Assembly: GCA_965215605.1 (NCBI GenBank)
Contig: OZ244070.1
Location: forward strand, 3,008,001 to 3,072,000
Source of the DNA: an uncultured Candidatus Binatia bacterium
GTDB taxonomy: Bacteria; Desulfobacterota; Binatia; UBA9968; JAJDTQ01
Direction of reading: 5' to 3'
Length of the DNA stretch: 64,000 nucleotides
In this document: positions 1 to 64,000 of the stretch, in pieces
How the letters are laid out: each line of letters starts with the position of its first letter
Position numbering within the stretch: position 1 is the stretch's first letter
The notes under the pieces: model-generated
What the model was told of the DNA's origin: nothing
Databases searched by the model: none
The model's input: the letters and a program-made list of their open reading frames with translations, nothing else
Translations under genes and position numbers: made by a program

Positions 1-527
1 AGCCCACCATCGCCATGGTGAACGGCTTCTGCTTCGGCGGCGCCTTCACCCCGCTGGTGGCCTGTGACTTCGCCATCGCCTCCGAGGACGCGATCTTCGG
101 GCTGTCCGAGGTCAACTGGGGCATTCTGCCCGGCGGACTCGTGAGCCGGGTGGTCACCGACATGCTGAGCCTGCGGGACGGCCTGTACCATGCCATGACC
201 GGCGATCCGTTCGATGGCAAGAAGGCGGCGGAGATGCGGCTGGTGAACTACGCGGTGCCGGCGGACCAGCTCCGGGACGAGACCGTGAAGCTGGCGAAGA
301 AGCTCATGGAGAAGAACCCCTGGGCGCTGCGGGCCACCAAGCAAGCCTACAAGCTGGTGCGCAGCATGGACTATTCCCAGGCCGAGGATTATCTCGCGGC
401 CAAGGGCGCCCAGATCAAGCTGCAGGACCGGGAGAGCGGCTACGACGAGGGGATCAAGCAGTTCATCGACGACAAGACCTACAAGCCGGGCCTGGGCCCC
501 ATGGCCCGGGTCAACAAGGCTTCCTAG
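1..527 (+). CDS. p-hydroxycinnamoyl-CoA (feruloyl-CoA) hydratase/lyase, crotonase family; 5' partial
   Basis: PTIAMVNGFCFGGAFTPLVACD, GLSEVNWGILPGG and C-terminal GIKQFIDDKTYKPGL closely resemble the HCHL/Ech subfamily. The frame is open at the window edge. Confidence 0.85.
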   Translation, partial: PTIAMVNGFCFGGAFTPLVACDFAIASEDAIFGLSEVNWGILPGGLVSRVVTDMLSLRDGLYHAMTGDPFDGKKAAEMRLVNYAVPADQLRDETVKLAKKLMEKNPWALRATKQAYKLVRSMDYSQAEDYLAAKGAQIKLQDRESGYDEGIKQFIDDKTYKPGLGPMARVNKAS

Positions 528-559
528 CTCTATAGGGATACCGACGAGTGTCACGTGGA

Positions 560-595
560 GGGGCTCCGGTCCGGACGGTCCCGGACCGGAGCCCC
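560..595. repeat. Perfect 15-bp inverted repeat (hairpin) between the hydratase and tctC
   Basis: GGGGCTCCGGTCCGG-acggtc-CCGGACCGGAGCCCC, with no U-tract. Confidence 0.75.
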
Positions 596-640
596 CAACG
601 CCGGACGACGGCAATCACTGACCCAAGGAGGGAGCAAGCG

Positions 641-1732
641 ATGAAGTCCACATTACAGAAAGCCGTGCTATCCATTATTGCCGTGCTCGTGTTTGGGCTT
701 TTGCTGGGGACCCAGGCGTCCGCGGCGGACAAGCCCTTCTACCAGGGCAAGACGCTGAAGCTCATCGTCGACTACTCGGCGGGTGGACCCACCGACATCG
801 AGTGCCGGATCTACGCCCGTCATCTCAAGAAGCACTTGGCGGGCGACCCCACCATCGTGATCCAGAACCGCGCGGGAGGCGGCGGCAACCTGGCCATGAA
901 CTGGCTTTACGAGCGGGCGCGGCGAAACGGCACCATAATGGGTTGCCAGACCGCCAGCGGCCGGTACCAGGAATGGTACGTGGGCGATCCCAAAAAGGCC
1001 GGTCTCCGGGCCAACATGGAGGAGATCATTCCGGTCATGTTCACGCCCGTCGTGAGTGTCGGCGTGGCCAGGAAGGACCTCGATCCGCCGCTCAACAATT
1101 TGGACGATCTCAAGAAAGCCAAGAGCTTCAACGTCGGTGGATTCCGCGCGGACAGCAGCAAGGACCTCAAGTTCCGCACACTGTTCGACCTCGCGGGCAT
1201 CAAGTTCAACTATGTCACGGGGTACCAGGGCTCGTCGGACCTGCTGGCGGCGTTCCTGCGCAAGGAGCTCGACTACGTGGACGGCAGCACGCCGTTCTAT
1301 ATCCCGCGGGTGAAGCCCATCGCCGTGGACAAGGGGACCGCCGTTCCGCTGTGGTACGGCAGCGACGCCCAGATCCCGGCCATCGCGCCGGGCGTGCCCG
1401 CGCGTGAGTTCGTCAAGCGGCTCTCGGGCAAGGAACCCGCCGGCCCGCTGTGGCAGCTCTTTCAGATCCTGACGAGCTACCGTCAGATCCTGGCGCCTCC
1501 GGAGACCCCGAAGGCAGCGGTGGAAGCGGTGCGTACCGCCTTCATCGCCATGAACAAGGATCCCGCGTTCCGCGCCGAGTACAAGAAGTCCGTCGGTATC
1601 GAGCCGCACATGTTGACCTCGGCCAAGGACCTCGAGAAGTCCATGGTGCCGTGGAAGACGGCCGGCGAGGAGATGAAGAAGTTCCGCGCCAACTACGTGG
1701 AAGAAGGGCGTAAGCTCGCGGCCAAGAAGTAG
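641..1732 (+). CDS. tctC: Tripartite tricarboxylate transporter substrate-binding protein (TctC/Bug-like)
   Basis: ATG 641 follows AAGGAGGGAG. Signal peptide ends ASA. FYQGKTLKLIVDYSAGGPTD, IVIQNRAGGGG, VTGYQGSSD and APPETP motifs. Confidence 0.85.
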   Translation: MKSTLQKAVLSIIAVLVFGLLLGTQASAADKPFYQGKTLKLIVDYSAGGPTDIECRIYARHLKKHLAGDPTIVIQNRAGGGGNLAMNWLYERARRNGTIMGCQTASGRYQEWYVGDPKKAGLRANMEEIIPVMFTPVVSVGVARKDLDPPLNNLDDLKKAKSFNVGGFRADSSKDLKFRTLFDLAGIKFNYVTGYQGSSDLLAAFLRKELDYVDGSTPFYIPRVKPIAVDKGTAVPLWYGSDAQIPAIAPGVPAREFVKRLSGKEPAGPLWQLFQILTSYRQILAPPETPKAAVEAVRTAFIAMNKDPAFRAEYKKSVGIEPHMLTSAKDLEKSMVPWKTAGEEMKKFRANYVEEGRKLAAKK

Positions 1733-1810
1733 GCCATCAACCGTGTCCCGTTGCCGGCCGCCTCGTGGGCCGGCAACGGGTACTCCCAACCAGCTTAACG
1801 CCCACGCAGC

Positions 1811-3283
1811 ATGCTAGAAGCAGCCCAACTGGGACTTCAGGGTGTCCTCTCCTGGCCGGCCTTCGGCTATCTGTTGCTGGGTATCACTCTGGGTGTCTTT
1901 TTCGGAATGGTTCCAGGCCTCTCGGGACTCTCCGGGATGGCCATCCTGCTGCCGTTCACTTTTGATCTTCAACCCTACGAGGCCATGGCGCTGCTCATGG
2001 GCATGTACGCCATTACCTCGACGTCGGACACCATATCGTCGGTTCTGTTGGGCGTCCCCGGCACCGCCGGCTCCCAAGCCACCATCATGGATGGCTACCC
2101 GTTGGCGAAGAAGGGGGAGGCGGCGCGGGCGTTCGGCGCCGCCTACACGGTGTCGGGCTTCGGCGGCGTGGTGGGCGCCATCCTGCTGGTCTTCTCGATA
2201 CCGATCCTGAGCCCCTTGGTGCTCTCTTTCGGCGCCCCGGAGTTCTTCCTCCTGGGCGTGCTGGGCATGGCCATGGTGGGGGCCTTGAGCGGCAACGCTC
2301 CGGCCAAGGGCATCCTGGTGGGCCTGTTGGCGTTGCAGCTCTCCATGATCGGCTATTCGCCCCAGGACGGCATCCCGCGCTTCTGGTTCGGCGCGCCCTA
2401 TCTCCTGGAAGGGCTTCCCATCGTCCCGTGCGTGCTGGGTCTGTTCTCGCTTCCCGAGGTGGTGGAGCTGGCGGTACGTCGCGGCACCCTGTCGGAAGTG
2501 CCGGAGATGGGGAAGGGGCTCTGGGACGGGGTGCGCGACGCCGCGCGTAACTGGTGGCTGGCGCTCCGGTGCGCGGTCATCGGCGCCTACATCGGTTTCA
2601 TCCCCGGTCTCGGGGCCAGCATCGTCGACTGGGTGGCCTACGGCCACGCGGTCCAGTCCAACAAGGACCCGAAGGCGGAATTCGGCAAGGGCGAGATACG
2701 GGGCGTCATCGCGCCGGAGGCCGCCAACAACGCCATGAAGGGCGGCTCGCTGATCCCCACCATCGCGTTCGGTATCCCCGGAAGCGCCACCATGGCCATC
2801 CTGCTGGGCGCCTTCCTGATCCACGGCATCTACCCGGGCCCCGAGCTTCTCAGCACCCGTCTCGACGTCACGTTCTCGGTGATCTGGGCGCTGGTCATCG
2901 CCAACGTCCTGACCGCCATCCTGCTGATGGGGTGCACGAACCAACTCGCCAAGGTCACCACCATACGCGGCAGCATTCTCATCCCCATCATCGTGGTTCT
3001 CGTGTTCATGGGTTCCTGGATGGCGACGCAGGAGCTTGGAGACTGGCTCGTGTTGATCGGCCTGGGAGCCTTGGGTTATCTCATGAAGCGGTGGGGCTGG
3101 CCGAGGCCGCCCATTGCCTTGGGCATCGTCCTGGGTCCGATCATGGAACGTTACCTCGATATCAGCGTCAGCCGTTATGGCTGGGCGTGGCTGTGGACCC
3201 GGCCCATCGCCATCATCCTGATCCTGATGACCCTGGCGACGCTCTACTATGCGATGCGAGCCCAGGCGCGCAAGAAGGCGTGA
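1811..3283 (+). CDS. tctA: Tripartite tricarboxylate transporter large permease TctA
   Basis: Polytopic membrane protein with GMVPGL, LGVPGT, DGYPLAKKGEA and GVIAPEAANNA..GGSLIPTIAFGIPGS motifs. Confidence 0.93.
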   Translation: MLEAAQLGLQGVLSWPAFGYLLLGITLGVFFGMVPGLSGLSGMAILLPFTFDLQPYEAMALLMGMYAITSTSDTISSVLLGVPGTAGSQATIMDGYPLAKKGEAARAFGAAYTVSGFGGVVGAILLVFSIPILSPLVLSFGAPEFFLLGVLGMAMVGALSGNAPAKGILVGLLALQLSMIGYSPQDGIPRFWFGAPYLLEGLPIVPCVLGLFSLPEVVELAVRRGTLSEVPEMGKGLWDGVRDAARNWWLALRCAVIGAYIGFIPGLGASIVDWVAYGHAVQSNKDPKAEFGKGEIRGVIAPEAANNAMKGGSLIPTIAFGIPGSATMAILLGAFLIHGIYPGPELLSTRLDVTFSVIWALVIANVLTAILLMGCTNQLAKVTTIRGSILIPIIVVLVFMGSWMATQELGDWLVLIGLGALGYLMKRWGWPRPPIALGIVLGPIMERYLDISVSRYGWAWLWTRPIAIILILMTLATLYYAMRAQARKKA

Positions 3284-3331
3284 CACACGCCGTATGACAA
3301 TCGGCGAATCGAGAGCCTGTCGAGGTTTGTG

Positions 3332-3847
3332 ATGGTACGACGGATCCGCGAGCACTACATTGAAAGCCTGTTCATACTCGCCTTGGCGGTGATGTTCGCC
3401 GCCGGCGTGGTCACGGCCAGGGAGTGGCCGGGGAAGACGGCATTGTTTCCCACGCTGATCGGAACTGCCGGCTGTGTCATCGCCGTGATCCTTTCGCTGT
3501 GGACGGGGATCCGGGGCGGGGAGGAGAAGGCCCCGGACGGGCCCGGGGGAGCCGCGGACATTTTCCTCGACGTGAACCTACGCAGCGGCGAGGCACTGAA
3601 ACGGACCATCTTCATCTGCTTTTGGCTGATGGGGATATTCGCAGGCACTTGGCTCCTGGGACAGCTCATCGCGTTGCCGTTGTTCGTCTTTCTCTACCTG
3701 AAGGTTGGATCGGATGAAGGATGGCTCCTGTCCCTGGGCCTCACGGCGGGCGCCATCGCCTTCCTGTACGGGGTGTTCGATCAGGTGATCCACGCCTCGT
3801 GGTACGAGGGGGAGTTGTTCCGCTTCCTGGGTATCGAGCTGTTCTAG
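3332..3847 (+). CDS. tctB: Tripartite tricarboxylate transporter small permease TctB
   Basis: About 170 aa, 4-5 hydrophobic helices, LFP motif, directly downstream of tctA. Confidence 0.8.
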   Translation: MVRRIREHYIESLFILALAVMFAAGVVTAREWPGKTALFPTLIGTAGCVIAVILSLWTGIRGGEEKAPDGPGGAADIFLDVNLRSGEALKRTIFICFWLMGIFAGTWLLGQLIALPLFVFLYLKVGSDEGWLLSLGLTAGAIAFLYGVFDQVIHASWYEGELFRFLGIELF

Positions 3848-3960
3848 AAAAGAAGGTTCGAGTAAAGAAACCACTCGCCAACACCATCCGGCAATGACAA
3901 CCAAGACGTGACCGGCGCGGACCTCTGCCCGCCGGCACCTTCATCGAAAGAAGAAGAGAC

Positions 3961-6036
3961 ATGACCGAAACGACGGAAAGAACCACCATTCTCCCGGCAG
4001 CCAACCTGCTCCACGCCAAGAGCGTGGCCATCGTCGGCGCCTCCCCCAAGGGCAACTGGCCCAACCTGCTCTTTCACAGCCTCAAGGCGGCAGAGTTTCC
4101 GGGAAACGTCTTCCTGATCAATCCCAACTACGAGGAGCTCTGGGACGCGCCCTGCTACCCGAGCCTGGAGGCGCTTCCGGAGCCGCCCGAGCACCTGTTG
4201 ATGCTGGTGCCGAGCCGCGCGGTGATCCCGACCCTCAAAACGGCCGCGCCGCTGGGGGTCAAGGCGGCCACCATCTACAGCGCGGGCTTCGGCGAGGGCA
4301 CCGATCCCACGAGCCACGAGCGTGGCCGGGAGCTGGCGGAGTTCTGCGAAGAGAGCGGCATCGTCTGTTGCGGCCCCAACTGCATGGGCGCGGCGTCGGT
4401 GAACCAGCGCATGATGACCTATGCCCAGCGCCAGCCGTTGCTCAAGCCCGGCCCCGTGGCCGCGGTGTTCCAGAGCGGCGGCTCCCTGGGCAACTGGATG
4501 AAGGGCGCGGCGGAGCGCGGCGTCGGCTTCAGCTACGCCATTTCCAGCGGCAACGAGGTGAGCCTGGACGTGGTCGACTACATGTCCTTTCTCATCGACA
4601 ACGAGGAGACCAAGGTCATCCTGCTGATGGTGGAGGGCATACGGCGCCCGAACACGTTCCTGGAGACCGCCGCCCGTGCGCTGGAGAAGGACAAGCCCGT
4701 CATCGTGGTGAAGCTCGGCCGCTCGGAGATGGGGAAACGCCAGGCCATCTCCCACACCGGCTCCCTGGCGGGCGACGACGAGGTCTTCTCGGCGGCGTGT
4801 GACCGCTACGGCATGGTGCGCTGTCACAGCCTGGAGGATCTGACGGAGATGACACTGGCGTTCCTGCCGGGCCGGCGCCCCCGGGGCGGGCGCGCGGCCA
4901 TCGTGGTGAACTCCGGCGGCATGAAGGGGATCCTGCTGGACCACATCGAGGAGGTGGGCATCGAGCTGGCCACCTTGAGTGATGCCTCCAACGCGGCCCT
5001 GCGGCCGCTCATCCCCGACGACCTGATGGTGGAGAACCCCCTGGAGTGCGGCGTCGCCGGCTTCGGCAACGAGAACACCTTCGCCGAGATCGTGCGCATC
5101 CACGCCGAGGACGACGGCGTGGACCTGCTGGCCATTCACGGCGAGCTGCCGCGGTTCGGCGAGAAACGCAACCCGGAGTTGCTCAAGAACATCTCCCGGA
5201 GCATCGACAAGCCCATCGTGGCCCACGCCCGCTCCACTTACAGCCTCATGGACGAGAGCCGCGCCTTTCAGGAGGCCTCGGAGATACCCCACCTCCAGGG
5301 CATCAGGGCGACGCTGCGGGCACTCAACGGACTGGGGGCCTACGGCCATCGCCGGCGCGTGGGTATCCCGGAACTCCCGGCGGCCGACGGCAAACCTCAA
5401 GACCTGGAGGGTGCTGTCTGGCAGGAGCGGTTGGCCGCCTGCGGCATCACACCGCCCAGGGAAGCGGTGGTCGATACTCCCGGGGACGCGGCCGCGAGGG
5501 CAGGGGAGATGGGCTTCCCCGTGGTGCTGAAGCTCCAGTCCCCGGAGGTGGTGCACAAGACCGAAGTGGGCGGCGTGGTGCTGGGGCTGGAATCCGCAGC
5601 CGCCGTGGAGCGGGCAGGGTCGGAGCTGCTGGCCAAGGGGCCGTCCGGGTCGAAGCTGCTGGTGCAGGAAATGGTGAGCGGCACCGAGGTCATCCTCGGA
5701 GCGCGGGTCGACCCCCAGTACGGCCCGTTCGTCATGGTGGGTCTGGGCGGAATCTTCGTGGAGGTGCTGAAGGACGTGGCGCTGCGGCTTATCCCGGTCA
5801 CCACCGAGGACGCGCAAGCGATGTTGCGGGATCTCAAGGGCTACGGGATTCTCGAAGGGGTCCGCGGACAGAAGCCCCGGGATGTCGGCGCGCTGACACG
5901 GGCGATCGTCGGCCTGTCCGGACTGTTTGCGGCGCATCGCGCCCACCTGAGCGATCTGGAGATCAATCCGCTGATGGTCAAGGAGGCGGGCTCGGGCGTG
6001 GCGGCCGTGGACGTGAGGATCGTCAGATACCCATAA
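3961..6036 (+). CDS. ADP-forming acyl-CoA ligase (acetate-CoA ligase family, CoA-binding + ATP-grasp)
   Basis: SVAIVGAS, GPNCMG, SHTGSLAG phospho-His motif, HKTEVGGV and LEINPL. Confidence 0.9.
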   Translation: MTETTERTTILPAANLLHAKSVAIVGASPKGNWPNLLFHSLKAAEFPGNVFLINPNYEELWDAPCYPSLEALPEPPEHLLMLVPSRAVIPTLKTAAPLGVKAATIYSAGFGEGTDPTSHERGRELAEFCEESGIVCCGPNCMGAASVNQRMMTYAQRQPLLKPGPVAAVFQSGGSLGNWMKGAAERGVGFSYAISSGNEVSLDVVDYMSFLIDNEETKVILLMVEGIRRPNTFLETAARALEKDKPVIVVKLGRSEMGKRQAISHTGSLAGDDEVFSAACDRYGMVRCHSLEDLTEMTLAFLPGRRPRGGRAAIVVNSGGMKGILLDHIEEVGIELATLSDASNAALRPLIPDDLMVENPLECGVAGFGNENTFAEIVRIHAEDDGVDLLAIHGELPRFGEKRNPELLKNISRSIDKPIVAHARSTYSLMDESRAFQEASEIPHLQGIRATLRALNGLGAYGHRRRVGIPELPAADGKPQDLEGAVWQERLAACGITPPREAVVDTPGDAAARAGEMGFPVVLKLQSPEVVHKTEVGGVVLGLESAAAVERAGSELLAKGPSGSKLLVQEMVSGTEVILGARVDPQYGPFVMVGLGGIFVEVLKDVALRLIPVTTEDAQAMLRDLKGYGILEGVRGQKPRDVGALTRAIVGLSGLFAAHRAHLSDLEINPLMVKEAGSGVAAVDVRIVRYP

Positions 6037-6176
6037 GACCGCGGCGCCGGACCCCGCTCATCAGGCTCTCCGGGCCAACGGGCGGGTTCCAACAAACCTG
6101 AAGCAGTGGTGGATTCGACCCCGGCGCCGCACTACCGGTGCAGCCATGGCGCCGCACCGGTTCGACGCACGTCTGC

Positions 6177-6422
6177 ATGACCGTTCTTGAGAAGACCGCC
6201 GTGGTGCTGATAGCAGGGTCCTGGGTGGTGACCGCGGGGATCATGCTGCTGCCGTTCCTGGACATGGAGCATAACCTGCTGGTGGCGGCGGCTGTCGTCT
6301 ACTTCGTCAGCCAGGTAATCTTCTGGGCCGGTTGCCTGATCGGCGGGCGAGAGTTGGTCAGACGCTACCGTGAGCGGTTTCCGTGGCTTTCGTGGGTCAA
6401 CCGTTTGTGGCGAAAGGGGTGA
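6177..6422 (+). CDS. Small two-TM membrane protein
   Basis: Two hydrophobic helices and SQVIFWAG..IGGRELV.RYR. Start is uncertain. Confidence 0.55.
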   Translation: MTVLEKTAVVLIAGSWVVTAGIMLLPFLDMEHNLLVAAAVVYFVSQVIFWAGCLIGGRELVRRYRERFPWLSWVNRLWRKG

Positions 6423-6432
6423 ATGAGGCCGC

Positions 6433-6744
6433 TCAGGTCTCGAAATCGGGATAGCCTGCCGCGGCCGCCTTGGCCTTGTAGTCCTTCACCAGCTCTTCCC
6501 GGTCGACCTCTCTACGCCAGATGGCCTCGGTGAAGCTCCACAACAGGAACGGGTGCGCGCCCATGGCGTAGAGACTGCCGTAGTCGCGCCGCTCCAGGGC
6601 GCGCCGCTCTTCCGCGGTGAACTTGAGCCGTTCCCCCTTTTCCCATTCGGCCACGAAGCCCGGCGGGTTCTCCACGTAGGCGTCCTCCGCGGCCTCGTTC
6701 ATGTTCACCACGTGCATGAATTTGTTGACCAGGTACTTGCTCAC
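6433..6744 (-). CDS. LigA-like small subunit of an extradiol dioxygenase
   Basis: SKYLVNKF, FTAEERRAL..RDYGSLYAMGAHPFLL. Overlaps the upstream LigB-like gene by 4 nt. Confidence 0.75.
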   Translation of the reverse strand: MSKYLVNKFMHVVNMNEAAEDAYVENPPGFVAEWEKGERLKFTAEERRALERRDYGSLYAMGAHPFLLWSFTEAIWRREVDREELVKDYKAKAAAAGYPDFET

Positions 6745-7601
6745 AGGCCCGCTCCCTCTTCTTTTTGCTCCCAGGCGAAGAACGGAACCGCCGGGAACCC
6801 CGCGTCAAGCCCCTCGGCGTGCGTGGGGGATGCTCCCTTGGCCACCCCCATGGCCATCAGGAAGTTCAGGAATCCCATGGTCATGTTGCCCGAGGGGATC
6901 ATCTGCTCCAGGTTGCAGTCGCGAGCGGCGGCGTCGATGTCGCCGGTGGTGATCCATCCCACGGCCCGGGCGTCGAAGTCGGCGTCCATCAGACGCCGCT
7001 CGAACTGTCTGGGACCGCCCACCTCCAGGGACAAGTGACCGCTCACCAGGACGCCGACGCGCTTGTCGTCCGGCAGGCTGTCGATCACCGAGCGGATCGC
7101 CCGTCCCACCTCGTAGAAGCGCCGGGCGGCGGGCAGGGGCGGCGCGATGCAGTTGGTCAGGATGGGAACGATGGGAATGTCCATCTCCGGTCTGACGAAG
7201 AGCATGGGCACCACGATGGAGTGGTCCACGGTGAGTTCGCTGGAGTAGGCGAAGTCCACGCCCCGGTCGTACGCGCCTTCCAGAAGGCGATTGCAGAACT
7301 CCAGATCCCCGGGCAGGTCGCACTCCGGCAGCCCGAACTCCCGCACCTCGTCGTAAAAGGTGCCGTGGAAGCGGTCCATCTTGCCGATCATGAAGGCCGG
7401 CATGTTGTCCATGAAGAACTGATGCAGATGGTCGTTGCCGATGGTGATCAGCACGTCCGGCCTGTGCTGCGCCAGCTTGGCGCGCATCATCGCGATGCGT
7501 TCCTGGACCTTGGCCGCGCCTGGCGGCTGTTGGGCCATCTTGAACAGCTTGGGCATGAAGGGATTGTGGGTGATGCCGAGCATGGTGACGAGTTGTGCCA
7601 T
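6741..7601 (-). CDS. LigB-like class III extradiol dioxygenase subunit
   Basis: THNP, GNDH, FFMDNMPAFMIG, VDHS and IVPILTN motifs. Confidence 0.85.
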   Translation of the reverse strand: MAQLVTMLGITHNPFMPKLFKMAQQPPGAAKVQERIAMMRAKLAQHRPDVLITIGNDHLHQFFMDNMPAFMIGKMDRFHGTFYDEVREFGLPECDLPGDLEFCNRLLEGAYDRGVDFAYSSELTVDHSIVVPMLFVRPEMDIPIVPILTNCIAPPLPAARRFYEVGRAIRSVIDSLPDDKRVGVLVSGHLSLEVGGPRQFERRLMDADFDARAVGWITTGDIDAAARDCNLEQMIPSGNMTMGFLNFLMAMGVAKGASPTHAEGLDAGFPAVPFFAWEQKEEGAGL

Positions 7602-7666
7602 CGATTCGCCTCCTTGGTCTCCTTGATCTCATCCGGACCCCGTCGCGCCTGCCTCCAGGGAAAAGC

Positions 7667-8710
7667 CTAGCCCAGCGTGGGGTCGAGGACAATCTTGCCG
7701 ATGATGCCGCCCCGCTCAAGCAGTTCGTGCGCCTTCTTGACCTCCTCCAGGGGCAGGGTGCGGTCGATAATGGCTCGGACCGCGCCCTGGCCGGCCAGCG
7801 ACAGGGCCAGCTCCACATCCTTGCGGGTCGCTCCAGGCTGCCCGGTGATGCGGATGCGCCTGAGGTAGAGGCGTTTCACGTCCAAGGGCACGGTGCCGCC
7901 GCCGTGGGCCCCCGCGGTGACCAGACGGCCGGCGAAAGCGATGCTGTTGAAGGCCCCCGGCCACAGCGTCGGGTCGGCGATGTTCTCGAACAGCACGTCG
8001 ACGCCGTGGCCGTCGGTGATGCGGAGCACTTCCCGTTCCAGATCCTGCTCCCGGTAGTTGACCATGAACTCGGCGCCGTACTCCCGGGCGGCCTCCGCCC
8101 GCGAATCGGCGCCGGCGGCGGCGATGACCCGGGCGCCCTGGTGCCGGGCGATCTGCACCCCGCAACTGCCCAGGGCTCCTGCCGCCCCCATGATCAGCGC
8201 CCATTCGCCCTTTTCGAGCTTCGCGTGGCTGAGCAGCAGGTTGATGGCCGTGGGAAAGTGCCGCGTGACCACCGAGGCTTCACCAAAGGAGAGGTTGTCC
8301 GGGATGGGGAAGACGTTCTCCACCGGCACGGTTACGTACTCCGCGTAGCCGCCCCAGCGGTCGAGCCCGAGATGCTTGCTCCGAGGGCACGAGTCTTCCC
8401 GGCCCATCCGGCAGAAGCGGCAGTCGCCGCAGCGCATCGACGCCACCACGGACACGCGCTCGCCGCGGCGCGTTGGCGGCACCCCGTCGCCCGTGGCCAC
8501 GATCACCCCCGCCGGGTCGGTGCCGAGCACCAGCGGGAACCGCAGGTCGGTGCGGTACCCGCCTTGCCGTACCGCGATATCCAGCGTCTGATTGACCGAG
8601 ACGGAATGCACCTCGATCAACACCTCGCCGGCGGCGGGCGACGGGGTGGGAAGCTGCTCCATCCGCAGCACCTCCGCGTCGCCGAACTCCCTCAAGGTGA
8701 CGGCTTTCAT
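7667..8710 (-). CDS. Zinc-binding medium-chain dehydrogenase / quinone oxidoreductase
   Basis: MKAV start, CGDCRFC..G....C structural Zn site, GAAGALG nucleotide-binding motif, GKIVL end. Confidence 0.88.
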   Translation of the reverse strand: MKAVTLREFGDAEVLRMEQLPTPSPAAGEVLIEVHSVSVNQTLDIAVRQGGYRTDLRFPLVLGTDPAGVIVATGDGVPPTRRGERVSVVASMRCGDCRFCRMGREDSCPRSKHLGLDRWGGYAEYVTVPVENVFPIPDNLSFGEASVVTRHFPTAINLLLSHAKLEKGEWALIMGAAGALGSCGVQIARHQGARVIAAAGADSRAEAAREYGAEFMVNYREQDLEREVLRITDGHGVDVLFENIADPTLWPGAFNSIAFAGRLVTAGAHGGGTVPLDVKRLYLRRIRITGQPGATRKDVELALSLAGQGAVRAIIDRTLPLEEVKKAHELLERGGIIGKIVLDPTLG

Positions 8711-8860
8711 GGAAGATCGCATCAGCGTGCCCTGGAATCCTGCATGTCGGTTTCTCCTTGGCGGTAGGGCGCCGCGAAGGAATCTACTACGAAACCGCGG
8801 GCGGTTGAACTGCGCCCCCTCGTTGACCCGATGGTCGATGCTGTAGTATCCCGGCACCCC

Positions 8861-10048
8861 ATGAACACTCGAAGCGGAACCATTGAAGCGATTCTGGCGG
8901 CGTTGGGGTCCACCGAGCTCCTGCTGAAAATGGACTGGGAAGGCTGGCTGGCCATGCCCGCGCCCTACGGTGAAACCGCGTTCGCCAGCCGCGAGGTGAC
9001 GGCGCGGTACGAGCGCAACGGTTATGCGTGGGACATTCACGGCACCCTCTACACGCCGGACCGGGAAGCGGACCCCGGCCGCGCCGTGGTGGTGTTCCAC
9101 GGCGGCGCCGGCAGCGAGCGCATCATGGACACGACCCCGGACGGCCGCCCGGGACTGGCGCGGGTGCTGGCCTCGCAGGGATTCATGACCCTGGCCGTAA
9201 CCTACCCGGGCCACTATCCGCCGGGCGGCGCGTGGACCGAACCCGTGCCGGAGCGTATGCCGGTGTACCTGCTGGACCGGGAGCTGCCCGTGAAGGAGAT
9301 CCTGGACCGCAACCTCAAGTGCACGTTCAACACGATTCTGCAGGGTGCCGGGCTGCTCGCGGACACGCACCTGCCGGACCGGGAGGTGCTCGCCTTCGGC
9401 CATTCCACGGGCGGACCGATGGCGGCGCACCTGCACCGCTTCGTGCGGCGCGCCCGCGTGACCGGGCTCCCGGGTTTCGGCTCCGGCGGTCCCGACGGCT
9501 GGCGCAAGGAATGGCGCGAGCGCACCGGCGCGGAGGAGTACAGCGAGATTCCGGTGGAGCAAATCTCCCGCCGGTCGCCCGAGAGCTTTCGCGCGGCGCG
9601 GTACGAGGACCCGGAGGACCTCACCCCTTGGGGCGGGCCCGAGGAGTACATGGCGTGGGCCAACCCGAGGCGCTCACAGATGAAGACCAGCCTCTGCGAC
9701 AACCAGCACAACGGCGCCGTGGGCATCCTGGACCGTTACGTGGAGCTCACCGGCCTCCCGCGGGAAGAGTACTACGATCACCTCCAGGATCCCGACCCCG
9801 AGTGGCTCCGGAACATCGGCGTGCTGCTGGTGGTGGGAGAGAACGACAGGGGCCACTGGATCCGGGGTGATCGTCTGGAGGACAAGCGCGAGATGTTCAT
9901 GGGCGCGAAGTACGCCGCCGCCGCCACCGGTGGCGCCCACGTGGTCCTCATTCCCCGCTACGGCCACGTGGGTTACGCGGAACTGCACAACGAGAAGATC
10001 GCCCACCTGTGGCTGTGGGCGGCGAAGGAGGGGTTCTTCGACGGATAA
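8861..10048 (+). CDS. Alpha/beta-hydrolase-fold protein of unknown function
   Basis: HGG oxyanion motif, GHSTGG nucleophile elbow, GEND acid and RYGH histidine. Host-like codon usage. Confidence 0.7.
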   Translation: MNTRSGTIEAILAALGSTELLLKMDWEGWLAMPAPYGETAFASREVTARYERNGYAWDIHGTLYTPDREADPGRAVVVFHGGAGSERIMDTTPDGRPGLARVLASQGFMTLAVTYPGHYPPGGAWTEPVPERMPVYLLDRELPVKEILDRNLKCTFNTILQGAGLLADTHLPDREVLAFGHSTGGPMAAHLHRFVRRARVTGLPGFGSGGPDGWRKEWRERTGAEEYSEIPVEQISRRSPESFRAARYEDPEDLTPWGGPEEYMAWANPRRSQMKTSLCDNQHNGAVGILDRYVELTGLPREEYYDHLQDPDPEWLRNIGVLLVVGENDRGHWIRGDRLEDKREMFMGAKYAAAATGGAHVVLIPRYGHVGYAELHNEKIAHLWLWAAKEGFFDG

Positions 10049-10058
10049 CGGCCTCTGC

Positions 10059-11189
10059 TTACGCGGTGAGCTTCCGGTGCAGCCACTGAGTCAGGACGTT
10101 CAGCGCCGGCTCGTTGGACTTGCCCGGGACCCGGCCCATGTGCCCTCCGTCCGGAAAGATGCAGACCTCCTTGGGACTGCCGTGCTCGAGCAGCAGGTAG
10201 AAGTCGTCGATGGGATGCTGGTCGTCGAGCTTGCCGTTGATGAGCAGCAGCGGGGCGCAGGGCTGGTCGATGAGGCTCTGGGTCACCAGGGAGAGTTGCG
10301 GCGCCAGCCTCAGGATCTCGTCGAGGTCACGGGTGCGGAAGATGTAGCCGCGGGCGTCCAGCAGGCTGGCCGGTCCCATGAGATATTGCTCCGCCCGGGT
10401 GGTCAGCGCGGGCCGCAGCCACTCTTCCTGGAACGTGAGATGCACGCCGCCGCCCCAATCCACCGCGCCTTTCAGCCGTTTGGCTTCCACGTGGGCCACC
10501 TTGGCGGCCCAGTAGCCGCCGAAGCTTCCTCCCATGACACCGAGGCGTGAACCGTCCACGTCGGCGCGTGTCTCCAGGTAGTCGAGGGCGGCGGAGAAGG
10601 TGCGCTCCGCCGTCGGATCGGACCCCAGGACGGGGCTCTCGCCGACCCCGGGCATGTCGATGGCCATGGTGGCGAGGCCCAGCCGGTGGAGCGCCTCGCT
10701 GGGCCTCCGCCGGTCCTCCTTCCAGCCGTCGACGCCGCCCCAGTGGAGCACCACCGGCGGCCGGTCCGCTTCGCGGGGGATCTGCAGATAGCAGACGATG
10801 GACTTCCCCTCGAAGGGGATTTCCACCCGCTCCACGGGCGGGTCCATGTGCGGCGCCGCCTTGAGGAAGTTCCGCAGCGATGCCTGGTAGCAGGCTTTCT
10901 TCCCGGGCGTCGAGGCCACCGGGTAGCGGCCGATGCGGTAGTAGTCGTAGGCGAGATAGTAGGACTCGCCGCACGGCTCCCCGTTCTTCTCCTGCCTTTG
11001 CCCCAACGTCTCGTAGCGCTCCCCCATGCGGCCCCAGACCTCCGCCCAGTGGTCGTCCTCGGTGGATTGGAGCCATCCCACCACTTCCTCCGCGTCATCC
11101 GGCCTGACCCATTCAAAGGGGTTGGCGCGACCGGCGCGGCGCAGGATCTCGGGTTTCAGTTCTTCAAGGGAACGCATTCCTGATTTCAT
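10059..11189 (-). CDS. Alpha/beta hydrolase (FrsA / 2,6-dihydroxy-pseudooxynicotine hydrolase-like)
   Basis: GRYP, HWGGVDGWKED, DMPGVGES, GGSFGGYW, NGKLD and GGHMG. Confidence 0.85.
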   Translation of the reverse strand: MKSGMRSLEELKPEILRRAGRANPFEWVRPDDAEEVVGWLQSTEDDHWAEVWGRMGERYETLGQRQEKNGEPCGESYYLAYDYYRIGRYPVASTPGKKACYQASLRNFLKAAPHMDPPVERVEIPFEGKSIVCYLQIPREADRPPVVLHWGGVDGWKEDRRRPSEALHRLGLATMAIDMPGVGESPVLGSDPTAERTFSAALDYLETRADVDGSRLGVMGGSFGGYWAAKVAHVEAKRLKGAVDWGGGVHLTFQEEWLRPALTTRAEQYLMGPASLLDARGYIFRTRDLDEILRLAPQLSLVTQSLIDQPCAPLLLINGKLDDQHPIDDFYLLLEHGSPKEVCIFPDGGHMGRVPGKSNEPALNVLTQWLHRKLTA

Positions 11190-11230
11190 CGCGGCCTCCG
11201 TGCGTGTTTTCCCTACGTCTAATGCAGGGG

Positions 11231-11244
11231 TTGACCGCCGTCAA
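11231..11244. promoter_or_regulatory. Palindrome TTGAC-N4-GTCAA between divergent genes (back-to-back -35 boxes or FNR/CRP-type site)
   Basis: TTGACcgccGTCAA, with TATAGC downstream on + and TAGACG 17 nt downstream on -. Confidence 0.5.
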
Positions 11245-11317
11245 TGAGACGGGCTATAGCCCAAGCGGCGCGCGACAGGCCGCGTCGCGCGGAACGGCAG
11301 GATCCGGGAGGCATACC

Positions 11318-12289
11318 ATGACGGAACGAAGAGTCGGCGTCGAGATTCCCGGGTCCGATGTCCATGGGGTGCTCGAAGACATCCGCCAGGCTGAAACCCT
11401 GGGCATCCAGGCCGCGTGGCTGACCACCGGCGGCCCCAGGACCGCCGACAACAACATCCGCCGAGACACTCCGAGTATCCTGGCCGCGGCGGCCATGTCC
11501 ACCCGGACCATCCAACTGGGCACCGCCATCGTCCTGACCTGGCCCCGCCACCCCCTTTCCTTCGTCGAATACTGCGAGGCCATGGCCCAGCTCGCTCCGG
11601 GCCGGTTCCGCCTGGGCGTGGGTCCGGGCAACAAGGCGCCCATCGAACGCACCTACGGGTTCGCGTTCGAGCGTCCGTTGGCCCACCTGACCGAGTACGT
11701 GCGGATCGTGCGGGCGGTGCTGCGTGAGGGGGCGGTGGATTTCGAGGGGCGCTACTACCGCGCGCAGACGGCGGACAACGAGCCGGTGGACGTGCCGGTC
11801 ATGATCTCGGCCGTGCGGCCGAAGTCCTTCGAGCTGGCCGGCCGCTTCACGGACGGCGCCATAAGCTGGTTGTGTCCCGGCAGCTACCTGCGGGACGTGG
11901 CCTTGCCGGCCATGGCCGCCGGGGCGGAGAAGGGGGGGCAGCCGCCGCCGCCGCTTATTGCGCACGTGGGACTCAGCGTCCACGGGGACTGGGACGAAGT
12001 CGAGGCGGTGGCAAGGGAGCGTTTCGACTCGTACATGCGGCGGGATCCCTACGTGGAGATGTACCGCCTCGCCGGCTTCAGGGAAGCGGAGAAGCGCGCC
12101 TGGAGCACTCCGATGTTGAAGGCGCTGGTGATATCCGGCGACGAAGCGGACGCGGAGAGGCGGTTGCGGGAGCTCTTTTCCTTCGGCGCCGCCGAGATCA
12201 TGGTCAGCGTGATTCCCGCCGGCAGCGACCCGGACGCCAGCCGGCAACGGACCCTGCGGTTCCTCGGCGAGTTCGCGCGGACCCCGTGA
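11318..12289 (+). CDS. LLM-class (luciferase-like) flavin/F420-dependent oxidoreductase
   Basis: IQLGTAI..PRHP, PGRFRLGVGPG, VDFEGRYY and LAGRFTDG motifs. RBS GGGAGG. Confidence 0.88.
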   Translation: MTERRVGVEIPGSDVHGVLEDIRQAETLGIQAAWLTTGGPRTADNNIRRDTPSILAAAAMSTRTIQLGTAIVLTWPRHPLSFVEYCEAMAQLAPGRFRLGVGPGNKAPIERTYGFAFERPLAHLTEYVRIVRAVLREGAVDFEGRYYRAQTADNEPVDVPVMISAVRPKSFELAGRFTDGAISWLCPGSYLRDVALPAMAAGAEKGGQPPPPLIAHVGLSVHGDWDEVEAVARERFDSYMRRDPYVEMYRLAGFREAEKRAWSTPMLKALVISGDEADAERRLRELFSFGAAEIMVSVIPAGSDPDASRQRTLRFLGEFARTP

Positions 12290-12310
12290 ACCGAACGCGC
12301 GAATATCCTC

Positions 12311-13150
12311 TTACACCCCCGGACAAGTGGCGGTGACGCCGCCGTCCACCGGCAGCATCACGCCGGTGATGTATTCAGCGTCGTCCGAGGCCAGGAACAG
12401 CGCGGCCTTCGCCACGTCCCATGCGGTGCCGCCCCGGCCCAACGGGACGACGGCGTCGCGGGCCTGGCGGTATTCCTCCGCCGAAGTGAAACCCTTGTGC
12501 TCGTAACTGGGTTTCCCCGCCACCAGCCGCCGTGTGAACGGCGTGTCGATGTAGCCGGGAAGCACGCAATTGGCGCGGATGTGCCTGTCGGCGTATTGCA
12601 GCGCCAGATTCTGCGTGAGCAGGTTGACGGCGCCCTTGGCCGCGGAGTAGGAGGCCGTGGGCACGTTGACGTGGCGCATGCTGGCGATGGACGAGATGTT
12701 GACGATGGCGCCGCCGCCCTGCCGGATCATGATGGGGATGACCGCCTTGCACGTAAGCAGCACGGAAGTCACGTTGCGGGCCAGCACCGCGTCCCAGTCG
12801 TCGCGCTCGATGTCCAGGACCCAGCGTCCGGGGCCCTGGCCGCCCACGTTGTTGTGAAGGATGTCGATGCGTCCGAAGGCGTCCATGCAGGCGTCGACCA
12901 TGGCCTTGACCTCCGTCTCCGAGGTCACGTCCGCGGCGAACGCGGCGCACACGCCGCCCTCTTCCTCGATGATGGCCTTGGTTTCCTCCGCCGCTTCCGG
13001 ACGGTAGTCCACGGCGAACACCTTGGCCCCCTCCCGGGCGTAAAGCACGGCCGCGGCCTTGCCGTTGCCCCATCCGGACTCGATGGACCCGGCGCCGGCC
13101 ACCAGCGCCACCTTGCCCTTCACCCGCTCCCCTCTCTCGATTGCTTCCAT
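12311..13150 (-). CDS. Short-chain dehydrogenase/reductase
   Basis: GKVALVAGAG, NNVG, NISS, YSAAK and VDGG. Confidence 0.92.
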   Translation of the reverse strand: MEAIERGERVKGKVALVAGAGSIESGWGNGKAAAVLYAREGAKVFAVDYRPEAAEETKAIIEEEGGVCAAFAADVTSETEVKAMVDACMDAFGRIDILHNNVGGQGPGRWVLDIERDDWDAVLARNVTSVLLTCKAVIPIMIRQGGGAIVNISSIASMRHVNVPTASYSAAKGAVNLLTQNLALQYADRHIRANCVLPGYIDTPFTRRLVAGKPSYEHKGFTSAEEYRQARDAVVPLGRGGTAWDVAKAALFLASDDAEYITGVMLPVDGGVTATCPGV

Positions 13151-13232
13151 GGTGTCTTGCCTCCGGTCGTTTCGATTGGTGGAGCTTCCGGGGGTGCCGA
13201 GGCCCTGCCTCGGCGAGTTCCGGAGCCGGAAG

Positions 13233-13667
13233 TCAGATGTAATACATGTGCGGCCGGTCTTCCGGCTCGCAGATATCGGCGAGGGTGATCCCGTCGATGA
13301 CCTCTTCCATGGCGGCGTTGGCCTTCCGCCAGGTCTCCAGCACCTTCCGGGCCGCCACCGAATCGGCCGTGTACTTGCGCAGGTTTTCCTCCGGTGCGGT
13401 CACCGGGCCGCTCAGGACCTCCAGCACGTCCCTCAGCGGGATCTGATCCGGCGCCCGGGTGAGATAGTATCCACCGCCGGGTCCCCGGTTGGCGCGCACG
13501 AGGTCCGCCTGCTTCAGCGAGATCATGATCTGGCCCAGAAACTCCTCGGGAATCGCCTTCCTCGCCGCGATCTCCTTCACCTGAATCGGCGTCTTCGCGT
13601 CCCACAACCGCACCAGTTCCTCCAGCGCCAGAATGCCGTAAGTGCCGCGAGAGCTAATCTTCATCAT
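13233..13667 (-). CDS. Rrf2-family transcriptional regulator
   Basis: MKISSRGTYG, IP..FLGQI..L..A.LV...RGPGGGY.L, ITLADI. Lacks the IscR Cys triad. Confidence 0.9.
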   Translation of the reverse strand: MMKISSRGTYGILALEELVRLWDAKTPIQVKEIAARKAIPEEFLGQIMISLKQADLVRANRGPGGGYYLTRAPDQIPLRDVLEVLSGPVTAPEENLRKYTADSVAARKVLETWRKANAAMEEVIDGITLADICEPEDRPHMYYI

Positions 13668-13685
13668 CGCACCGTTGGGTCATAC

Positions 13686-15611
13686 CTACGCCGGAACCTC
13701 GATTTCGTCCAGGGCCTCCGGGTTGGCCAACGCTTCGCGGTTCCGGACCGGCCGGCGGTTGAGGATGGCCGACACGGCGTTCTCCACCTTTTTCCCGTTG
13801 CGTGTAACCGGCACCTGGCTGATCCGCTGCACCATGGCCGGCACGTGGCGGGGTGTGGCCTGGGCCCGGATGGCCGAACGGATGGCGTCGGCGGTTTCCG
13901 CGTCCAGGGCCTGGTTGAGCACCACGAACAGCGCCACCCGGGTCTCGCCCTCCCGCCGGTAGCTGGCGACAATGCTGTCCTGGACGAACGGCAGCCGGTC
14001 GACGATGCGGTAGATCTCGGCGGTGCCGAACCGGATTCCGGCTGGGTTGAGCGTCGTGTCGCTGCGTCCGTATATCACGAAACCCCGCTCCGGCGTGACC
14101 TCGACGTAGTCGCCGTGACGCCAGACGTCCAGATAGGTGTCGAAGTAGGTCTCGCGGTACCGGGCGTCCCCGGGGTCGTTCCAGAAGCCCAACGGCATGG
14201 AGGGGAAGGGTTTCCGGCACACCAGCTCGCCCTGCTCGCCCGCCACCGGCCGCCCCTGCTCGTCGAAGACGGCGACGTCCACGCCGAGGGCTGGGCCCTG
14301 GATCTGGCCGGGGTATACCGGTGACAACGGGTTCCCGAGGACGAAGCACCCGACGATGTCCGTGCCGCCCGAAATGGAGCAGAGCTGCACGCCGGGCCGG
14401 ATAGCCCCGTCGACGTAATGGAACTGGGAGGCCTCCAGCGGCGCGCCGGTGGAGAGCACCGTGCGCATGTCGGCGAGCCCGTACTTGCCGGCGGCCCGGA
14501 ACCCAGCCTTCTCCAGCGTGGCGAGAAGCTTCGGGCTGGTGCCGAACACGGTGATGCCGTGGTCTTCGGCGAGCCGGAACAGCCTGTCTTCCCGCGGGTA
14601 GGCAGGGCTGCCGTCGTACAGGACCACGGTGGCGCCCTGGGCCAGTGCGCTCACCAGCCAGTGCCACATCATCCAGCCGCAGGTGGTGAAGAAGAAGACG
14701 GTGTCGTGCCGGTCGACGTCGGTATGAAGCTTGTGCTCCGCGTGGTGCTTGAGGGCGGTGCCGCCGGCGCCGTGGACGATGCACTTGGGCAGTCCCGTGG
14801 TGCCGGAGGTGTAAAGGATATAGACCGGGTGGTCGAAGGGAAGATCGGCGAACGTGAGCTCCCCGGCGTCGCCGGCGAGAAACGAGTCCCACGCCACCGC
14901 GCCCGCGGGCAGGGTCTGCTGCGTGCCCGGGACGACGACCCACCGCTCCAGGCCCGGCAGCGAGTCCGCCAGCCGCCGGGATTTCTCCATGCAGTCGTGG
15001 CGCCGGCCATTGTAGGAGTAGCCGTCGACGGACAGCAGCACCTTGGGGTCGATCTGTCTGAACCGATCGAATGCGCCCTGGTAGCCGAAGTCCGGCGAGG
15101 TAGCGCTCCACACGCCGCCCAACGAGGTGGTCGCCAGCATCGCCACCACGGCTTCGAGAGCGTTGGGCAGATACCCCGCGACGCGGTCGCCGGGCTTGAT
15201 GCCCACGCGCCGAAGGGCGGCCTGGCAGCGGGCCGTGAGCGCACGCAGTTCCCGGAAGGTCACCGCGCGGCATTGCCCACTCTCGTTCTCTTCGATGATG
15301 GCGACGCGGTCGTCGCGGTGCCGGAGAAGCTGCCGGGCGAAGTTGAACCGGGTGCCGGGGAACCACACTTCGCGGCCCAGCCGCCCGGCCGGGGGCATGG
15401 AGCGGTCCGCCAGCACCGCCCCGGCCTGCCGCCGTCCCGTGGCGTCCAGCCACGCCGCTTCCCAGAAGGCCTCCAGTTGCGACACGCTCCATTGATGCAG
15501 CGAGTGGAAGGAGTCGCCGGCGATATCGTGGTCGGCGCGCAACCGTTCACGGAACCGGTAAAGGTGGGATTCCCGGATCTGTCGTTCCGTGGGCGACCAG
15601 AGGGGCGTCAT
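13686..15611 (-). CDS. Acetoacetyl-CoA synthetase (acetoacetate-CoA ligase)
   Basis: PLWSP, WFPG..FNFA, YTSGTTGLPKCIVHG, FTTCGWMMW, SISGGTDI, WRHGD, GRSDTTLNP and NGKKVE. Confidence 0.92.
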   Translation of the reverse strand: MTPLWSPTERQIRESHLYRFRERLRADHDIAGDSFHSLHQWSVSQLEAFWEAAWLDATGRRQAGAVLADRSMPPAGRLGREVWFPGTRFNFARQLLRHRDDRVAIIEENESGQCRAVTFRELRALTARCQAALRRVGIKPGDRVAGYLPNALEAVVAMLATTSLGGVWSATSPDFGYQGAFDRFRQIDPKVLLSVDGYSYNGRRHDCMEKSRRLADSLPGLERWVVVPGTQQTLPAGAVAWDSFLAGDAGELTFADLPFDHPVYILYTSGTTGLPKCIVHGAGGTALKHHAEHKLHTDVDRHDTVFFFTTCGWMMWHWLVSALAQGATVVLYDGSPAYPREDRLFRLAEDHGITVFGTSPKLLATLEKAGFRAAGKYGLADMRTVLSTGAPLEASQFHYVDGAIRPGVQLCSISGGTDIVGCFVLGNPLSPVYPGQIQGPALGVDVAVFDEQGRPVAGEQGELVCRKPFPSMPLGFWNDPGDARYRETYFDTYLDVWRHGDYVEVTPERGFVIYGRSDTTLNPAGIRFGTAEIYRIVDRLPFVQDSIVASYRREGETRVALFVVLNQALDAETADAIRSAIRAQATPRHVPAMVQRISQVPVTRNGKKVENAVSAILNRRPVRNREALANPEALDEIEVPA

Positions 15612-15635
15612 GCTGCACCTCCCGTGCGGGGCCGG

Positions 15636-16325
15636 TCAGGACCCCGGGCGAGGCTCCCGTTTCCCGGCGGCATGGTCGGGCTCGGCGAACGGACAGAGGC
15701 GGTTCTTCATGACGACGGCCCGGTTGGACGCGTCGAAGCCGGTCCTGAGCTCGAAATCGAGGTGCATCACCGATTCGGGATCGTCGGTGTGGACGGCTCC
15801 CAGGAGGTGTCCCATTTCATGAATCAACGCCAGCGCGTCGTGGTTCAGCTCGTCCCCGTGGGTAAAGGTCTCGCCGACGTGGCTCACGATGTAGTTTCCC
15901 AGTCCCTCGGTGCAGTTGCCCAGGCGGTCCGCGCGGGCGCGGCCGCCGCGGTAGAAGTTGAGCGGCTGCTGGGTCAACCCGATGACGACGTCATGGGGCT
16001 GGTTGCCGCCCGCCCTGGGATAGGAGAGCTTGAGGCGTTTCATCAAGGTGACCGAGGAGGCCGTGGTCCTATCGACGCGCCAGGGTTCCGTGGCCTGTCG
16101 CACCAGCCGGATACCGAACCGTTCCTCGTAGTAGTCCGACGCCGCCCGCAGCAGGTCCTTGGCCGTGTCGCGCCAGAGCGGTTCGTGTCGTCGCAATATC
16201 GGACCGGCCACCAGCTTGACCCGGACCACCCGGAGCGGGCGGGTGGTCCCGTCCGGCGGCCGGGCGGTGCAGCCCGCCAGCACGAGGCCGCTAAAGACGA
16301 ACCAGATTATCAGGCGGCGCGTCAT
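15636..16325 (-). CDS. Lipoprotein zinc metallopeptidase (metzincin-like)
   Basis: Lipobox LVLAGC, HEMGHLLGAVH zinc motif and SVM Met-turn. Confidence 0.75.
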   Translation of the reverse strand: MTRRLIIWFVFSGLVLAGCTARPPDGTTRPLRVVRVKLVAGPILRRHEPLWRDTAKDLLRAASDYYEERFGIRLVRQATEPWRVDRTTASSVTLMKRLKLSYPRAGGNQPHDVVIGLTQQPLNFYRGGRARADRLGNCTEGLGNYIVSHVGETFTHGDELNHDALALIHEMGHLLGAVHTDDPESVMHLDFELRTGFDASNRAVVMKNRLCPFAEPDHAAGKREPRPGS

Positions 16326-17247
16326 CGTCGGTAAGAGGCTCGACATCGTCCTGGTCCAGGGCGCCCGCGTAGTAGCACCTCCGGATCTTGCTGGCCGGGT
16401 CGGGGAAGAGGTCCCGGCCGAGGCGGATCGCCCGCCGTTCCATCTCCTTCAGGCTCATGCGTTCCCGCGCCTTGCTGGCCAGGACCACGATGTTCTGAAT
16501 TTCGCCCAGGACGTGGCCGCGGTTGCCGAACGTGGGGAAGGTGTAGACTTGCGGGAACAGGCCCGCGAGGGTCTTGATGGCGGCACGGATGAGCTTGCTG
16601 TCGGGTCCGCGCAGCGCGCCGATGAGATTGATCACGAGCACGCCCTCCGGCGTCATCCTGCGGTGGGCGGCGTCAAAGAACTCGCGCGTGGCCAGGTGGA
16701 AGGGCATGTTGTCGGCGTAGTAGGCGTCCAGCAGGATCAGGTCGAAACGGTCCTCGGTACGCGCCAGGTACTCCCGGCCGTCGCCGCTGTGCACCCGCTG
16801 GCGCGCATCCTCCCGGAAGTGGAAGAACTCCCGCGCGACCTCCACCACGTCGGGGTCGATCTCGATGGAGTCGATCTCCATCTCGGGGAACTCCTGGTGG
16901 TACTTCTTGGCCATGGATGCGCCGCCGAGCCCGATGATCAACGCCTTGGCGGCGTCCGGCCTGAGCACCAGCCCCAGGGAGGCGAAGCGGGAGTAGAGCA
17001 GTTCCAGGGCGGAAGGGTCGCGCCGGTCCATGGAGCTCTGCAGGGTGCCGTCGAAATAGAGGTAGCGGCGTTCCCGGGTTTCTTCCACCCGGATCCGGTG
17101 GTGGCCGGTATCCTTCTCGTACAGGGTCTTGGCCCATGCGCGCCCCAGCACGGCGGATTTCATGGCTCCCGGCAGCGCCGCCACGGACTGCCGGAGCCTG
17201 CCCCCGCCGTCCACGAGCCAGTCCGCGAGGCGTTGCACGGAGTTCAT
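16291..17247 (-). CDS. Spermidine synthase-like SAM-dependent protein
   Basis: LYFDGTLQS, LIIGLGGA, EIDPDVVEVA, GDGREYL, DLILLDAY, LATREF and LTDD.AP. Confidence 0.82.
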   Translation of the reverse strand: MNSVQRLADWLVDGGGRLRQSVAALPGAMKSAVLGRAWAKTLYEKDTGHHRIRVEETRERRYLYFDGTLQSSMDRRDPSALELLYSRFASLGLVLRPDAAKALIIGLGGASMAKKYHQEFPEMEIDSIEIDPDVVEVAREFFHFREDARQRVHSGDGREYLARTEDRFDLILLDAYYADNMPFHLATREFFDAAHRRMTPEGVLVINLIGALRGPDSKLIRAAIKTLAGLFPQVYTFPTFGNRGHVLGEIQNIVVLASKARERMSLKEMERRAIRLGRDLFPDPASKIRRCYYAGALDQDDVEPLTDDDAPPDNLVRL

Positions 17248-17271
17248 GCGCCCCGCCTGCCGGCAGCGGCG

Positions 17272-19269
17272 CTACAATTGACTGTAGTACCAGTCTTCAT
17301 GGACCAGCGACATGGGCTCCAGGAGATCCTCGGAGATCCCGTCGATGAACTGTGAGGGACGCGAGAACACCATCCCCAGGGAACGGTCGTACACGCGCGC
17401 GGGATAGGCGAAGAACAGGTTTTCCTTGGCGCGGGTGGCGGCCACGTAGAGCAGCCGGCGCTCTTCCTCCAGCTCCTCCAGGCTGTTGGTGTTGTAGTAC
17501 GACGGGAACCGGCCTTCCAGTGCCCAGATGACGAACACCGAATGCCACTCCAGCCCCTTGGCGGAGTGGACGGTGGAGAGCACCAGGGGGCCTTCGTCGG
17601 GGTCCACCGGCAGGGCCTCGTCGACGCTGGCGGAGGGCGGATCCAGCGCCATGTCGCTCAACAGGCGCTCGATGCTCTGGTAGCGTTCGGTGATCTCCTG
17701 GAAGTGCTCCAGGTCCCGCAGCCGCTTGGGATAGTCGTCGGCGTGTTTCCGCTTGAGGATCGGAAGATAGTACTGCATCAGGTAATGGGCCATGTCGGCG
17801 GGGCGGGTTCGTTCCGCGCACTCGCCCATAACCTGGGCCAGGGTCTTGAGCCCCTGCTTCGTCCGGCCCCGCGTTTCCATCCGCTTCAAGGCTTGGCCGG
17901 GATCCGCCTCGGCCAGCATCTGGTCGATGAGCTTGCGGCTCATCTGGGGGCCGATGCCCTCCAGCAGCATCAGCACCCGGCTCCAGGACACCGCGTCCCG
18001 CGGGTTGCTCACCACCCGCAGATGCGCCAGCAGGTCCTTCACATGGGCCGTTTCCATGAACTGGAAGCCGCCGCGCTTCACGAAGGGGATGTCGTGGCGG
18101 GCGAGCTCGATCTCGAGGTCGAATGAATGGAAGCTCGAGCGGAACAGCACCGCCATGTCCCACAGCGGCACTCCCTCTTCCCGCAGTTCCAGCACGCGCT
18201 GGCACACGAAGCGCGACTGGGCCTGCTCGCTCTCCGCCTGGACCAGCACCGGGACATCGCCTTCGCTCTTGCTGCTGAACAGGGTTTTCTCGTAGCGCTC
18301 CGAGGCCCGGGTGATGATCTCGTTGGTGAGCCGCAGGATGGGCTGGGTGCTGCGGTAGTTTTCCTCCAGCGCGATGATCGTTGTTCCCGGAAACTCGTTC
18401 GGGAAGTCCATGATGTTACGGAAGTTGGCGCCGCGGAAGGAGTAGATGCTCTGGGCGTCGTCGCCCACCGCCATGACGTTGTCGTGGGTGAAGGCCAGCC
18501 GGCGGACGATGTCCGATTGAAGGCGGTTGGTGTCCTGATATTCGTCCACCATGATGAAGCGAAAGCGCTCCGACAACCGGCGCCGCAAGTCCTCGTGCGA
18601 GTCCAGGAGGTCCCGGAGGCAGGTGAGCAGATCGTCGTAGTCCAGCAGGGACTTCTCGCGTTTGTAGACCTGGTAGCGTTCCGCGATGGTCGACAGTTCC
18701 TCCAGGAAATCCGCCAGGTGCGGGTAATCGCGCGCCACGATGTCGGGGAGAGGCACCTGCTTGTTGCGCGCCAGGCTGTGGATCTCGGCGATGGTCTGTT
18801 TCCGCGGAAAGCGCTTCTCCCGGCTGTCCAGACCCATCTGCGAGCGCAGGAGCTGGATCACGTCCTCGCTGTCGGAGCGGTCCATGATGGTGAAGCTCGG
18901 CGCCAGGCCCAGGAGTTGGCCGTATTGCCGCAGCACCATGTTGCCGAAGGAGTGGAACGTTCCCCCGGCCACGCGCTCGCAACGGGAGTCGGTCAGAAGG
19001 CTCGCCCGCCGCAGCATCTCTTCGGAGGCACGGCGGGTGAAGGTAAGCAGCAGGATCGATCGCGGGTCGATGCCCCTTTCAATGAGCCGGGCCACCCGGT
19101 AGACCAACGTACGGGTCTTTCCGGTGCCGGCGCCGGCGACGACCAGGAGCGGACCCTCGAGGAAGGTCGCGGCTTGCCGCTGCGCCTCGTTGAGCTCATC
19201 CTCATAGGCGATGGGGGATCCGGTGCGCGACGGTGCCGTGTCGCTCCTTAGGACGTATTTGCGCGCCAA
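17272..19269 (-). CDS. UvrD/PcrA/Rep-family SF1 DNA helicase
   Basis: AGAGTGKT, TFT, TFHSF, VDEYQD, VGDDAQSIYSFRGA, ENYRS, TVHSAKGLEW and YVAATRA. Likely TTG start at 19269 after GGAG. Confidence 0.92.
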   Translation of the reverse strand: MARKYVLRSDTAPSRTGSPIAYEDELNEAQRQAATFLEGPLLVVAGAGTGKTRTLVYRVARLIERGIDPRSILLLTFTRRASEEMLRRASLLTDSRCERVAGGTFHSFGNMVLRQYGQLLGLAPSFTIMDRSDSEDVIQLLRSQMGLDSREKRFPRKQTIAEIHSLARNKQVPLPDIVARDYPHLADFLEELSTIAERYQVYKREKSLLDYDDLLTCLRDLLDSHEDLRRRLSERFRFIMVDEYQDTNRLQSDIVRRLAFTHDNVMAVGDDAQSIYSFRGANFRNIMDFPNEFPGTTIIALEENYRSTQPILRLTNEIITRASERYEKTLFSSKSEGDVPVLVQAESEQAQSRFVCQRVLELREEGVPLWDMAVLFRSSFHSFDLEIELARHDIPFVKRGGFQFMETAHVKDLLAHLRVVSNPRDAVSWSRVLMLLEGIGPQMSRKLIDQMLAEADPGQALKRMETRGRTKQGLKTLAQVMGECAERTRPADMAHYLMQYYLPILKRKHADDYPKRLRDLEHFQEITERYQSIERLLSDMALDPPSASVDEALPVDPDEGPLVLSTVHSAKGLEWHSVFVIWALEGRFPSYYNTNSLEELEEERRLLYVAATRAKENLFFAYPARVYDRSLGMVFSRPSQFIDGISEDLLEPMSLVHEDWYYSQL

Positions 19270-19460
19270 GCCTGATCTCCAGTGATCTCCAGACGGTTGC
19301 CGGCGCGGGAGGCCGGCCTCGAGGCGTCCCGGAACCGCGGCGCCGGGACAGACCGGAAGGTTATCACAACGCGCCTTCCGCGGAAAGATTGGTTGTTGTA
19401 AACCCAAGGGTGAGGAACGCAATACTAGACAGGGCAGAAACACTCGATTGGATGGAATCC

Positions 19461-21125
19461 ATGGTGGCAGTCCGGTTCCGTCGCTTTTTCACGATCTTCG
19501 TATTTGCATCCGCACTCCTTTCGGGGGGGGCGCTTGCGCAGACCCGTCTCGACGGTGTGGTGGTCACGGACCACCACGCGGCGGTGAGGGCGGGAATGGA
19601 GATCCTGGAACAGGGCGGCAACGCCGTGGACGCCGCGGTGGCGGCGGCCTTTGCGCTGGCGGTGGTGGATCCGGCCTCGTCCGGCCTCGGCGGCGGCGGT
19701 GTCATGGTGGTCTACCAGTCCAGGGAGAAGAAGGCCCACGCGCTGGACTTCACCACGGTTTCGCCGGCGGTGGCCCCGGCGCTCTACCGAAGTGGAGCCG
19801 ACGTCCGCGTGAATCCGCCGGAGAGCGGCGCCCTGGCCGTGGCCGTTCCCGGAACGGTGGCCGGGCTCGCCGAGGGCTTGAAGAGGTTTGGCCGTCTGCC
19901 GTTGGAAACGGTGCTGGCGCCGGCCATTCGCTACGCCACGGAGGGGTCGCGGGTAACCCCCAGCCTTCGCCGTGCCATTGAGGACAATCTGCCCGCGCTG
20001 CGCCAACGGCCCAATTTCTCGCGCATCTTTCTCGATGCCGCCGGAGCGCCCCACGAGGTGGGAGGCCTCATCCGCCAACCGGAACTGGCGGAGACCCTCA
20101 GGACCATCGCCAGGGAGGGCGCGCCCGCTTTCTACGAGGGCGCCATCGCCCGGTCCATCGCGGCCCGGATCAAGAAGGACGGCGGCGCCGTGACGCTGGA
20201 GGACCTCAACAGCTACAGACCCGTGTGGCGTTCGCCCGTCATCGGCAAATACCGGGGCAGGACCGTGATCACGGCGCCGGCCCCGAGCGCGGGCGGGTTG
20301 GCGCTGGTGGGACTCCTGAACGCCATGGAGGGCTACGGCCCGGACCAGTTCCGCCACAACTCCGGGGCCTACCTGCACTTGGTGGCGGAGACCACCAAGG
20401 CGGGCACGGCCGACCTGCTGGAGTTGCTGGGAGACCCGGACTCCAACGAGGTTCCGGTTCAACGCATCACCTCCAGTGAGCGAGCCGCGGCAGTCCGCAA
20501 GCGGGTGTCCCTGGAGCAGGCCGCGCGCGGGCCCGTGGCCTCGCCGATGTACCGGTCGACAGATGACGACGGCACCAACCACATCGACGTGCTGGACGGC
20601 GACGGCAACGCGGTGTCCATGAGCGTTGCCCTCGGCAGCTCCTTCGGCGCCAAGGTGCTGGTACGGGAGACCGGCACCGTTCTCAACAACCAGATGCGGA
20701 ACTTTTCGCCCGGAGGCGGGTCTGACGAGGCGGAGAGCGCGCCCAACATGCTCAAGCCGCGGAAGCGTCCGGTGAACGGGATGACCCCGGCCATCCTGCT
20801 CGAGGACGATAGGCCGGTGCTGATCGTCGGCGCTTCCGGCGGCGCGCGGATCACCGGCGCGGTGCTTCAGACCATCCTCAACGTGCTGGACTTCCGCATG
20901 CCAGTGACCACGGCCTTGGCGGCGGCGCGAATTCATGTGCCCGCGGGCGAGCGGCAAACGGTGGAGGTGGAGACTGCCGTGAGCGAGGAGGCCGTAAAGG
21001 CTTTGGAGGACAAGGGGCACACGGTCCGCAGGACATCCCGGTTGGGAGCGGTTCAAGCCATCCGGGTCGAGGGGAAACGCATCACCGGGGCCTCCGACCC
21101 GCGCCAGACGGACCTGGCACGCTGA
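19461..21125 (+). CDS. Gamma-glutamyltransferase-family Ntn hydrolase, secreted, with a divergent active site
   Basis: Signal peptide, GGNAVDAAVA, SSGLGGGG, AVPGTVAGL, GTNHIDV.D.DGNAVS, GASGG and GASDPR. Confidence 0.85.
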   Translation: MVAVRFRRFFTIFVFASALLSGGALAQTRLDGVVVTDHHAAVRAGMEILEQGGNAVDAAVAAAFALAVVDPASSGLGGGGVMVVYQSREKKAHALDFTTVSPAVAPALYRSGADVRVNPPESGALAVAVPGTVAGLAEGLKRFGRLPLETVLAPAIRYATEGSRVTPSLRRAIEDNLPALRQRPNFSRIFLDAAGAPHEVGGLIRQPELAETLRTIAREGAPAFYEGAIARSIAARIKKDGGAVTLEDLNSYRPVWRSPVIGKYRGRTVITAPAPSAGGLALVGLLNAMEGYGPDQFRHNSGAYLHLVAETTKAGTADLLELLGDPDSNEVPVQRITSSERAAAVRKRVSLEQAARGPVASPMYRSTDDDGTNHIDVLDGDGNAVSMSVALGSSFGAKVLVRETGTVLNNQMRNFSPGGGSDEAESAPNMLKPRKRPVNGMTPAILLEDDRPVLIVGASGGARITGAVLQTILNVLDFRMPVTTALAAARIHVPAGERQTVEVETAVSEEAVKALEDKGHTVRRTSRLGAVQAIRVEGKRITGASDPRQTDLAR

Positions 21126-21141
21126 CGGAGACTCGCGCCGG

Positions 21142-24037
<2,896 letters not shown>

Positions 24038-24132
24038 GTTGCCGTCACTCCTGGTCTGTTCCGCCACCATGGGCGTCTTGGTCAGGCTCCAATAAAGGGG
24101 CGCCTCGTCCACACGCTCTCCCGGTTCTTCCA

Positions 24133-25278
24133 TCAATCGAGGGCCTCCATGAGGATCTCCTGGGCCGCGGCCACACCCTTGCCGAGGGTGACCGGAAGAT
24201 CGAACTTGCGAAACGCCATTTCCAGCGCGCTGATGGCCACGATCACGTCGAAGGCGCCCATGTGGCCCACGTGGGCGATGCGGATGACTTTGCCTTGAAG
24301 ATGGTCCTGTCCTTCCGCCAGGGTGATGCCCATGCGCACCCGCAGAAATTCGAGCAGCGCGTCGCCGTCGGAGCCGTCAGGCACATAGAAACCGGTGGCC
24401 GCGGGACTGGGAGTACCCGGGGACAGAAGCTTGAGTCCCAGGGCGGTGGCCGCCGCGCGGGTGGCCCGGGCCATGCGGTCGTGCCGCGCGTAGACCCGTT
24501 CCAGGCCCTCGTCGCGCATGAGCTTCAGGGCGGCGCACAGCCCGAACACCAGCGACACCGCCGGCGTGTAAGCGGTGGAGCCCTTGGCCTGGCCCTTGCG
24601 CTCGCTCTCCAGGTCGAAGTAGAAGCGCGGCGAAGCGCTCTCCCGGGTGCGCTGCCACGCGCGGTCGCTCAAGCCGATGAAGGCCAGGCCCGGCGGCAGC
24701 ATCATCGCCTTCTGGGAGCCCGTCACCAGGACGTCGATGCCCCACTCGTCCATGGGCACGGACAGCACGCCCACCGCGGTCACGCCGTCCACCAGCAGGA
24801 GCGGCCCGTTGTCGCGCGTGAGGGCCGCGATTTCGCGCACTGGATGGAGGGTCGTGGTGGATGTCTCGCTGGCCTGGATCAGCACGCCCCTGGTGTCTGG
24901 ATTGGCCCGGAGCGCCTGTTCCACGGCGCTCACCTCCACGGCCTTGCCCCACTCCACCGGGATCTCCGCCACGTCGAGCCCGTAGGCGCGGCAGATGCGC
25001 AGCCAGCGCTCGCCGAACTTGCCGCCGTTGACCACCACGACCTTGTCGCCGCGTGAGAACAGGTTGGCCACCGCCGCCTCCATGGCGCCGGTGCCGGACG
25101 AGGCGAAAAGGATCACGTCGTTGGCGGTGCCGAACAGAGGCTTGAGCCCTTGGCGAGCCTCTTCCAGGACCGCCGCGAACTCCGGCGTCCGATGGTGGAT
25201 CATGGTCCGGGCCATGGCCAGTTGCACTTCGTTGGGAATGGGCGTCGGCCCGGGCGACAGCAGGTATTGCTTGATCAT
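24133..25278 (-). CDS. Class V PLP aminotransferase (serine/alanine-glyoxylate type; probable phosphoserine aminotransferase role)
   Basis: LLSPGPTP, HHRT, SSGTGAMEA, ETST, VDGVT and GSQK (PLP Lys). Directly upstream of serA. Confidence 0.9.
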   Translation of the reverse strand: MIKQYLLSPGPTPIPNEVQLAMARTMIHHRTPEFAAVLEEARQGLKPLFGTANDVILFASSGTGAMEAAVANLFSRGDKVVVVNGGKFGERWLRICRAYGLDVAEIPVEWGKAVEVSAVEQALRANPDTRGVLIQASETSTTTLHPVREIAALTRDNGPLLLVDGVTAVGVLSVPMDEWGIDVLVTGSQKAMMLPPGLAFIGLSDRAWQRTRESASPRFYFDLESERKGQAKGSTAYTPAVSLVFGLCAALKLMRDEGLERVYARHDRMARATRAAATALGLKLLSPGTPSPAATGFYVPDGSDGDALLEFLRVRMGITLAEGQDHLQGKVIRIAHVGHMGAFDVIVAISALEMAFRKFDLPVTLGKGVAAAQEILMEALD

Positions 25279-25435
25279 GGCGTCACATCCGATGTGTGAA
25301 GTTGTCTGAATGGCGCAAAATCGGCTGGATCGAAGTTGACTGGATCGAAACAGGCTGGATGAATCGTGTCGAAGGACTGTCTCGATGTTCGTTCCGATGT
25401 TGCTTTCGGCGGGACATGGGCAAGACGGAATTTGC

Positions 25436-25476
25436 GCACAAAAAAGCCTGAACCTCCCTCGCATAGAGACCCAGGC
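25436..25476 (-). terminator. Intrinsic terminator (riboswitch expression platform)
   Basis: Minus strand GCCUGGGUCUCU...GGAGGUUCAGGC followed by UUUUUUG. The 5' arm overlaps aptamer L3/P3. Confidence 0.8.
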
Positions 25477-25562
25477 GTTCGGCCGTCCAGCAGTCAGGCG
25501 CGGCCAAGGCCGCGCTTGCACTCCCTCGTGGTAAGCTCCACATACACGCCAGTTGTGCGACG
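25468..25562 (-). ncRNA. ZMP/ZTP (pfl) riboswitch aptamer
   Basis: Minus strand GCAC-AACUGGCGU...GUGG agcuua CCAC-GAGGGA-GUGC, then a linker hairpin, then GCCGAACGCCUGGGU. Pseudoknot GGCGU/ACGCC. Upstream of serine/purine genes. Confidence 0.88.
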
Positions 25563-25565
25563 TTC

Positions 25566-25594
25566 TTCGTAGCCCGGCAGGGCGGCTTTGTCAA
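25566..25594 (-). promoter_or_regulatory. Sigma70-like promoter for the riboswitch leader
   Basis: TTGACA-17 nt-TACGAA, ending just before the aptamer 5' end. Confidence 0.6.
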
Positions 25595-25670
25595 TCAGAC
25601 GGTGGCCATCGGGCGCCGCGCGACGGTCTCTTTCCATGTCCGCCGCGAGCGTATAAGTTTCCAATCCGTC

Positions 25671-26381
25671 ATGGCCAACGAACCCAAGATCATCTTCTTC
25701 GACATCGACGGTACCCTGGTGCGGTCCCGGAACGGGCACCTTGCCTTCAACGACGCCATTTTCAAGACCTTCGGCGTCCCAGGCGATATCCGTACCATTC
25801 GCCCGGACGGCAAGACCGATCCGATAATCCTGCAGGAGATCTTCGACGCTGGCGGCCACAAGGTGAAATGGCGTCCGGCCGACGCAGCCCGCTTCAGCCA
25901 GAGCCTGCAGGAATGCTACACCCGCGCCATCTCCGGAGGCTCGACGGTGATGTATGCGTTGCCCGGCGTCTTGGAGTTGGTGGGGGCGCTGAGCCGCCGG
26001 AGGGACCTCTGCCTCGGCGTCGTTACCGGCAACATGGAAGTTACCGCCCGCCTGAAGCTCCAGGCCGCCGGCGTCGGCGAGCACATCGGCCTTGGCGCCT
26101 TTGCCAGCGACTCCGCCAACCGCAACGACCTGCCGCGCATCGCCATGGAGCGATGGCGCGCGCATCTGAACCTCCCCGTGGAGCCGCGCCACTGCGTTAT
26201 CGTCGGCGACACTCCCCGGGACCTCGAAGCCGCCCGAACCAACGGCATGAAATGCCTCCTCGTGGCCACGGGCCGCTACCACCCCATGGAAGAGCTCCGC
26301 CACATCGAGCCCGACGAACTGCTGCCCGACTTCTCGGACACGCGGGCGGCGGTGGATGCGTTGATGGGGTTGTTCGGGTAG
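25671..26381 (+). CDS. HAD-family hydrolase (phosphoglycolate phosphatase-like)
   Basis: FDIDGTL, GKTD, VTGN and VGDTPRD. Confidence 0.9.
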   Translation: MANEPKIIFFDIDGTLVRSRNGHLAFNDAIFKTFGVPGDIRTIRPDGKTDPIILQEIFDAGGHKVKWRPADAARFSQSLQECYTRAISGGSTVMYALPGVLELVGALSRRRDLCLGVVTGNMEVTARLKLQAAGVGEHIGLGAFASDSANRNDLPRIAMERWRAHLNLPVEPRHCVIVGDTPRDLEAARTNGMKCLLVATGRYHPMEELRHIEPDELLPDFSDTRAAVDALMGLFG

Positions 26382-26410
26382 GGGAGGGGAGGAATTGCAG
26401 CGAGCTTAGG

Positions 26411-26462
26411 AAGTTTAGTAAGTTTATCGATTCTTTATAAACTAGGCTAAACTTGCTATAAG
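26411..26462 (+). promoter_or_regulatory. AT-rich imperfect inverted repeat abutting an extended -10 promoter
   Basis: AAGTTTAGTAAGTTTAT (26411-26427) and ATAAACTAGGCTAAACTT (26437-26454). TGcTATAAG lies just upstream of the GTG start. Confidence 0.6.
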
Positions 26463-26471
26463 TCTTCTTCA

Positions 26472-27659
26472 GTGGACCCGATACGTAACCCTTATGCCCC
26501 AGGGGCAGGCACGCAACCGCCTGAGTTGGCCGGTCGCGACGAAGTTCGGGAGTCGGCAAGAATCGCGCTGCAGCGCACCCGAAGGGGACGCCCGACCAAG
26601 AGCATCATCATGGTGGGCCTCCGTGGTGTCGGCAAGACCGTGCTGCTGGATGTTATACGGGAGCAGGCCGAGTCCAGCGGAATCTGCGCGCTTCGAATGG
26701 AAGCGCCTGAAAATCGGTCTCTTCCCTCGATTCTTGCCCCTCAACTGCGTGTGGCACTGCTACGGCTCTCGAACAAGGAGACAGCGAAGCACCTTGCGCA
26801 AAGGGCTCTGCGAGGGCTTGCGGGATTCGTGCGAGCATTGAAAGTGAAGTATCAGGACATTGAGGTCGGACTGGACGTCGACCCCGAGCCCGGGCTGGCG
26901 GACAACGGAGACCTGGAAAGCGATCTGCAGGACTTGTTCGAGGTTGTCGGCTCCGTGGCCAAGGCGGACGGGAACTGTTTGGCTCTTTTTGTCGACGAGC
27001 TTCAATACGTGAAAGAGGACCAGTTGGCGGCATTGATCACCGCATTGCACCGCACATCTCAGCGACGGCTCCCCGTTGTGATGCTTGGCGCTGGACTCCC
27101 GCAGGTGCGGGGGCACATGGGAAAGGCGAAGTCATACGCCGAACGGCTCTTCGAGTTTCCCGAAATCGGACCGCTGTCACGTGAAGATGCCAAGGTCGCC
27201 ATCGCCAAGCCGGCGAAGGACGAAGGGGTTGAAATAGAACCGGCCGCTCTCGACGCGGTCGTTGATCGAACGGAATGCTACCCGTATTTCTTGCAGGAGT
27301 GGGGAAAACACCTGTGGAATGTGGCGGAGCAGTCCCCTGTCACGTTTTCCAGTGTCGAGATCGCCTCCCGGCAAGCCATTGCCGCCCTCGACGAGAGCTT
27401 CTTTCTGGTGAGGTTTGAAAGGTTGACGCCGACGGAGAAGGAATATCTGCGCGCCATGGCACAACTTGGTCCCGGATCGCATCGCTCCGGCGACATCGCC
27501 AACACATTGGGCCGGCCGGTTACTTCCTTGGCGCCCATCCGGAGCCAACTGATCAACAAGGGCGTGATCTGGAGTCCAAGCTACGGAGACACGGCCTTCA
27601 CGGTGCCCATGCTTGACGAATTCATGCGGCGCATCATGCCTGGCGAACCGTGGCGTTAG
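26472..27659 (+). CDS. AAA_16-like P-loop ATPase with probable C-terminal winged helix
   Basis: NPYAPG, LAGRD, GLRGVGKT (Walker A), FVDELQ (Walker B), YPYFLQ, and C-terminal LINKG.IW...YG...FTVP. Confidence 0.85.
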   Translation: MDPIRNPYAPGAGTQPPELAGRDEVRESARIALQRTRRGRPTKSIIMVGLRGVGKTVLLDVIREQAESSGICALRMEAPENRSLPSILAPQLRVALLRLSNKETAKHLAQRALRGLAGFVRALKVKYQDIEVGLDVDPEPGLADNGDLESDLQDLFEVVGSVAKADGNCLALFVDELQYVKEDQLAALITALHRTSQRRLPVVMLGAGLPQVRGHMGKAKSYAERLFEFPEIGPLSREDAKVAIAKPAKDEGVEIEPAALDAVVDRTECYPYFLQEWGKHLWNVAEQSPVTFSSVEIASRQAIAALDESFFLVRFERLTPTEKEYLRAMAQLGPGSHRSGDIANTLGRPVTSLAPIRSQLINKGVIWSPSYGDTAFTVPMLDEFMRRIMPGEPWR

Positions 27660-27794
27660 TCCCGAAATCACTTGCGGCCATTCAAGGACGTGCGCAAGGG
27701 GAGAATACGTGCGAGAAAGGGAAGCCCCATGGCAAAAAAAGAGAGTCCGGATTCCAAAAAGGGTAAGTGACGTACGACGCAAGGGTGAAGTGTC

Positions 27795-30700
27795 ATGTCC
27801 AATCCATTCTTCGAGCAGCCCGTCCTGAACTCGCCGTACGAGTACCCGAATCGCCATTGGGAACTGGACGACACCGGGCAACCGACCCAGAAGATCATCG
27901 ACCGCCGGAGGCCGGCGCAGTTCATCACGCCCATCCCGACGCCGAAGAAACGCCGCGGCTCTTCCGCCGATCAGGGCGCGATGCGTTTCGGCGACGGCAA
28001 CGACATTTCCACGGAGAACCAGCAGTACGAGCTCACCGCCATCATCAACAGCGTGCGCCAGCAGGTCGAGCGTTGGCGCAGCATACCGAACCCGCATCAG
28101 TGGCAGGTAACCCCTGAAACGGCCCGGCTACTTCAACACTGGCGCCATCACCGCTTCAGCGGCATTCGTCCCTTTTTCTGCCAGGTCGAGGCGGCGGAGA
28201 CGGTCATCTGGCTGACCGAGGTCGCTCCTCGGGCCGGTCGTACGGGCAGGCGGTTTCTCGACCACTTGGCAGACGCCAATCAAGAGGCCAATCCCGAGTT
28301 GCAGCGGTTGGCGCTCAAGCTGGCCACCGGCGCGGGCAAGACCACGGTGATGGCGATGCTTATCGCTTGGCAGACCGTCAACGCGGTGCGACACCCGCAG
28401 AGCCGCCGGTTCACGCGCGGTTTTCTGGTCGTGACGCCCGGCATCACCATCAAGGACCGCTTGAGGGTGCTCCAGCCCAACGATCCCGACAGCTACTATC
28501 AGAGCCGCGAACTGGTCCCGAACGACATGCTGCCGGACCTCCAGAAGGCGCGGATCGTCATCACCAACTACCACGCCTTCAAGCTGCGCGACCGCATGGC
28601 TCTTTCTAAAGGCGGCCGCTTGCTGCTCCAGGGCCGTGGTGAGGCGCTCGCCACCCTGGAGACCGATGGGCAGATGCTTCAGCGGGTCATGCCCGAGCTC
28701 ATGGGCATCAAGAACGTACTGGTGCTGAACGACGAGGCGCACCACTGCTACCGCGAGAAGCCGGAAAAGGACGAAGAAGGCGCGCTCAAGGGGGACGACA
28801 AGAAGGAGGCGGACAAGAACACCGAGGCCGCCCGGTTGTGGATATCGGGGCTCGAAGCGGTGGTGCGAAAGCTTGGCGTCAACCGGGTGTTGGATCTCTC
28901 GGCCACGCCGTTCTTTCTTCGAGGTTCAGGGTACGCCGAGGGGACGTTGTTTCCTTGGACCATGAACGACTTCTCCCTCATGGACGCCATCGAATGCGGC
29001 ATCGTCAAGCTTCCACGGGTGCCGGTGGCTGACAACCTCCCCGGCGATGAAATGCCCAAGTTCCGCAACCTTTGGGAGAACATCCGTAGCGAAATGCCGA
29101 AGAAGGGGAGGGGCAAAGGCGACACCCTCGACCCGCTGAATCTGCCGATCCTCCTCATGACCGCGTTGGAGGCACTGTACGGACACTACAAGAAGACCTA
29201 CGAAGCCATGGCAAGCGCGGGTATCGAAGTGCCGCCATGCTTCATCGTGGTGTGCAATAACACCTCCACCTCCAAGCTCGTCTACGACTACATCTCGGGG
29301 TTTCACCGTGAGAACCCCGATGGTTCAACCACGCTACAGAACGGGTGCCTGGAGTTGTTCCGCAACTTTGACGAGCACGGCAACCGTTACCCGCGACCCC
29401 GTACTCTGTTGATCGACAGTGAGCAACTGGAGTCGGGCGACACCCTGGACAAGGACTTCCGCAAGATGGCCGCCGAAGAGATCGAGCGTTTCCGGCGGGA
29501 GATCACGGAGCGCACCGGAGATCGCCAGAAGGCAGAGAACATCAGTGATCAGGACCTTCTTCGGGAGGTGATGAACACCGTCGGCAAGCCGGGACGCTTG
29601 GGGGATTCGATTCGCTGCGTGGTGTCCGTGTCCATGCTGACCGAGGGCTGGGACGCGAACACGGTGAGCCACGTGCTTGGCGTGCGGGCATTCGGGACCC
29701 AGTTGCTGTGCGAACAGGTCGTTGGGCGGGCGTTGCGCCGCCAGTCGTACGATCTCAATGACGACGATCTGTTCGACGTTGAATACGCCGATGTGCTGGG
29801 CATACCTTTCGACTTTACCGCAAGGCCCGTGGTGGTCCCGACCAAGCCACCGCGAGAGACGGTTCAGGTCAACGCCGTGCGGCCCGAACGCGATGCGCTC
29901 GAAATCCGCTTTCCCCGCGTCGCCGGGTACCGCGTGGAGTTGCCCGAGGAGAGGCTGACCGCCGACTTCAACGAAGACTCCGTGCTGGATCTGACGCCGG
30001 CCCTCGTGGGACCTTCCATCACGCGGAACCAAGGCATTATCGGCGAGGCCGTCGACCTCAATCTGGTTCATACGGGAGATATGCGGCCGTCGACACTGCT
30101 TTTTCACCTGACACAACGGCTTCTCTACACCAAGTGGCGTGATCCGGGTGAAGAGCCCAAGCTCCATCTCTTCGGACAACTCAAACGTCTGACCAAGCAG
30201 TGGCTTGACCGCTGTCTTGTCTGCAATGGCAACACCTACCCCGCCCAGCTCATGTACCAGGAGCTGGCCGATATGGCGTGCGAACGCATCACCGCCGCCA
30301 TCACCCGCGCCGAGATGGACAGTAGCCGACCCGTAAAGGCGGTGCTGGACCCCTACAACCCCGTGGGTTCCACAGCCCACGTGAACTTCACCACCACCAA
30401 GACAAGCCGTTGGAACACGGACGCCAATCGCTGCCACATCAACTGGGTGGTCCTGGACAGCGACTGGGAGGCCGAATTTTGCCGTGTGGCTGAATCCCAC
30501 CCGCGGGTAAGGGCATACGTCAAGAACCATAGTCTCGGTTTCGAGGTTCCTTACCGCTACGCGTCCGAAGCGCGGACCTACATCCCGGATTTCATTGTTC
30601 TCGTAGACGACGGTCACGGGGACGACGATCTCCTGCGCCTCGTCGTCGAGATCAAGGGCTATCGCGGGGAGGATGCCAAGGAGAAGAAGGCCACCATGGA

Positions 30701-30872
30701 TACCTACTGGGTGCCGGGAGTCAACCGTCACGGCTCCTTTGGCCGCTGGGCGTTCGCCGAGTTTACCGAGGTGTACGAAATTCAGGGAGACTTCGAGGCG
30801 AGAGTAGAGGAAGCGTTCAACGACGTGATCAAACAATGTCTTCCGGAGGCGGCAGTCGAAGTTGCGCAGTGA
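27795..30872 (+). CDS. res: Type III-like restriction enzyme Res subunit (SF2 ATPase + PD-(D/E)xK)
   Basis: KLATGAGKT, DEAHH, SATP, MLTEGWD, QVVGRALR and C-terminal YIPDF...VEIKG. Confidence 0.9.
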   Translation: MSNPFFEQPVLNSPYEYPNRHWELDDTGQPTQKIIDRRRPAQFITPIPTPKKRRGSSADQGAMRFGDGNDISTENQQYELTAIINSVRQQVERWRSIPNPHQWQVTPETARLLQHWRHHRFSGIRPFFCQVEAAETVIWLTEVAPRAGRTGRRFLDHLADANQEANPELQRLALKLATGAGKTTVMAMLIAWQTVNAVRHPQSRRFTRGFLVVTPGITIKDRLRVLQPNDPDSYYQSRELVPNDMLPDLQKARIVITNYHAFKLRDRMALSKGGRLLLQGRGEALATLETDGQMLQRVMPELMGIKNVLVLNDEAHHCYREKPEKDEEGALKGDDKKEADKNTEAARLWISGLEAVVRKLGVNRVLDLSATPFFLRGSGYAEGTLFPWTMNDFSLMDAIECGIVKLPRVPVADNLPGDEMPKFRNLWENIRSEMPKKGRGKGDTLDPLNLPILLMTALEALYGHYKKTYEAMASAGIEVPPCFIVVCNNTSTSKLVYDYISGFHRENPDGSTTLQNGCLELFRNFDEHGNRYPRPRTLLIDSEQLESGDTLDKDFRKMAAEEIERFRREITERTGDRQKAENISDQDLLREVMNTVGKPGRLGDSIRCVVSVSMLTEGWDANTVSHVLGVRAFGTQLLCEQVVGRALRRQSYDLNDDDLFDVEYADVLGIPFDFTARPVVVPTKPPRETVQVNAVRPERDALEIRFPRVAGYRVELPEERLTADFNEDSVLDLTPALVGPSITRNQGIIGEAVDLNLVHTGDMRPSTLLFHLTQRLLYTKWRDPGEEPKLHLFGQLKRLTKQWLDRCLVCNGNTYPAQLMYQELADMACERITAAITRAEMDSSRPVKAVLDPYNPVGSTAHVNFTTTKTSRWNTDANRCHINWVVLDSDWEAEFCRVAESHPRVRAYVKNHSLGFEVPYRYASEARTYIPDFIVLVDDGHGDDDLLRLVVEIKGYRGEDAKEKKATMDTYWVPGVNRHGSFGRWAFAEFTEVYEIQGDFEARVEEAFNDVIKQCLPEAAVEVAQ

Positions 30873-31066
30873 CTCGCCGCGACGGTTGACCGTGACACAA
30901 CCGTGGCGTCGATGGCGCACAGGAATCCTTTGGGCAATTGGCCGAGGCGCTGGCCGAGATAATCGAGTATAATCCACGGGATGCATCGGAACCCGAGGGC
31001 GACAACAGACGCAACGAGAAGATCGTCTTGCAGTGACGGACGAGAACATCGACCAACGAGGACGCC

Positions 31067-31270
31067 ATGAAGCTGAAAGTCGTGATCCATCAAGCTGACG
31101 AAGGCGGTTATTGGGCGGAAGTGCCTTCCATCCCCGGCTGTGCGACGCAGGGGGATTCATTCGAAGAGTTGTTGACGAATCTCTACGAAGCCGTCGAAGG
31201 TTGTCTGTCCGTCGACGTTCGTGATCTGCCCGTCTCGGGGAAGGCAAGGGTGATCGAGATTGCGATATGA
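31067..31270 (+). CDS. hicB: HicB-family antitoxin (short form)
   Basis: [26 protein letters not shown]. Upstream TATAAT at 30968. Confidence 0.9.
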
Positions 31271-31473
31271 GGGCGGTCAGCGGCAGGCAGTTCTCCAGGC
31301 TTCTTGAATCCAAGGGATGGCGGTTGAAGCGCATAAACGGGAGCCATTTCATCTATGTGAAGTCAGGATCTGCCGTTCGCCTCTCAGTACCGGTCCACGG
31401 AGACACATCGCTGAAAGCCGGGCTCCAGAGACACCTGATGAAGTTGGCAGGCATCCACGAGTCGGATCTGTAA
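31267..31473 (+). CDS. hicA: HicA-family mRNA interferase toxin
   Basis: LESKGW...RINGSH, SVPVHG and LKAGL. ATGA overlap with hicB. Confidence 0.9.
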
Positions 31474-31513
31474 CCAGACAACCCCGACGTTACAGGCGAG
31501 CAAGGTCGCAAAT

Positions 31514-34336
31514 ATGGCGAAGCGAAAATCGAGCAAGACGGTCGAGATCCTTCAGCACTCGAAGGCTTCACGAAAGAACATCCCCACCGCCGAATATCAA
31601 CCGCTCATGACCGACAAGGATCAGAGTTCGGTTCAGGTGGCCTACGAGCGCCGAAACCGTGATCTTGACCCACAACTCGTCTGGCGGGGCAAGGATGTGC
31701 AGGACTGGTCCGACCTCGTCGTCCAGGCGCCGCCGCTCTTCATTCAGGAAAAGGTCCACCCGAAGGCTCTGATCGAGGATATGCTGCGCAGGAGTAAGCA
31801 GGGGGAGGAGGCCAGCGACGAGCCCGGCTTCCAGGCCGACCTTTTCGCCGATTTCAACGGCCTTCCTTCCGAGGATGCCAGGACCGAGTTCTACCAGCAC
31901 GATGCCAACTGGTCGAACCGGATGATCCTGGGCGACAGCTTGCAGGTGATGGCGTCGCTGGCGGAGCGGGAGGGACTGCGCGGCAAGGTGCAGTGCATCT
32001 ACATCGACCCGCCCTACGGCATCAAGTTCAACTCCAACTTCCAGTGGTCAACGACCAGCCGTGACGTCAAGGACGGCAATGCGGCGCACATCACGCGCGA
32101 GCCGGAGCAGGTGAAGGCGTTTCGGGATACGTGGCGCGATGGGATTCATTCGTATTTGACATATTTGCGGGATCGGCTGACGGTGGCACGGGATTTGTTG
32201 GCTGAGAGCGGGTCGATCTTTGTGCAGATCGGGGACGAGAATGTGCATCGGGTACGGGTGGTGATGGACGAGGTGTTTGGGGAAGAGAACGTAGTATCTC
32301 AAATTGGATTTGCGAAGACATCTGGTTCTACAGACGATTTCCTCGGCCAAACAACGGACTGCCTTTTGTGGTACGCAAAAGACAAGACGCAGATCAAATT
32401 TCGTCGTGCGCTGAAAGACAAAAGAGCGGGTGAGCCTGGAGGAACGAACTACAACCGATTACGTGACAGTTTCGGCCGGAGTCGGTCAATTAAAGCAGAT
32501 GAAGATCTGAGCCGGGAAATCGAATCCGGGGAGTTGCGGATCTACTCTTTGGATAATTTGACGTCTCAAAGTGCAGGACGGGACAAAGGCGAAGGCGCAG
32601 CTTCCTGGTTTGGGGTGGAGTTTGCGGGAAGGACGTATAAGCCTTCGCTCGCGGTCCGCTGGAAGACGAATGAAACGGGAATGTCTAGGTTAAAATGCGC
32701 TGGCCGTCTCGAAGGGACTTATGCGCGGCTCGGATACGTGCGTTATCTGGAAGACTTTCCTGTAGTTCAAATCAACAACCGCTGGTACGATGTAGCGGCG
32801 AGCTTCATGGCCAATAAGGTTTATGTAGTACAGACATCTCCAACCGTCATTCAACGCTGCATCCTGATGACCACAGACCCCGGCGATTTGGTCCTGGACC
32901 CCACCTGCGGCTCCGGCACCGCCGCGTATGTTGCCGAGCAATGGGGTCGCCGTTGGATTACCGTTGACACCTCTCGCGTTGCCCTCGCGTTGGCCCGGGC
33001 TCGTATCATGGGTGCTCGTTATCCCTACTACTTGCTCACCGACAGCCGCGATGGCCAAATCAAAGAAGCTGCGCTTGCCCGCAGGGTTCCCTCAGCAGCG
33101 CCCACCTACAACGATATCCGCCTAGGCTTCGTGTACGAGCGTGTTCCCCACATCACGCTCAGGTCCATCGTCAACAACGCCGAGATAGACGTCATCTGGG
33201 AGAAGTTTCACGAAACGCTAGAACGGCTGCGTAAGGAGTTGAACCACGCCCTCAGCGCATCCTACGAGGAATGGGAGATCCCACGAGACGCCGATGAGGC
33301 TTGGTCCGTGGAAGTCAGGAAGATTCACGCGGAATGGTGGGAACAGCGAATCGCCCGGCAAAACGAAATCGACGCTTCCATCGCCGCCAAGGCCGACTAC
33401 GAGTACCTCTACGACAAGCCCTACGAAGACAACCGGAAAGCCCGCGTTGCCGGTCCCTTTACGGTGGAGAGTCTATCACCGCACCGTCTGCTGGGCGTCG
33501 ACGAACACGATGAACTCATCGACAAGGTCGCCGAAAGCACGTTCGGGTATGGCGACCAGCAGGATTTCGCCGCGATGATTCTTGACAATCTCAAGACCTC
33601 CGGTGTCCAACAGGCGCACAAAGAGAACCGCATCGCCTTCTCCAGTGTCCGTCCCTGGCCCGGAAGTTTCGTTTGTGCCGAGGGAGCTTACGTCGAAGGC
33701 AACGCCGACTCGGGTCCAAGAAAGCGCGCCGGCATCTTCATCGGCCCGGAATTCGGCACCGTCTCCCGCCCCGATCTCGTATCAGCGGTGCGCGAGGCCG
33801 CCGACGCCGACTTCGACGTGTTGATCGCCTGCGCTTTCAACTACGACGCCCACGCTTCGGAGTTCAACAAGCTCGGCCGCGTCCCGGTCCTCAAGGCCCG
33901 CATGAACGCCGACCTCCACATGGCCGGCGACCTCAAGAACACCGGCAAGGGCAACCTCTTCGTCATTTTCGGAGAGCCGGACATCGACATCCTCGAAGCG
34001 GAGGACGATCAGATCCAGGTCAAGGTCAACGGCGTCGACGTGTTCCACCCCAACACCGGCGAGATCCGCAGCGACGGCGCCGACGGCATCGCCTGCTGGT
34101 TCATCGATACCGATTACAACGAGGAAAGCTTCTTTGTCCGCCACGCCTACTTCCTTGGCGCCAGCGACCCATACAAGGCGCTCCAGACCACCCTCAAGGC
34201 CGAGATCAACGAGGAGGCTTGGGAAACGCTACACAGCGACACCTCCCGGCCTTTTGACAAACCCGCCTCCGGCCGCATCGCCGTAAAGGTAATCAATCAC
34301 CTCGGGGACGAGGTGATGAAGGTGTTTCGGGTGTGA
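31514..34336 (+). CDS. mod: Type III-like Mod DNA methyltransferase (N6-adenine, beta class)
   Basis: GDSLQVM, YIDPPYG (motif IV), a central TRD and VLDPTCGSGT (motif I). Confidence 0.92.
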   Translation: MAKRKSSKTVEILQHSKASRKNIPTAEYQPLMTDKDQSSVQVAYERRNRDLDPQLVWRGKDVQDWSDLVVQAPPLFIQEKVHPKALIEDMLRRSKQGEEASDEPGFQADLFADFNGLPSEDARTEFYQHDANWSNRMILGDSLQVMASLAEREGLRGKVQCIYIDPPYGIKFNSNFQWSTTSRDVKDGNAAHITREPEQVKAFRDTWRDGIHSYLTYLRDRLTVARDLLAESGSIFVQIGDENVHRVRVVMDEVFGEENVVSQIGFAKTSGSTDDFLGQTTDCLLWYAKDKTQIKFRRALKDKRAGEPGGTNYNRLRDSFGRSRSIKADEDLSREIESGELRIYSLDNLTSQSAGRDKGEGAASWFGVEFAGRTYKPSLAVRWKTNETGMSRLKCAGRLEGTYARLGYVRYLEDFPVVQINNRWYDVAASFMANKVYVVQTSPTVIQRCILMTTDPGDLVLDPTCGSGTAAYVAEQWGRRWITVDTSRVALALARARIMGARYPYYLLTDSRDGQIKEAALARRVPSAAPTYNDIRLGFVYERVPHITLRSIVNNAEIDVIWEKFHETLERLRKELNHALSASYEEWEIPRDADEAWSVEVRKIHAEWWEQRIARQNEIDASIAAKADYEYLYDKPYEDNRKARVAGPFTVESLSPHRLLGVDEHDELIDKVAESTFGYGDQQDFAAMILDNLKTSGVQQAHKENRIAFSSVRPWPGSFVCAEGAYVEGNADSGPRKRAGIFIGPEFGTVSRPDLVSAVREAADADFDVLIACAFNYDAHASEFNKLGRVPVLKARMNADLHMAGDLKNTGKGNLFVIFGEPDIDILEAEDDQIQVKVNGVDVFHPNTGEIRSDGADGIACWFIDTDYNEESFFVRHAYFLGASDPYKALQTTLKAEINEEAWETLHSDTSRPFDKPASGRIAVKVINHLGDEVMKVFRV

Positions 34337-34366
34337 AGCCGTCGTTACGAGAGGGGAGGGTGCCTC

Positions 34367-35356
34367 ATGGCTAGCGGTGACCAAATCAAGGCATTACTGA
34401 AGTCGCACCTGGAGGGTGATGACGACCGCTTCTTTGCCGTCGCCATGCAGGTGGCGGCTCATGAGGCCAGGCTCGGCCATGGCAAACTTGCCGAACAGTT
34501 GCGCGCCATGGTTGACGAAGCCAAGGGCCAGGTTGGGACGGTTCGGCCCGTTCCCATCGGCCGCCCGCGAGGAGAACTCGCGAATCTCCTGGAAGCGTCA
34601 TACCCGAAGGCTCGTCTCAGTGAGATGATTCTCGGCGATGCTCTCGCTGAACAGATCAGCCGGGTCATCCGGGAGCAGCGCCAAGCCAGTCGCATCCTGG
34701 CATCTGGCCTTTCGCCCAGGCGAAAGTTGCTGCTGATAGGGCCTCCCGGCACAGGCAAGACGTTGACGGCTACGGTCTTGGCGGGGGAACTCCGCCTTCC
34801 TCTCTTCCAGGTCAGACTGGACGGGCTCATCACCAAGTTCATGGGAGAGACCGCGGCCAAACTAAGGCAGATATTCGATGCCACAAGTCGGAACCGGGGC
34901 ATCTACTTTTTCGATGAGTTCGACGCCATCGGTTCACAGCGGGGTCTTGCCAATGACGTGGGTGAGATCCGTCGCGTTTTGAACAGTTTCTTGCAGATGA
35001 TTGAGCAAGATGGTTCTCACAGTTTGGTCGTTGCGGCGACAAACCATCCCGGAATACTCGATCACGCCCTGTTCCGCCGTTTCGACGACGTCTTGCACTA
35101 TGAGTTGCCGGACATGTCACACATTGCAGACCTCCTGAAGAGACGGCTTGTCGGATCGGTTGCCAAGGGGTTCCGATGGGAGGCCTTGGCGGGACTGGCT
35201 CAGGGGCTGAGTTATGCCGAGGTAACGCGCGCGGCCAACGAGGCTCTCAAGGACGCGCTGATCCATGATCGTGACAGAATCCTTCCGGAAGAACTTCGGA
35301 CTGTGCTCGCCGAGCGCAAGCGCCTTGCCGAGAGGTTGACCACGCAAGTGGAATAG
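34367..35356 (+). CDS. AAA+ ATPase, IetA-like
   Basis: GPPGTGKT, FFDEFD and LDHALFRRFD. Directly upstream of an S8 peptidase. Confidence 0.88.
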   Translation: MASGDQIKALLKSHLEGDDDRFFAVAMQVAAHEARLGHGKLAEQLRAMVDEAKGQVGTVRPVPIGRPRGELANLLEASYPKARLSEMILGDALAEQISRVIREQRQASRILASGLSPRRKLLLIGPPGTGKTLTATVLAGELRLPLFQVRLDGLITKFMGETAAKLRQIFDATSRNRGIYFFDEFDAIGSQRGLANDVGEIRRVLNSFLQMIEQDGSHSLVVAATNHPGILDHALFRRFDDVLHYELPDMSHIADLLKRRLVGSVAKGFRWEALAGLAQGLSYAEVTRAANEALKDALIHDRDRILPEELRTVLAERKRLAERLTTQVE

Positions 35357-35376
35357 GGGGAGGGGCGGGGAACCAA

Positions 35377-37908
35377 ATGGCGGAGGCAACCGCGGGTCGA
35401 CATCGGCACTTCATTCTCGAGGGTATCACCGAGACAGAGGAGTACCGCCGCCCGGGAAGTGGAGGGCAGCGCACTTCGATCCCGGAGCAGGAACGGACAC
35501 AGCATGGCGGAGCCCTGCTGGGCCAGCTTGCGGAGTGTCGAAGTGCCGCCGACGCCGCCCGAGAGATCCAGCAGACCGCAGGGTCCGAAGGAGGTCTGGG
35601 CCTCCAGGTCGAATTCGAGAGTTTCCCTGATGTCGAGTTGGCGTTCGAGAGCTTGGCGAGAGAACGCCAGGGCATCGAATTGCTGAACGTTCGCCATGAC
35701 GGGAGTCGGACCCTCGCCACTGTCTTCGTCCCCGACGGCAAGCTGGACCATTTCGAAGGGCTCATCCACGACTATCTGGATGGAAAGAGAGACCGCGCAG
35801 ACCGTCCTCGTGACAACAGGCGTCTCATCGACGCCATCCAGCAGATCCGAGCGGCAAGCATTCGGGCGCTTTGGACCGACGATGACGAGGCGTTTCCGAC
35901 ATCAGAAGAGGGTCCGTTGTGGTGGGAAGTATGGTTGCCGCGGAAAGGCTCTCCATCCGATCCCACGGCTGCGGATCAATTACTTGCCCCGGATGGTTTC
36001 CGACAGAGAGCCGAAGCCCAGGGAATTCAGGTGGCGCAAGGAGAAGCTCGATTTCCGGAGCGTACTGCCTTGCTGGTCCGGGCATCTCTCGAAGAGATGC
36101 AGCGTTCCATGGTTACGCTGAACAGCATCGCCGAGTTGCGGCGGGCGAAGGAGACGGCGGAGTTCTTTGATTCTCTGGAACAAGATGAGCAACGCGCATG
36201 GCTTGACGATCTCCTTGCACGAACACGATTCGCTCAAGATACCGAGGAGACACCTTACGTGTGTCTGCTCGATACGGGTGTCAATCGCGGGCATCGATTG
36301 CTTGCGCCAGCCCTTGACGCCCGTGACCTCCATACCGTCGAGCCTGGGTGGGGGACCAATGATGCCGAGGGGCATGGAACGGAGATGGCGGGTGTAGCTC
36401 TGGCCGGCAACTTGGCCGAGATCCTCGAAAGTAGCGACCCTGTAGAAATCGATCATCGACTCGAATCCGTCAAGCTACTGCCAAAGGGTGGAGCAACCGG
36501 AACGGCTCCCCGTCACCATGCGTACTTGACGCTCGAAGCGGTGGCGCGTCCCGAAGTTACGGCTCCGTCGCGGGTTCGAGTCTTTGGCATGGCCGTCACG
36601 GCGCGTGACAATCGGGACCGCGGGCGCCCGTCCTCTTGGTCCGGGGCGGTGGATTCGTTGGCGGCGGATATTGACGGACGCGGAGCCAATCCGCGGCTGC
36701 TAGTGGTGTCCGCGGGGAATGTCAGCGATCCCAGCGCGTGGTGGCATTATCCAAACAGTAACGAGACGGACGGAGTTCACGATCCTGCTCAAGCGTGGAA
36801 CGCCGTCACCGTAGGCGCCTATACCGACTTCGTCCAGATTGCTGAACCGGACGCTGCTGGCTATGTGCCGATCGCCCAGGCGGGCGAACTGAGTCCTTTC
36901 AGTACGCCCTCTCTGACATGGGAGCGCTTCTTGCCAAACAAGCCGGACATCGTTCTCGAAGGCGGCAACGCGGCCAAGGACTCACTGAGCGCGGTACCTC
37001 TGCCCAGCCTCAGCCTCTTGACGACGCACTATCGTCCCGCGGATCGACTCTTTACGACGACAAACGCGACCAGTGCCGCGATGGCGCTTGCATCCAGACT
37101 GGCGGCACAAATCAGAGGCGCTTACCCCGAGCTATGGCCGGAAACAGTGCGTGCGTTGATGGTCCACTCAGCCGAGTGGACGCCGGCCATGAAGCGTATG
37201 TTTCTGCAAGGTAGAAGACGCCCATCAAAGCTGGACTACGGGAATCTGGTACGGCGGTGTGGATTCGGCGTCCCGGACATCAATCGCGCAATTTGGAGTG
37301 TCGAGAACTCCCTGACGATGGTTGTTCAGGAAACGTTGCAGCCATTCAAACGTGTGCCGGGCAAGCAGGTCACTCTGCGCGATATGCATCTCCACAATCT
37401 GCCTTGGCCGCGCGATGTCCTTGAGGACTTGGGCGGCACGCAAGTCGAGATGCGGGTCACACTGTCGTACTTCATCGAGCCTAATCCCTCGCAACGGGGC
37501 GCCCGCTCCCGCTACCGGTATGAATCTCACGGCCTCCGCTTCGACGTAAAGCGCCCGCTGGAATCCACGGATGACTTTCGCCGTCGCATCAACTTGTTGG
37601 CAAGAGATGAAGAAACGGGAGGCAATCGCGGGGGTGGCGATCCGTCATGGCTAATCGGAGGCCAAGGACGCCATCGAGGTTCGTTGCACGGAGACATCTG
37701 GAGAGGCACGGCTGCGGACCTCGCGAATCGCGGTTCCATCGCTGTCTATCCCACTGCCGGCTGGTGGAAGACTCGACCTGCGCTGGAGCGTTACGACAAA
37801 ATAGCCCGGTATGCCTTGGTCGTCAGCATCAAGGCGCCGGAGGTGGACGTTGATCTCTACAGCGAGGTCGCTAATCTGATTGCGCCGAAGGTCGAAGTCG
37901 AGACCTGA
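35377..37908 (+). CDS. Subtilisin-like S8 peptidase, IetS-like
   Basis: LLDTG (Asp), HGTEMAG (His), SAGN, KPDIV and ATSAA (Ser). No signal peptide. Confidence 0.88.
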   Translation: MAEATAGRHRHFILEGITETEEYRRPGSGGQRTSIPEQERTQHGGALLGQLAECRSAADAAREIQQTAGSEGGLGLQVEFESFPDVELAFESLARERQGIELLNVRHDGSRTLATVFVPDGKLDHFEGLIHDYLDGKRDRADRPRDNRRLIDAIQQIRAASIRALWTDDDEAFPTSEEGPLWWEVWLPRKGSPSDPTAADQLLAPDGFRQRAEAQGIQVAQGEARFPERTALLVRASLEEMQRSMVTLNSIAELRRAKETAEFFDSLEQDEQRAWLDDLLARTRFAQDTEETPYVCLLDTGVNRGHRLLAPALDARDLHTVEPGWGTNDAEGHGTEMAGVALAGNLAEILESSDPVEIDHRLESVKLLPKGGATGTAPRHHAYLTLEAVARPEVTAPSRVRVFGMAVTARDNRDRGRPSSWSGAVDSLAADIDGRGANPRLLVVSAGNVSDPSAWWHYPNSNETDGVHDPAQAWNAVTVGAYTDFVQIAEPDAAGYVPIAQAGELSPFSTPSLTWERFLPNKPDIVLEGGNAAKDSLSAVPLPSLSLLTTHYRPADRLFTTTNATSAAMALASRLAAQIRGAYPELWPETVRALMVHSAEWTPAMKRMFLQGRRRPSKLDYGNLVRRCGFGVPDINRAIWSVENSLTMVVQETLQPFKRVPGKQVTLRDMHLHNLPWPRDVLEDLGGTQVEMRVTLSYFIEPNPSQRGARSRYRYESHGLRFDVKRPLESTDDFRRRINLLARDEETGGNRGGGDPSWLIGGQGRHRGSLHGDIWRGTAADLANRGSIAVYPTAGWWKTRPALERYDKIARYALVVSIKAPEVDVDLYSEVANLIAPKVEVET

Positions 37909-37909
37909 G

Positions 37910-40054
37910 ATGCAATTTATCATCGCAAATACCTTCACCGAGAGCCTCGCCAGGCTGACCGGCGACGAACAGAAGGCCGCTAAGACGACGGTCTTCGACC
38001 TTCAGACCGACCCTTCGCAGCCGGGACTCAGTTTCCACCGGGTCAGGAACCCAAAGGACCGGAACTTCTGGTCCGTTCGCGTGAGTAGTGATGTTAGGAT
38101 CATTGTGCACAAGAGCGCCGACAGCACGGTCTTGTGCTACGTGGACCATCACGAAGACGCCTACAAATGGGCCGAACGCCGCAAGCTGGAGACCCATCCG
38201 AAGACCGGTGCAGCGCAACTGGTCGAACTCCGAGAGACGGTCAGGGAAATCATCGTGCCAAGGGCCGTCGAACCAGTGCCGGAGGTTCAGCCGAAACCGC
38301 TGCTGTTCGCGGGCATCAGCGATGACGCTCTCCTGGGGTATGGGGTTCCGGGTGAATGGTTGAATGATGTACGGGCCGCTGACGAGGACAGTGTCCTGGA
38401 TTTGGCCGCGCACCTGCCGGCGGAAGCGGCGGAGGCGCTACTGGTTCTGGCGGTGGGCGGGACGCCTCAGATGGCGCTGGCTTCGTCCGGTCCGCGTTCG
38501 TTCGAAGACTCCGACCTTCCGATGATGGTAGCGGAGGCGGCGGTAGAGTATGGTGCCGCGCTACCTCCCGACCCCTTCGATCACCCTGACGCGCAGCGTC
38601 GTTTCCGCGTCATGCACGACATCGCGGAACTGGAACGCGCCCTGAGCTATCCGTGGGAAAAATGGGCCGTGTTCCTCCACCCGGTGCAGCAACAGATCGT
38701 CGAGAAATTCTACGGCGGCCCGGCCCGGGTGTTTGGCACCGCGGGCACCGGCAAGACGGTGGTGGCACTCCACCGGGCCGTGCACCTCGCCCGGAACAAT
38801 CCCGATGCCAGGGTCCTGTTGACCACCTTCTCCGACACCTTGGCGGATGCGCTCAGGACCAAGCTCGCACGATTGATCCACAACGAGCCGCGACTCGCGG
38901 AGCGGGTGGAAGTCGAGGCCATCGACGCAGTCGGCGAGCGCCTTTATCGTTCCCAGTTCGGTCCCCCGAGGATTGCCACACGCGCAGAGATCGAGGAACT
39001 GCTGGTCGACGCGGCGGGTGAAGCAGAAAAGGGTGACTTCAGCCTCCGGTTCCTGCTGGGCGAGTGGGAGAACGTGGTCGATGCGTGGCAGTTGGATACT
39101 TGGGAGGCGTACCGTGATGTGCGCCGGCTTGGTCGGAAGACACGGCTTCCTGTCGAACGCCGCGCGGTGCTTTGGGCGATTTTCGAGAGGGTCCGCATGG
39201 AGATCCAGAACCGAGGGTGGTTGACCAGGGCCGGCACGTTCGGCTTGCTGGCCGAGAATCTCAAGGATCGGCCACATCCGCCGTTTGAATTCGCGGTCGT
39301 GGATGAGGCGCAGGATATCAGTGTCGCGCGACTGCGTTTTCTGGCGGCGTTGGGAGGGGACCGACCGAACGGTCTCTTCTTTGCGGGGGATCTTGGTCAG
39401 CGCATCTTCCAAACGCCGTTTTCGTGGAAGGCCATGGGCGTCGAGGTTCGCGGGAGATCTCAGGTCCTGAAGCTCAACTACCGCACTTCCCATCAGATCA
39501 GGGTTAAGGCTGACCGTTTGCTCGGCCCGGAAGTTACCGATGTCGACGGTAATGTGGATGACCGGCGAGGAACGGTTTCGGCATTCAATGGCCCCGATCC
39601 CATCATGCGCGTATTCGAAACACAGCAGGAAGAGGCAGATGCCGTCGCGCAATGGTTGCAGCAATGTGCCAGCGAAGGCGTGAGCCCCGGTGAGATGGGA
39701 GTATTCGTGCGGTCTGCGGCGCAATTGGACCGGGCTCGTAAGGCAGTGACCCACGCCGGACTCTTTGTTCAGGTCTTGGATGAACAGGATAGCAATAGTG
39801 GCGACCGTGTCTCGATAAGCACCATGCATCTGGCAAAGGGTCTTGAGTTCCGTGCCGTCGCAGTCATGGCATGTGACGATGAAGTCCTTCCCTTACAGGA
39901 ACGGATCGAGAACGTGGCCGACGAAGCCGACCTTGAGGAGGTCTACGACACGGAAAGGCACCTGCTCTACGTGGCCTGTACGCGCGCCCGCGACCACTTG
40001 ATAGTCACGGCGGTCGAGCCAGCGTCCGAGTTCCTGGATGACCTCCAGACATGA
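37910..40054 (+). CDS. SF1 (UvrD-like) helicase with N-terminal RelE/ParE-like domain
   Basis: N-terminal PGLSFHRV...FWSVRVSSDVRIIV...YVDHH. GTAGTGKT, VDEAQD, NYRT, TMHLAKGLEF and LYVACTRAR. Confidence 0.85.
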   Translation: MQFIIANTFTESLARLTGDEQKAAKTTVFDLQTDPSQPGLSFHRVRNPKDRNFWSVRVSSDVRIIVHKSADSTVLCYVDHHEDAYKWAERRKLETHPKTGAAQLVELRETVREIIVPRAVEPVPEVQPKPLLFAGISDDALLGYGVPGEWLNDVRAADEDSVLDLAAHLPAEAAEALLVLAVGGTPQMALASSGPRSFEDSDLPMMVAEAAVEYGAALPPDPFDHPDAQRRFRVMHDIAELERALSYPWEKWAVFLHPVQQQIVEKFYGGPARVFGTAGTGKTVVALHRAVHLARNNPDARVLLTTFSDTLADALRTKLARLIHNEPRLAERVEVEAIDAVGERLYRSQFGPPRIATRAEIEELLVDAAGEAEKGDFSLRFLLGEWENVVDAWQLDTWEAYRDVRRLGRKTRLPVERRAVLWAIFERVRMEIQNRGWLTRAGTFGLLAENLKDRPHPPFEFAVVDEAQDISVARLRFLAALGGDRPNGLFFAGDLGQRIFQTPFSWKAMGVEVRGRSQVLKLNYRTSHQIRVKADRLLGPEVTDVDGNVDDRRGTVSAFNGPDPIMRVFETQQEEADAVAQWLQQCASEGVSPGEMGVFVRSAAQLDRARKAVTHAGLFVQVLDEQDSNSGDRVSISTMHLAKGLEFRAVAVMACDDEVLPLQERIENVADEADLEEVYDTERHLLYVACTRARDHLIVTAVEPASEFLDDLQT

Positions 40055-40093
40055 CTGTCCGTGTCCATTCACTCCATGACTCGTTGCCGATGA

Positions 40094-40225
40094 CTACGGT
40101 CTTAACGCTTCGGTCGCGGAATATCCCCGCAAGCGACGATGCTTGGCGATCAGACGTGTATCGACGCTACCCACGATGAGCAGTACCAACAGGTTCGCGT
40201 CGATGAAATATCCCGCGGGCGGCAT
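40094..40225 (-). pseudogene. Truncated PIN-domain protein (43 aa)
   Basis: My translation MPPAGYFIDANLLVLLIVGSVDTRLIAKHRRLRGYSATEALRP* has the PIN N-terminal 'IDANLL' motif and ends abruptly. Confidence 0.6.
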
Positions 40226-40229
40226 CGGT

Positions 40230-40526
40230 CTAAGCGGAGGCGGTCGGGAGGCGTTCGGGCGGGGGGAAACGGTCTGTCAGGGATTCGACCTCTCCACTGC
40301 GGTCGTTGATGCGGATGACCTTGTAGGAACGCGACACGACTGCCCCGAGCGCGGCGGTCAGGGGGTTCTTGTGGTCCCACGGTCGAGAGAAACCGATGGT
40401 GATTCTCCAGCTATTTGACGTGGATTCGAACTCGACCTCTTCCAGACCGATGTTTGTGACTCCTTCGTCCGCAAAAAGGTCGGCAATGTAGTCTTTTGCC
40501 TTGTGGCAGGCTACCTTCGCGTCCAT
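40230..40526 (-). CDS. Small hypothetical protein, probable partner of the PIN protein
   Basis: RBS GGAGG, IGLEEVEF, WRITIGFSRP and YKVIRI. Ends 4 nt before the PIN remnant. Confidence 0.65.
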   Translation of the reverse strand: MDAKVACHKAKDYIADLFADEGVTNIGLEEVEFESTSNSWRITIGFSRPWDHKNPLTAALGAVVSRSYKVIRINDRSGEVESLTDRFPPPERLPTASA

Positions 40527-40650
40527 GTCAGCCTCCGCTGCATCCCTGTCAACTATCGTCGACGCGTGCCGTACACTCCCCACAACACAACTCTGTCGTG
40601 ACCTGCCTGCATCTTGTGTTCATGGAGGGTTTTTTGAGAACGCCATGCCA

Positions 40651-41286
40651 TTATAGGCTGTCATCCCGCGGAGGTATCTGCAATCCACGCTTCACCGCCG
40701 GCCGGGAGCCGACCCGGGCCAGCCATTCCCGCACATTCGGGTAGCGGTCGAGGTCGACCTCCTGCATCTGCCAGCGGTAGATCCATGGGTAGGCGGCCAC
40801 GTCGGCGATGGAATAGTCGCCGGCCAGATAGTCTCGTCCTTCCAGCCCGCGGTTCAGCACGCCGTAGACGCGGTTGTTCTCCGCCTGCCAGACGCCCAGA
40901 TGGGCGTGCTCTTCGCCGGCGTCGCGGCGGCGTATCTGCCAGTGCACGCCCAGGCCCGTGTGGGTGATGTGGCCAGAGGCGAAGAAGAGCCAGTTCAGTA
41001 CTTCCATGCGGGCAGACGGCTCTTGCGGCAGGAGCCGTCCCGACTTCTCCGCCAGGTAGATGAGGATGGCGCCCGACTCGAACACGGTGACGGACACGCC
41101 GCCGGGGCCGTCGTCATCGACGATGCAGGGGATCCGGCCGTTGGGATTGATGGCCAGATACCAGTCTTCCTTCTGCTCCATGTTCTCCAGGGCCATGGGC
41201 CTGACCGTGTAGTCCAGCCCCGATTCCTCCAGCATGATGGATGCCTTGCGGCCGTTGGAGGTTGCCTTGCTGTAGAGGGTGATCAT
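40651..41286 (-). CDS. Glutathione S-transferase (YfcG/Nu-like)
   Basis: TSNGRK, INPNGRIP, FESGAIL.YLAEK and YSIAD. Confidence 0.92.
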   Translation of the reverse strand: MITLYSKATSNGRKASIMLEESGLDYTVRPMALENMEQKEDWYLAINPNGRIPCIVDDDGPGGVSVTVFESGAILIYLAEKSGRLLPQEPSARMEVLNWLFFASGHITHTGLGVHWQIRRRDAGEEHAHLGVWQAENNRVYGVLNRGLEGRDYLAGDYSIADVAAYPWIYRWQMQEVDLDRYPNVREWLARVGSRPAVKRGLQIPPRDDSL

Positions 41287-41347
41287 CTCGGTCGTCTCCT
41301 TTTGGCTGCCCGGTTTATAGCGACTTCATCGATTTGCTGTAAACTGA

Positions 41348-41857
41348 ATGGAGGGGCACACCTTCATCTCCGAAAACCCTGCCCGACAGGCCCTGACGGA
41401 GGGCAGGAAGATCGCCGCCATCATCGCCACCATGGGCACCACCGATTCCTTTGGCCTCGACGACCTCCAGGCCATCCCCGCGCTGCGGGACGCGCTGGCG
41501 GATTCCGTGGACGTGGACTTCCACAAGACCGGCTTTGCGCCGTACATCTCCAGCCTGGTGCTGGTGAAGGACCGGGCGGACCTGCAGCGGGTCGCGCGGG
41601 ACCCGGAACAGATGCCGTACCTCTACCAATCCGGGGAATAACCGCCCCGGCATGTACACGCTGGAAACGTCCCGGGCGGGCACCGGCCCCCTCGCCGCCA
41701 TGGCCAACTATCGCCTGTTACCGACTGCTACCGCCGCACCCGCTACGGCGAGCCCATCTACGCCCTCAAGTCCTACATCCTGTCGCCGTTCGTGGACGAA
41801 GCGTACGTCGAGGCCGTCGTCCACAAGATCATGGAAGCGCGGGAGAAGGTGGGGTAG
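41348..41857 (+). pseudogene. Decayed group II PLP-dependent decarboxylase
   Basis: IATMGTTD.FG.D and ADS...DFHKTG (PLP Lys). A +1 insertion at about 41640 creates TAA, and removing it gives EYRPGMYTLETSR. A further frameshift, internal deletions and no N-terminus. Confidence 0.7.
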
Positions 41858-41889
41858 GGGGTGCCGTCCAGCTCGTGCCCGATCCAGGC

Positions 41890-42807
41890 TCAATCGTCCG
41901 GAAAGTAATCCGAGTCGATCCTTTTCACTTCGTAGGTTTCCTCGGTCGTCACTCCGACGCCGTGGTCGATCATGAGCTCGGCGAGTTTGTCTCCGTCGAT
42001 CAGAATGATCTTGGTTTCGATGTTGGCCGCGAACGCCATTGCCTCACGAGAATAAGTGGAAGTAGTGATGAAGACGCCCTTACGGGCGCGCTGTCCCTGA
42101 AGGGCACCAGCAAATTTCTGGACGTCGGGCCTGCCGACGACACTCTCCCAGCGTTTGGCCTGTACGTAAATGATGTCGAGTCCCAGTCGGTCCTCTTTGA
42201 TGATACCGTCTATGCCCTCGTCGCCGGAGCGGCCTATCGCCTCCCCGGCTTCCTGTCGTGAACCGCCGTAGCCCATACGGAGGAGTAGATCCACGACCAG
42301 TTGCTCGAAGAAAGAGGGGGGCGACTCCAGAACTGCCGTAAGCAACTCGCCTGCCAAATTCTTGCGTAGCACTAGGTACGCATCCTGGAGGGTTTCCTCG
42401 GGCGTGTCTTCCTGGTCTCCGTTAGTCGGAGGGGTTTCTCCAACCTGCAATGAGGGCTGGCGGCGACGCTGCTGAAAGCTCTTGAACTCTTCGAACTGTT
42501 CAAGAAATTTGATATTGATCGCCGAGGGTTTGCCAGCGAGAACCTCACGTCCCCTTTCCGTGATGCGAAAGTAGCCCCTCTTGGGAGATTCCAGTAGGCC
42601 GGCATTTGTGAGGTATGACCGAGCCCAGTTGATTCGGTTGACAAACCTTGGCTGGCGGCCACTCGGCAAGATTTCCCTTTTCTCATCCTCCGTTAAGTTG
42701 AAGCGTTGGGCCAGAATGTCGTATGTTTGGCGGCGATGGCGGGTTTCCCCGTCTGCGGCCAGCTCCAGCAAAGGTAACATTAAAGACTGAAAGTCTGGGA
42801 TCGGCAT
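41890..42807 (-). CDS. mrr: Mrr type IV restriction endonuclease
   Basis: MPIPDFQSLMLPLL, NRINWA, FFEQLVVDLL..MGYG, DEGIDG, VQAKRW and GVFITTS. Confidence 0.95.
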   Translation of the reverse strand: MPIPDFQSLMLPLLELAADGETRHRRQTYDILAQRFNLTEDEKREILPSGRQPRFVNRINWARSYLTNAGLLESPKRGYFRITERGREVLAGKPSAINIKFLEQFEEFKSFQQRRRQPSLQVGETPPTNGDQEDTPEETLQDAYLVLRKNLAGELLTAVLESPPSFFEQLVVDLLLRMGYGGSRQEAGEAIGRSGDEGIDGIIKEDRLGLDIIYVQAKRWESVVGRPDVQKFAGALQGQRARKGVFITTSTYSREAMAFAANIETKIILIDGDKLAELMIDHGVGVTTEETYEVKRIDSDYFPDD

Positions 42808-42947
42808 GCGTGTTCTCCGGTCAAACGTATTCTGCCGGGGTAGCAGCGTGTCCTGTACTGGGGATGCGAGCGGCCGTCCGATTGTATTTCTGTGAAGTAG
42901 CTCCTACTCAACCGGGAGCATGAGGCCACAGGAAGCTCGGAGTGTCC

Positions 42948-43163
42948 TTAACCAGCCCGATAGGTCCGCACCGGCAGCGCTTCCGTCTCCAACGTGGAAA
43001 GATCGAGTCGCTTGGACGCATGGTCGATGTCGAAGCCGACAACGTCCCCGTTGGCGTCAAGGTCGACGTTGAGTCCTGCCGCAACTTCGCGGGTTTCTGT
43101 GCCCGGTCCGACCTTGAGCTCGACGTACAGGCTGTCGGTTTCGGAGTAGTAGTGTAGTTTCAT
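42948..43163 (-). CDS. DUF2283-family protein (putative antitoxin)
   Basis: YYSETDSLYVEL, VDLD..G.VVG.DI.HAS. Confidence 0.85.
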   Translation of the reverse strand: MKLHYYSETDSLYVELKVGPGTETREVAAGLNVDLDANGDVVGFDIDHASKRLDLSTLETEALPVRTYRAG

Positions 43164-43423
43164 CACTCTTCCTTTCGAAAACCGCGATCAAAGAAAGCAT
43201 TGTGGATCGTCGCGCCATCATCGAGTGTGACCACGCGTAGGATACGCGCTGTCGCTTGTCCCGAGGGTGTGACTTCGCCCCAGAAACGTATCCGACCATC
43301 CGCTTGTGTTTCACGTCGAATGGGTGCGGCGATGACTTCAACACACCAACGTGGATCAATGTAAGGGCGCTTGCGCCGTACCTGCTCCTCGAAGTACCGC
43401 GTCGTCTTTGTGACCTCCGCCAT
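43163..43423 (-). CDS. Putative RelE/BrnT-fold toxin paired with DUF2283
   Basis: KRPYI, DGRIRFWG and LRVVTL.DG.TIHNAFFDR. TGATG coupling to the DUF2283 gene. Confidence 0.65.
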   Translation of the reverse strand: MAEVTKTTRYFEEQVRRKRPYIDPRWCVEVIAAPIRRETQADGRIRFWGEVTPSGQATARILRVVTLDDGATIHNAFFDRGFRKEE

Positions 43424-43452
43424 CAATCGTCCCAGTCAGCCCTTCCTCCCGG

Positions 43453-44550
43453 TCACTCCCCATCCAGCTCCCTGTGCAGCCACCTGAGAATCGTCGGAAA
43501 CACGTCCGGCGACTCGCCCATGTGGCCGCCGGGGAAAAGGCGCATGGCCTTGGGGCTGCCGCATTCCAGCAGCATGAAGAAGTCCTCGATGGGGACCTGG
43601 AGGTCGTCCTTGCCGTTGACCAGGAGCATAGGGGCGCAGGGCTTGTCGAGCAGGCCCTGGTCCTTGAGGGAGAGGATGGGCATGACCTCGCAGAGCTCGT
43701 CGAAGGTCCGCTTGCCGAAGAGGTTGGCCCGGGCCTCGATGAGGTCGAACAGGTAGGACGAGGCGTTGCGGGAGCGCTGCTGCCATTCGGGCTGGAAGAA
43801 CCCGTGGATGCCGCCGCCCCAGTTGACCGCGGCGCGCAGCCGTTCCGGCTCCACGTGGGCGAGCTTGGTGGACCAGTAGCCGCCGAAGCTGGCGCCCAGG
43901 GCGGCGATGCGGGACGCGTCCACTTCCGGCCGGGTCACCAGGTAGTCCAACGCCGTGCTGTAGACCTCGTGGGCGGTGTCGGACGCGAGAACCGGGGACT
44001 CGCCGGTGCCGGGGCTGTCCATGATGAAGCAGCCCCAGTCCTCGGCCAGCATGGACTCCACGAAGTTGTGGCGGTCCTCCTTCCAGTTGTCGATGCCGCC
44101 CCAGTGCATGATCACCGGCGCCGGCCGCCGGGCCGGAAGGCGCAGGTAGCCCACCACCTCCTTGTCGCGCAGGGGCAGGGCGATGCGCTCCAGCGGCGGG
44201 TCGAAGTAGCGCGCCGCGGCGAGGTAGTTCTCGATGGTCTTGCGGTAGGCTTCCTGCTTGCCGGGCGAGCTGGGGAAGGGGTGGCGCGCCGTGCCGTAGT
44301 AGCCGGCGGCCTGGAAGTAAGCCTCTTTCGCCTGGTCTTTCTGCTCCCGGGCCTCCGCGTCCCTGGCCGCCTGCTCCCAGCGGGCTCCGGGCCGGCTCCA
44401 GGCCTCGGCCCAGTGGTCGGCGTCCAGACCGTTCATCTCGGCCAGCACGCCTTCGGCCTCGGCCGCATCCATGAGGTGAAACGGGCTGCGCCTGCCCACG
44501 CGTTTGCGTATGCGGTCCTTGATTTCGTCGAGAGTTGCGGCCTGCGCCAT
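43453..44550 (-). CDS. Alpha/beta hydrolase (paralogue of 10059-11189)
   Basis: HWGGIDNWKED, GASFGGYW, NGKDD and GGHMG. Confidence 0.85.
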   Translation of the reverse strand: MAQAATLDEIKDRIRKRVGRRSPFHLMDAAEAEGVLAEMNGLDADHWAEAWSRPGARWEQAARDAEAREQKDQAKEAYFQAAGYYGTARHPFPSSPGKQEAYRKTIENYLAAARYFDPPLERIALPLRDKEVVGYLRLPARRPAPVIMHWGGIDNWKEDRHNFVESMLAEDWGCFIMDSPGTGESPVLASDTAHEVYSTALDYLVTRPEVDASRIAALGASFGGYWSTKLAHVEPERLRAAVNWGGGIHGFFQPEWQQRSRNASSYLFDLIEARANLFGKRTFDELCEVMPILSLKDQGLLDKPCAPMLLVNGKDDLQVPIEDFFMLLECGSPKAMRLFPGGHMGESPDVFPTILRWLHRELDGE

Positions 44551-44632
44551 GATGGGTTCCTCCGGTTGGATGTAGCTTGTCGTGAAACCGCGGCTCGAGA
44601 TATCGGCGCCGAGGCCACCGGCCCGCGTTCGG

Positions 44633-44663
44633 TTGAGAATATCACGATTTCGTAATACAGAAT
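44633..44663 (+). promoter_or_regulatory. Putative promoter with palindromic operator upstream of the TPR-cox operon
   Basis: TTGAGA at 44633, followed by the near-perfect palindrome TATCACGA-TT-TCGTAATA (44640-44657). Confidence 0.5.
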
Positions 44664-44685
44664 AAGTCCATCGGGTTAGAGGGAC

Positions 44686-45018
44686 ATGACCAAAGAGGAC
44701 CATTACATCCAGGGCATGGAGGCGTATGCCGATGACCGGTTGGAGGAGGCGGTCGAGTCGTACACGAAGGCTCTGGCCGACGATCCCGACTACGCCGACG
44801 CGCTGCACGCCCTGGGAATGGCGTACGCGAGTCTGGAACGCCTGGACGAGGCCATCGAAGCGGGCAAGCGCCTGATCGAGGTGAGCCCCGACGATGAGCT
44901 TGCCTACACGAGCCTTTCCATCTTCTACCAGCGCAAGGGGATGATCGAGGAGGCCGAAGCCGTCGGCGCCAAGGCCAGGACCCTGGCGTGGAAACGGCAG
45001 CTCGCCGAGAACAAGTAG
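44686..45018 (+). CDS. Tetratricopeptide-repeat protein
   Basis: EEAVESYTKAL..DPDYADALHALG and LDEAIE...PDD.LAY..L repeats. Confidence 0.85.
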   Translation: MTKEDHYIQGMEAYADDRLEEAVESYTKALADDPDYADALHALGMAYASLERLDEAIEAGKRLIEVSPDDELAYTSLSIFYQRKGMIEEAEAVGAKARTLAWKRQLAENK

Positions 45019-45097
45019 CCGCCGCGGCCCGTAGCGCCGTCGGCGCGCGCGAATCCGCGCTCACAAACACGGGGCCGTCCGCGAAGAAGGGGTACGC

Positions 45098-46030
45098 ATG
45101 AATCTGGACAGCATTACCGTCGAATCGATCCGTGATTCCCTGAGGGAGCGCAAGTACATTTGCGACCGGAGCCTCGCCACCGTGGTCTACCTCTCGGTGC
45201 GGCTGGGGAAGCCGATCCTGCTGGAAGGGGAGGCGGGCGTGGGCAAGACCGAGATCGCCAAGGTGCTCGCCGACGTGCTGCAGACACGGCTGATCCGGCT
45301 CCAGTGCTACGAGGGCCTGGACTCCAACACCGCCCTCTACGAGTGGAACTATCCCAAGCAGATGCTGCGCATCAAGCTCGAGGAAATCGGTTCCCGGGAC
45401 CGGGAGTCGGTGGAGACCGAGATCTTCTCCGAGGACTACCTCATCAGCCGGCCGCTGCTGGACGCCATCCGCACCGACGGCGCCGAGCCCCCGGTGCTGC
45501 TCATCGACGAGATCGACCGCGCCGACATGGAGTTCGAGGCGTTTCTGCTGGAGGTGCTGTCGGATTTCCAGATCAGCATCCCGGAGGTGGGCACCATCCG
45601 GGCGGACAAGCGACCCTACGTCTTCCTCACCTCCAACCGCACCCGGGAGATCCACGACGCGCTCAAGCGGCGTTGCCTCTACCACTGGATCGAGTACCCG
45701 ACGTTCGAGAAGGAGTACGAGATCATCATGACCAAGTATCCGGAGGTCCGGAAGCTCATGGCCGAGCAGATCTGTGCGTTCATGCAGCAGGTGCGGCAGA
45801 TGAACTTCTACAAGCGTCCGGGAGTGGCCGAGACCCTGGACTGGGCGTCGGCGCTGCTGCTGCTGAACCGGGCCGAGCTGGATCCGGAGATCGTGAAGGA
45901 GACGGTGGGCTGCGTGTTCAAGTACCGCGAGGACCTGCACCACCTGGAGGAAGAGCTGTCCGGCGACAAGCTCGACATGGACCGCATCCTCAAGGAGCCG
46001 GCCACGGTGGTGGGCGGGAACGCCCAGTAG
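45098..46030 (+). CDS. MoxR AAA+ ATPase, CoxD-like
   Basis: LEGEAGVGKTE, RLQCYEGLD, LYEWNY, LIDEIDRAD.EFEA and HDALKRRC. Confidence 0.92.
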   Translation: MNLDSITVESIRDSLRERKYICDRSLATVVYLSVRLGKPILLEGEAGVGKTEIAKVLADVLQTRLIRLQCYEGLDSNTALYEWNYPKQMLRIKLEEIGSRDRESVETEIFSEDYLISRPLLDAIRTDGAEPPVLLIDEIDRADMEFEAFLLEVLSDFQISIPEVGTIRADKRPYVFLTSNRTREIHDALKRRCLYHWIEYPTFEKEYEIIMTKYPEVRKLMAEQICAFMQQVRQMNFYKRPGVAETLDWASALLLLNRAELDPEIVKETVGCVFKYREDLHHLEEELSGDKLDMDRILKEPATVVGGNAQ

Positions 46031-46055
46031 CCGCGGGACCGGCCCGGACCTTGCC

Positions 46056-47276
46056 ATGGCCAGAGAGCTGAACGAAGAAGACATCGTCCGCGCGGTGGAG
46101 CGCTACAAGCCTTTGCGTGGACAGGGCACGCTGGCGAACATGCTCATGTTCGGCCGGGTGCTCAAGGACCTGGGTTTCCGCATGGGACTGAGCCAGGTCA
46201 TCGACGCCAACCGCTCCATGCCGCTCATCGACATCCGGAGCCGGCCGGATTTCCATCGGGCGCTGGCCGCCAACATGCTCCACGACCACGAGGACATCGA
46301 GCTCTTCGACCAGGTGTTCGAGGCGTTCTGGCAGGGCGACGCGGAGATCGAAGACGGCATCGAGACCATGGAGGTGCCGGCCCAGAGCCCGGACGAAGCG
46401 CTGGAGTCGTCGGACGACAGCGGCGGCACCGTGGAGGAGACCCTGGCCGAGCAGGAAGGCGCCGGCGACGACGGTCCCACGGACCCGGACCCGCTGATGG
46501 TGCCCACCTACAGCCCCAACGAGCAGCTCAACGAGAAGGACTTCAGCGAGATGGGCATCGAGGAGAGCCGGGCCGTGACCCAGGCCATTCTGCTCATCGC
46601 CTCCAAGATCGCCACCCAGGTGAGCCGCCGCAAGAAGCGGGCGCGCCGGGGCACCGAGATCGATCCCCGGGGCACCATGCGCCGCAACATCAAGTACGGC
46701 GGCGAACTGGTGGAGCTGGTGGCGCGCAAGCGCCGCATCAAGAAGACCCGTGTCGTGTTGCTGTGCGACGTGAGCGGCTCCATGGACTGCTACAGCCGTT
46801 TTCTGATCCAGTTCATGTACGGCCTGCAGAACGAGCTCTGGGGCGTGGAGACCTTTGTCTTCAGCACCACCCTGAGCCGCATCACCCACCTGATCCGCAC
46901 CAAGAACATCGGCAACGCCCTGGAGAAGATCTCCAAGAGCGTGCTGGGGTGGTCCGGAGGCACCAACATCGGACGGTCGCTGGAGATCTTCAACCGCGAC
47001 TTCGCGGCGAGCACCGTCACCCACCGCACCGTGGTGGTCATCATCAGCGACGGCTGGGATCGGGGCGACGTGGGCGTGCTGGAGCGGCAGATGCAGGCCG
47101 TCAAACGGCGTTGCGGCAAGCTCATCTGGCTGAATCCGTTGCTGGCGAGCGAGAACTACGAGCCCTTGTGCAAGGGCATGCAGGCGGCGCTGCCGTACCT
47201 GGACCTGTTCCTTTCGGCGCACAACGCCAACAGCCTGGTCCACCTCGGCCACACCATGCGCAAGCTGGTGGCCTAG
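46056..47276 (+). CDS. VWA-domain protein, CoxE-like
   Basis: DVSGSM MIDAS, FSTTL, WSGGT.IG, ISDGWDRG and IWLNP. Confidence 0.92.
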   Translation: MARELNEEDIVRAVERYKPLRGQGTLANMLMFGRVLKDLGFRMGLSQVIDANRSMPLIDIRSRPDFHRALAANMLHDHEDIELFDQVFEAFWQGDAEIEDGIETMEVPAQSPDEALESSDDSGGTVEETLAEQEGAGDDGPTDPDPLMVPTYSPNEQLNEKDFSEMGIEESRAVTQAILLIASKIATQVSRRKKRARRGTEIDPRGTMRRNIKYGGELVELVARKRRIKKTRVVLLCDVSGSMDCYSRFLIQFMYGLQNELWGVETFVFSTTLSRITHLIRTKNIGNALEKISKSVLGWSGGTNIGRSLEIFNRDFAASTVTHRTVVVIISDGWDRGDVGVLERQMQAVKRRCGKLIWLNPLLASENYEPLCKGMQAALPYLDLFLSAHNANSLVHLGHTMRKLVA

Positions 47277-47330
47277 GCAGGGCAGTAACGACGGCAGGCG
47301 GAACGGGCCGGGTCCGGCAAGGAGGCATCC

Positions 47331-47660
47331 ATGGAAAACATCTACGATGACGTAAAGGAGTTCCTGGAAAAGGGCGAAACCGTGGCGGTGGCCACCATCG
47401 TCTCCACCAAGGGCTCGACCCCGCGGGAGGTGGGGGCCAAGATGGTGGTGACGGCCTGGGGCGAGATCCTCGGGACCATCGGCGGAGGTTGCGGCGAGGC
47501 CGACGTCCGGCGCGAGGCCATCGAGGTGGTGCGCACCCGCAAGCCCCGCACCGTGCGCGTGGACCTGCTGGACGACATCTCGTCCGACAGCCCGGCGGTG
47601 TGCGGCGGTATCATGAATGTGTTCATCGATCCCTGGTGGCAGGACGAGGAGAGCGACTGA
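47331..47660 (+). CDS. XdhC/CoxI-family N-terminal domain protein
   Basis: ATIV...GSTPREVGAKM, GTIGGGC and CGG. Confidence 0.88.
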   Translation: MENIYDDVKEFLEKGETVAVATIVSTKGSTPREVGAKMVVTAWGEILGTIGGGCGEADVRREAIEVVRTRKPRTVRVDLLDDISSDSPAVCGGIMNVFIDPWWQDEESD

Positions 47661-47715
47661 GGGACGGGGCGGCAACGCCGGACGGATGGCTGGTGGGCGA
47701 CAAGATCGGAAATGA

Positions 47716-48489
47716 ATGGACGCACTGGTTCAAGAGCTGATCAAGATCAAGAATGAAGGCGCCGGCGCGGTGCTCGTCACGGTGGTGGAGTCCCAGGGAC
47801 TGGACGGGCTCGACAGCGGCGCCAAGTGCCTGATCCGGGACGGACGGATCGTGCTGGGCGAGGTGAACGACGCGGAACTCGAGCAGAGGCTGCTCCATGA
47901 GGCCGCCGAACGGCTCTCGGACGAGCATTCCCGGCTGGTGTCCGTGGAGACCGCGGCGGGAGGGCAGGCGGACATCTTCTTCGAGGTGATGCCGTCGCCG
48001 CCGAAGCTCATCGTCGTCGGAGCCGGACACATCGCCGTGCCGCTGGTGAAGATCGCCAAGCTCATGGACTACTACGTGGTGGTCATCGACGACCGTATCC
48101 TCTTCGCCAACCGTGAGCGCTTCCCCGCCGCCGACGAGGTGGTGGTGGGGGACATGTCCGAGACCGTGAAGGCGCTCGACATCACGCCCACCACCTACGT
48201 GGTGCTCATCACCCGGGGCCACAAGTACGACGAGCCGTGCCTGCGCGAGCTGCTGGACCGGCCCGCCAGGTACATCGGCATGATCGGCAGCAAGCGGCGG
48301 ATCAAGGCGTGCTTCGAACGGTTCAAGGAGGAGGAGCACGTCTCCGAGGAGCTCATTTCCCGGGTCTACGCCCCCATCGGGCTCGACATCGCCACCGAGA
48401 CCCCGGAGGAGATCGCGGTGGGCATCCTGGGCGAGGTCATCAAGGTCCGCCGCGGCGGCAAGGCGCAGTCGCTGTCCCGGAAGCGGTGA
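47716..48489 (+). CDS. XdhC/CoxF-family protein (Rossmann C-terminal domain)
   Basis: VVGAGHIA, DDR, TRGH..D, YIGMIGS and APIGLDI..ETPEEIA. Confidence 0.9.
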   Translation: MDALVQELIKIKNEGAGAVLVTVVESQGLDGLDSGAKCLIRDGRIVLGEVNDAELEQRLLHEAAERLSDEHSRLVSVETAAGGQADIFFEVMPSPPKLIVVGAGHIAVPLVKIAKLMDYYVVVIDDRILFANRERFPAADEVVVGDMSETVKALDITPTTYVVLITRGHKYDEPCLRELLDRPARYIGMIGSKRRIKACFERFKEEEHVSEELISRVYAPIGLDIATETPEEIAVGILGEVIKVRRGGKAQSLSRKR

Positions 48490-48917
48490 GCCGTTCCGGC
48501 GAAATTCAGGTGACGGGGGTGGTGTTCTCGGACTTGGGCCGGGCCGGAGCGTTCCTGGACATTGGCTGGGTGCGGGACGCCATCAGGGAGCGGGTCGGCT
48601 TCGAGCCCTATCCCGGCACATTGAACGTGCGGGCGCGCGGCGCCGACGTGAACCGCTGGGAGGAGGTCCGGCGCCACGGCGTGAAGATCCTGCTGCCGTC
48701 GCCGGATCCGGGTTTCTGCAACGCTTTCCTGTTCACCGGCTCCCTCGGGGGAGGGGATTCCGGACCCGGCGCCCGTGAAAGGGTCGCGGTGGTGGTCCCG
48801 GAGGTGAAGGAATACCCCGCCGACAAACTGGAGATCATCGCCCCGGTGTCGCTGAAGCAGACCCGTTCGGTGCGGGACGGCGACGAGTTGACCGTCGTTT
48901 TCGACCGGGCGCCGTGA
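48486..48917 (+). CDS. CTP-dependent (archaeal-type, DUF120) riboflavin kinase
   Basis: G.V.S.LG.A, GFEPYPGTLNV, LEIIAP..L and DGD. GTGA overlap with the upstream gene. Confidence 0.82.
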   Translation: MSRSGEIQVTGVVFSDLGRAGAFLDIGWVRDAIRERVGFEPYPGTLNVRARGADVNRWEEVRRHGVKILLPSPDPGFCNAFLFTGSLGGGDSGPGARERVAVVVPEVKEYPADKLEIIAPVSLKQTRSVRDGDELTVVFDRAP

Positions 48918-48951
48918 CAGGGAGCAGGACGGTTACAGGAGGTAAGTCAGC

Positions 48952-49545
48952 ATGCGTCGTGTCATCGTAGGGTTGTCGGGGGCCACCGGGTCCATTTACG
49001 GGATCCGCATTCTCCAGGTCCTCGAGCGTCTTCCGGATGTCGAGACTCACCTGGTCATGAGCAAGGCCGCCAAGATGACCCTCCAGGTGGAAACGCCGCA
49101 CTCGGTGAAGGATGTCGAGGAGATGGCGGACGTGGTGCACGACATCAACAACATCGGCGCCAGCATCGCCAGCGGCTCGTTCCGCACCGCGGGCATGGTC
49201 ATCGCGCCGTGCTCCATGAAGTCCATGGGCGGCATCGTGCTCTCCGTGGGCGGCGACCTTCTGGTGCGCGCCTCCGACGTGATCCTCAAGGAACGCAAGA
49301 AGCTCGTGCTGGTGGTCCGCGAGACCCCGCTGCACTTGGGCCACCTCGAGAGCATGGCGCAGCTCACCCGCATGGGCGCCGTGATCTTTCCCCCCGTGCC
49401 CGCGTTCTATCACCGCCCCAAGACCCTGGACGACGTCATCAATCAGACCGTGGCCCGCATCCTGGACCAGTTCGAGATCGAGACCGACATGTTCCACCGG
49501 TGGGACGAGGAGTCCCTGAGCCGCTATCCAGGAGACAAGGAGTAG
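48952..49545 (+). CDS. ubiX: Flavin prenyltransferase UbiX
   Basis: VGLSGATG, ASGS, APCSMKS, RASDV.LKERKKL, RETPL and PP.PAFY. Confidence 0.95.
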   Translation: MRRVIVGLSGATGSIYGIRILQVLERLPDVETHLVMSKAAKMTLQVETPHSVKDVEEMADVVHDINNIGASIASGSFRTAGMVIAPCSMKSMGGIVLSVGGDLLVRASDVILKERKKLVLVVRETPLHLGHLESMAQLTRMGAVIFPPVPAFYHRPKTLDDVINQTVARILDQFEIETDMFHRWDEESLSRYPGDKE

Positions 49546-49592
49546 GCGGAGGCTCACCGCGGAGGATGACGCCTGCCGGCGGGATTTCTCTT

Positions 49593-50066
49593 ATGACCGA
49601 TCTTGAGGAACAGGTCCTCGACTACCTCCGGACCCACAACACCATGACCCTGGGCACCTGCGCGGACGGGGCGCCGTGGAACGCCACGGTGTTCTACGCC
49701 AGCGACAAGTTTCAGCTTTATTTCTTCTCCGCGCCGGACTCGCGCCACTGCGCCAATCTTTCAGCCAACCCGCGGGTGGCGGTGACGGTCCAGGAGGACT
49801 ACCGGGACTGGCGGGAAATCAAGGGGATCCAGCTGGAGGGGACCGTAGATCTCGTGGATTCGGTGATTGCCAAGGGCAAGGCCATGGCGGCGTACGCGCG
49901 CAAGTACCCCGGCGTCATGAAGCTGTTCACGGATCCTTCGAGCGGCATATACCACCGCGCATTTCTCAAGGTGAAGTTCTACCGGGTGACTCCGGAGACG
50001 CTGTACTACATCGACAACCAGCAAGGGTTCGGCAAGAGGCAGGAACTGGTCCTGGGGACGGATTGA
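49593..50066 (+). CDS. Pyridoxamine 5'-phosphate oxidase-like FMN-binding split-barrel protein
   Basis: MTLGT..DGAPW..VFY, SRH..N...NPRVA and IKGIQLEG. Confidence 0.8.
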   Translation: MTDLEEQVLDYLRTHNTMTLGTCADGAPWNATVFYASDKFQLYFFSAPDSRHCANLSANPRVAVTVQEDYRDWREIKGIQLEGTVDLVDSVIAKGKAMAAYARKYPGVMKLFTDPSSGIYHRAFLKVKFYRVTPETLYYIDNQQGFGKRQELVLGTD

Positions 50067-50127
50067 CGCCGCCGGGCCAGGACTGCCGCGGCGTCCGGCG
50101 CCGCTTCGGACCAGAGAGGATCGCTAC

Positions 50128-50613
50128 GTGTCACGACTGGTGGGCAAGGAAATGCCGGACGAGTTGTTCGCGCTGATGAGCGGCAAGGCCGTCGAGGCGG
50201 GCAAGGTTTTCATCATGGCCACGGTGGACGAGCAAGGCTGGTGCCACCCGGCCATGGGATCCTACTACGAGTTGGTGGCCAAGAGCCCGGGCCGCATCCA
50301 TCTGGCCGTGGGCAAGAACAGCACCACGGAACGGAACCTCGTGCGCACCGGCGCCCTGACCCTGGTGGTCACCGACCACGGTCTGAACTACTACCTCAAG
50401 GGTGACGCCAGGCGGACGCGGGAACAACTGGAGGACACCCCTTTCGCGCTGTTTCAGGTGGAGCTCCACACGGTGCTGGAGGACCAGGAACAGGGGGTCA
50501 CCATCGTGACCGGTGTCCGCTACGAGTTGAATCAGAGCGACGACACGGGATTCATGGGACGGATACTGGACAAGGCCCTGGCCGCGTTGGCGGCCGCACC
50601 CTGGGAGACGTAG
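50128..50613 (+). CDS. Second PNPOx-like split-barrel protein
   Basis: ATVDEQGWCHPA, STTERNL.RTG and YLKG.A. Confidence 0.7.
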   Translation: MSRLVGKEMPDELFALMSGKAVEAGKVFIMATVDEQGWCHPAMGSYYELVAKSPGRIHLAVGKNSTTERNLVRTGALTLVVTDHGLNYYLKGDARRTREQLEDTPFALFQVELHTVLEDQEQGVTIVTGVRYELNQSDDTGFMGRILDKALAALAAAPWET

Positions 50614-50632
50614 GGGCGGTTTCGACGCCCCT
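50610..50632 (+). repeat. GTAG-type REP-like hairpin
   Basis: GTAGGGGCGgtttcgaCGCCCCT. Confidence 0.5.
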
Positions 50633-50752
50633 CGTGTTCGCCCGGCCCGCGCCGCGCATCCGCTGGCCAGCCACCGTGGATCGTGTTAGCTATTCTGGGC
50701 AGCGGTGCGTTGCCGCCGCCGATTTTCGTGAAACTTCAAGGAGGTTTGTTGT

Positions 50753-51613
50753 ATGGACCCGATTACGGACCCGATTGCCATTGACGTGCACGTGCACCTT
50801 TGCGACGAGCTGACCCTGAGCTCCAAGGGCGATCGCCCGAAGCAGATGGCGCAGTACTTCAAGCGGGAGCGCAAGCCCGTTTCCATCGACGAGATGGCGG
50901 ACGAGTACCGCGCGCGCAACATGATGGCGGTGATTCAGAACACCACCGACGAGACCATCACGGGGTTGACCCCGGTTCCCAACCAGCACGTGGCCGACGG
51001 CGTGAAGCGGAACTCCGACGTGTTCCTGGGCTTCGGCGTCATCGATCCGTGGCAGCAGAAGGTGGCGTTGCAGGAGATCCAGCGCATCAAGGACATGGGG
51101 CTGCACGGCATCGGCGAGATCAACCCCGCGCGGCAGCAGTTCTTCCCCAACGACACCCGCTTCTATCCCCTGTGGGAGGAATGCCAGAAGCTCGAGCTGC
51201 CGATCCTGTTCCACAGCGGCATGGCCGGCGCCGGCGCCGGCACCCCCGGGGGCATGGGCAACAAGCTCAAGTTCACCCAGCCGATCCATCTCGATGACGT
51301 GGCCGCGGACTTTCCCGAGCTGAAGATCATCTGCGCCCACCCGTCGTGGCCCTGGACGGCCGAGAGCCTGGCCATCGCCCGGCACAAGAGCAACTTCTAC
51401 ATCGACCTCTCGGGCTGGTCGCCCAAGTACTTCGCCGCCGAGCTGGTGCAGCAGGTGAACTCGATCCTTCAGGACAAGGCCATGTTCGGCTCCGACTGGC
51501 CGGCCATCGGCGTGGAGCGCTGGCTGGACGACTTCGAGAAGATCAGCATCAAGCCCGAGGTCAAGCAGAAGCTCATGCTGGACAACGCCAAGAAGTTCTT
51601 CGGCATGGACTGA
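50753..51613 (+). CDS. Amidohydrolase_2 protein (4-hydroxyphenyl-beta-ketoacyl-CoA hydrolase, CouO-like)
   Basis: IDVHVH, HSG..G.GAG.PGG.G, LDDVAADFP, AHPS.PW, HK.N.YIDLSGWSPKYF and FGSD.P. Confidence 0.8.
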   Translation: MDPITDPIAIDVHVHLCDELTLSSKGDRPKQMAQYFKRERKPVSIDEMADEYRARNMMAVIQNTTDETITGLTPVPNQHVADGVKRNSDVFLGFGVIDPWQQKVALQEIQRIKDMGLHGIGEINPARQQFFPNDTRFYPLWEECQKLELPILFHSGMAGAGAGTPGGMGNKLKFTQPIHLDDVAADFPELKIICAHPSWPWTAESLAIARHKSNFYIDLSGWSPKYFAAELVQQVNSILQDKAMFGSDWPAIGVERWLDDFEKISIKPEVKQKLMLDNAKKFFGMD

Positions 51614-51628
51614 GCGACGTCGATAACC

Positions 51629-51656
51629 GCAGGGGCGGCCCGCCGGTCGCCCCTGC
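51629..51656 (+). repeat. REP-like hairpin related to the one at 50610
   Basis: GCAGGGGCGGCC-cgcc-GGTCGCCCCTGC. Confidence 0.55.
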
Positions 51657-51666
51657 ATCCTTTCCA

Positions 51667-52953
<1,287 letters not shown>

Positions 52954-52983
52954 CCGCCCGCCGCGAATCGACGGCCGATGGGC

Positions 52984-53670
52984 TCAGTTCAGGGTGCGCG
53001 AACCCGTGTCGGAAGGCGGTGCTGTCGTCTCTCCGCCGAACTCCAGCAGACTGACGAGAATCGTTTCCCGTTCCCCGATGGAGCCGGCCTCCAGGAGCGC
53101 CTGTTTCTCCGATGGATGGAACGGCATGGCCACTCCCAGGAAGTTGATGAGGTCGGTATCGGGTATCGGCTTGAGTTGATCCAGGTCGATGGTCAGGCCG
53201 CGGGTCTCGGCGTAGCGGTCGAGCGCGTGCGTGAGGCGTGGACGGTCGATGGCCGGAGGGCCGGTCTCCTCCAGGTCGCCGAAAGAGGCATAGTCGGGCC
53301 GCACGCGCCGGTAGCCTCGTTCCACGGACAGCTCTTCCTTGACGCGGAAGCGGCTGATGCCCCGAAGCTGCACCATGTAACGGCCGTCGGGGGCCTTCTC
53401 CCATCGTTCGATGTGGCCGGCACAGCCCACGGGATAGAGATCGGGTCGGTTACGATCGGCCCCGGGCCGGGGGAAGTTGTCGTGCTGGGGAACGAACGGC
53501 TGGATCATGCCGAAAACGCTCTCCGCCTCGAGCGCATCGTGGACCATGTTCCGGTAGCGGGGCTCGAATATGTGCAGCGGCAGCCGCGTGCCGGGCAATA
53601 GCAGCACTCCGGTGAGCGGGAACACGGACAGGACCTCGGGCAACGAGACAGGTTCGGTTTTGTCTTCCAT
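52984..53670 (-). CDS. Lon protease N-terminal substrate-binding domain protein
   Basis: VFPL...LLPG..LPLHIFEPRYR.M, DGRY and EKQALLE. Confidence 0.9.
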   Translation of the reverse strand: MEDKTEPVSLPEVLSVFPLTGVLLLPGTRLPLHIFEPRYRNMVHDALEAESVFGMIQPFVPQHDNFPRPGADRNRPDLYPVGCAGHIERWEKAPDGRYMVQLRGISRFRVKEELSVERGYRRVRPDYASFGDLEETGPPAIDRPRLTHALDRYAETRGLTIDLDQLKPIPDTDLINFLGVAMPFHPSEKQALLEAGSIGERETILVSLLEFGGETTAPPSDTGSRTLN

Positions 53671-53691
53671 GCGGCCTCCCCTCCTCGCTTG

Positions 53692-53719
53692 ATTATAGAG
53701 CCCCCCCGGCGGCCGTCAA
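53692..53719 (-). promoter_or_regulatory. Sigma70-like promoter of the Lon-N gene
   Basis: Minus strand TTGACG-16 nt-TATAAT. Confidence 0.6.
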
Positions 53720-53746
53720 CCGGGGCCGTGTGCCGCGGACCGGGGA

Positions 53747-54415
53747 TCACCCGAAGGCATCGTAGATGCCGTCGAACTTCGCCAGCTTGAAGCGGACCAT
53801 GTTGCGCGCCGCGTGGGCGACCACCCGGCGGTCGCGCTCGGTGGTGCAGTAGCGCTCGACGACCCGGGCCGCCAGCGCCGTGTGCTCCTGGTCCGCAACC
53901 GCGTGCACCGTGAAGAACTCCCGTTCATGATCGGCGATGCCGTATTTCTCGGCCAGGCAGGTGTCGAACTCGACGGCGTAGCGGCCCACCATGCTCTCGT
54001 TCACCAGTGCGCTGGTGCGGCTCTCGGCCGGCGAGCCCAGGAACATGCCCCTGAGGATGGCGGCCGCGTGGGCCTGGCATTCGAAGATAGGCAGGGCCTC
54101 GTCGAAGTTCTCTTCCGTCAGGCCGATGGCGAGGCCGAAGCGCTTCATGAGGTCGGGGTGCGTCTGCTCCTCGGTGAAGGCGTGGAGGAAGAGGTCGTAG
54201 AGTTCCTGGTTGTGCGCGTTCTTGGCCATGCACAGGGTGAACCCCTTGTTGATGGCGACGTTCAGCAGGTAGTGTTGCAGCGCGAAGCCCTGGAGGCGGC
54301 GGTTGGTCAGGGTGCCGCTACGAAGGTCGGAGAAGTACCGGCTCTCCATCAGCCGATGGATTCCGGGACGGATGATCTCCTCCACGACCGAGGTGACGAA
54401 GGCTTGGGTTGTCAT
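53747..54415 (-). CDS. Heme-oxygenase-like fold protein (TenA/PqqC/CADD-like)
   Basis: EEQTH, NE and FFTVHAVADQEH putative dimetal ligands. Confidence 0.75.
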   Translation of the reverse strand: MTTQAFVTSVVEEIIRPGIHRLMESRYFSDLRSGTLTNRRLQGFALQHYLLNVAINKGFTLCMAKNAHNQELYDLFLHAFTEEQTHPDLMKRFGLAIGLTEENFDEALPIFECQAHAAAILRGMFLGSPAESRTSALVNESMVGRYAVEFDTCLAEKYGIADHEREFFTVHAVADQEHTALAARVVERYCTTERDRRVVAHAARNMVRFKLAKFDGIYDAFG

Positions 54416-54558
54416 GACGCCCGCGACCGTAGAAGAATCGCCGCCGTGCTGTCAAGCGTCGCCGTGCCCGCGGTTGAAGCGCAAGGCGAAACAGGGAATA
54501 GTAGCAGGCGTACCGTGCCGGGGCCGTCTCCAGGGCCTCGTCTGAAAGGAGCGCCATC

Positions 54559-55728
54559 ATGTGGAAGGGATTCAAGGTCATCGACGCGGACGCGCACATG
54601 CACGAGCCGCAGTACCTCTGGGAGCGCTACGTCGAGCCCGCTTACCAGGACCAGGTGCCCAAGGTGGCGTTCATGGACGGCGCCTTCATGGTCTACGAGC
54701 CGGACGGCCGGATCATTCCCAAGACCGAGAAGCAGCCCAAGCTCCCGGCCACGGCGTGGGCGGACATGGAGGCGAAGTACGGCGAGCAATACCGCACGTG
54801 GTGGTCCGCGGAGACCCGGCTCAAGGACATGGACACCCACGGCTGGGACGTCCAGGTGCTGCTGCCCACTGGCAACAACGGCAACTTCGCCTACCGGGTG
54901 GCGCTCAAGGACGCCAAGCTGGGGGCTGCCATGTGCCGGGCCTACAACAACTGGTGCCGGGACTACTGCGACGCCGACCCCAAGCGCCTGAAGTTCGTGG
55001 CGGTGCTTCCCGGATCGGATACCGAGGCCATGGTGGTGGAGGCCCGGCGGGCGGTGGAGGAGCTGGGGGCGGTGTCGGTCCGGAACCCGTTCCTGCCCGA
55101 GGGCCGGTGGCTGCACGAGCCCGAGTACGACGCGGTGTGGGAACTGGCCTGCGAGCTGGATTTCCCCATCTCCGTGCATGGCGAATACCGCCAGCGCCGG
55201 TTCCACCCGTTTGCGGGCGGCAACCGCGGCAACGTCGACGATCGCAACATGCAGCAGCTCGCCCTGCGCGGCCTCGACCACGCGCTGGGGTTCCCGTGCG
55301 ACAACATGGCCACCATGGGCGAGTTCATCTTCACCGGTATCCTGGAGCGTTTCCCCAAACTGCGGTTGGGGATCCTCGAGTCCAACGTGGGCTGGGTGCC
55401 GTTCTGGCTCGGCCGCATGGACGAGCACACCCACGGGCGCAACAGCGTCATGGGCAACGCGGTGGAGCGTCTGCCGATGCTGCCCAGCGAATATTTCATG
55501 CGCCAGATCACGGTGACCTGCGACAGCGACGAGCGCGCGCTGTCCTACGCCGTGGACCATCTGGGCGGCGACAACATCGCCTGGAACACCGACTATCCGC
55601 ATCCAGACGCGCCACGGCCCGAGAAGGCGCTGCCGGACCTGGACGCGCAGCCGATACCGGACGAGGCCAAGGCCAAGATCCTGTGGGACAATGCGGTGAC
55701 GCTGTTCGGCCCCCGCATCCTCGACTAA
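54559..55728 (+). CDS. Amidohydrolase_2-family metal-dependent hydrolase
   Basis: IDADAH..EP, RAYNNW, GILERFP.L...ILES..GW, TDYPH.D and KILWDNA. Confidence 0.88.
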   Translation: MWKGFKVIDADAHMHEPQYLWERYVEPAYQDQVPKVAFMDGAFMVYEPDGRIIPKTEKQPKLPATAWADMEAKYGEQYRTWWSAETRLKDMDTHGWDVQVLLPTGNNGNFAYRVALKDAKLGAAMCRAYNNWCRDYCDADPKRLKFVAVLPGSDTEAMVVEARRAVEELGAVSVRNPFLPEGRWLHEPEYDAVWELACELDFPISVHGEYRQRRFHPFAGGNRGNVDDRNMQQLALRGLDHALGFPCDNMATMGEFIFTGILERFPKLRLGILESNVGWVPFWLGRMDEHTHGRNSVMGNAVERLPMLPSEYFMRQITVTCDSDERALSYAVDHLGGDNIAWNTDYPHPDAPRPEKALPDLDAQPIPDEAKAKILWDNAVTLFGPRILD

Positions 55729-55739
55729 TGCCCTGTCCC

Positions 55740-57203
55740 ATGGAAGAGATTCGATTCGTAGACACCACGTTGCGTGACGGCCACCAGAGCCTCTGGGCCG
55801 AGCGCATGACCACCGGCATGATGCTGCCCGTGGCCCGGACCATGGACGAGGCCGGGTTCGACGCCATCGAGCTGATGTCGGCCTCACACCTCAAGAAGTG
55901 CGTGCGCGAGCTCAAGGAGGACCCCTGGGACCGGGTGCGGATGGTGGCCGAGCGGGTCACCCGTACGCCGTTGCGGCTGATGGCGGGCCGGGTCAACGCG
56001 TTCGAGATCACCCCGGTGTCGGTGTACGAGCTGTTCATCGAGCGGATGGCGGCCAACGGCATCCGGCAGGCGCGCATCTCCGAGGAATGGAACGAGCTCG
56101 AAGGGTGGACGCGCAAGGTCCGAATCGCCCGCAAGAACGGACTCCAGCCCATCGTGAACCTCATCTACTCGGTGTCGCCGAAGCACACCGACGAGTACTA
56201 CGCGCGGAAGACCCGCGAAGCCGCTTCCCTGGGCGTGCCGTTCCTCTGCCTCAAGGATCCCGGAGGCCTGCTGACGCCCGAGCGCACCCGCACCCTGGTG
56301 CCCATGATCTTCGAGAACGCTGGCGGCATCCCGGTGGAGTTGCATACCCACTGCACCACCGGGCTGGGGCCTTTGTGCTGCCTGGAAGCGGTCAAGCTCG
56401 GCATCCGCACGGTGAACACGGCGGTGCCGCCGCTGGCCAACGCTTCCTCCAACCCTTCCGTCTTCAGCGTCGCCGCCAACCTGCGCGCCCTGGGCTACGC
56501 GTGCGCCGTGGACACCGGCGCCCTTGAGGAAGTGTCGGAGTTTTTCACAGCCGTGGCCCGGCAGGAAGGCTTCCCCCTGGGCGCGCCGGTGGAATACGAC
56601 TACGCCCAGTACCAGCACCAGGTGCCCGGCGGCATGATCTCGAACCTGCGCCACCAGCTCGCGAAGGTGGGCCTGGAGCACAAGGCGGAGGAGGCGTTGG
56701 AAGAGGTGGTGCGGGTGCGGGCGGATCTCGGCTACCCCATCATGGTGACGCCGCTCTCGCAGTTCGTCGGGAGCCAGGCCGCCATCAACGTCATCGTCGG
56801 CTCCCGCTACCAGGAGGTCACCGACCAGATCATCCAGTACGCGCTGGGGCTGTGGGGCCGGGAAGGCGCGGAGACCATGGACCCCGACGTCAAGCACAAG
56901 ATCCTGGACCGGCCTCGCGGCCAGGAGATGGCCCGCTGGGAACCCCCCGACCTGACCATCGACGAGGTGCGGCGCAAGCTCGGCGGCCCGGGCGTCACCG
57001 ACGAGGAGTTGCTGCTGCGTTGGATGCTGAGTGAGGAGGAGATCGCCGCCATGCGCGCCGCCGGCCCGCCACGGGAGTACCTGAGCGCCCGTTCCTCCAC
57101 GGTGGCGCTGATGGAGCAGCTCACCGGCCGCGGCCGGTACGCCGGCATTCGCGTCAGCCGGCCGGGATTTTCGTTGTCGTTGCAGCGGGGCGACGCAGGG
57201 TGA
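55740..57203 (+). CDS. Pyruvate carboxylase B / oxaloacetate decarboxylase alpha-like carboxyltransferase (no biotinyl domain)
   Basis: DTTLRDGHQSLW, EDPW.R, LKDPGG, HTH, HQVPGGM.SNL and MVTPLSQFVG. Confidence 0.85.
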   Translation: MEEIRFVDTTLRDGHQSLWAERMTTGMMLPVARTMDEAGFDAIELMSASHLKKCVRELKEDPWDRVRMVAERVTRTPLRLMAGRVNAFEITPVSVYELFIERMAANGIRQARISEEWNELEGWTRKVRIARKNGLQPIVNLIYSVSPKHTDEYYARKTREAASLGVPFLCLKDPGGLLTPERTRTLVPMIFENAGGIPVELHTHCTTGLGPLCCLEAVKLGIRTVNTAVPPLANASSNPSVFSVAANLRALGYACAVDTGALEEVSEFFTAVARQEGFPLGAPVEYDYAQYQHQVPGGMISNLRHQLAKVGLEHKAEEALEEVVRVRADLGYPIMVTPLSQFVGSQAAINVIVGSRYQEVTDQIIQYALGLWGREGAETMDPDVKHKILDRPRGQEMARWEPPDLTIDEVRRKLGGPGVTDEELLLRWMLSEEEIAAMRAAGPPREYLSARSSTVALMEQLTGRGRYAGIRVSRPGFSLSLQRGDAG

Positions 57204-57236
57204 CCCCGAATGACCATGGCTGTGCGCACTCTCTTC

Positions 57237-57298
57237 CGTCACTCCCCTCCAATCGTTATTCCCGCCCCATCGTCATTCCCGCGGAAACGGGAATCCAG
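57237..57298 (+). repeat. REP-like CGTCATTCCCGCGGAAACGGGAATCCAG preceded by two degenerate 17-nt half copies
   Basis: cgtcactcccctccaat / cgttattcccgccccat / cgtcATTCCCGcggaaaCGGGAATccag. Confidence 0.7.
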
Positions 57299-57349
57299 GG
57301 GTAGGGAGGGGCAACGGGCGGATGTCCCACTTTCCGGAAAGGAGTATTC

Positions 57350-57835
57350 ATGCCTGACCTGATCACCCTCGGCCGTTCCGTGGGCGAGCTGCTCAAGGAG
57401 AGGAACGAAACCGTGGCGGTGGCCGAATCGTCCACCGGCGGATTGATCTCCGCCGCGCTGCTTTCGATGCCCGGCGCGTCGGCCTATTTCGTGGGCGGCG
57501 GGGTGATCTACACCCGTCACGCCCGCGCGGGCCTGCTGATGATGCCCGAGAGCGAGGTAACGGTGCGCGGCAGCACCGAGCCCTACGCCCTGAATATGGC
57601 GCGGCTGATGCAGGGACGTCTGAACACCACCTGGGGCCTTTCGGAGAGCGGCGCCACCGGCCCCTCCGGGAACCGCTACGGCGACGCCGCCGGACACAGC
57701 TGCATGGCCATCGTCGGGCCGGTGGACAAGGCCATCACCGTCGAGACCGGCGATGCGGACCGGGAAGCCAACATGTGGGCCTTCACCAAGGCCGCGCTGG
57801 CGTTGCTCGAAGACGCGCTCCGGCAAAACCCATGA
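57350..57835 (+). CDS. CinA C-terminal / PncC-like nicotinamide-nucleotide amidohydrolase
   Basis: VAVAESSTGGLI, PGASAYF.GG and SG.TGP. Confidence 0.85.
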   Translation: MPDLITLGRSVGELLKERNETVAVAESSTGGLISAALLSMPGASAYFVGGGVIYTRHARAGLLMMPESEVTVRGSTEPYALNMARLMQGRLNTTWGLSESGATGPSGNRYGDAAGHSCMAIVGPVDKAITVETGDADREANMWAFTKAALALLEDALRQNP

Positions 57836-59157
57836 CCTCCAGGGAGGATCTCAAGGCCGAGGCCTGCCGGGTCATCGATGCCCGCAGGGAAGAGATCATC
57901 GAGCTCGGCGAGACGATCCTGCGCAATCCGGAGACGGGCTTCAACGAGACCAACACCGCGGACCTCGTGGCGGCGCGGCTGCAGGGTTTGGGGCTTGAGC
58001 CGCAACGGGGTCTGGCCATCACCGGCGTCAAGAGCCGGAGGGAATGCGGCGCCCCGGGTCCCACCCTGGCCCTCCTGGGAGAGCTGGACTCGTTACGGGT
58101 GCCGGACCATCCCCATGCCGATCCCCGAACCGGCGCGGCTCATGCCTGCGGCCACAACGCCCAGGTGGCCGGCATGGTGGGCGCGGCCACGGGGCTTCTG
58201 TCCGCCGGAGTGCTGCCGGAGCTCGGCGGCTCGCTGGTCTTCTTCGCGGTCCCCGCCGAAGAGATGATCGACGTGGACGAGCGCATGGCGCGCAAGGCGC
58301 GCAACGAGCTCGAGTTCCTCTCAGGCAAGGCGGAACTCATCCGGCTCGGGCACTTCGACGACGTGGACCTGGCGATGATGTTCCACACCAAGACCGACAC
58401 CCTCGCCTCCCACGTGGCCCGGTCGTCCAACGGCGCCATCATCAAGAAGATCCGCTTCATCGGCAAGGCTGCCCACGCGGGCGGTAGCCCGCAGAAGGGC
58501 GTCAACGCCCTCAACGCGGCCTCCCTGGCCATGACCGCCATCGCCTACCAACGCGAGACCTTCTACGACGAGGATACCATCCGCATCCACCCCATCATCA
58601 CCCGGGGCGGCGACGCCGTGAGCGTGGTGCCGGCCGAGGTGACCCTCGAGACGTTCATTCGAGGCAAGACCCTGGAGGGGATCCTCGACGCCAACCGCAA
58701 GGTGGACGACGCGCTACGGGGCGCGGCCATGGCGGTGGGGGCGTCGGTGGAGATCACGACGGTGCCGGGCTACCTGCCGCAGACCAACAACGAGGCCATG
58801 GCGCGACTCTGGGGCGGCAACGCCGAGGCGCTGTTCGGCCCGGGCCAGTTCCGGCTCGGCACCGAGCACCGCACCAGCAGCACCGACTTCGGCGATCTGG
58901 CCCACATCATGCCGGCGATCCAACCCTACGTCGCGGGCGCCGCTGGCGGCGGCCACACCAACGCCTATCTTCTGGTGGACCAGGATTCGGTCTACGTGAA
59001 GTCGGCCAAGCTCCTGGCCATGACGGCCATCGACCTGCTCCACGACGGCGCCGCGGCGGCGCGCAGGATCCTGGCGGAAGACAAGCCCCGCATGACCCGG
59101 GGCGAGTACCTGGAGTTTCAGCGCAAGCTCGACGCCCGGGAACGGTTCGAACCCTGA
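57832..59157 (+). CDS. M20D-family amidohydrolase
   Basis: PETGF.E, ELD.L, HACGHNAQ, PAEE, GKAAHAG, NALNAA and STDFG. Confidence 0.9.
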   Translation: MTSREDLKAEACRVIDARREEIIELGETILRNPETGFNETNTADLVAARLQGLGLEPQRGLAITGVKSRRECGAPGPTLALLGELDSLRVPDHPHADPRTGAAHACGHNAQVAGMVGAATGLLSAGVLPELGGSLVFFAVPAEEMIDVDERMARKARNELEFLSGKAELIRLGHFDDVDLAMMFHTKTDTLASHVARSSNGAIIKKIRFIGKAAHAGGSPQKGVNALNAASLAMTAIAYQRETFYDEDTIRIHPIITRGGDAVSVVPAEVTLETFIRGKTLEGILDANRKVDDALRGAAMAVGASVEITTVPGYLPQTNNEAMARLWGGNAEALFGPGQFRLGTEHRTSSTDFGDLAHIMPAIQPYVAGAAGGGHTNAYLLVDQDSVYVKSAKLLAMTAIDLLHDGAAAARRILAEDKPRMTRGEYLEFQRKLDARERFEP

Positions 59158-59281
59158 AGCGCCGGCAGGCCGAGTCGACCGCTTGTCGATCGACGGAACA
59201 AGGCGCGTCAAACCCGTCGCATCGCCGGTGTTGGCGAGACCCTCCGGGGGGTCCCGCCTTTCTACGTCCAGTTCGCCGAGC

Positions 59282-60658
59282 CTACGCGTCCTCCGCCTTG
59301 TCGAAGTACTCCCGCGTCACCTTGAAGACCATGGGCGCCAGCAGCAGCAGGCCGATGAGGTTGGGCACCGCCATCAGGCCGTTGAGGGTGTCCGACAGGT
59401 TCCATACGAAGCTCACCTTCACGTTGGCGAAGGTCAGGGCCGCCAGCACCCAGAGCGCGCGATAGACCAGCAGGCTGTTCTCGCTGAACAGGTACTGCCA
59501 GCAGCGCTCGCCGTAGTACGACCACCCGAGGATGGTGGTGAAGGCGAAGACCGCCAGCGCCACCGTGACGATGTACTGCCCGCCGGCAATGGAGCTCTGG
59601 AAGCTCGCCGCGGTGAGCACCACCCCGGTGAGGCCGCCGCCGTCGGCGCCGGTCAGGGTCCACGCCCCCGAGGTCAGGATCACCAGCGCCGTCATGGTGC
59701 AGACCACGAGGGTATCGATGAAGGTCCCCAGCATGGCGATGACGCCCTGCCGCACCGGGCTGTTGGTCTGCGCCGCCGCGTGGGCGATGGCCGCGGAGCC
59801 GAGCCCGGACTCGTTGGAGAACACGCCGCGGGCCACGCCGAAGCGGACCGCCGCCGCCACCGCCGCCCCGGCAAAGCCGCCGGCCGCCGCGGCGGGCGTG
59901 AAGGCGTGGGTGAAGATCAGCGCGATGGCTGCCGGCACCGCGGTGATGTTGATGACGACGACCAGCAGGGCAGCGCCGATATAGAGCACGATCATGGCCG
60001 GTACCAGCTTGCCTGCCACCTCGCCGATGCGCTGGATGCCGCCGATGACCACGATCGCTACCAGCGCCGCGACGACGATCCCGGTGATCCAGGCGGGGAC
60101 GCCGAAGCTGTCCGCCAGCGCCGTGGCCATGGAGTTCACCTGCACCGCGTTGCCGATGCCGAAGGCCGCCACCGCGCCGAACACGGCGAACCCCAGCCCC
60201 AGCCACTTGCCCAGCTCGGGGGCGAACTGGCCCACGCCGTTGCGCAGGTAGTACATGGGGCCGCCGACGTGCAAGCCGTTGGCGTCCACCTCGCGGTAGG
60301 TGACCGCGCACACCGCTTCCGCGTACTTCGTCGCCATGCCGAAAAGGGCGATGAGCCACATGTAGAAGATCGCCCCCGGCCCGCCCAGGGCGATGGCGGT
60401 GGCGACGCCGGCGATGTTGCCTGTGCCCACCGTAGCCGAAAGGGCTGTCATCAGCGCGTTGAAGGGCTTGACCTCGCCCGCGCCGCCGCCCGCGTCGCTG
60501 GTGTCGAACAGCAGCCGAAAGCCATAGCCGACCTTCCGCCACGGCATGAAAACCATGCCGAGGGTAAGCAGCAAGCCGGTCACCCCCAGCATGCCCAGCA
60601 TGGGCGGACCCCAGGCGAAGGCGTTGACGGAATCGATGATTGCGTTCAAGCGGTCCAT
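59282..60658 (-). CDS. Alanine/glycine:cation symporter (AGCS/AlsT family)
   Basis: ATVGTGNIAGVA, GGPGA.F.MW, GGPMYY, RGVFSNESGLGS and DTLVVCTMT. Confidence 0.95.
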   Translation of the reverse strand: MDRLNAIIDSVNAFAWGPPMLGMLGVTGLLLTLGMVFMPWRKVGYGFRLLFDTSDAGGGAGEVKPFNALMTALSATVGTGNIAGVATAIALGGPGAIFYMWLIALFGMATKYAEAVCAVTYREVDANGLHVGGPMYYLRNGVGQFAPELGKWLGLGFAVFGAVAAFGIGNAVQVNSMATALADSFGVPAWITGIVVAALVAIVVIGGIQRIGEVAGKLVPAMIVLYIGAALLVVVINITAVPAAIALIFTHAFTPAAAAGGFAGAAVAAAVRFGVARGVFSNESGLGSAAIAHAAAQTNSPVRQGVIAMLGTFIDTLVVCTMTALVILTSGAWTLTGADGGGLTGVVLTAASFQSSIAGGQYIVTVALAVFAFTTILGWSYYGERCWQYLFSENSLLVYRALWVLAALTFANVKVSFVWNLSDTLNGLMAVPNLIGLLLLAPMVFKVTREYFDKAEDA

Positions 60659-60688
60659 GGCATCCTCCCAGGTGTGGTTAGGGGGGCC

Positions 60689-61972
60689 TTAGCCCGACAA
60701 CGCCGTATGCACGGCGCGGCTGATCTCAAACAGCCGGTGATCATGACAGCGGTGCCCCACCAATTGCAAGCCCACGGGAAGGCCCGCGGGCCCCTTGAAG
60801 AGCGGAAGCGTCACGCACGGCACGTGGGTCCAGGTGGCGAGGATGTTGAACGACGTGTCTCCGGTGTTGTCGAGGCCCGCCGGAGCCTCGCCCGGCGCGC
60901 TCGGGGTCAGCAGCACGTCGTGATCCTTCGCCGCCTCCGACAGATAGGCCCGGCAGGCGGCCATGACTCCCTCCGCTTCCCGGTATTCCTCGTAGGAGAC
61001 CACCGGCCAGTCCTTCATCTTGCCCTGCTGGAACTCGCTCAGCAGCTCGAAGTGGTGGGTCCTTTCCCACGACAGCGCACGCGCGATCTCGTAGTCGCTG
61101 ACGCGGCGGCCCATGGCCTCGAAGTCGGCGAAGGGTCCGCCGAGGTCGAGGTCCGACACCGCCGCGCCGGCCTTGGCGAGTTCCGCGGCGGCGCCCTCCA
61201 CCAGCCCCTTGGTGTAGTCCTGGGCCCGGTCCCAAAGCGGCGTGCGGCAGAAGCCCACCCGGAGGCCCTTGAGCGAAACCGCGTCCAGGGGCCGGACCGG
61301 CTCGCCGGTGACGGCCGCCCGGAAGAGCGGCAGGTCCTCCACCGCCCGTCCGAACAGTCCCACGGTGTCGAAGGAGCCGGTGTTCTCCTTGACCCCCTCC
61401 GTGCTGATCTCGCCGTAGCTGGGCTTGTAGCCCACGCAGCCGCAGAACGACGCCGGCCGGATGACCGAGCCCAGGGTCTGGGTGCCGAAGGCCATGAACG
61501 CCATGAAGTCGGCCACGGCCGCCGCCGAGCCGCTGGACGAGCCCCCCGGGGTGTGTGTCGGGTCATGGGGATTCCTGGTCTTCCCGGGGTGGCGGCTGGC
61601 GAACTCGGTCGTAACGGTCTTGCCCAGGAGAACGCCCCCCGCGGCCCGGGTCATGGCCACGCACGCGGCGTCCGCCCGTGGCCGGAAGCCCTCCCAGATG
61701 GGCGAGCCGTAGCTCGTGGGCATGTCGGCGGTGTCCATGATATCCTTGACAGCGAACGGCAGGCCGTGCACCGGTCCGTGATCGGCTGCACGGTCGCGTT
61801 CCGCCGCCTGCGCCAGGGAGTAGTCGGGGTCCAGGTGCATCCAGGCTTCCACATCCGGCTCCCGTTCCTCGATGCGCTCCAAGCAGGCCCGGACCAGTTC
61901 TTCGGAGGCGACGTCGCCCCGGTTGATGCGTTCCACGGCTTGGCTGGCGGAGAGTCGGCACAATTCGTTCAT
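60689..61972 (-). CDS. Amidase-signature family enzyme
   Basis: VKD, GKTVTTE, PGGSSSGSAAAV and GTQTLGSVIRPASFCG. Confidence 0.92.
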   Translation of the reverse strand: MNELCRLSASQAVERINRGDVASEELVRACLERIEEREPDVEAWMHLDPDYSLAQAAERDRAADHGPVHGLPFAVKDIMDTADMPTSYGSPIWEGFRPRADAACVAMTRAAGGVLLGKTVTTEFASRHPGKTRNPHDPTHTPGGSSSGSAAAVADFMAFMAFGTQTLGSVIRPASFCGCVGYKPSYGEISTEGVKENTGSFDTVGLFGRAVEDLPLFRAAVTGEPVRPLDAVSLKGLRVGFCRTPLWDRAQDYTKGLVEGAAAELAKAGAAVSDLDLGGPFADFEAMGRRVSDYEIARALSWERTHHFELLSEFQQGKMKDWPVVSYEEYREAEGVMAACRAYLSEAAKDHDVLLTPSAPGEAPAGLDNTGDTSFNILATWTHVPCVTLPLFKGPAGLPVGLQLVGHRCHDHRLFEISRAVHTALSG

Positions 61973-62074
61973 CGGCGGTATCCTCTGGTTGGTGTGGCGT
62001 TTGGCAATGACGGAGACCTTGCCATAGCACGTTTCCTTTCGGGTTTCGATTAAGAAAATACAAGGAGGTCGGAC

Positions 62075-62482
62075 ATGGTCAAGACCAAGGGACTCTATCA
62101 CAGCGGCATCCCCGTCAATGACATCGACCGGGCGGTGGCGTTCTACCGTGACGTTCTCGGCATGGACGTGGCCAACATCGCCCGCGACGACCTCCGGGGC
62201 CTCGGCCGAGCCGACATGCGCTCCGGCAACAGCATCGTCGTGCTGTTCCAGCGCCCCAACCCCATCGACCGGGACGCCCTCGCCGAGGACGGCGTCACCC
62301 ACCAGGCCTTCTACGTCGACAGCGACGACTTCGAAACCGCCGAGGAACGCATGCGCGCCGCCGGCGTCCGCATCCACGAGGTCCCGGTGGTGGAGCGCCG
62401 CTCCGGCCGCGGCTTCTACTTCTTCGACCCCGACGGCAACCTGCTCCAACTCTACGCGCCGCCGAAGGGTAAGGGGGGATGA
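62075..62482 (+). CDS. VOC/glyoxalase-family protein
   Basis: H..IPV.D..RAV.FY.DVLG, HQAF and YFFDPDGN. RBS AGGAGG. Confidence 0.9.
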   Translation: MVKTKGLYHSGIPVNDIDRAVAFYRDVLGMDVANIARDDLRGLGRADMRSGNSIVVLFQRPNPIDRDALAEDGVTHQAFYVDSDDFETAEERMRAAGVRIHEVPVVERRSGRGFYFFDPDGNLLQLYAPPKGKGG

Positions 62483-62488
62483 CCCCTG

Positions 62489-62528
62489 ACTGGACAAACA
62501 AGTTGGCTAGTCATATAATCTGTCCAGT
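62489..62528 (+). promoter_or_regulatory. vapBC promoter with flanking inverted-repeat operator
   Basis: TGGACA-17 nt-TATAAT. The ACTGGACA / TGTCCAGT inverted repeat covers the -35 and the start site. Confidence 0.75.
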
Positions 62529-62546
62529 TAGTATGGAGGGGCCAGT

Positions 62547-62771
62547 ATGAAGACGATCGGGGCCGCGAAGTTCAAGGAGCAATGTCTGGCTCTCATGGAC
62601 AGCCTTGACGCAGAGGGGTTGATCGTCACCAAACACGGGAAGCCCGTGGCGCGAGTTGTTCCTTACGACCAGCAGTGTGCTGATCTGATCGGCAGCCTGC
62701 GGCACAAAATCGAGATCCGAGGGGATATCTTTACCACGGGTATTCGCTGGGACGCGGATGGTCAACCTTGA
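62547..62771 (+). CDS. Phd/YefM-family antitoxin
   Basis: AAKFKEQCL.LMD and IVTKHGKPVARV. Confidence 0.9.
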   Translation: MKTIGAAKFKEQCLALMDSLDAEGLIVTKHGKPVARVVPYDQQCADLIGSLRHKIEIRGDIFTTGIRWDADGQP

Positions 62772-63153
62772 CACACACATCCTCGTCTTGGCGATCAACG
62801 GTGAACTCCGGCGGTCCGAGCAGGCAGTCCTGACCCGGAATCCATGGTCCATCTCCGCCATCGTTTTGTGGAAGTTGGCCAAGCTCGTTCAACTCGACCG
62901 GCTTGACATGGACCTTGACGACCGTGAGGTGGTCCGAGTCCTGAACCGTCTACAAGTGTGGCCCATTGATCTTGCGATTGCCCGAGCCTCGACTTGGCTT
63001 GATTTCAGAAGCGATCCCGCGGACGAGATCATCGCGGCCACCAGTGTCGTGCACGGTGTGCCGTTGGTCACGCGCGACCGCGTCATGCGCGGTTCGAAGG
63101 TCGTCCCGCTTGCGAACATTCCTCGACGTGCGGAGGGGGCGGAAATAGACTGA
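62758..63153 (+). CDS. vapC: VapC PIN-domain toxin
   Basis: LDTH, S.IS..W, DPAD.IIAAT and LVTRD. Confidence 0.85.
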   Translation: MVNLDTHILVLAINGELRRSEQAVLTRNPWSISAIVLWKLAKLVQLDRLDMDLDDREVVRVLNRLQVWPIDLAIARASTWLDFRSDPADEIIAATSVVHGVPLVTRDRVMRGSKVVPLANIPRRAEGAEID

Positions 63154-63169
63154 TTGCCACGAGCACGAC

Positions 63170-63219
63170 GGAACCTGGATCAAGCCTGTCCCGGGTTTCA
63201 CCCGGGGTCCGGGGTGACG
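63170..63219 (-). repeat. REP-like palindromic element with a nested hairpin
   Basis: Minus strand CGTCACCCCGGA-c-CCCGGGtgaaaCCCGGG-acaggcttgaTCCAGGTTCC. Confidence 0.5.
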
Positions 63220-63280
63220 TTGCGGGCGCTCTGGTGACGTTGAAAGGCTCCGGGATGGCGCTGAGGGTTCTGTCGCGACG

Positions 63281-64000
63281 TTATGGGGAACCTCTCCCCA
63301 ACCGCTCCTCCAACTGCTTGAGGTACAAGCTCCGCGGCTTCACCGGCTTCCCCGCCGAATACCAGTAGCAGTCGCCGCTGGTGCTGTAGGCGCGGGAGCC
63401 GATGGCCCAGTTCCGGGCGGTGGGCGGGCTCTCGCAGATGATGCTGTCGGCGGAGGAATTCCAGAACATCGTCTGGGCGCCGGCCCAGCCGTGGCCGGTG
63501 CCCATGTTGCCTCGGTCCCGGACGTTGAGGGCGTCGCCCTGCACGTGGACGTTGTCGTAGAGGGTGCCCACCGCCCATCGGTGGTGGGGTCCGCTGTCGT
63601 TGTGGGCGTTGCGGGCTTCGCAGTCGAGGAAGACGTTGGGCCCGGGCACGCGTGAGTGCATGACGAAGTCGTGCCGTCCCTGGTTCGAGAAGGCGCGCCG
63701 CACCAGCGTGAGTTGTCCCCGGAGCGCGAAGGCATAGCGGCGCGGGCTGGCGATTTTGGATACGGGATCGAGGCAGGCGGCGTCCTCCACCGTGATCCAT
63801 TTGCCGTGGCGCTCCACGTAGACGCAGCTATAGGCGAAGTGGACGCCGGTGACCTGCCGCACCCAGGCGTTCTCCACCGAGTCCAGAAGGATGAAGTTCC
63901 AGGCGTGGTCCTCGTCGTCGGCCCAGCCGTTGAAATGGGACTCCGCCCGCAGGTTCTCGATGCCCACCTGCGCGATGCGTTCCGGGAAGGTGTACTTGTA
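63281..64000 (-). CDS. C-terminal part of a beta-helix (pectate-lyase-like) protein; 5' partial
   Basis: VGIENL, ENAWVR.V, RHDF, GPH.RWA.G.LYDN, HGWAGA...WN and PRSLY..QL.ER. The frame is open to the window end. Confidence 0.7.
   Translation of the reverse strand, partial: YKYTFPERIAQVGIENLRAESHFNGWADDEDHAWNFILLDSVENAWVRQVTGVHFAYSCVYVERHGKWITVEDAACLDPVSKIASPRRYAFALRGQLTLVRRAFSNQGRHDFVMHSRVPGPNVFLDCEARNAHNDSGPHHRWAVGTLYDNVHVQGDALNVRDRGNMGTGHGWAGAQTMFWNSSADSIICESPPTARNWAIGSRAYSTSGDCYWYSAGKPVKPRSLYLKQLEERLGRGSP

Follow-up and report, generated by a model that had tools for sequence, protein, structure and literature searches.

The region at positions 27795-40054 of the window, the whole 64,000-nucleotide stretch that was analysed, is probably a horizontally mobile backbone of three genes, encoding a restriction subunit (Res), a DNA methyltransferase (Mod) and a helicase, whose two gene joints are cargo slots. 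The defence or toxin-antitoxin modules carried in these slots differ from genome to genome and are mostly known ones; in this genome hicBA is found in slot 1 and IetAS in slot 2 (Table 1). The original prediction described seven plus-strand genes with small gaps, and the ORF list of the window bears this out, with seven co-oriented, tightly spaced ORFs and gaps of 30 nt (Mod-IetA), 20 nt (IetA-IetS) and 1 nt (IetS-helicase). At the other junctions, 194 nt separate Res from HicB, the HicB and HicA genes overlap by 4 nt, and 40 nt lie between HicA and Mod. An eighth co-oriented gene, encoding an AAA_16 ATPase, precedes Res by 135 nt and turns up with the cassette elsewhere as well: loci L154 and L166 have relatives of it upstream of Res (83–87% identity), and L054 and L110 have them within the Mod-helicase slot (52–66% identity). 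The ATPase, which had no PADLOC match at 1e-10, is probably an accessory or cargo gene upstream of Res. A crude, organism-blind scan found no terminator-like sites between the genes on the plus strand. GC content is 0.55–0.63 in the island and 0.64–0.70 in its flanks, and an Mrr type IV enzyme is encoded nearby on the opposite strand.

Table 1. Genes and cargo slots of the operon, with positions in the window.
Feature	Length (aa)	Position	Strand	Supporting matches	Place
AAA_16 / STAND-like ATPase	395	26472..27659	+	Pfam AAA_16 3.9e-17	
Res, type III-like restriction subunit		27795..30872	+	NCBIfam NF046055, Pfam ResIII	backbone gene 1
Slot 1, Res-Mod joint		30800..31533	+		hicBA cassette and variable last ~24 codons of Res
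HicB-like antitoxin, N-terminal domain only	67	31067..31270	+	Pfam UPF0150 5.6e-7, HicB_lk_antitox 9.3e-7	slot 1 cargo
HicA toxin, predicted mRNA interferase	68	31267..31473	+	Pfam HicA_toxin 9.6e-14	slot 1 cargo
Mod, type III-like DNA methyltransferase	940	31514..34336	+	PADLOC MTase_III	backbone gene 2
Slot 2, Mod-helicase joint		34337..37897	+		IetAS cassette
IetA, AAA+ ATPase	329	34367..35356	+	PADLOC IetA 3.3e-72, Pfam AAA 3.5e-29	slot 2 cargo
IetS, S8 subtilisin-like serine protease	843	35377..37908	+	Pfam Peptidase_S8 1.6e-55, PADLOC IetS 3.3e-27	slot 2 cargo
ArmD-like helicase	714	37910..40054	+	Pfam UvrD-helicase, UvrD_C	backbone gene 3

Res belongs to the BPTD_3080 family of restriction endonucleases (1372 bits against a cut-off of 800), also matched Pfam ResIII (3.5e-9) and, slightly below the 23.4 cut-off, RE_endonuc (21.9 bits), and is predicted to combine an SF2 DEAH motor with a C-terminal PD-(D/E)xK nuclease. 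Mod matched the PADLOC profile PDLC03632 (1486 bits), Pfam N6_N4_Mtase (2.9e-32) and, by phmmer, type III Mod subunits of known structure, namely 6k0w (2.8e-18) and EcoP15I Mod 4zcf (3e-14). It contains a DPPY motif at 165 and DPTCGSGT near 462; its target-recognition region is variable, and about 450 aa at the C-terminus form a conserved extension. Residues ~250-450 share 19–45% identity with relatives, compared to 83–92% on either side; at the DNA level, window positions ~32291-32812 have no homology to L074 or L154, with 80–90% identity on both sides, and a similar gap within Mod is seen between L166 and the window. The helicase starts at the ATG at 37910, and the TTG at 37880 given in the ORF list is not needed. 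Its UvrD N and C domains were recognized by Pfam and its resemblance to GajB by PADLOC (7.7e-26), and its N-domain (~aa 1-100) has a RelE/YoeB fold and is joined by a conserved linker to a UvrD/GajB-like SF1 core. The RelE part had no Pfam match; its fold is confirmed by the predicted structure, an AlphaFold model in which each 10-residue block of residues 1-110 averages a pLDDT of at least 89 and in which the N-domain has YoeB, RelE, YafQ and HigB as top Foldseek matches in the PDB (E 2.9e-5 for YoeB 2a6r_C; TM on target 0.72–0.77, the highest for RelE 3bpq_B). The claim that catalytic motifs are intact also held. Invariant positions comprise D313/E314/H316 (DEAH 313-316) and D932/E952/K954 of Res (87/87 relatives), D165/P166/Y168 of Mod (96/96, with P167 in 95/96), Walker A K131 of IetA (62/62) and D299/H333/S566 of IetS (57/57), and both a Walker A (GTAGTGKT) and a DEAQ motif are present in the helicase.

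The backbone of BPTD_3080-family Res, type III-like Mod and UvrD helicase with a RelE-fold N-domain is conserved over about 200 related loci, compared in Res-, IetS- and helicase-anchored sets; these loci are the best-scoring relatives of the window's own proteins and are not independent, their ORFs were called by a greedy longest-ORF rule, and PADLOC matches in them are single HMM matches rather than full system calls. Res is followed by Mod in 59 of 73 Res-anchored loci, and 13 of the other 14 have at most 1218 bp after Res. Among helicase-anchored loci whose upstream flank spans at least 3 kb, 54 of 58 have Mod upstream of the helicase, as do 42 of 44 where that flank reaches at least 9.9 kb. 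Not every Res-Mod locus has the helicase: of 47 with a full Mod followed by at least 2.5 kb, it was present in 30 and was not seen within the 10 kb flank in the other 17, where some may lie beyond; these 17 include 7 of the 23 loci in which at least 6 kb follow Mod. Pairwise identities among 13 complete loci correlated strongly between Res and helicase (r = 0.93) and between IetA and IetS (0.97), while the correlation between IetAS and the backbone was just 0.61–0.68. The backbone is thus conserved and co-inherited, and a minimal operon of Res, a small ORF, Mod and helicase is carried by a mobilizable Pseudomonas plasmid. Among 24 genomes of the same genus, nine have a full-length close Res and four have broken pieces. 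Rather than a back-up beside IetAS, as originally proposed, the helicase is the most faithful partner of Res-Mod, and in the helicase tree 63 of 90 labelled rows have it with Res-Mod but no IetAS.

Comparison of near-identical backbones demonstrated that the stop codon of Mod and the start codon of the helicase mark the limits of cargo replacement. L074 shares the backbone of the window and carries other cargo; homology between the two stops at the Mod stop (34336) and returns at 37898, which is 12 nt ahead of the helicase ATG. The pairs L103/L102 and L176/L094 show the same pattern of breaks; in the former pair, identity is 96% in Res and 94% from the helicase start on, with nothing shared from the Mod stop up to that start. 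In slot 1, homology between the window and L154, which is without hicBA, stops at 30799 and returns at 31534. Gap lengths in relatives range from 11 nt to 4647 nt at the Res-Mod joint (at most 100 nt in 15 of 51 loci, more than 250 nt in 35) and from 6 nt to 5838 nt at the Mod-helicase joint. Slot 1 contained PIN, HicA, BrnT, MNT/HepT, Fic, Bro-N, YhcG, SLFN-AlbA_2/HATPase_c_4 and other modules, and slot 2 contained IetAS, Hachiman, SIR2-HerA, HEC-01, PDC-S46, PDC-S27 and a DrmD-like SNF2 protein; HEC-06, Ppl and Lamassu were found downstream of Mod where the helicase was not reached, and Gabija, Dsr1, DRT UG5-nitrilase, AbiP2, HEC-06, PDC-S05, PDC-S06 and PDC-S68 were added by the helicase-anchored set. 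The 55 helicase-anchored loci with a full Mod comprise 13 with no cargo (Mod-helicase gap at most 250 nt, in fact 6–103 nt), six with IetAS and 36 with other cargo. Most cargo ORFs are co-oriented with the backbone, 66 of 72 in the helicase-anchored set and 119 of 140 in the Res-anchored set, including every one of the latter with a Pfam match.

The two modules found here appear in other settings as well. HicA scored 51.7 bits against a Pfam cut-off of 27, and the same hicBA DNA module is also found, between unrelated flanks, in slot 1 of two other loci, L166 (Binatia title) and L175 (Latescibacterota title); hicBA was found in just a handful of loci. IetA and IetS fall below the NCBIfam cut-offs for IteA (199.8 bits; equivalog cut-off 510) and IteS (72.6 bits; cut-off 900). 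In 17 informative loci IetS stands alone with IetA, away from the backbone, and matches the query across nearly its whole length; embedded and stand-alone forms of IetA and IetS have the same length and domains and align end to end, with no additional domain. IetS relatives occur on 424 plasmid records, for example in the leading region of a Klebsiella IncF plasmid with no RM nearby. The fixed seven-gene system of the original prediction gives way to one in which the two slots take many alternative cargoes, IetAS and hicBA among them.

The coupling that was read from the tight spacing is nevertheless real and goes beyond a defence-island neighbourhood, with the genes travelling as a co-oriented unit. 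Chance juxtaposition of independent systems, without operon logic, would fit the low GC of the region, the nearby Mrr gene and the patchy distribution among relatives. However, the cargo sits between the genes of one RM system rather than alongside it, its boundaries coincide with a stop and a start codon, and it is co-oriented. The five-gene order Res-Mod-IetA-IetS-helicase was found in 22 of 65 IetS-anchored loci, and embedded IetAS loci span nine phylum labels, indicating that the arrangement is not due to chance; we regard an ordinary defence island as very unlikely. Less credible still is a three-part unit of IetA, IetS and helicase, with the helicase as partner or antitoxin-like regulator of IetAS and Res-Mod a mere neighbour. 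The 1 nt IetS-helicase gap would suit such a unit, as would ietHAS, in which, according to Liu et al. (NAR 2026), IetAS is joined by an SNF2 helicase that is required for defence and whose mutation is toxic. In that account, however, ietH is an SNF2 protein upstream of IetAS, whereas the helicase here is SF1, UvrD/ArmD-like and downstream. Moreover, the helicase was absent from all 17 informative stand-alone IetAS loci (10 kb downstream, 7–10 kb upstream), and it directly follows Mod, after 6–26 nt and with no IetAS, in L016, L020, L021, L043 and L057, besides the wider set of cargo-free loci above.

A single layered system, in which Res-Mod restrains IetAS, the RelE-helicase and HicA as latent effectors of abortive defence that its loss or inhibition would trigger, deserves more weight, although we still consider it unlikely. 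The junctions are tight (1–40 nt, except the 194 nt before hicB), and the IetS-helicase joint is a few nt wherever the helicase directly follows IetS in embedded loci. A well-supported clade of 37 rows in the IetS tree has 30 embedded, five stand-alone and two unlabelled members, the embedded ones holding the same position, and the embedded or stand-alone state changes four times on that tree, compared to 11.5 in shuffles. A precedent, cited by Payne et al., is PrrC, which lies within the type I RM locus EcoprrI; the ietHAS variant needs its helicase partner, and co-localisation of RM III and ietAS in E. coli is described as non-random by Wu et al. (2023). The IetAS association is thus stronger than simple hitch-hiking might predict, and the clade, the low number of changes and the reported co-localisation leave room for a functional tie to the backbone. 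On the other hand, the tree of 101 helicases, which is enriched for IetAS via the IetS-anchored loci, implies at least 10–12 gains or losses of IetAS (12 label changes, at least 10 of them forced by well-supported branches). The helicase keeps company with Res-Mod regardless of IetAS, unrelated systems replace IetAS in near-identical backbones, the divergence of IetAS is only loosely correlated with that of the backbone, the embedded proteins have gained no domain, and hicBA is rare. In addition, ARMADA, a system with an ArmD helicase, reportedly protects without growth arrest.

The claim that no system of such composition had been described holds for the exact backbone, in that we found no paper on this backbone; it does not hold for the embedding of defence systems (Payne 2024), for the RM III-ietAS pairing, or for RelE-UvrD helicases in a methylase-based system, which the ARMADA preprint already presents. 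An E. coli plasmid locus that has ARMADA type II architecture encodes, at the ArmD position, a protein with end-to-end homology to the helicase (33% identity over residues 5-701, E 3e-94), and ArmD of ARMADA type II has, according to the preprint, the same RelE-UvrD architecture. The preprint also reports that removing any one of ARMADA's four genes, including ArmD, abolishes defence, as does the ArmD Walker A mutation K266A in type II.

Taking the operon as a mobile backbone with two cargo slots, we infer the activities of all its proteins as follows. Mod would methylate host sites through its fast-changing target-recognition region, and Res would cut unmethylated DNA with its DEAH motor and PD-ExK nuclease. 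By analogy with ArmD in ARMADA type II, the helicase would be a working part of the backbone, most likely loading, like GajB, on DNA ends or structures that arise in restriction, and then either aiding destruction of the DNA or switching on its RelE-like domain. The hicBA and IetAS genes would be self-contained modules that gain co-transcription and co-transfer from their place inside the operon; they may supply back-up or addiction functions and would not be needed by the backbone. Their embedded position would be kept because recombination in the conserved flanking genes shifts cargo from one backbone to another.

The seven genes of the cassette had originally been predicted to form one layered machine, in which the protease, the helicase-RNase and HicA would act as abortive back-ups guarding the restriction complex. 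Comparison with related loci points to a different architecture, consisting of a conserved backbone (Res, Mod and the helicase) and modules that are swapped at the two joints between these genes, the Res-Mod joint (slot 1, with hicBA in the window) and the Mod-helicase joint (slot 2, with IetAS). Searches of one-genome-per-species contigs returned at least 621 relatives of Res (73 loci kept), at least 549 of the helicase (80 loci kept) and 68 of IetS (65 loci), and the window proteins were mapped onto all loci anchored on these three proteins (L-numbers below). The loci represent the relatives with the highest scores, which are mutually related, their flanks end at 10 kb, and most come from metagenome assemblies; their ORFs follow a greedy longest-ORF rule, and the PADLOC results are single-model matches. 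Of the 73 Res-anchored loci, 59 had Mod 3' of Res; of the 14 others, one had a truncated Res and 13 had at most 1218 bp after Res. Among 47 loci in which a full Mod was followed by 2.5 kb or more of sequence, 30 carried a helicase homologue (57–69% identity), and so did 16 of the 23 in which 6 kb or more followed Mod. Viewed from the helicase, Mod lay upstream in 54 of 58 loci with at least 3 kb of upstream sequence, and in 42 of 44 when at least 9.9 kb was available. Pairwise identities of Res and the helicase were correlated (0.93), as were those of IetA and IetS (0.97), with values of 0.61–0.68 between the two pairs, in a small and non-independent sample (13 distinct loci, each with the five genes complete). 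A minimal operon occurs on a mobilizable plasmid of Pseudomonas amygdali, where it is annotated as a BPTD_3080 endonuclease, a 68-aa hypothetical protein, a site-specific DNA-methyltransferase and a UvrD-helicase domain-containing protein.

Features of the cassette and its island, with coordinates in the window and the matches on which the assignments rest
Feature	Coordinates	Strand	Assignment
295-aa ORF	25553-26440	+	no Pfam or PADLOC match
AAA_16/STAND-like ATPase	26472-27659	+	co-oriented eighth gene, 135 nt 5' of Res
Res	27795-30872	+	NCBIfam NF046055 'BPTD_3080 family restriction endonuclease', 1372 bits (cut-off 800)
HicB	31067-31270	+	Pfam HicB_lk_antitox, 29.5 bits (cut-off 27); UPF0150/HicB-like N-terminal domain
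HicA	31267-31473	+	Pfam HicA_toxin, 51.7 bits (cut-off 27)
Mod	31514-34336	+	PADLOC MTase_III PDLC03632, whole length, 1486 bits
IetA	34367-35356	+	PADLOC IetA, 3.3e-72
IetS	35377-37908	+	PADLOC IetS, 3.3e-27
Helicase	37910 (ATG)-40054	+	Pfam UvrD N and C domains; PADLOC GajB, 7.7e-26
Mrr-type type IV (methyl-dependent) restriction enzyme, full-length	41890-42807	-	Mrr_N 1.3e-33, Mrr_cat 1.3e-36; PADLOC mREase_IV 5.9e-87

The cassette is accessory: examination of 24 genomes of the same genus (G-numbers) revealed a full-length close Res in nine and broken pieces in four (G002, G003, G006 and G010). The broken copies are decayed cassettes. The pieces have 69–86% identity with partial coverage, and some occur in genomes that carry full copies elsewhere. 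The window's genome has one close copy of the helicase, and its three further matches are weak, partial P-loop similarities. Two loci with 10 kb of DNA upstream of the helicase lack Res and Mod of these families; in one (L100:1402-12061) a type I RM system (hsdM, SLFN/HATPase_c_4, hsdS) and a transposase precede the helicase, and in the other (L082:7449-12067) an OLD-TOPRIM and UvrD pair resembling Gabija does so. Both loci may represent backbones that have been rearranged or have decayed.

Res and Mod resemble the subunits of type III restriction-modification systems such as EcoP15I and EcoP1I, in that Res combines a DEAH motor with a C-terminal PD-ExK nuclease, and Mod is a beta-class methyltransferase with a DPPY motif, a variable region and a GSG motif. 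Res matched Pfam ResIII (3.5e-9), while RE_endonuc scored 21.9 bits, below its cut-off of 23.4; the DEAH motif of the SF2 ATPase and residues D932, E952 and K954 of the PD-(D/E)xK domain were invariant in 87 of 87 relatives. Mod matched solved type III Mod subunits in phmmer searches (6k0w, 2.8e-18; EcoP15I Mod, 4zcf, 3e-14), and carries DPPY at residue 165, the variable region at residues ~250–450 and DPTCGSGT near residue 462. The variable residues had 19–45% identity to relatives, compared to 83–92% in the flanks, and the corresponding ~520 nt inside mod (~32291-32812) had no DNA homology to L074 or L154, with a similar gap in L166; on either side of it, DNA identity to the closest relatives was 80–90%. 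This looks like the pattern expected for a swapped target-recognition region, and close relatives therefore probably methylate different sites. The cassette differs from type III systems in its gene order, in its linked helicase gene, in the joints that bear cargo, and in an extension of Mod. EcoP1I and EcoP15I are two-gene operons with mod followed by res, whereas the window, like all 59 Res-anchored loci in which Mod was found, has res first. In type III systems cleavage is ATP-dependent and requires sites that are unmethylated, and Res relies on Mod for recognition. The C-terminal extension of Mod, about 450 aa in length (residues ~500–940; 33000-34336), had no Pfam match and is conserved, with 83–86% identity across phyla and dozens of invariant residues in its last 200 aa. 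An AlphaFold model of the C-terminal 460 aa was too poor for a fold search (mean pLDDT 58), and a complex prediction that paired it with the N-terminal 270 aa of the helicase scored 0.00, which gives no call either way on binding. The REase_III models of PADLOC 2.0 barely matched Res (best E 3.1e-4), and operons of this type may be reported only as an orphan methylase with IetAS.

The original label of the helicase as a RelE/UvrD protein proved right at the level of fold. Its first ~100 residues had no Pfam match, and a high-confidence AlphaFold model of the N-terminal domain, based on an alignment of 37 homologues (mean pLDDT of each 10-residue block at least 89 up to residue 110), matched YoeB, RelE, YafQ and HigB best among PDB structures (E 2.9e-5, TM on target 0.72–0.77). 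Residues R57, R63, H81, Y85 and W87 of this domain were invariant in the 37 homologues, and were kept in a protein encoded on an E. coli plasmid. Distant relatives with 33–36% identity are the last gene in the order SNF2, large SAM methyltransferase, DruE/YprA-like DEAD/DEAH helicase, helicase, as in L223/L225 (E. coli plasmid NZ_CP026578.2, 24384-40607) and L224 (a Thermus plasmid), an order that matches the one published for ARMADA type II (PMC12458937; bioRxiv 10.1101/2025.09.15.676423). The E. coli plasmid locus directly follows another DEAD/DEAH helicase gene. The protein in the ArmD position on that plasmid, which was compared in place of the experimentally tested NCTC 12900 protein, is 33% identical to the window helicase over residues 5–701 (E 3e-94). 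The window helicase thus has the features of ArmD, and, like it, closes a defence operon built on a methyltransferase. It is partnered by a type III-like Res and a beta-class Mod, and not by ArmA (a BrxHII-like SNF2 protein), ArmB (a PglX-like methyltransferase) or ArmC (a YprA-like helicase), none of which is found in the cassette, and the system is therefore not ARMADA. In ARMADA type II, deletion of any gene among the four abolished defence, as did the Walker A mutation K266A in ArmD, and protection is stated to occur without growth arrest (PMC12458937). The likeness to ArmD and these reported gene-deletion data argue against the helicase as an independent abortive back-up, and argue that it may be a working part of a methylation-based backbone. 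The backbone was not assigned to Hma, as HmaA, HmaB and HmaC were absent from the PADLOC matches listed for Res, Mod and the helicase (for the helicase, the best 25 of 42 families).

The contents of both slots varied among relatives. The gap between Res and Mod ranged from 11 to 4647 nt (at most 100 nt in 15 of 51 loci, and more than 250 nt in 35), and that between Mod and the helicase from 6 to 5838 nt. Gap ORFs were compared with Pfam (140 ORFs) and PADLOC (134 and 78 ORFs). Slot 1 held mainly toxin-antitoxin and small nuclease genes by Pfam, including PIN with or without FitA, HicA, BrnT, MNT/HepT, Gp49/HigB-like, Fic, Bro-N, YhcG, 23S_rRNA_IVP, SLFN-AlbA_2 or DUF4062 with HATPase_c_4, ORF6N and NYN. 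Slot 2 held whole defence systems, which in addition to IetAS matched Hachiman (L014, L042, L145), SIR2-HerA (L015, L030), HEC-01 (L031, L080, L104, L105, L133, L143), HEC-06 (L080), Gabija (L113), Dsr1 (L112), DRT UG5-nitrilase (L098), AbiP2 (L139), a DrmD-like SNF2 protein (L061), and PDC-S05, PDC-S06, PDC-S27, PDC-S46 and PDC-S68. HEC-06 (L005), Ppl (L010) and Lamassu (L028) were found downstream of Mod, in loci whose flanks did not reach the helicase. Among 55 helicase-anchored loci with a full Mod, a count that omits six loci duplicating contigs of the Res set, 13 were free of cargo, six carried IetAS and 36 carried other cargo. In the helicase-anchored set, 66 of 72 cargo ORFs (90 aa or longer) shared the orientation of the backbone, as did 119 of 140 in the Res-anchored set, where none of the 21 minus-strand ORFs had a Pfam match.

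The boundaries of the slots were sharp. L103, which carries IetAS, and L102, which carries a PD-T4-4-like ATPase and other genes, are 96% identical in Res and 87–91% in Mod, share nothing from the Mod stop to the helicase start, and are again 94% identical over the 4 kb that begin with the helicase's first base; homology between L176 and L094 breaks in the same manner. The window and L074 are homologous up to and including the final base of the Mod stop (34336), and again from 37898, 12 nt 5' of the helicase ATG. In slot 1, homology to L154, which is without hicBA, stops at 30799 and restarts at 31534, and the hicBA DNA is common to the window, L166 (titled Binatia) and L175 (titled Latescibacterota), with different flanks. 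The locus is syntenic in relatives, with 90–94% identity of the GST gene 3' of the helicase in L154, L155/L075, L166 and L074, so that the slots hold different contents at a shared chromosomal position. Between 27000 and 40700 there was no direct repeat longer than 29 nt, so that no leftover ends of Mod or the helicase are visible in the window.

Nesting of this kind has been described by Payne, Hughes, Fineran and Jackson (bioRxiv 10.1101/2024.01.29.577857) for defence systems that lie within the multi-gene systems Hma, BREX, DISARM and type I RM, in which 96.7% of the cargo genes share the orientation of the host. As in that study, the cargo of the slots is nested and co-oriented, varies between homologous hosts, and is also present outside them, as the stand-alone copies of IetAS demonstrate. 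HEC-01, HEC-06, PDC-S05, PDC-S06, PDC-S27, PDC-S46, PDC-S68, Hachiman and Gabija are common to the cargo reported there and to our slots. The host in the present case, a type III-like RM system with an ArmD-like helicase, lies outside the four named host types; the main text of that paper does not contain 'ietas' or 'uvrd' and uses 'type iii' once, for DRT type III, and its supplementary tables may list type III hosts or IetAS. Our literature searches found no paper on 'BPTD_3080' and, with terms covering type III restriction, UvrD, embedding and RelE-like ARMADA proteins, none on a backbone of Res, Mod and an ArmD-like helicase.

The IetAS pair of slot 2 shows both exchange and persistence. 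On a tree of 101 distinct helicases, which was enriched for IetAS by the IetS-anchored loci, the presence of IetAS required 12 changes, at least 10 of them forced by well-supported branches, compared to a mean of 23.4 after shuffling, and close sister pairs carried differing cargo. The IetS-anchored loci comprised 29 with IetAS embedded in the Res-Mod-helicase span, 17 that stood alone (six of these at 66–72% identity) and 19 that were uninformative; the stand-alone IetS proteins matched the query over nearly all of its length, and their loci are ordinary islands or plasmid leading regions. The tree of IetS (57 rows) contained a well-supported clade of 37, with 30 embedded, five stand-alone and two unlabelled rows, and a second clade of 18 that stands alone in Pseudomonadota, with one embedded row nested within it. 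Only four changes of state were needed, compared to a shuffled mean of 11.5, and none of 500 shuffles was as low. From these results we infer that IetAS is exchangeable cargo with a tendency to stay embedded, and recombination in the conserved flanking genes would shift it between backbones.

It is conceivable, though in our judgment improbable, that the IetAS clade of slot 2 is a guard wired to the backbone, in which IetA and IetS would monitor the condition of the restriction complex or of the helicase, the protease would be set off by a phage that disables restriction, as with PrrC, and the helicase would serve as the sensor for both layers. In a PrrC-type guard the RM complex physically keeps the effector inactive, and inhibition of the complex releases it. 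Such wiring would explain why one clade of IetS is embedded in 30 of 35 labelled rows with nine phylum labels, why, in embedded loci with the helicase directly after IetS, the helicase starts within a few nucleotides of the IetS stop, and why RM III and ietAS co-localise in E. coli. The last observation comes from Wu et al. (10.1101/2022.08.21.504612), who include 'RM III and ietAS' in their list of pairs with non-random co-localization; their finding resembles ours in placing type III RM and IetAS together above chance, and differs in being a statistical statement, made for E. coli, which names no nesting, helicase or slot. The PrrC anticodon nuclease is nested in the EcoprrI hsd locus (summarised in 10.1101/2024.01.29.577857), and shares with the present cargo the placement of an abortive or toxic module within an RM operon; the cargo of the slots differs in being interchangeable. 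Exchangeable cargo, as the differing contents of sister loci and the stand-alone copies suggest, remains the reading that we favor for IetAS.

The original prediction correctly gave the spacings that follow Mod, IetA and IetS as 30, 20 and 1 nt, the helicase ATG lying one base past the IetS stop codon, and its statement that the catalytic motifs are intact held for the cassette proteins and for their relatives, in which the residues are invariant. hicB and hicA, in that order, form an overlapping toxin-antitoxin pair (4 nt); HicB, at 67 aa, consists of the N-terminal domain alone and lacks a DNA-binding domain, so any autoregulation of hicBA must use another route. IetAS was reportedly first described in Gao 2020, and the window pair resembles it as neighboring AAA+ ATPase and S8 serine protease genes, with an invariant Walker A lysine (K131 of IetA, 62 of 62 relatives) and an invariant catalytic triad (D299, H333 and S566 of IetS, 57 of 57). 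Scores against the NCBIfam equivalog models were far below the cut-offs (IteA, 199.8 bits compared to 510; IteS, 72.6 compared to 900), and by sequence the pair is a distant subfamily. It differs from IetAS and ietHAS, the latter being IetAS with an SNF2 helicase (Liu et al., NAR 2026, PMC13069673), in being embedded in an RM operon, and its neighboring helicase is an SF1, ArmD-like protein tied to Res and Mod and not the SNF2 protein ietH. A promoter scan returned one promoter-like site, inside ietS, which is fewer than in shuffled sequences, and the only terminator-like sites on the + strand (26965 and 32524) were both within genes. These scans hint at a single transcript, which, like every activity ascribed to the cassette, is predicted.

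The cassette region has a lower GC content (0.55–0.63) than its flanks (0.64–0.70), and is bordered by serA/serC-like genes at one end and by the GST gene at the other; a tRNA scan found no tRNA, and thus no tRNA-linked integration site. The AAA_16 ATPase upstream of Res had no PADLOC match, and by the logic of embedding is a candidate for an undescribed defence gene. L154 and L166 have relatives of it upstream of Res (83–87% identity), and two others occur in slot 2, at L054:16544-17728 and L110:8785-9969 (52–66% identity). The 295-aa ORF is a real gene at the left edge of the island, and L154, L155 and L166 have relatives of it (47–59% identity) at the same site upstream of the cassette. The Mrr gene is located 1.8 kb past the helicase, in the stretch of the island with the lowest GC content (0.566), so that a methyl-directed enzyme adjoins a methylating RM system. 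A 453-aa ORF (40900-42261, + strand), which overlaps the GST and Mrr genes on the opposite strand and has no family match, is probably not a gene.

If the proposed architecture is correct, the Res-Mod-helicase backbone would represent a fifth host type for embedded defence, widespread in many phyla, as indicated by the numbers of Res and helicase relatives. Several conserved cargo ORFs had no family or PADLOC match, and the sharply bounded slots could be mined for new defence genes. The nesting of IetAS in this backbone would also provide a physical arrangement that could underlie the co-localization signal reported for E. coli. RelE-UvrD (ArmD-like) helicases, earlier described only in ARMADA type II, would be tied to type III-like restriction as well, and this would suggest a general accessory role for the ArmD-like helicase in methylation-based immunity.

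Follow-up and report, generated by a model that had tools for sequence, protein, structure and literature searches.

An ArmD-like helicase with a RelE-fold N-terminal domain, encoded by a conserved third gene in a type III-like restriction-modification operon

Related defence systems

ARMADA type II of E. coli is reported to depend on all four of its genes for defence (PMC12458937). Its RelE-like/UvrD helicase ArmD acts beside a Snf2-type (BrxHII-like) ArmA, a PglX-like ArmB and a YprA/DUF1998 ArmC. According to the same preprint, the exchange K266A in ArmD abolishes defence, which is described as direct and non-abortive, with infected cells staying intact and without a metabolic shut-down (PMC12458937). 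Loss of defence after deletion of armD is also given in a further report (mBio 2026, PMC13463889). ArmD has been termed GajB-like in print.

Classical type III restriction-modification (R-M) systems, e.g. EcoP1I and EcoP15I, are two-gene mod-res units and comprise an N6/N4 methylase (Mod) and a restriction subunit (Res) with an SF2 (ResIII) ATPase and an endonuclease domain. Hma is a three-gene operon with the helicase HmaA, the m5C methylase HmaB and the ATPase HmaC, as described in PMC8565338. Other defence systems are embedded at its joints, and embedded genes were reported for 62.7% of 1,485 systems (Payne et al., 2021, PMC8565338; Payne et al., 2024, bioRxiv 10.1101/2024.01.29.577857).

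The gene and its operon

The window, a stretch of 64,000 nucleotides from an uncultured Candidatus Binatia bacterium, contains an intact ORF with a stop-free translation of 714 aa (Table 1). A candidate TTG start is located upstream at 37880; the ATG of M1 is nonetheless invariant in 59 of 59 aligned N-termini. The original prediction described an N-terminal domain, a linker and an SF1 helicase in the absence of an antitoxin, and this overall observation was confirmed. Its interpretation as a single-gene defence effector holds in part: the RelE fold, the helicase, the missing antitoxin and the defence setting are supported, while the single-gene action and the coupling to IetS are not.

Table 1. 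Features of the helicase gene and of its operon in the window
Feature	Position	Strand	Basis or remark
Res, BPTD_3080-family restriction endonuclease	27795..30872	+	ResIII ATPase and C-terminal endonuclease domain; first operon gene
hicB-like / hicA pair	31067..31473	+	cargo, Res-Mod joint
Mod, 940-aa N6/N4 DNA methyltransferase	31514..34336	+	long conserved C-terminal half
IetA AAA ATPase	34367..35356	+	cargo, Mod-helicase joint
IetS S8 peptidase	35377..37908	+	cargo, Mod-helicase joint
ArmD-like helicase gene, 714 aa	37910..40054	+	RelE-fold N-domain, middle region and UvrD-type SF1 helicase
RelE-superfamily domain, residues 1-90	37910..38179	+	fold matches, alignment of 59 relatives
Conserved beta-hairpin after RelE core, residues 91-106	38180..38227	+	model and alignment
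Small acidic helical module, residues 130-185	38297..38464	+	conserved L..GVP.EW / LP.EAAEALL.LA.GG
Low-confidence acidic linker, residues 192-218	38483..38563	+	full-length model, composition
SF1A helicase core, residues 225-714	38582..40051	+	Pfam, motifs, fold match
Walker A K282	38753-38755	+	
Walker B D465-E466	39302-39307	+	

The gene occupies the conserved third position in a type III-like R-M operon, following a BPTD_3080-family Res and a long N6/N4 Mod. Of 63 related loci, 56 have the long N6/N4 methylase upstream in the same orientation, and the BPTD_3080-family Res is likewise found upstream in all 18 loci with room for it. The terminal position in a conserved Res-Mod-helicase operon speaks against a single-gene effector. 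Mod and helicase are separated by at most 20 nt in 9 loci, by 21-400 nt in 3, by 401-1500 nt in 13 and by more than 1500 nt in 31. Seven of the 63 loci are Mod-less in the DNA examined, one of them with a Mod located 8.5 kb upstream. Plasmids of cultured bacteria carry cargo-free or nearly cargo-free operons, annotated as BPTD_3080 endonuclease, methyltransferase and UvrD-helicase protein.

The association was also followed from the Res side, across 401 genomes from the phylum of the window. For six of the eight best-scoring Res genes, the same contig carries the helicase downstream; of the other two, one is without helicase and one was not assessable. A close Res-Mod pair without helicase occurs in a complete genome (G022), and a 33%-identical Res in another genome (G107) has neither Mod nor helicase beside it. 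The Res model NF046055 was matched in 59 of the 401 genomes and the helicase N-domain in 18. These numbers confine the link to the closest Res subfamily, and a constant association of the whole Res family with the helicase was rejected. A scan for promoters and terminators from 26000 to 43500 yielded sites no more numerous than in shuffled sequence, or fewer. A literature search on this operon type found no paper.

As in classical type III systems, Mod belongs to the N6/N4 type (N6_N4_Mtase, E 2.9e-32; PADLOC MTase_III PDLC03632, E 0), and Res has both ATPase and endonuclease domains (ResIII, E 3.5e-9; RE_endonuc, E 1.6e-4; NF046055, 1372 bits at a cut-off of 800). The PADLOC type III REase models matched Res marginally (E about 3e-4). 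In contrast to the classical unit, the gene order is res-mod, an SF1 helicase is conserved as third gene, Mod has a conserved C-terminal half of roughly 440 aa, and the joints hold cargo. Hma resembles the operon as a three-gene helicase/methylase arrangement with defence systems at its joints. An assignment to Hma was rejected because the methylase is of N6/N4 type and Hma models are absent among the PADLOC matches listed for the window proteins. Gabija GajB shares the UvrD-like core, and the helicase matches GajB models partially (best E 7.3e-26). A GajA-type partner was not found in the operon with Pfam and PADLOC. GajB is not known to carry a RelE-like N-domain.

Relationship to ArmD

In BLASTP, the window helicase matched an E. 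coli protein collinearly over residues 5-701 with 33% identity (E 3e-94). The matched protein is encoded by the fourth gene of a plasmid cluster comprising SNF2, a 1636-aa MTase, a 2113-aa DEAD+MZB helicase and the helicase itself. In this protein, the Walker A Lys is residue 266 and the Walker B Asp residue 454. As these positions equal the ArmD mutant numbering in PMC12458937, the match was identified as ArmD. K266 of ArmD aligns with K282 of the window helicase, which is by sequence homology an ArmD relative.

Both proteins consist of a RelE-like N-domain, a small helical module and a GajB/UvrD-like helicase. They share the motifs S-V-R and V-D-H-H-D-x-A-Y-x-W-A and the G/Q hairpin, and in both cases the gene closes a defence operon that includes a methylase. 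The partners differ, ArmA, ArmB and ArmC in ARMADA versus a Res of the BPTD_3080 family and an N6/N4 Mod resembling type III in the window. No MZB/DUF1998 or Eco57I-type match was obtained with Pfam among the 8 window proteins scanned. Identity between the ArmD clade and the R-M-linked clade is about 30-36%, whereas the R-M-linked group shares about 45% to 89% with the window protein. The original prediction had considered that the gene might already be a component of a named system. This applies to the 33%-identical, collinear homologue ArmD, but the operon type is a different one. A transfer of function from ArmD to the window protein would be an analogy across 33% identity and a locus from which ArmA, ArmB and ArmC are all absent.

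The RelE-fold N-terminal domain

An AlphaFold2 model of residues 1-255, based on an alignment of 60 rows, reached a mean pLDDT of 88.8 and a pTM of 0.81. The N-domain follows the order strand, helix, helix, four strands (42-44, 53-57, 62-68, 72-80) and helix. Among the Foldseek matches to the PDB listed at E<=0.01, nearly all are RelE/YoeB/YafQ/HigB-type toxins, led by Methanocaldococcus jannaschii RelE 3bpq_B (E 1.9e-4, TM on target 0.75, rmsd 2.6, 84 columns). In a VIA-align comparison with 48,161 chains, all but two of the best 24 rows (Z 9.3 to 5.8) belong to RelE/ParE-superfamily toxins. E. coli YafQ 4q2u_B is on top (Z 9.3, rmsd 2.1, 85 of 90 residues). The exceptions, Cami1 and the insecticidal toxin Txp40, are larger proteins, both matched across a RelE-sized stretch. 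Model, Foldseek and VIA-align agree on a RelE/ParE-superfamily (BECR) fold, as the original prediction had assumed from the sequence pattern.

Pfam scores of the 714-aa protein were below the family cut-offs, for ParE_like (E 1.4e-3, 19.0 bits, cut-off 24.4) as well as for HigB-like (E 2e-3, 19.0 bits, cut-off 27), so that the window protein's own sequence did not reach a curated RelE/ParE family. The N-domains of 48 of 59 relatives matched HigB-like_toxin at E<=0.01, with 2.1e-6 as best value. A search of PDB sequences with the N-terminal 255 aa gave no relevant match (best E 0.57, to a transaminase), and a profile search retrieved RelE 3bpq_B at E 0.81. In the ESM Atlas, residues 1-110 fall on clusters of small size, including one labelled RelE family toxin (scores 0.95-0.96); these are no more than a lead and may be gene fragments.

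Ten N-domain residues (D50, F53, R57, R63, H67, Y77, H81, A84, Y85, W87) and six hairpin residues (R91, H96, P97, T99, G100, Q103) are invariant in the 59 relatives. The active site of RelE-type RNases is presumably formed by Arg, His and Tyr residues near the C-terminal helix. In the weak HMM alignment to 3bpq_B (E 0.81), R57 is placed on the Arg of R-x-R-V-G, H80-H81 on H-R and Y85 on the C-terminal Tyr, while R63 falls on an S position and H81 replaces the Arg of the solved RelE. Given this E value and the Pfam scores below the cut-offs, an intact active site is a candidate assignment.

Pairwise amino acid identity in 69 genes was 0.75 for residues 1-105 versus 0.64 in the helicase core. 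Throughout the gene, four-fold synonymous sites of the same set are near saturation (0.34-0.37 versus a random expectation of 0.295). The codon comparison indicates a functional N-domain under purifying selection. Recombination in the adjacent cargo slot, with conservation as its by-product, was considered and rejected: synonymous sites are near-saturated there too, and the first 35 codons alone are slightly raised (0.42).

The conservation pattern bears on the question whether the RelE-fold domain is still an enzyme. It may instead be a docking or nucleic-acid-binding module tying the motor to Res-Mod, ArmABC, RNA or DNA. Across two unrelated operon types, conservation within the protein is highest in the N-domain and hairpin, which is compatible with a conserved interface. 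ParE-type proteins with this fold are described as inhibitors of DNA gyrase without the typical RNase catalytic residues (PMC11980606), and the replacement of Arg by H81 points in the same direction. However, ARMADA and the R-M operon have no partners in common, which makes a shared protein interface hard to picture, and the invariant R57, R63, H81 and Y85 resemble an active-site pattern rather than a surface patch. We regard a purely non-enzymatic module as unlikely.

The absence of a dedicated antitoxin gene was confirmed on both sides of the gene. Downstream, no ORF family is common to more than 3 of 68 loci. Upstream, the 9 loci with the shortest methylase-helicase gap leave no room for an antitoxin gene. 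Any control of the RelE domain would consequently sit within the protein. This is compatible with an abortive-infection back-up, in which the helicase would respond to DNA from phage or generated by restriction, or to failed restriction, and would unmask a RelE-type RNase, so that translation is blocked and the cell is arrested or killed. The RelE fold with its conserved Arg/His/Tyr positions would suit such a role, the obligately linked R-M pair would supply DNA ends, and Cami1 is a solved precedent of a sensor-fused RelE in defence (Z 7.8; Foldseek 8phj). The only studied homologue argues against it: ArmD is part of a direct, non-abortive system, in which cells are reported as intact and metabolically unperturbed, and it is essential for defence instead of serving as a back-up (PMC12458937). 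The helicase-triggered, translation-blocking RNase of the original prediction is weakened by this analogy, and a back-up of this kind is rather improbable. Cami1 (CARF-RelE) and the RelE/YafQ/YoeB toxins share the fold of residues 1-90; the window protein differs from them by the missing antitoxin gene, the missing CARF sensor, the fusion to a DNA helicase and an RNase activity that is putative. Cami1 exemplifies a RelE domain working within a larger defence protein.

Middle region and helicase core

Residues 130-224 contain 17 D+E versus 2 K+R. The original prediction had read this region as an acidic linker. The acidic composition was verified, but residues 138-181 form a helical module folded with confidence in the models, and low confidence is limited to the linker-like residues 192-218. 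A convincing fold match for the module at 130-185 was not found; the best rows (Z about 3) are a mixture that includes SAM-like and topoisomerase V stretches.

The C-terminal part is a complete SF1 helicase. Both the N- and the C-domain of UvrD were matched in Pfam. In 45 sequences, G276, G279, G281 and K282 of Walker A, D465, E466, Q468 and D469 of Walker B and the later motifs are invariant. The full-length model (pLDDT 83.9) has its closest fold in Deinococcus radiodurans UvrD (E 1.2e-22). The minus strand of the window additionally encodes a housekeeping-type UvrD (17272-19443; UvrD-helicase, E 1.7e-74), as had been predicted.

Cargo in the operon joints

The Mod-helicase joint of other loci contains GmrSD, TIR, Hachiman, reverse transcriptases, SIR2, ATPase pairs or nothing. 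Among the joint ORFs scanned, 23 of 65 are without any Pfam family. The two joints of the operon may be slots for swappable defence cargo, in the window occupied by hicBA and ietAS.

A coupling of the helicase to IetAS had been proposed, in which cleavage of the linker by IetS would release the RelE-like toxin. The helicase ATG lies 1 nt past the IetS stop codon (TGA 37906-37908), and the low-confidence acidic stretch would offer a cleavable linker. Yet IetA and IetS occupy the joint in 8 of 56 Mod-helicase loci only, and the helicase is equally conserved with unrelated cargo or none; it has no fixed association with the IetAS pair. The close spacing characterises the slot itself, as cargo-free loci have Mod-helicase gaps of 6-13 nt. 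Release of the toxin by IetS is already disfavoured and appears highly improbable.

Proposed function

With slightly better than even chances, the helicase is an ArmD-type motor, integral to a type III-like R-M operon with cargo-collecting joints, and contributes to direct immunity instead of suicide. Mod would mark the host's own DNA, and Res would recognise and cut unmarked DNA. The helicase would load onto the resulting nicks or ends. Its ATPase would be required for immunity, in analogy to the K266 exchange in ArmD. The RelE-fold domain, which retains the Arg/His/Tyr positions of RelE-type RNases, may act locally, on RNA encountered along the invading DNA; alternatively, it may couple the motor to its partners. 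The expected outcome is immunity of the infected cell without suicide.

A broader proposal, possible though doubtful, sees the RelE-helicase as a portable "third motor", recruited independently by ARMADA II and by type III-like R-M as an RNA-cutting arm. It would track foreign DNA marked by Res and destroy its transcripts or ribosome-bound messages. Destruction of transcripts at the tracked DNA would keep the immunity local, and the cell would not be killed.

Distribution and significance

The fixed place behind Res-Mod defines a three-gene restriction system, which is not represented as a single system in the 2023 PADLOC models scanned. Its joints are a rich hunting ground for new defence genes, and the RelE fold on a DNA helicase poses a testable question about its role. 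The helicase family comprises at least 8,000 proteins from many phyla, and 549 stretches were confirmed as members in contigs from one genome per species. PGAP names them merely "UvrD-helicase domain-containing protein" or "3'-5' exonuclease"; the ArmD link provides the family with an experimental anchor.

The operon and its conservation

The best-supported reading of the RelE-UvrD helicase is that of an ArmD-type motor integral to a type III-like restriction-modification operon; by analogy with ARMADA type II, it would act in direct immunity. In the window, the gene stands with a restriction endonuclease (Res) and a methylase (Mod) in a region of reduced G+C content (0.57-0.62 at about 26-44 kb vs 0.63-0.69 in the rest of the window). 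Res belongs to the BPTD_3080 family (NF046055, 1372 bits; cut-off 800). The helicase ATG lies one base past the stop codon of the S8 peptidase gene upstream. It is taken as the start instead of an upstream TTG because the same methionine is common to 59 of 59 aligned relatives. The related loci L001 and L002 carry a GST 93-94% identical to that of the window, which suggests that they share its chromosomal neighbourhood.

Features of the operon, its surroundings and the helicase protein
Feature	Position	Strand	Remarks
AAA_16 ATPase	26472-27659	+	
Res, ResIII/endonuclease protein	27795-30872	+	
hicB-like/hicA pair	31067-31473	+	in 641-nt Res-Mod joint
Mod, N6/N4 methylase	31514-34336	+	940 aa
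IetA	34367-35356	+	
IetS (S8 peptidase)	35377-37908	+	
Helicase ORF	37910-40054	+	714 aa, uninterrupted
GST	40651-41286	-	just beyond operon
Mrr-type type IV restriction enzyme	41890-42807	-	just beyond operon; PADLOC mREase_IV, E 5.9e-87
Conserved beta-hairpin	residues 91-106		after RelE core
Small acidic helical module	residues 130-185		
Acidic linker	residues 192-218		low-confidence

The helicase family comprises at least 8,000 proteins, every scored candidate in a 90%-clustered protein collection having matched; the best 120 of these matches are 66-89% identical to the window helicase. The first 255 residues were matched by 3,010 representatives at 50% clustering. Contigs from one genome per species yielded 549 confirmed stretches of the family, 80 of which were kept as loci and compared with the window proteins. 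Synteny was counted in the 63 of these 80 loci that include the helicase N-terminus and at least 1 kb upstream. A long methylase gene is located upstream on the same strand in 56 of the 63, and Res was found in all 18 loci with a sufficiently long flank. These counts describe a three-gene operon of Res, Mod and helicase and do not support the single-gene effector of the original prediction. The seven loci counted as lacking the methylase are L008, L009, L021, L027, L028, L036 and L078. The upstream stretch of L008 is just 1.4 kb long and encodes IetS, L078 retains a short methylase remnant, and the methylase of L021 lies 8.5 kb upstream of the helicase. No conserved gene was found 3' of the helicase, the biggest downstream ORF family occurring in 3 of 68 loci. 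Pseudomonas amygdali and Rhizobium plasmid records show the Res/Mod/helicase arrangement; no literature on this operon itself was found. One relative, P0247 (1951 aa), has the RelE-helicase fused to a PD-(D/E)xK nuclease and a second SF1 helicase of the Upf1/DNA2 type (AAA_11/AAA_12).

A survey of 401 genomes from the window's phylum matched Res in 59 (47 above the cut-off) and the N-domain profile in 18 (11 strongly). Six of the best eight Res matches (≥1351 bits) are followed by the helicase on their own contig and strand; one of the other two sits at the edge of a contig, and one is in a complete genome with Res-Mod and no helicase. In this genome (L086, G022:C1:1769000-1787000), Res (69% identity) and Mod (67%) are directly followed by opposite-strand genes; the locus is either a natural two-gene version or a case of helicase loss. 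Lower-scoring Res genes form a different subfamily. The single one inspected, in G107, adjoins neither a methylase nor a helicase.

Cargo in the operon

Nine loci have a methylase-helicase gap of at most 20 nt and three have one of 21-400 nt; the gap is 401-1500 nt in 13 loci and exceeds 1500 nt in the other 31. These gaps contain 115 called ORFs, of which 65 were scanned against Pfam; ORFs resembling IetA or IetS were set aside, as were most that are short or lie on the opposite strand. A family was assigned to 42 of the 65. The cargo includes AAA_21 with DUF4276, GmrSD, ThsB-TIR as well as TIR with DUF559, HamA with a DEAD helicase, reverse transcriptases, SIR2, Schlafen/AlbA_2, AAA_13 with RhuM, an ABC-3C module and HerA. 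IetA/IetS occupy the gap in just 8 of 56 loci, and the proposed coupling of a toxin-helicase to the IetS protease finds no support in this frequency. A second slot for cargo lies in the Res-Mod joint. Its hicB-like gene encodes a 67-aa antitoxin (UPF0150/HicB_lk, E about 1e-6) and overlaps by 4 nt with the gene for a 68-aa HicA toxin (E 9.6e-14). The AAA_16/STAND-like ATPase at the operon's 5' edge is probably mobile cargo too; a 66%-identical homologue occupies the methylase-helicase slot of L037 (L037:6785-7969). Hma, described by Payne et al., also has three genes and likewise embeds other genes, but is a separate system.

Domain structure

In Pfam, the N-terminus of the window protein gave sub-threshold matches only (ParE_like, E 1.4e-3; HigB-like, E 2e-3), while 48 of 59 N-domains of relatives matched HigB-like_toxin at E ≤ 0.01. 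Residues 1-255 were modelled with AlphaFold2 from a 60-row alignment (pLDDT 88.8, pTM 0.81). Foldseek searches of the PDB with the N-domain model returned mostly RelE, YoeB, YafQ and HigB toxins, with 3bpq_B as top match (E 1.9e-4, TM on target 0.75). In a second, independent all-against-all structural search, YafQ ranked first (Z 9.3, rmsd 2.1 A, 85/90 residues). The first 24 rows consisted of RelE/ParE-superfamily toxins plus Cami1 and Txp40, the latter two matching over a RelE-sized stretch. The N-domain has a RelE fold. Profile alignment to M. jannaschii RelE was weak (E 0.81), placing R57 on Arg, H80-H81 on His-Arg and Y85 on the C-terminal Tyr. All 59 aligned sequences, which span many phyla, carry R57, R63, H67, H81 and Y85 unchanged. 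The domain could be an RNase that acts locally, a toxin in latent form or an adaptor. In Gerdes's survey of multidomain RelE/ParE proteins, the words 'helicase' and 'UvrD' occur nowhere in the text.

A structural search with the acidic helical module gave no convincing fold match. The remainder of the protein is a complete SF1A helicase: Pfam matched the UvrD N- and C-domains, Walker A, Walker B and the later helicase motifs are invariant in the aligned sequences, and the top structural matches are UvrD, PcrA and Rep (E 1e-22 to 1e-18). The predicted union of a RelE-like domain and a UvrD helicase in one ORF is confirmed by the 714-aa reading frame, the fold model and this core.

Relation to ArmD

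The helicases behind the weaker N-domain matches of the phylum (E 1e-13 to 1e-23) are 30-33% identical to that of the window. They come after an Eco57I-type methylase and a DEAD/Helicase_C/MZB protein of roughly 2,100 aa, MZB being present in all four large upstream ORFs scanned. ARMADA type II has this gene layout. According to a 2025 preprint, each of its four genes is essential, ArmD K266A abolishes protection, D454N causes only partial loss of activity, and defence is direct and non-abortive (PMC12458937). Deletion of armD led to loss of defence, as reported in a further study (mBio 2026, PMC13463889). The four-gene cluster is present on an E. coli plasmid. Its fourth protein aligns with residues 5-701 of the window protein (33% identity, E 3e-94) and carries the Walker A Lys at 266 and the Walker B Asp at 454, the ArmD numbers of PMC12458937. 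The N-domains of both clades align, with R63, H81, A84, Y85, W87, G100 and Q103 invariant across both. Judged by sequence, the window protein is ArmD-like. ARMADA-like clusters also occur in plasmid records of Thermus and Aulosira. In the Thermus thermophilus plasmid (L090), the core genes are separated by an NYN-domain gene and two hypothetical genes on the opposite strand; ARMADA-type operons may also embed cargo.

Selection on the N-domain

Conservation was compared pairwise in 69 full-length helicase genes. Amino acid identity is 0.75 in residues 1-105, 0.59 in residues 106-255 and 0.64 in the helicase core. Four-fold synonymous-site identity is 0.34-0.37 along the whole gene, with 0.295 expected from base composition. 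The N-domain is therefore maintained by protein-level selection and does not owe its conservation to recent exchange of DNA. Over the first 35 codons (37910-38014), identity at synonymous sites is slightly higher (0.42 vs about 0.34 elsewhere); constraints on translation initiation, or recombination at the joint with the cargo, may be the cause.
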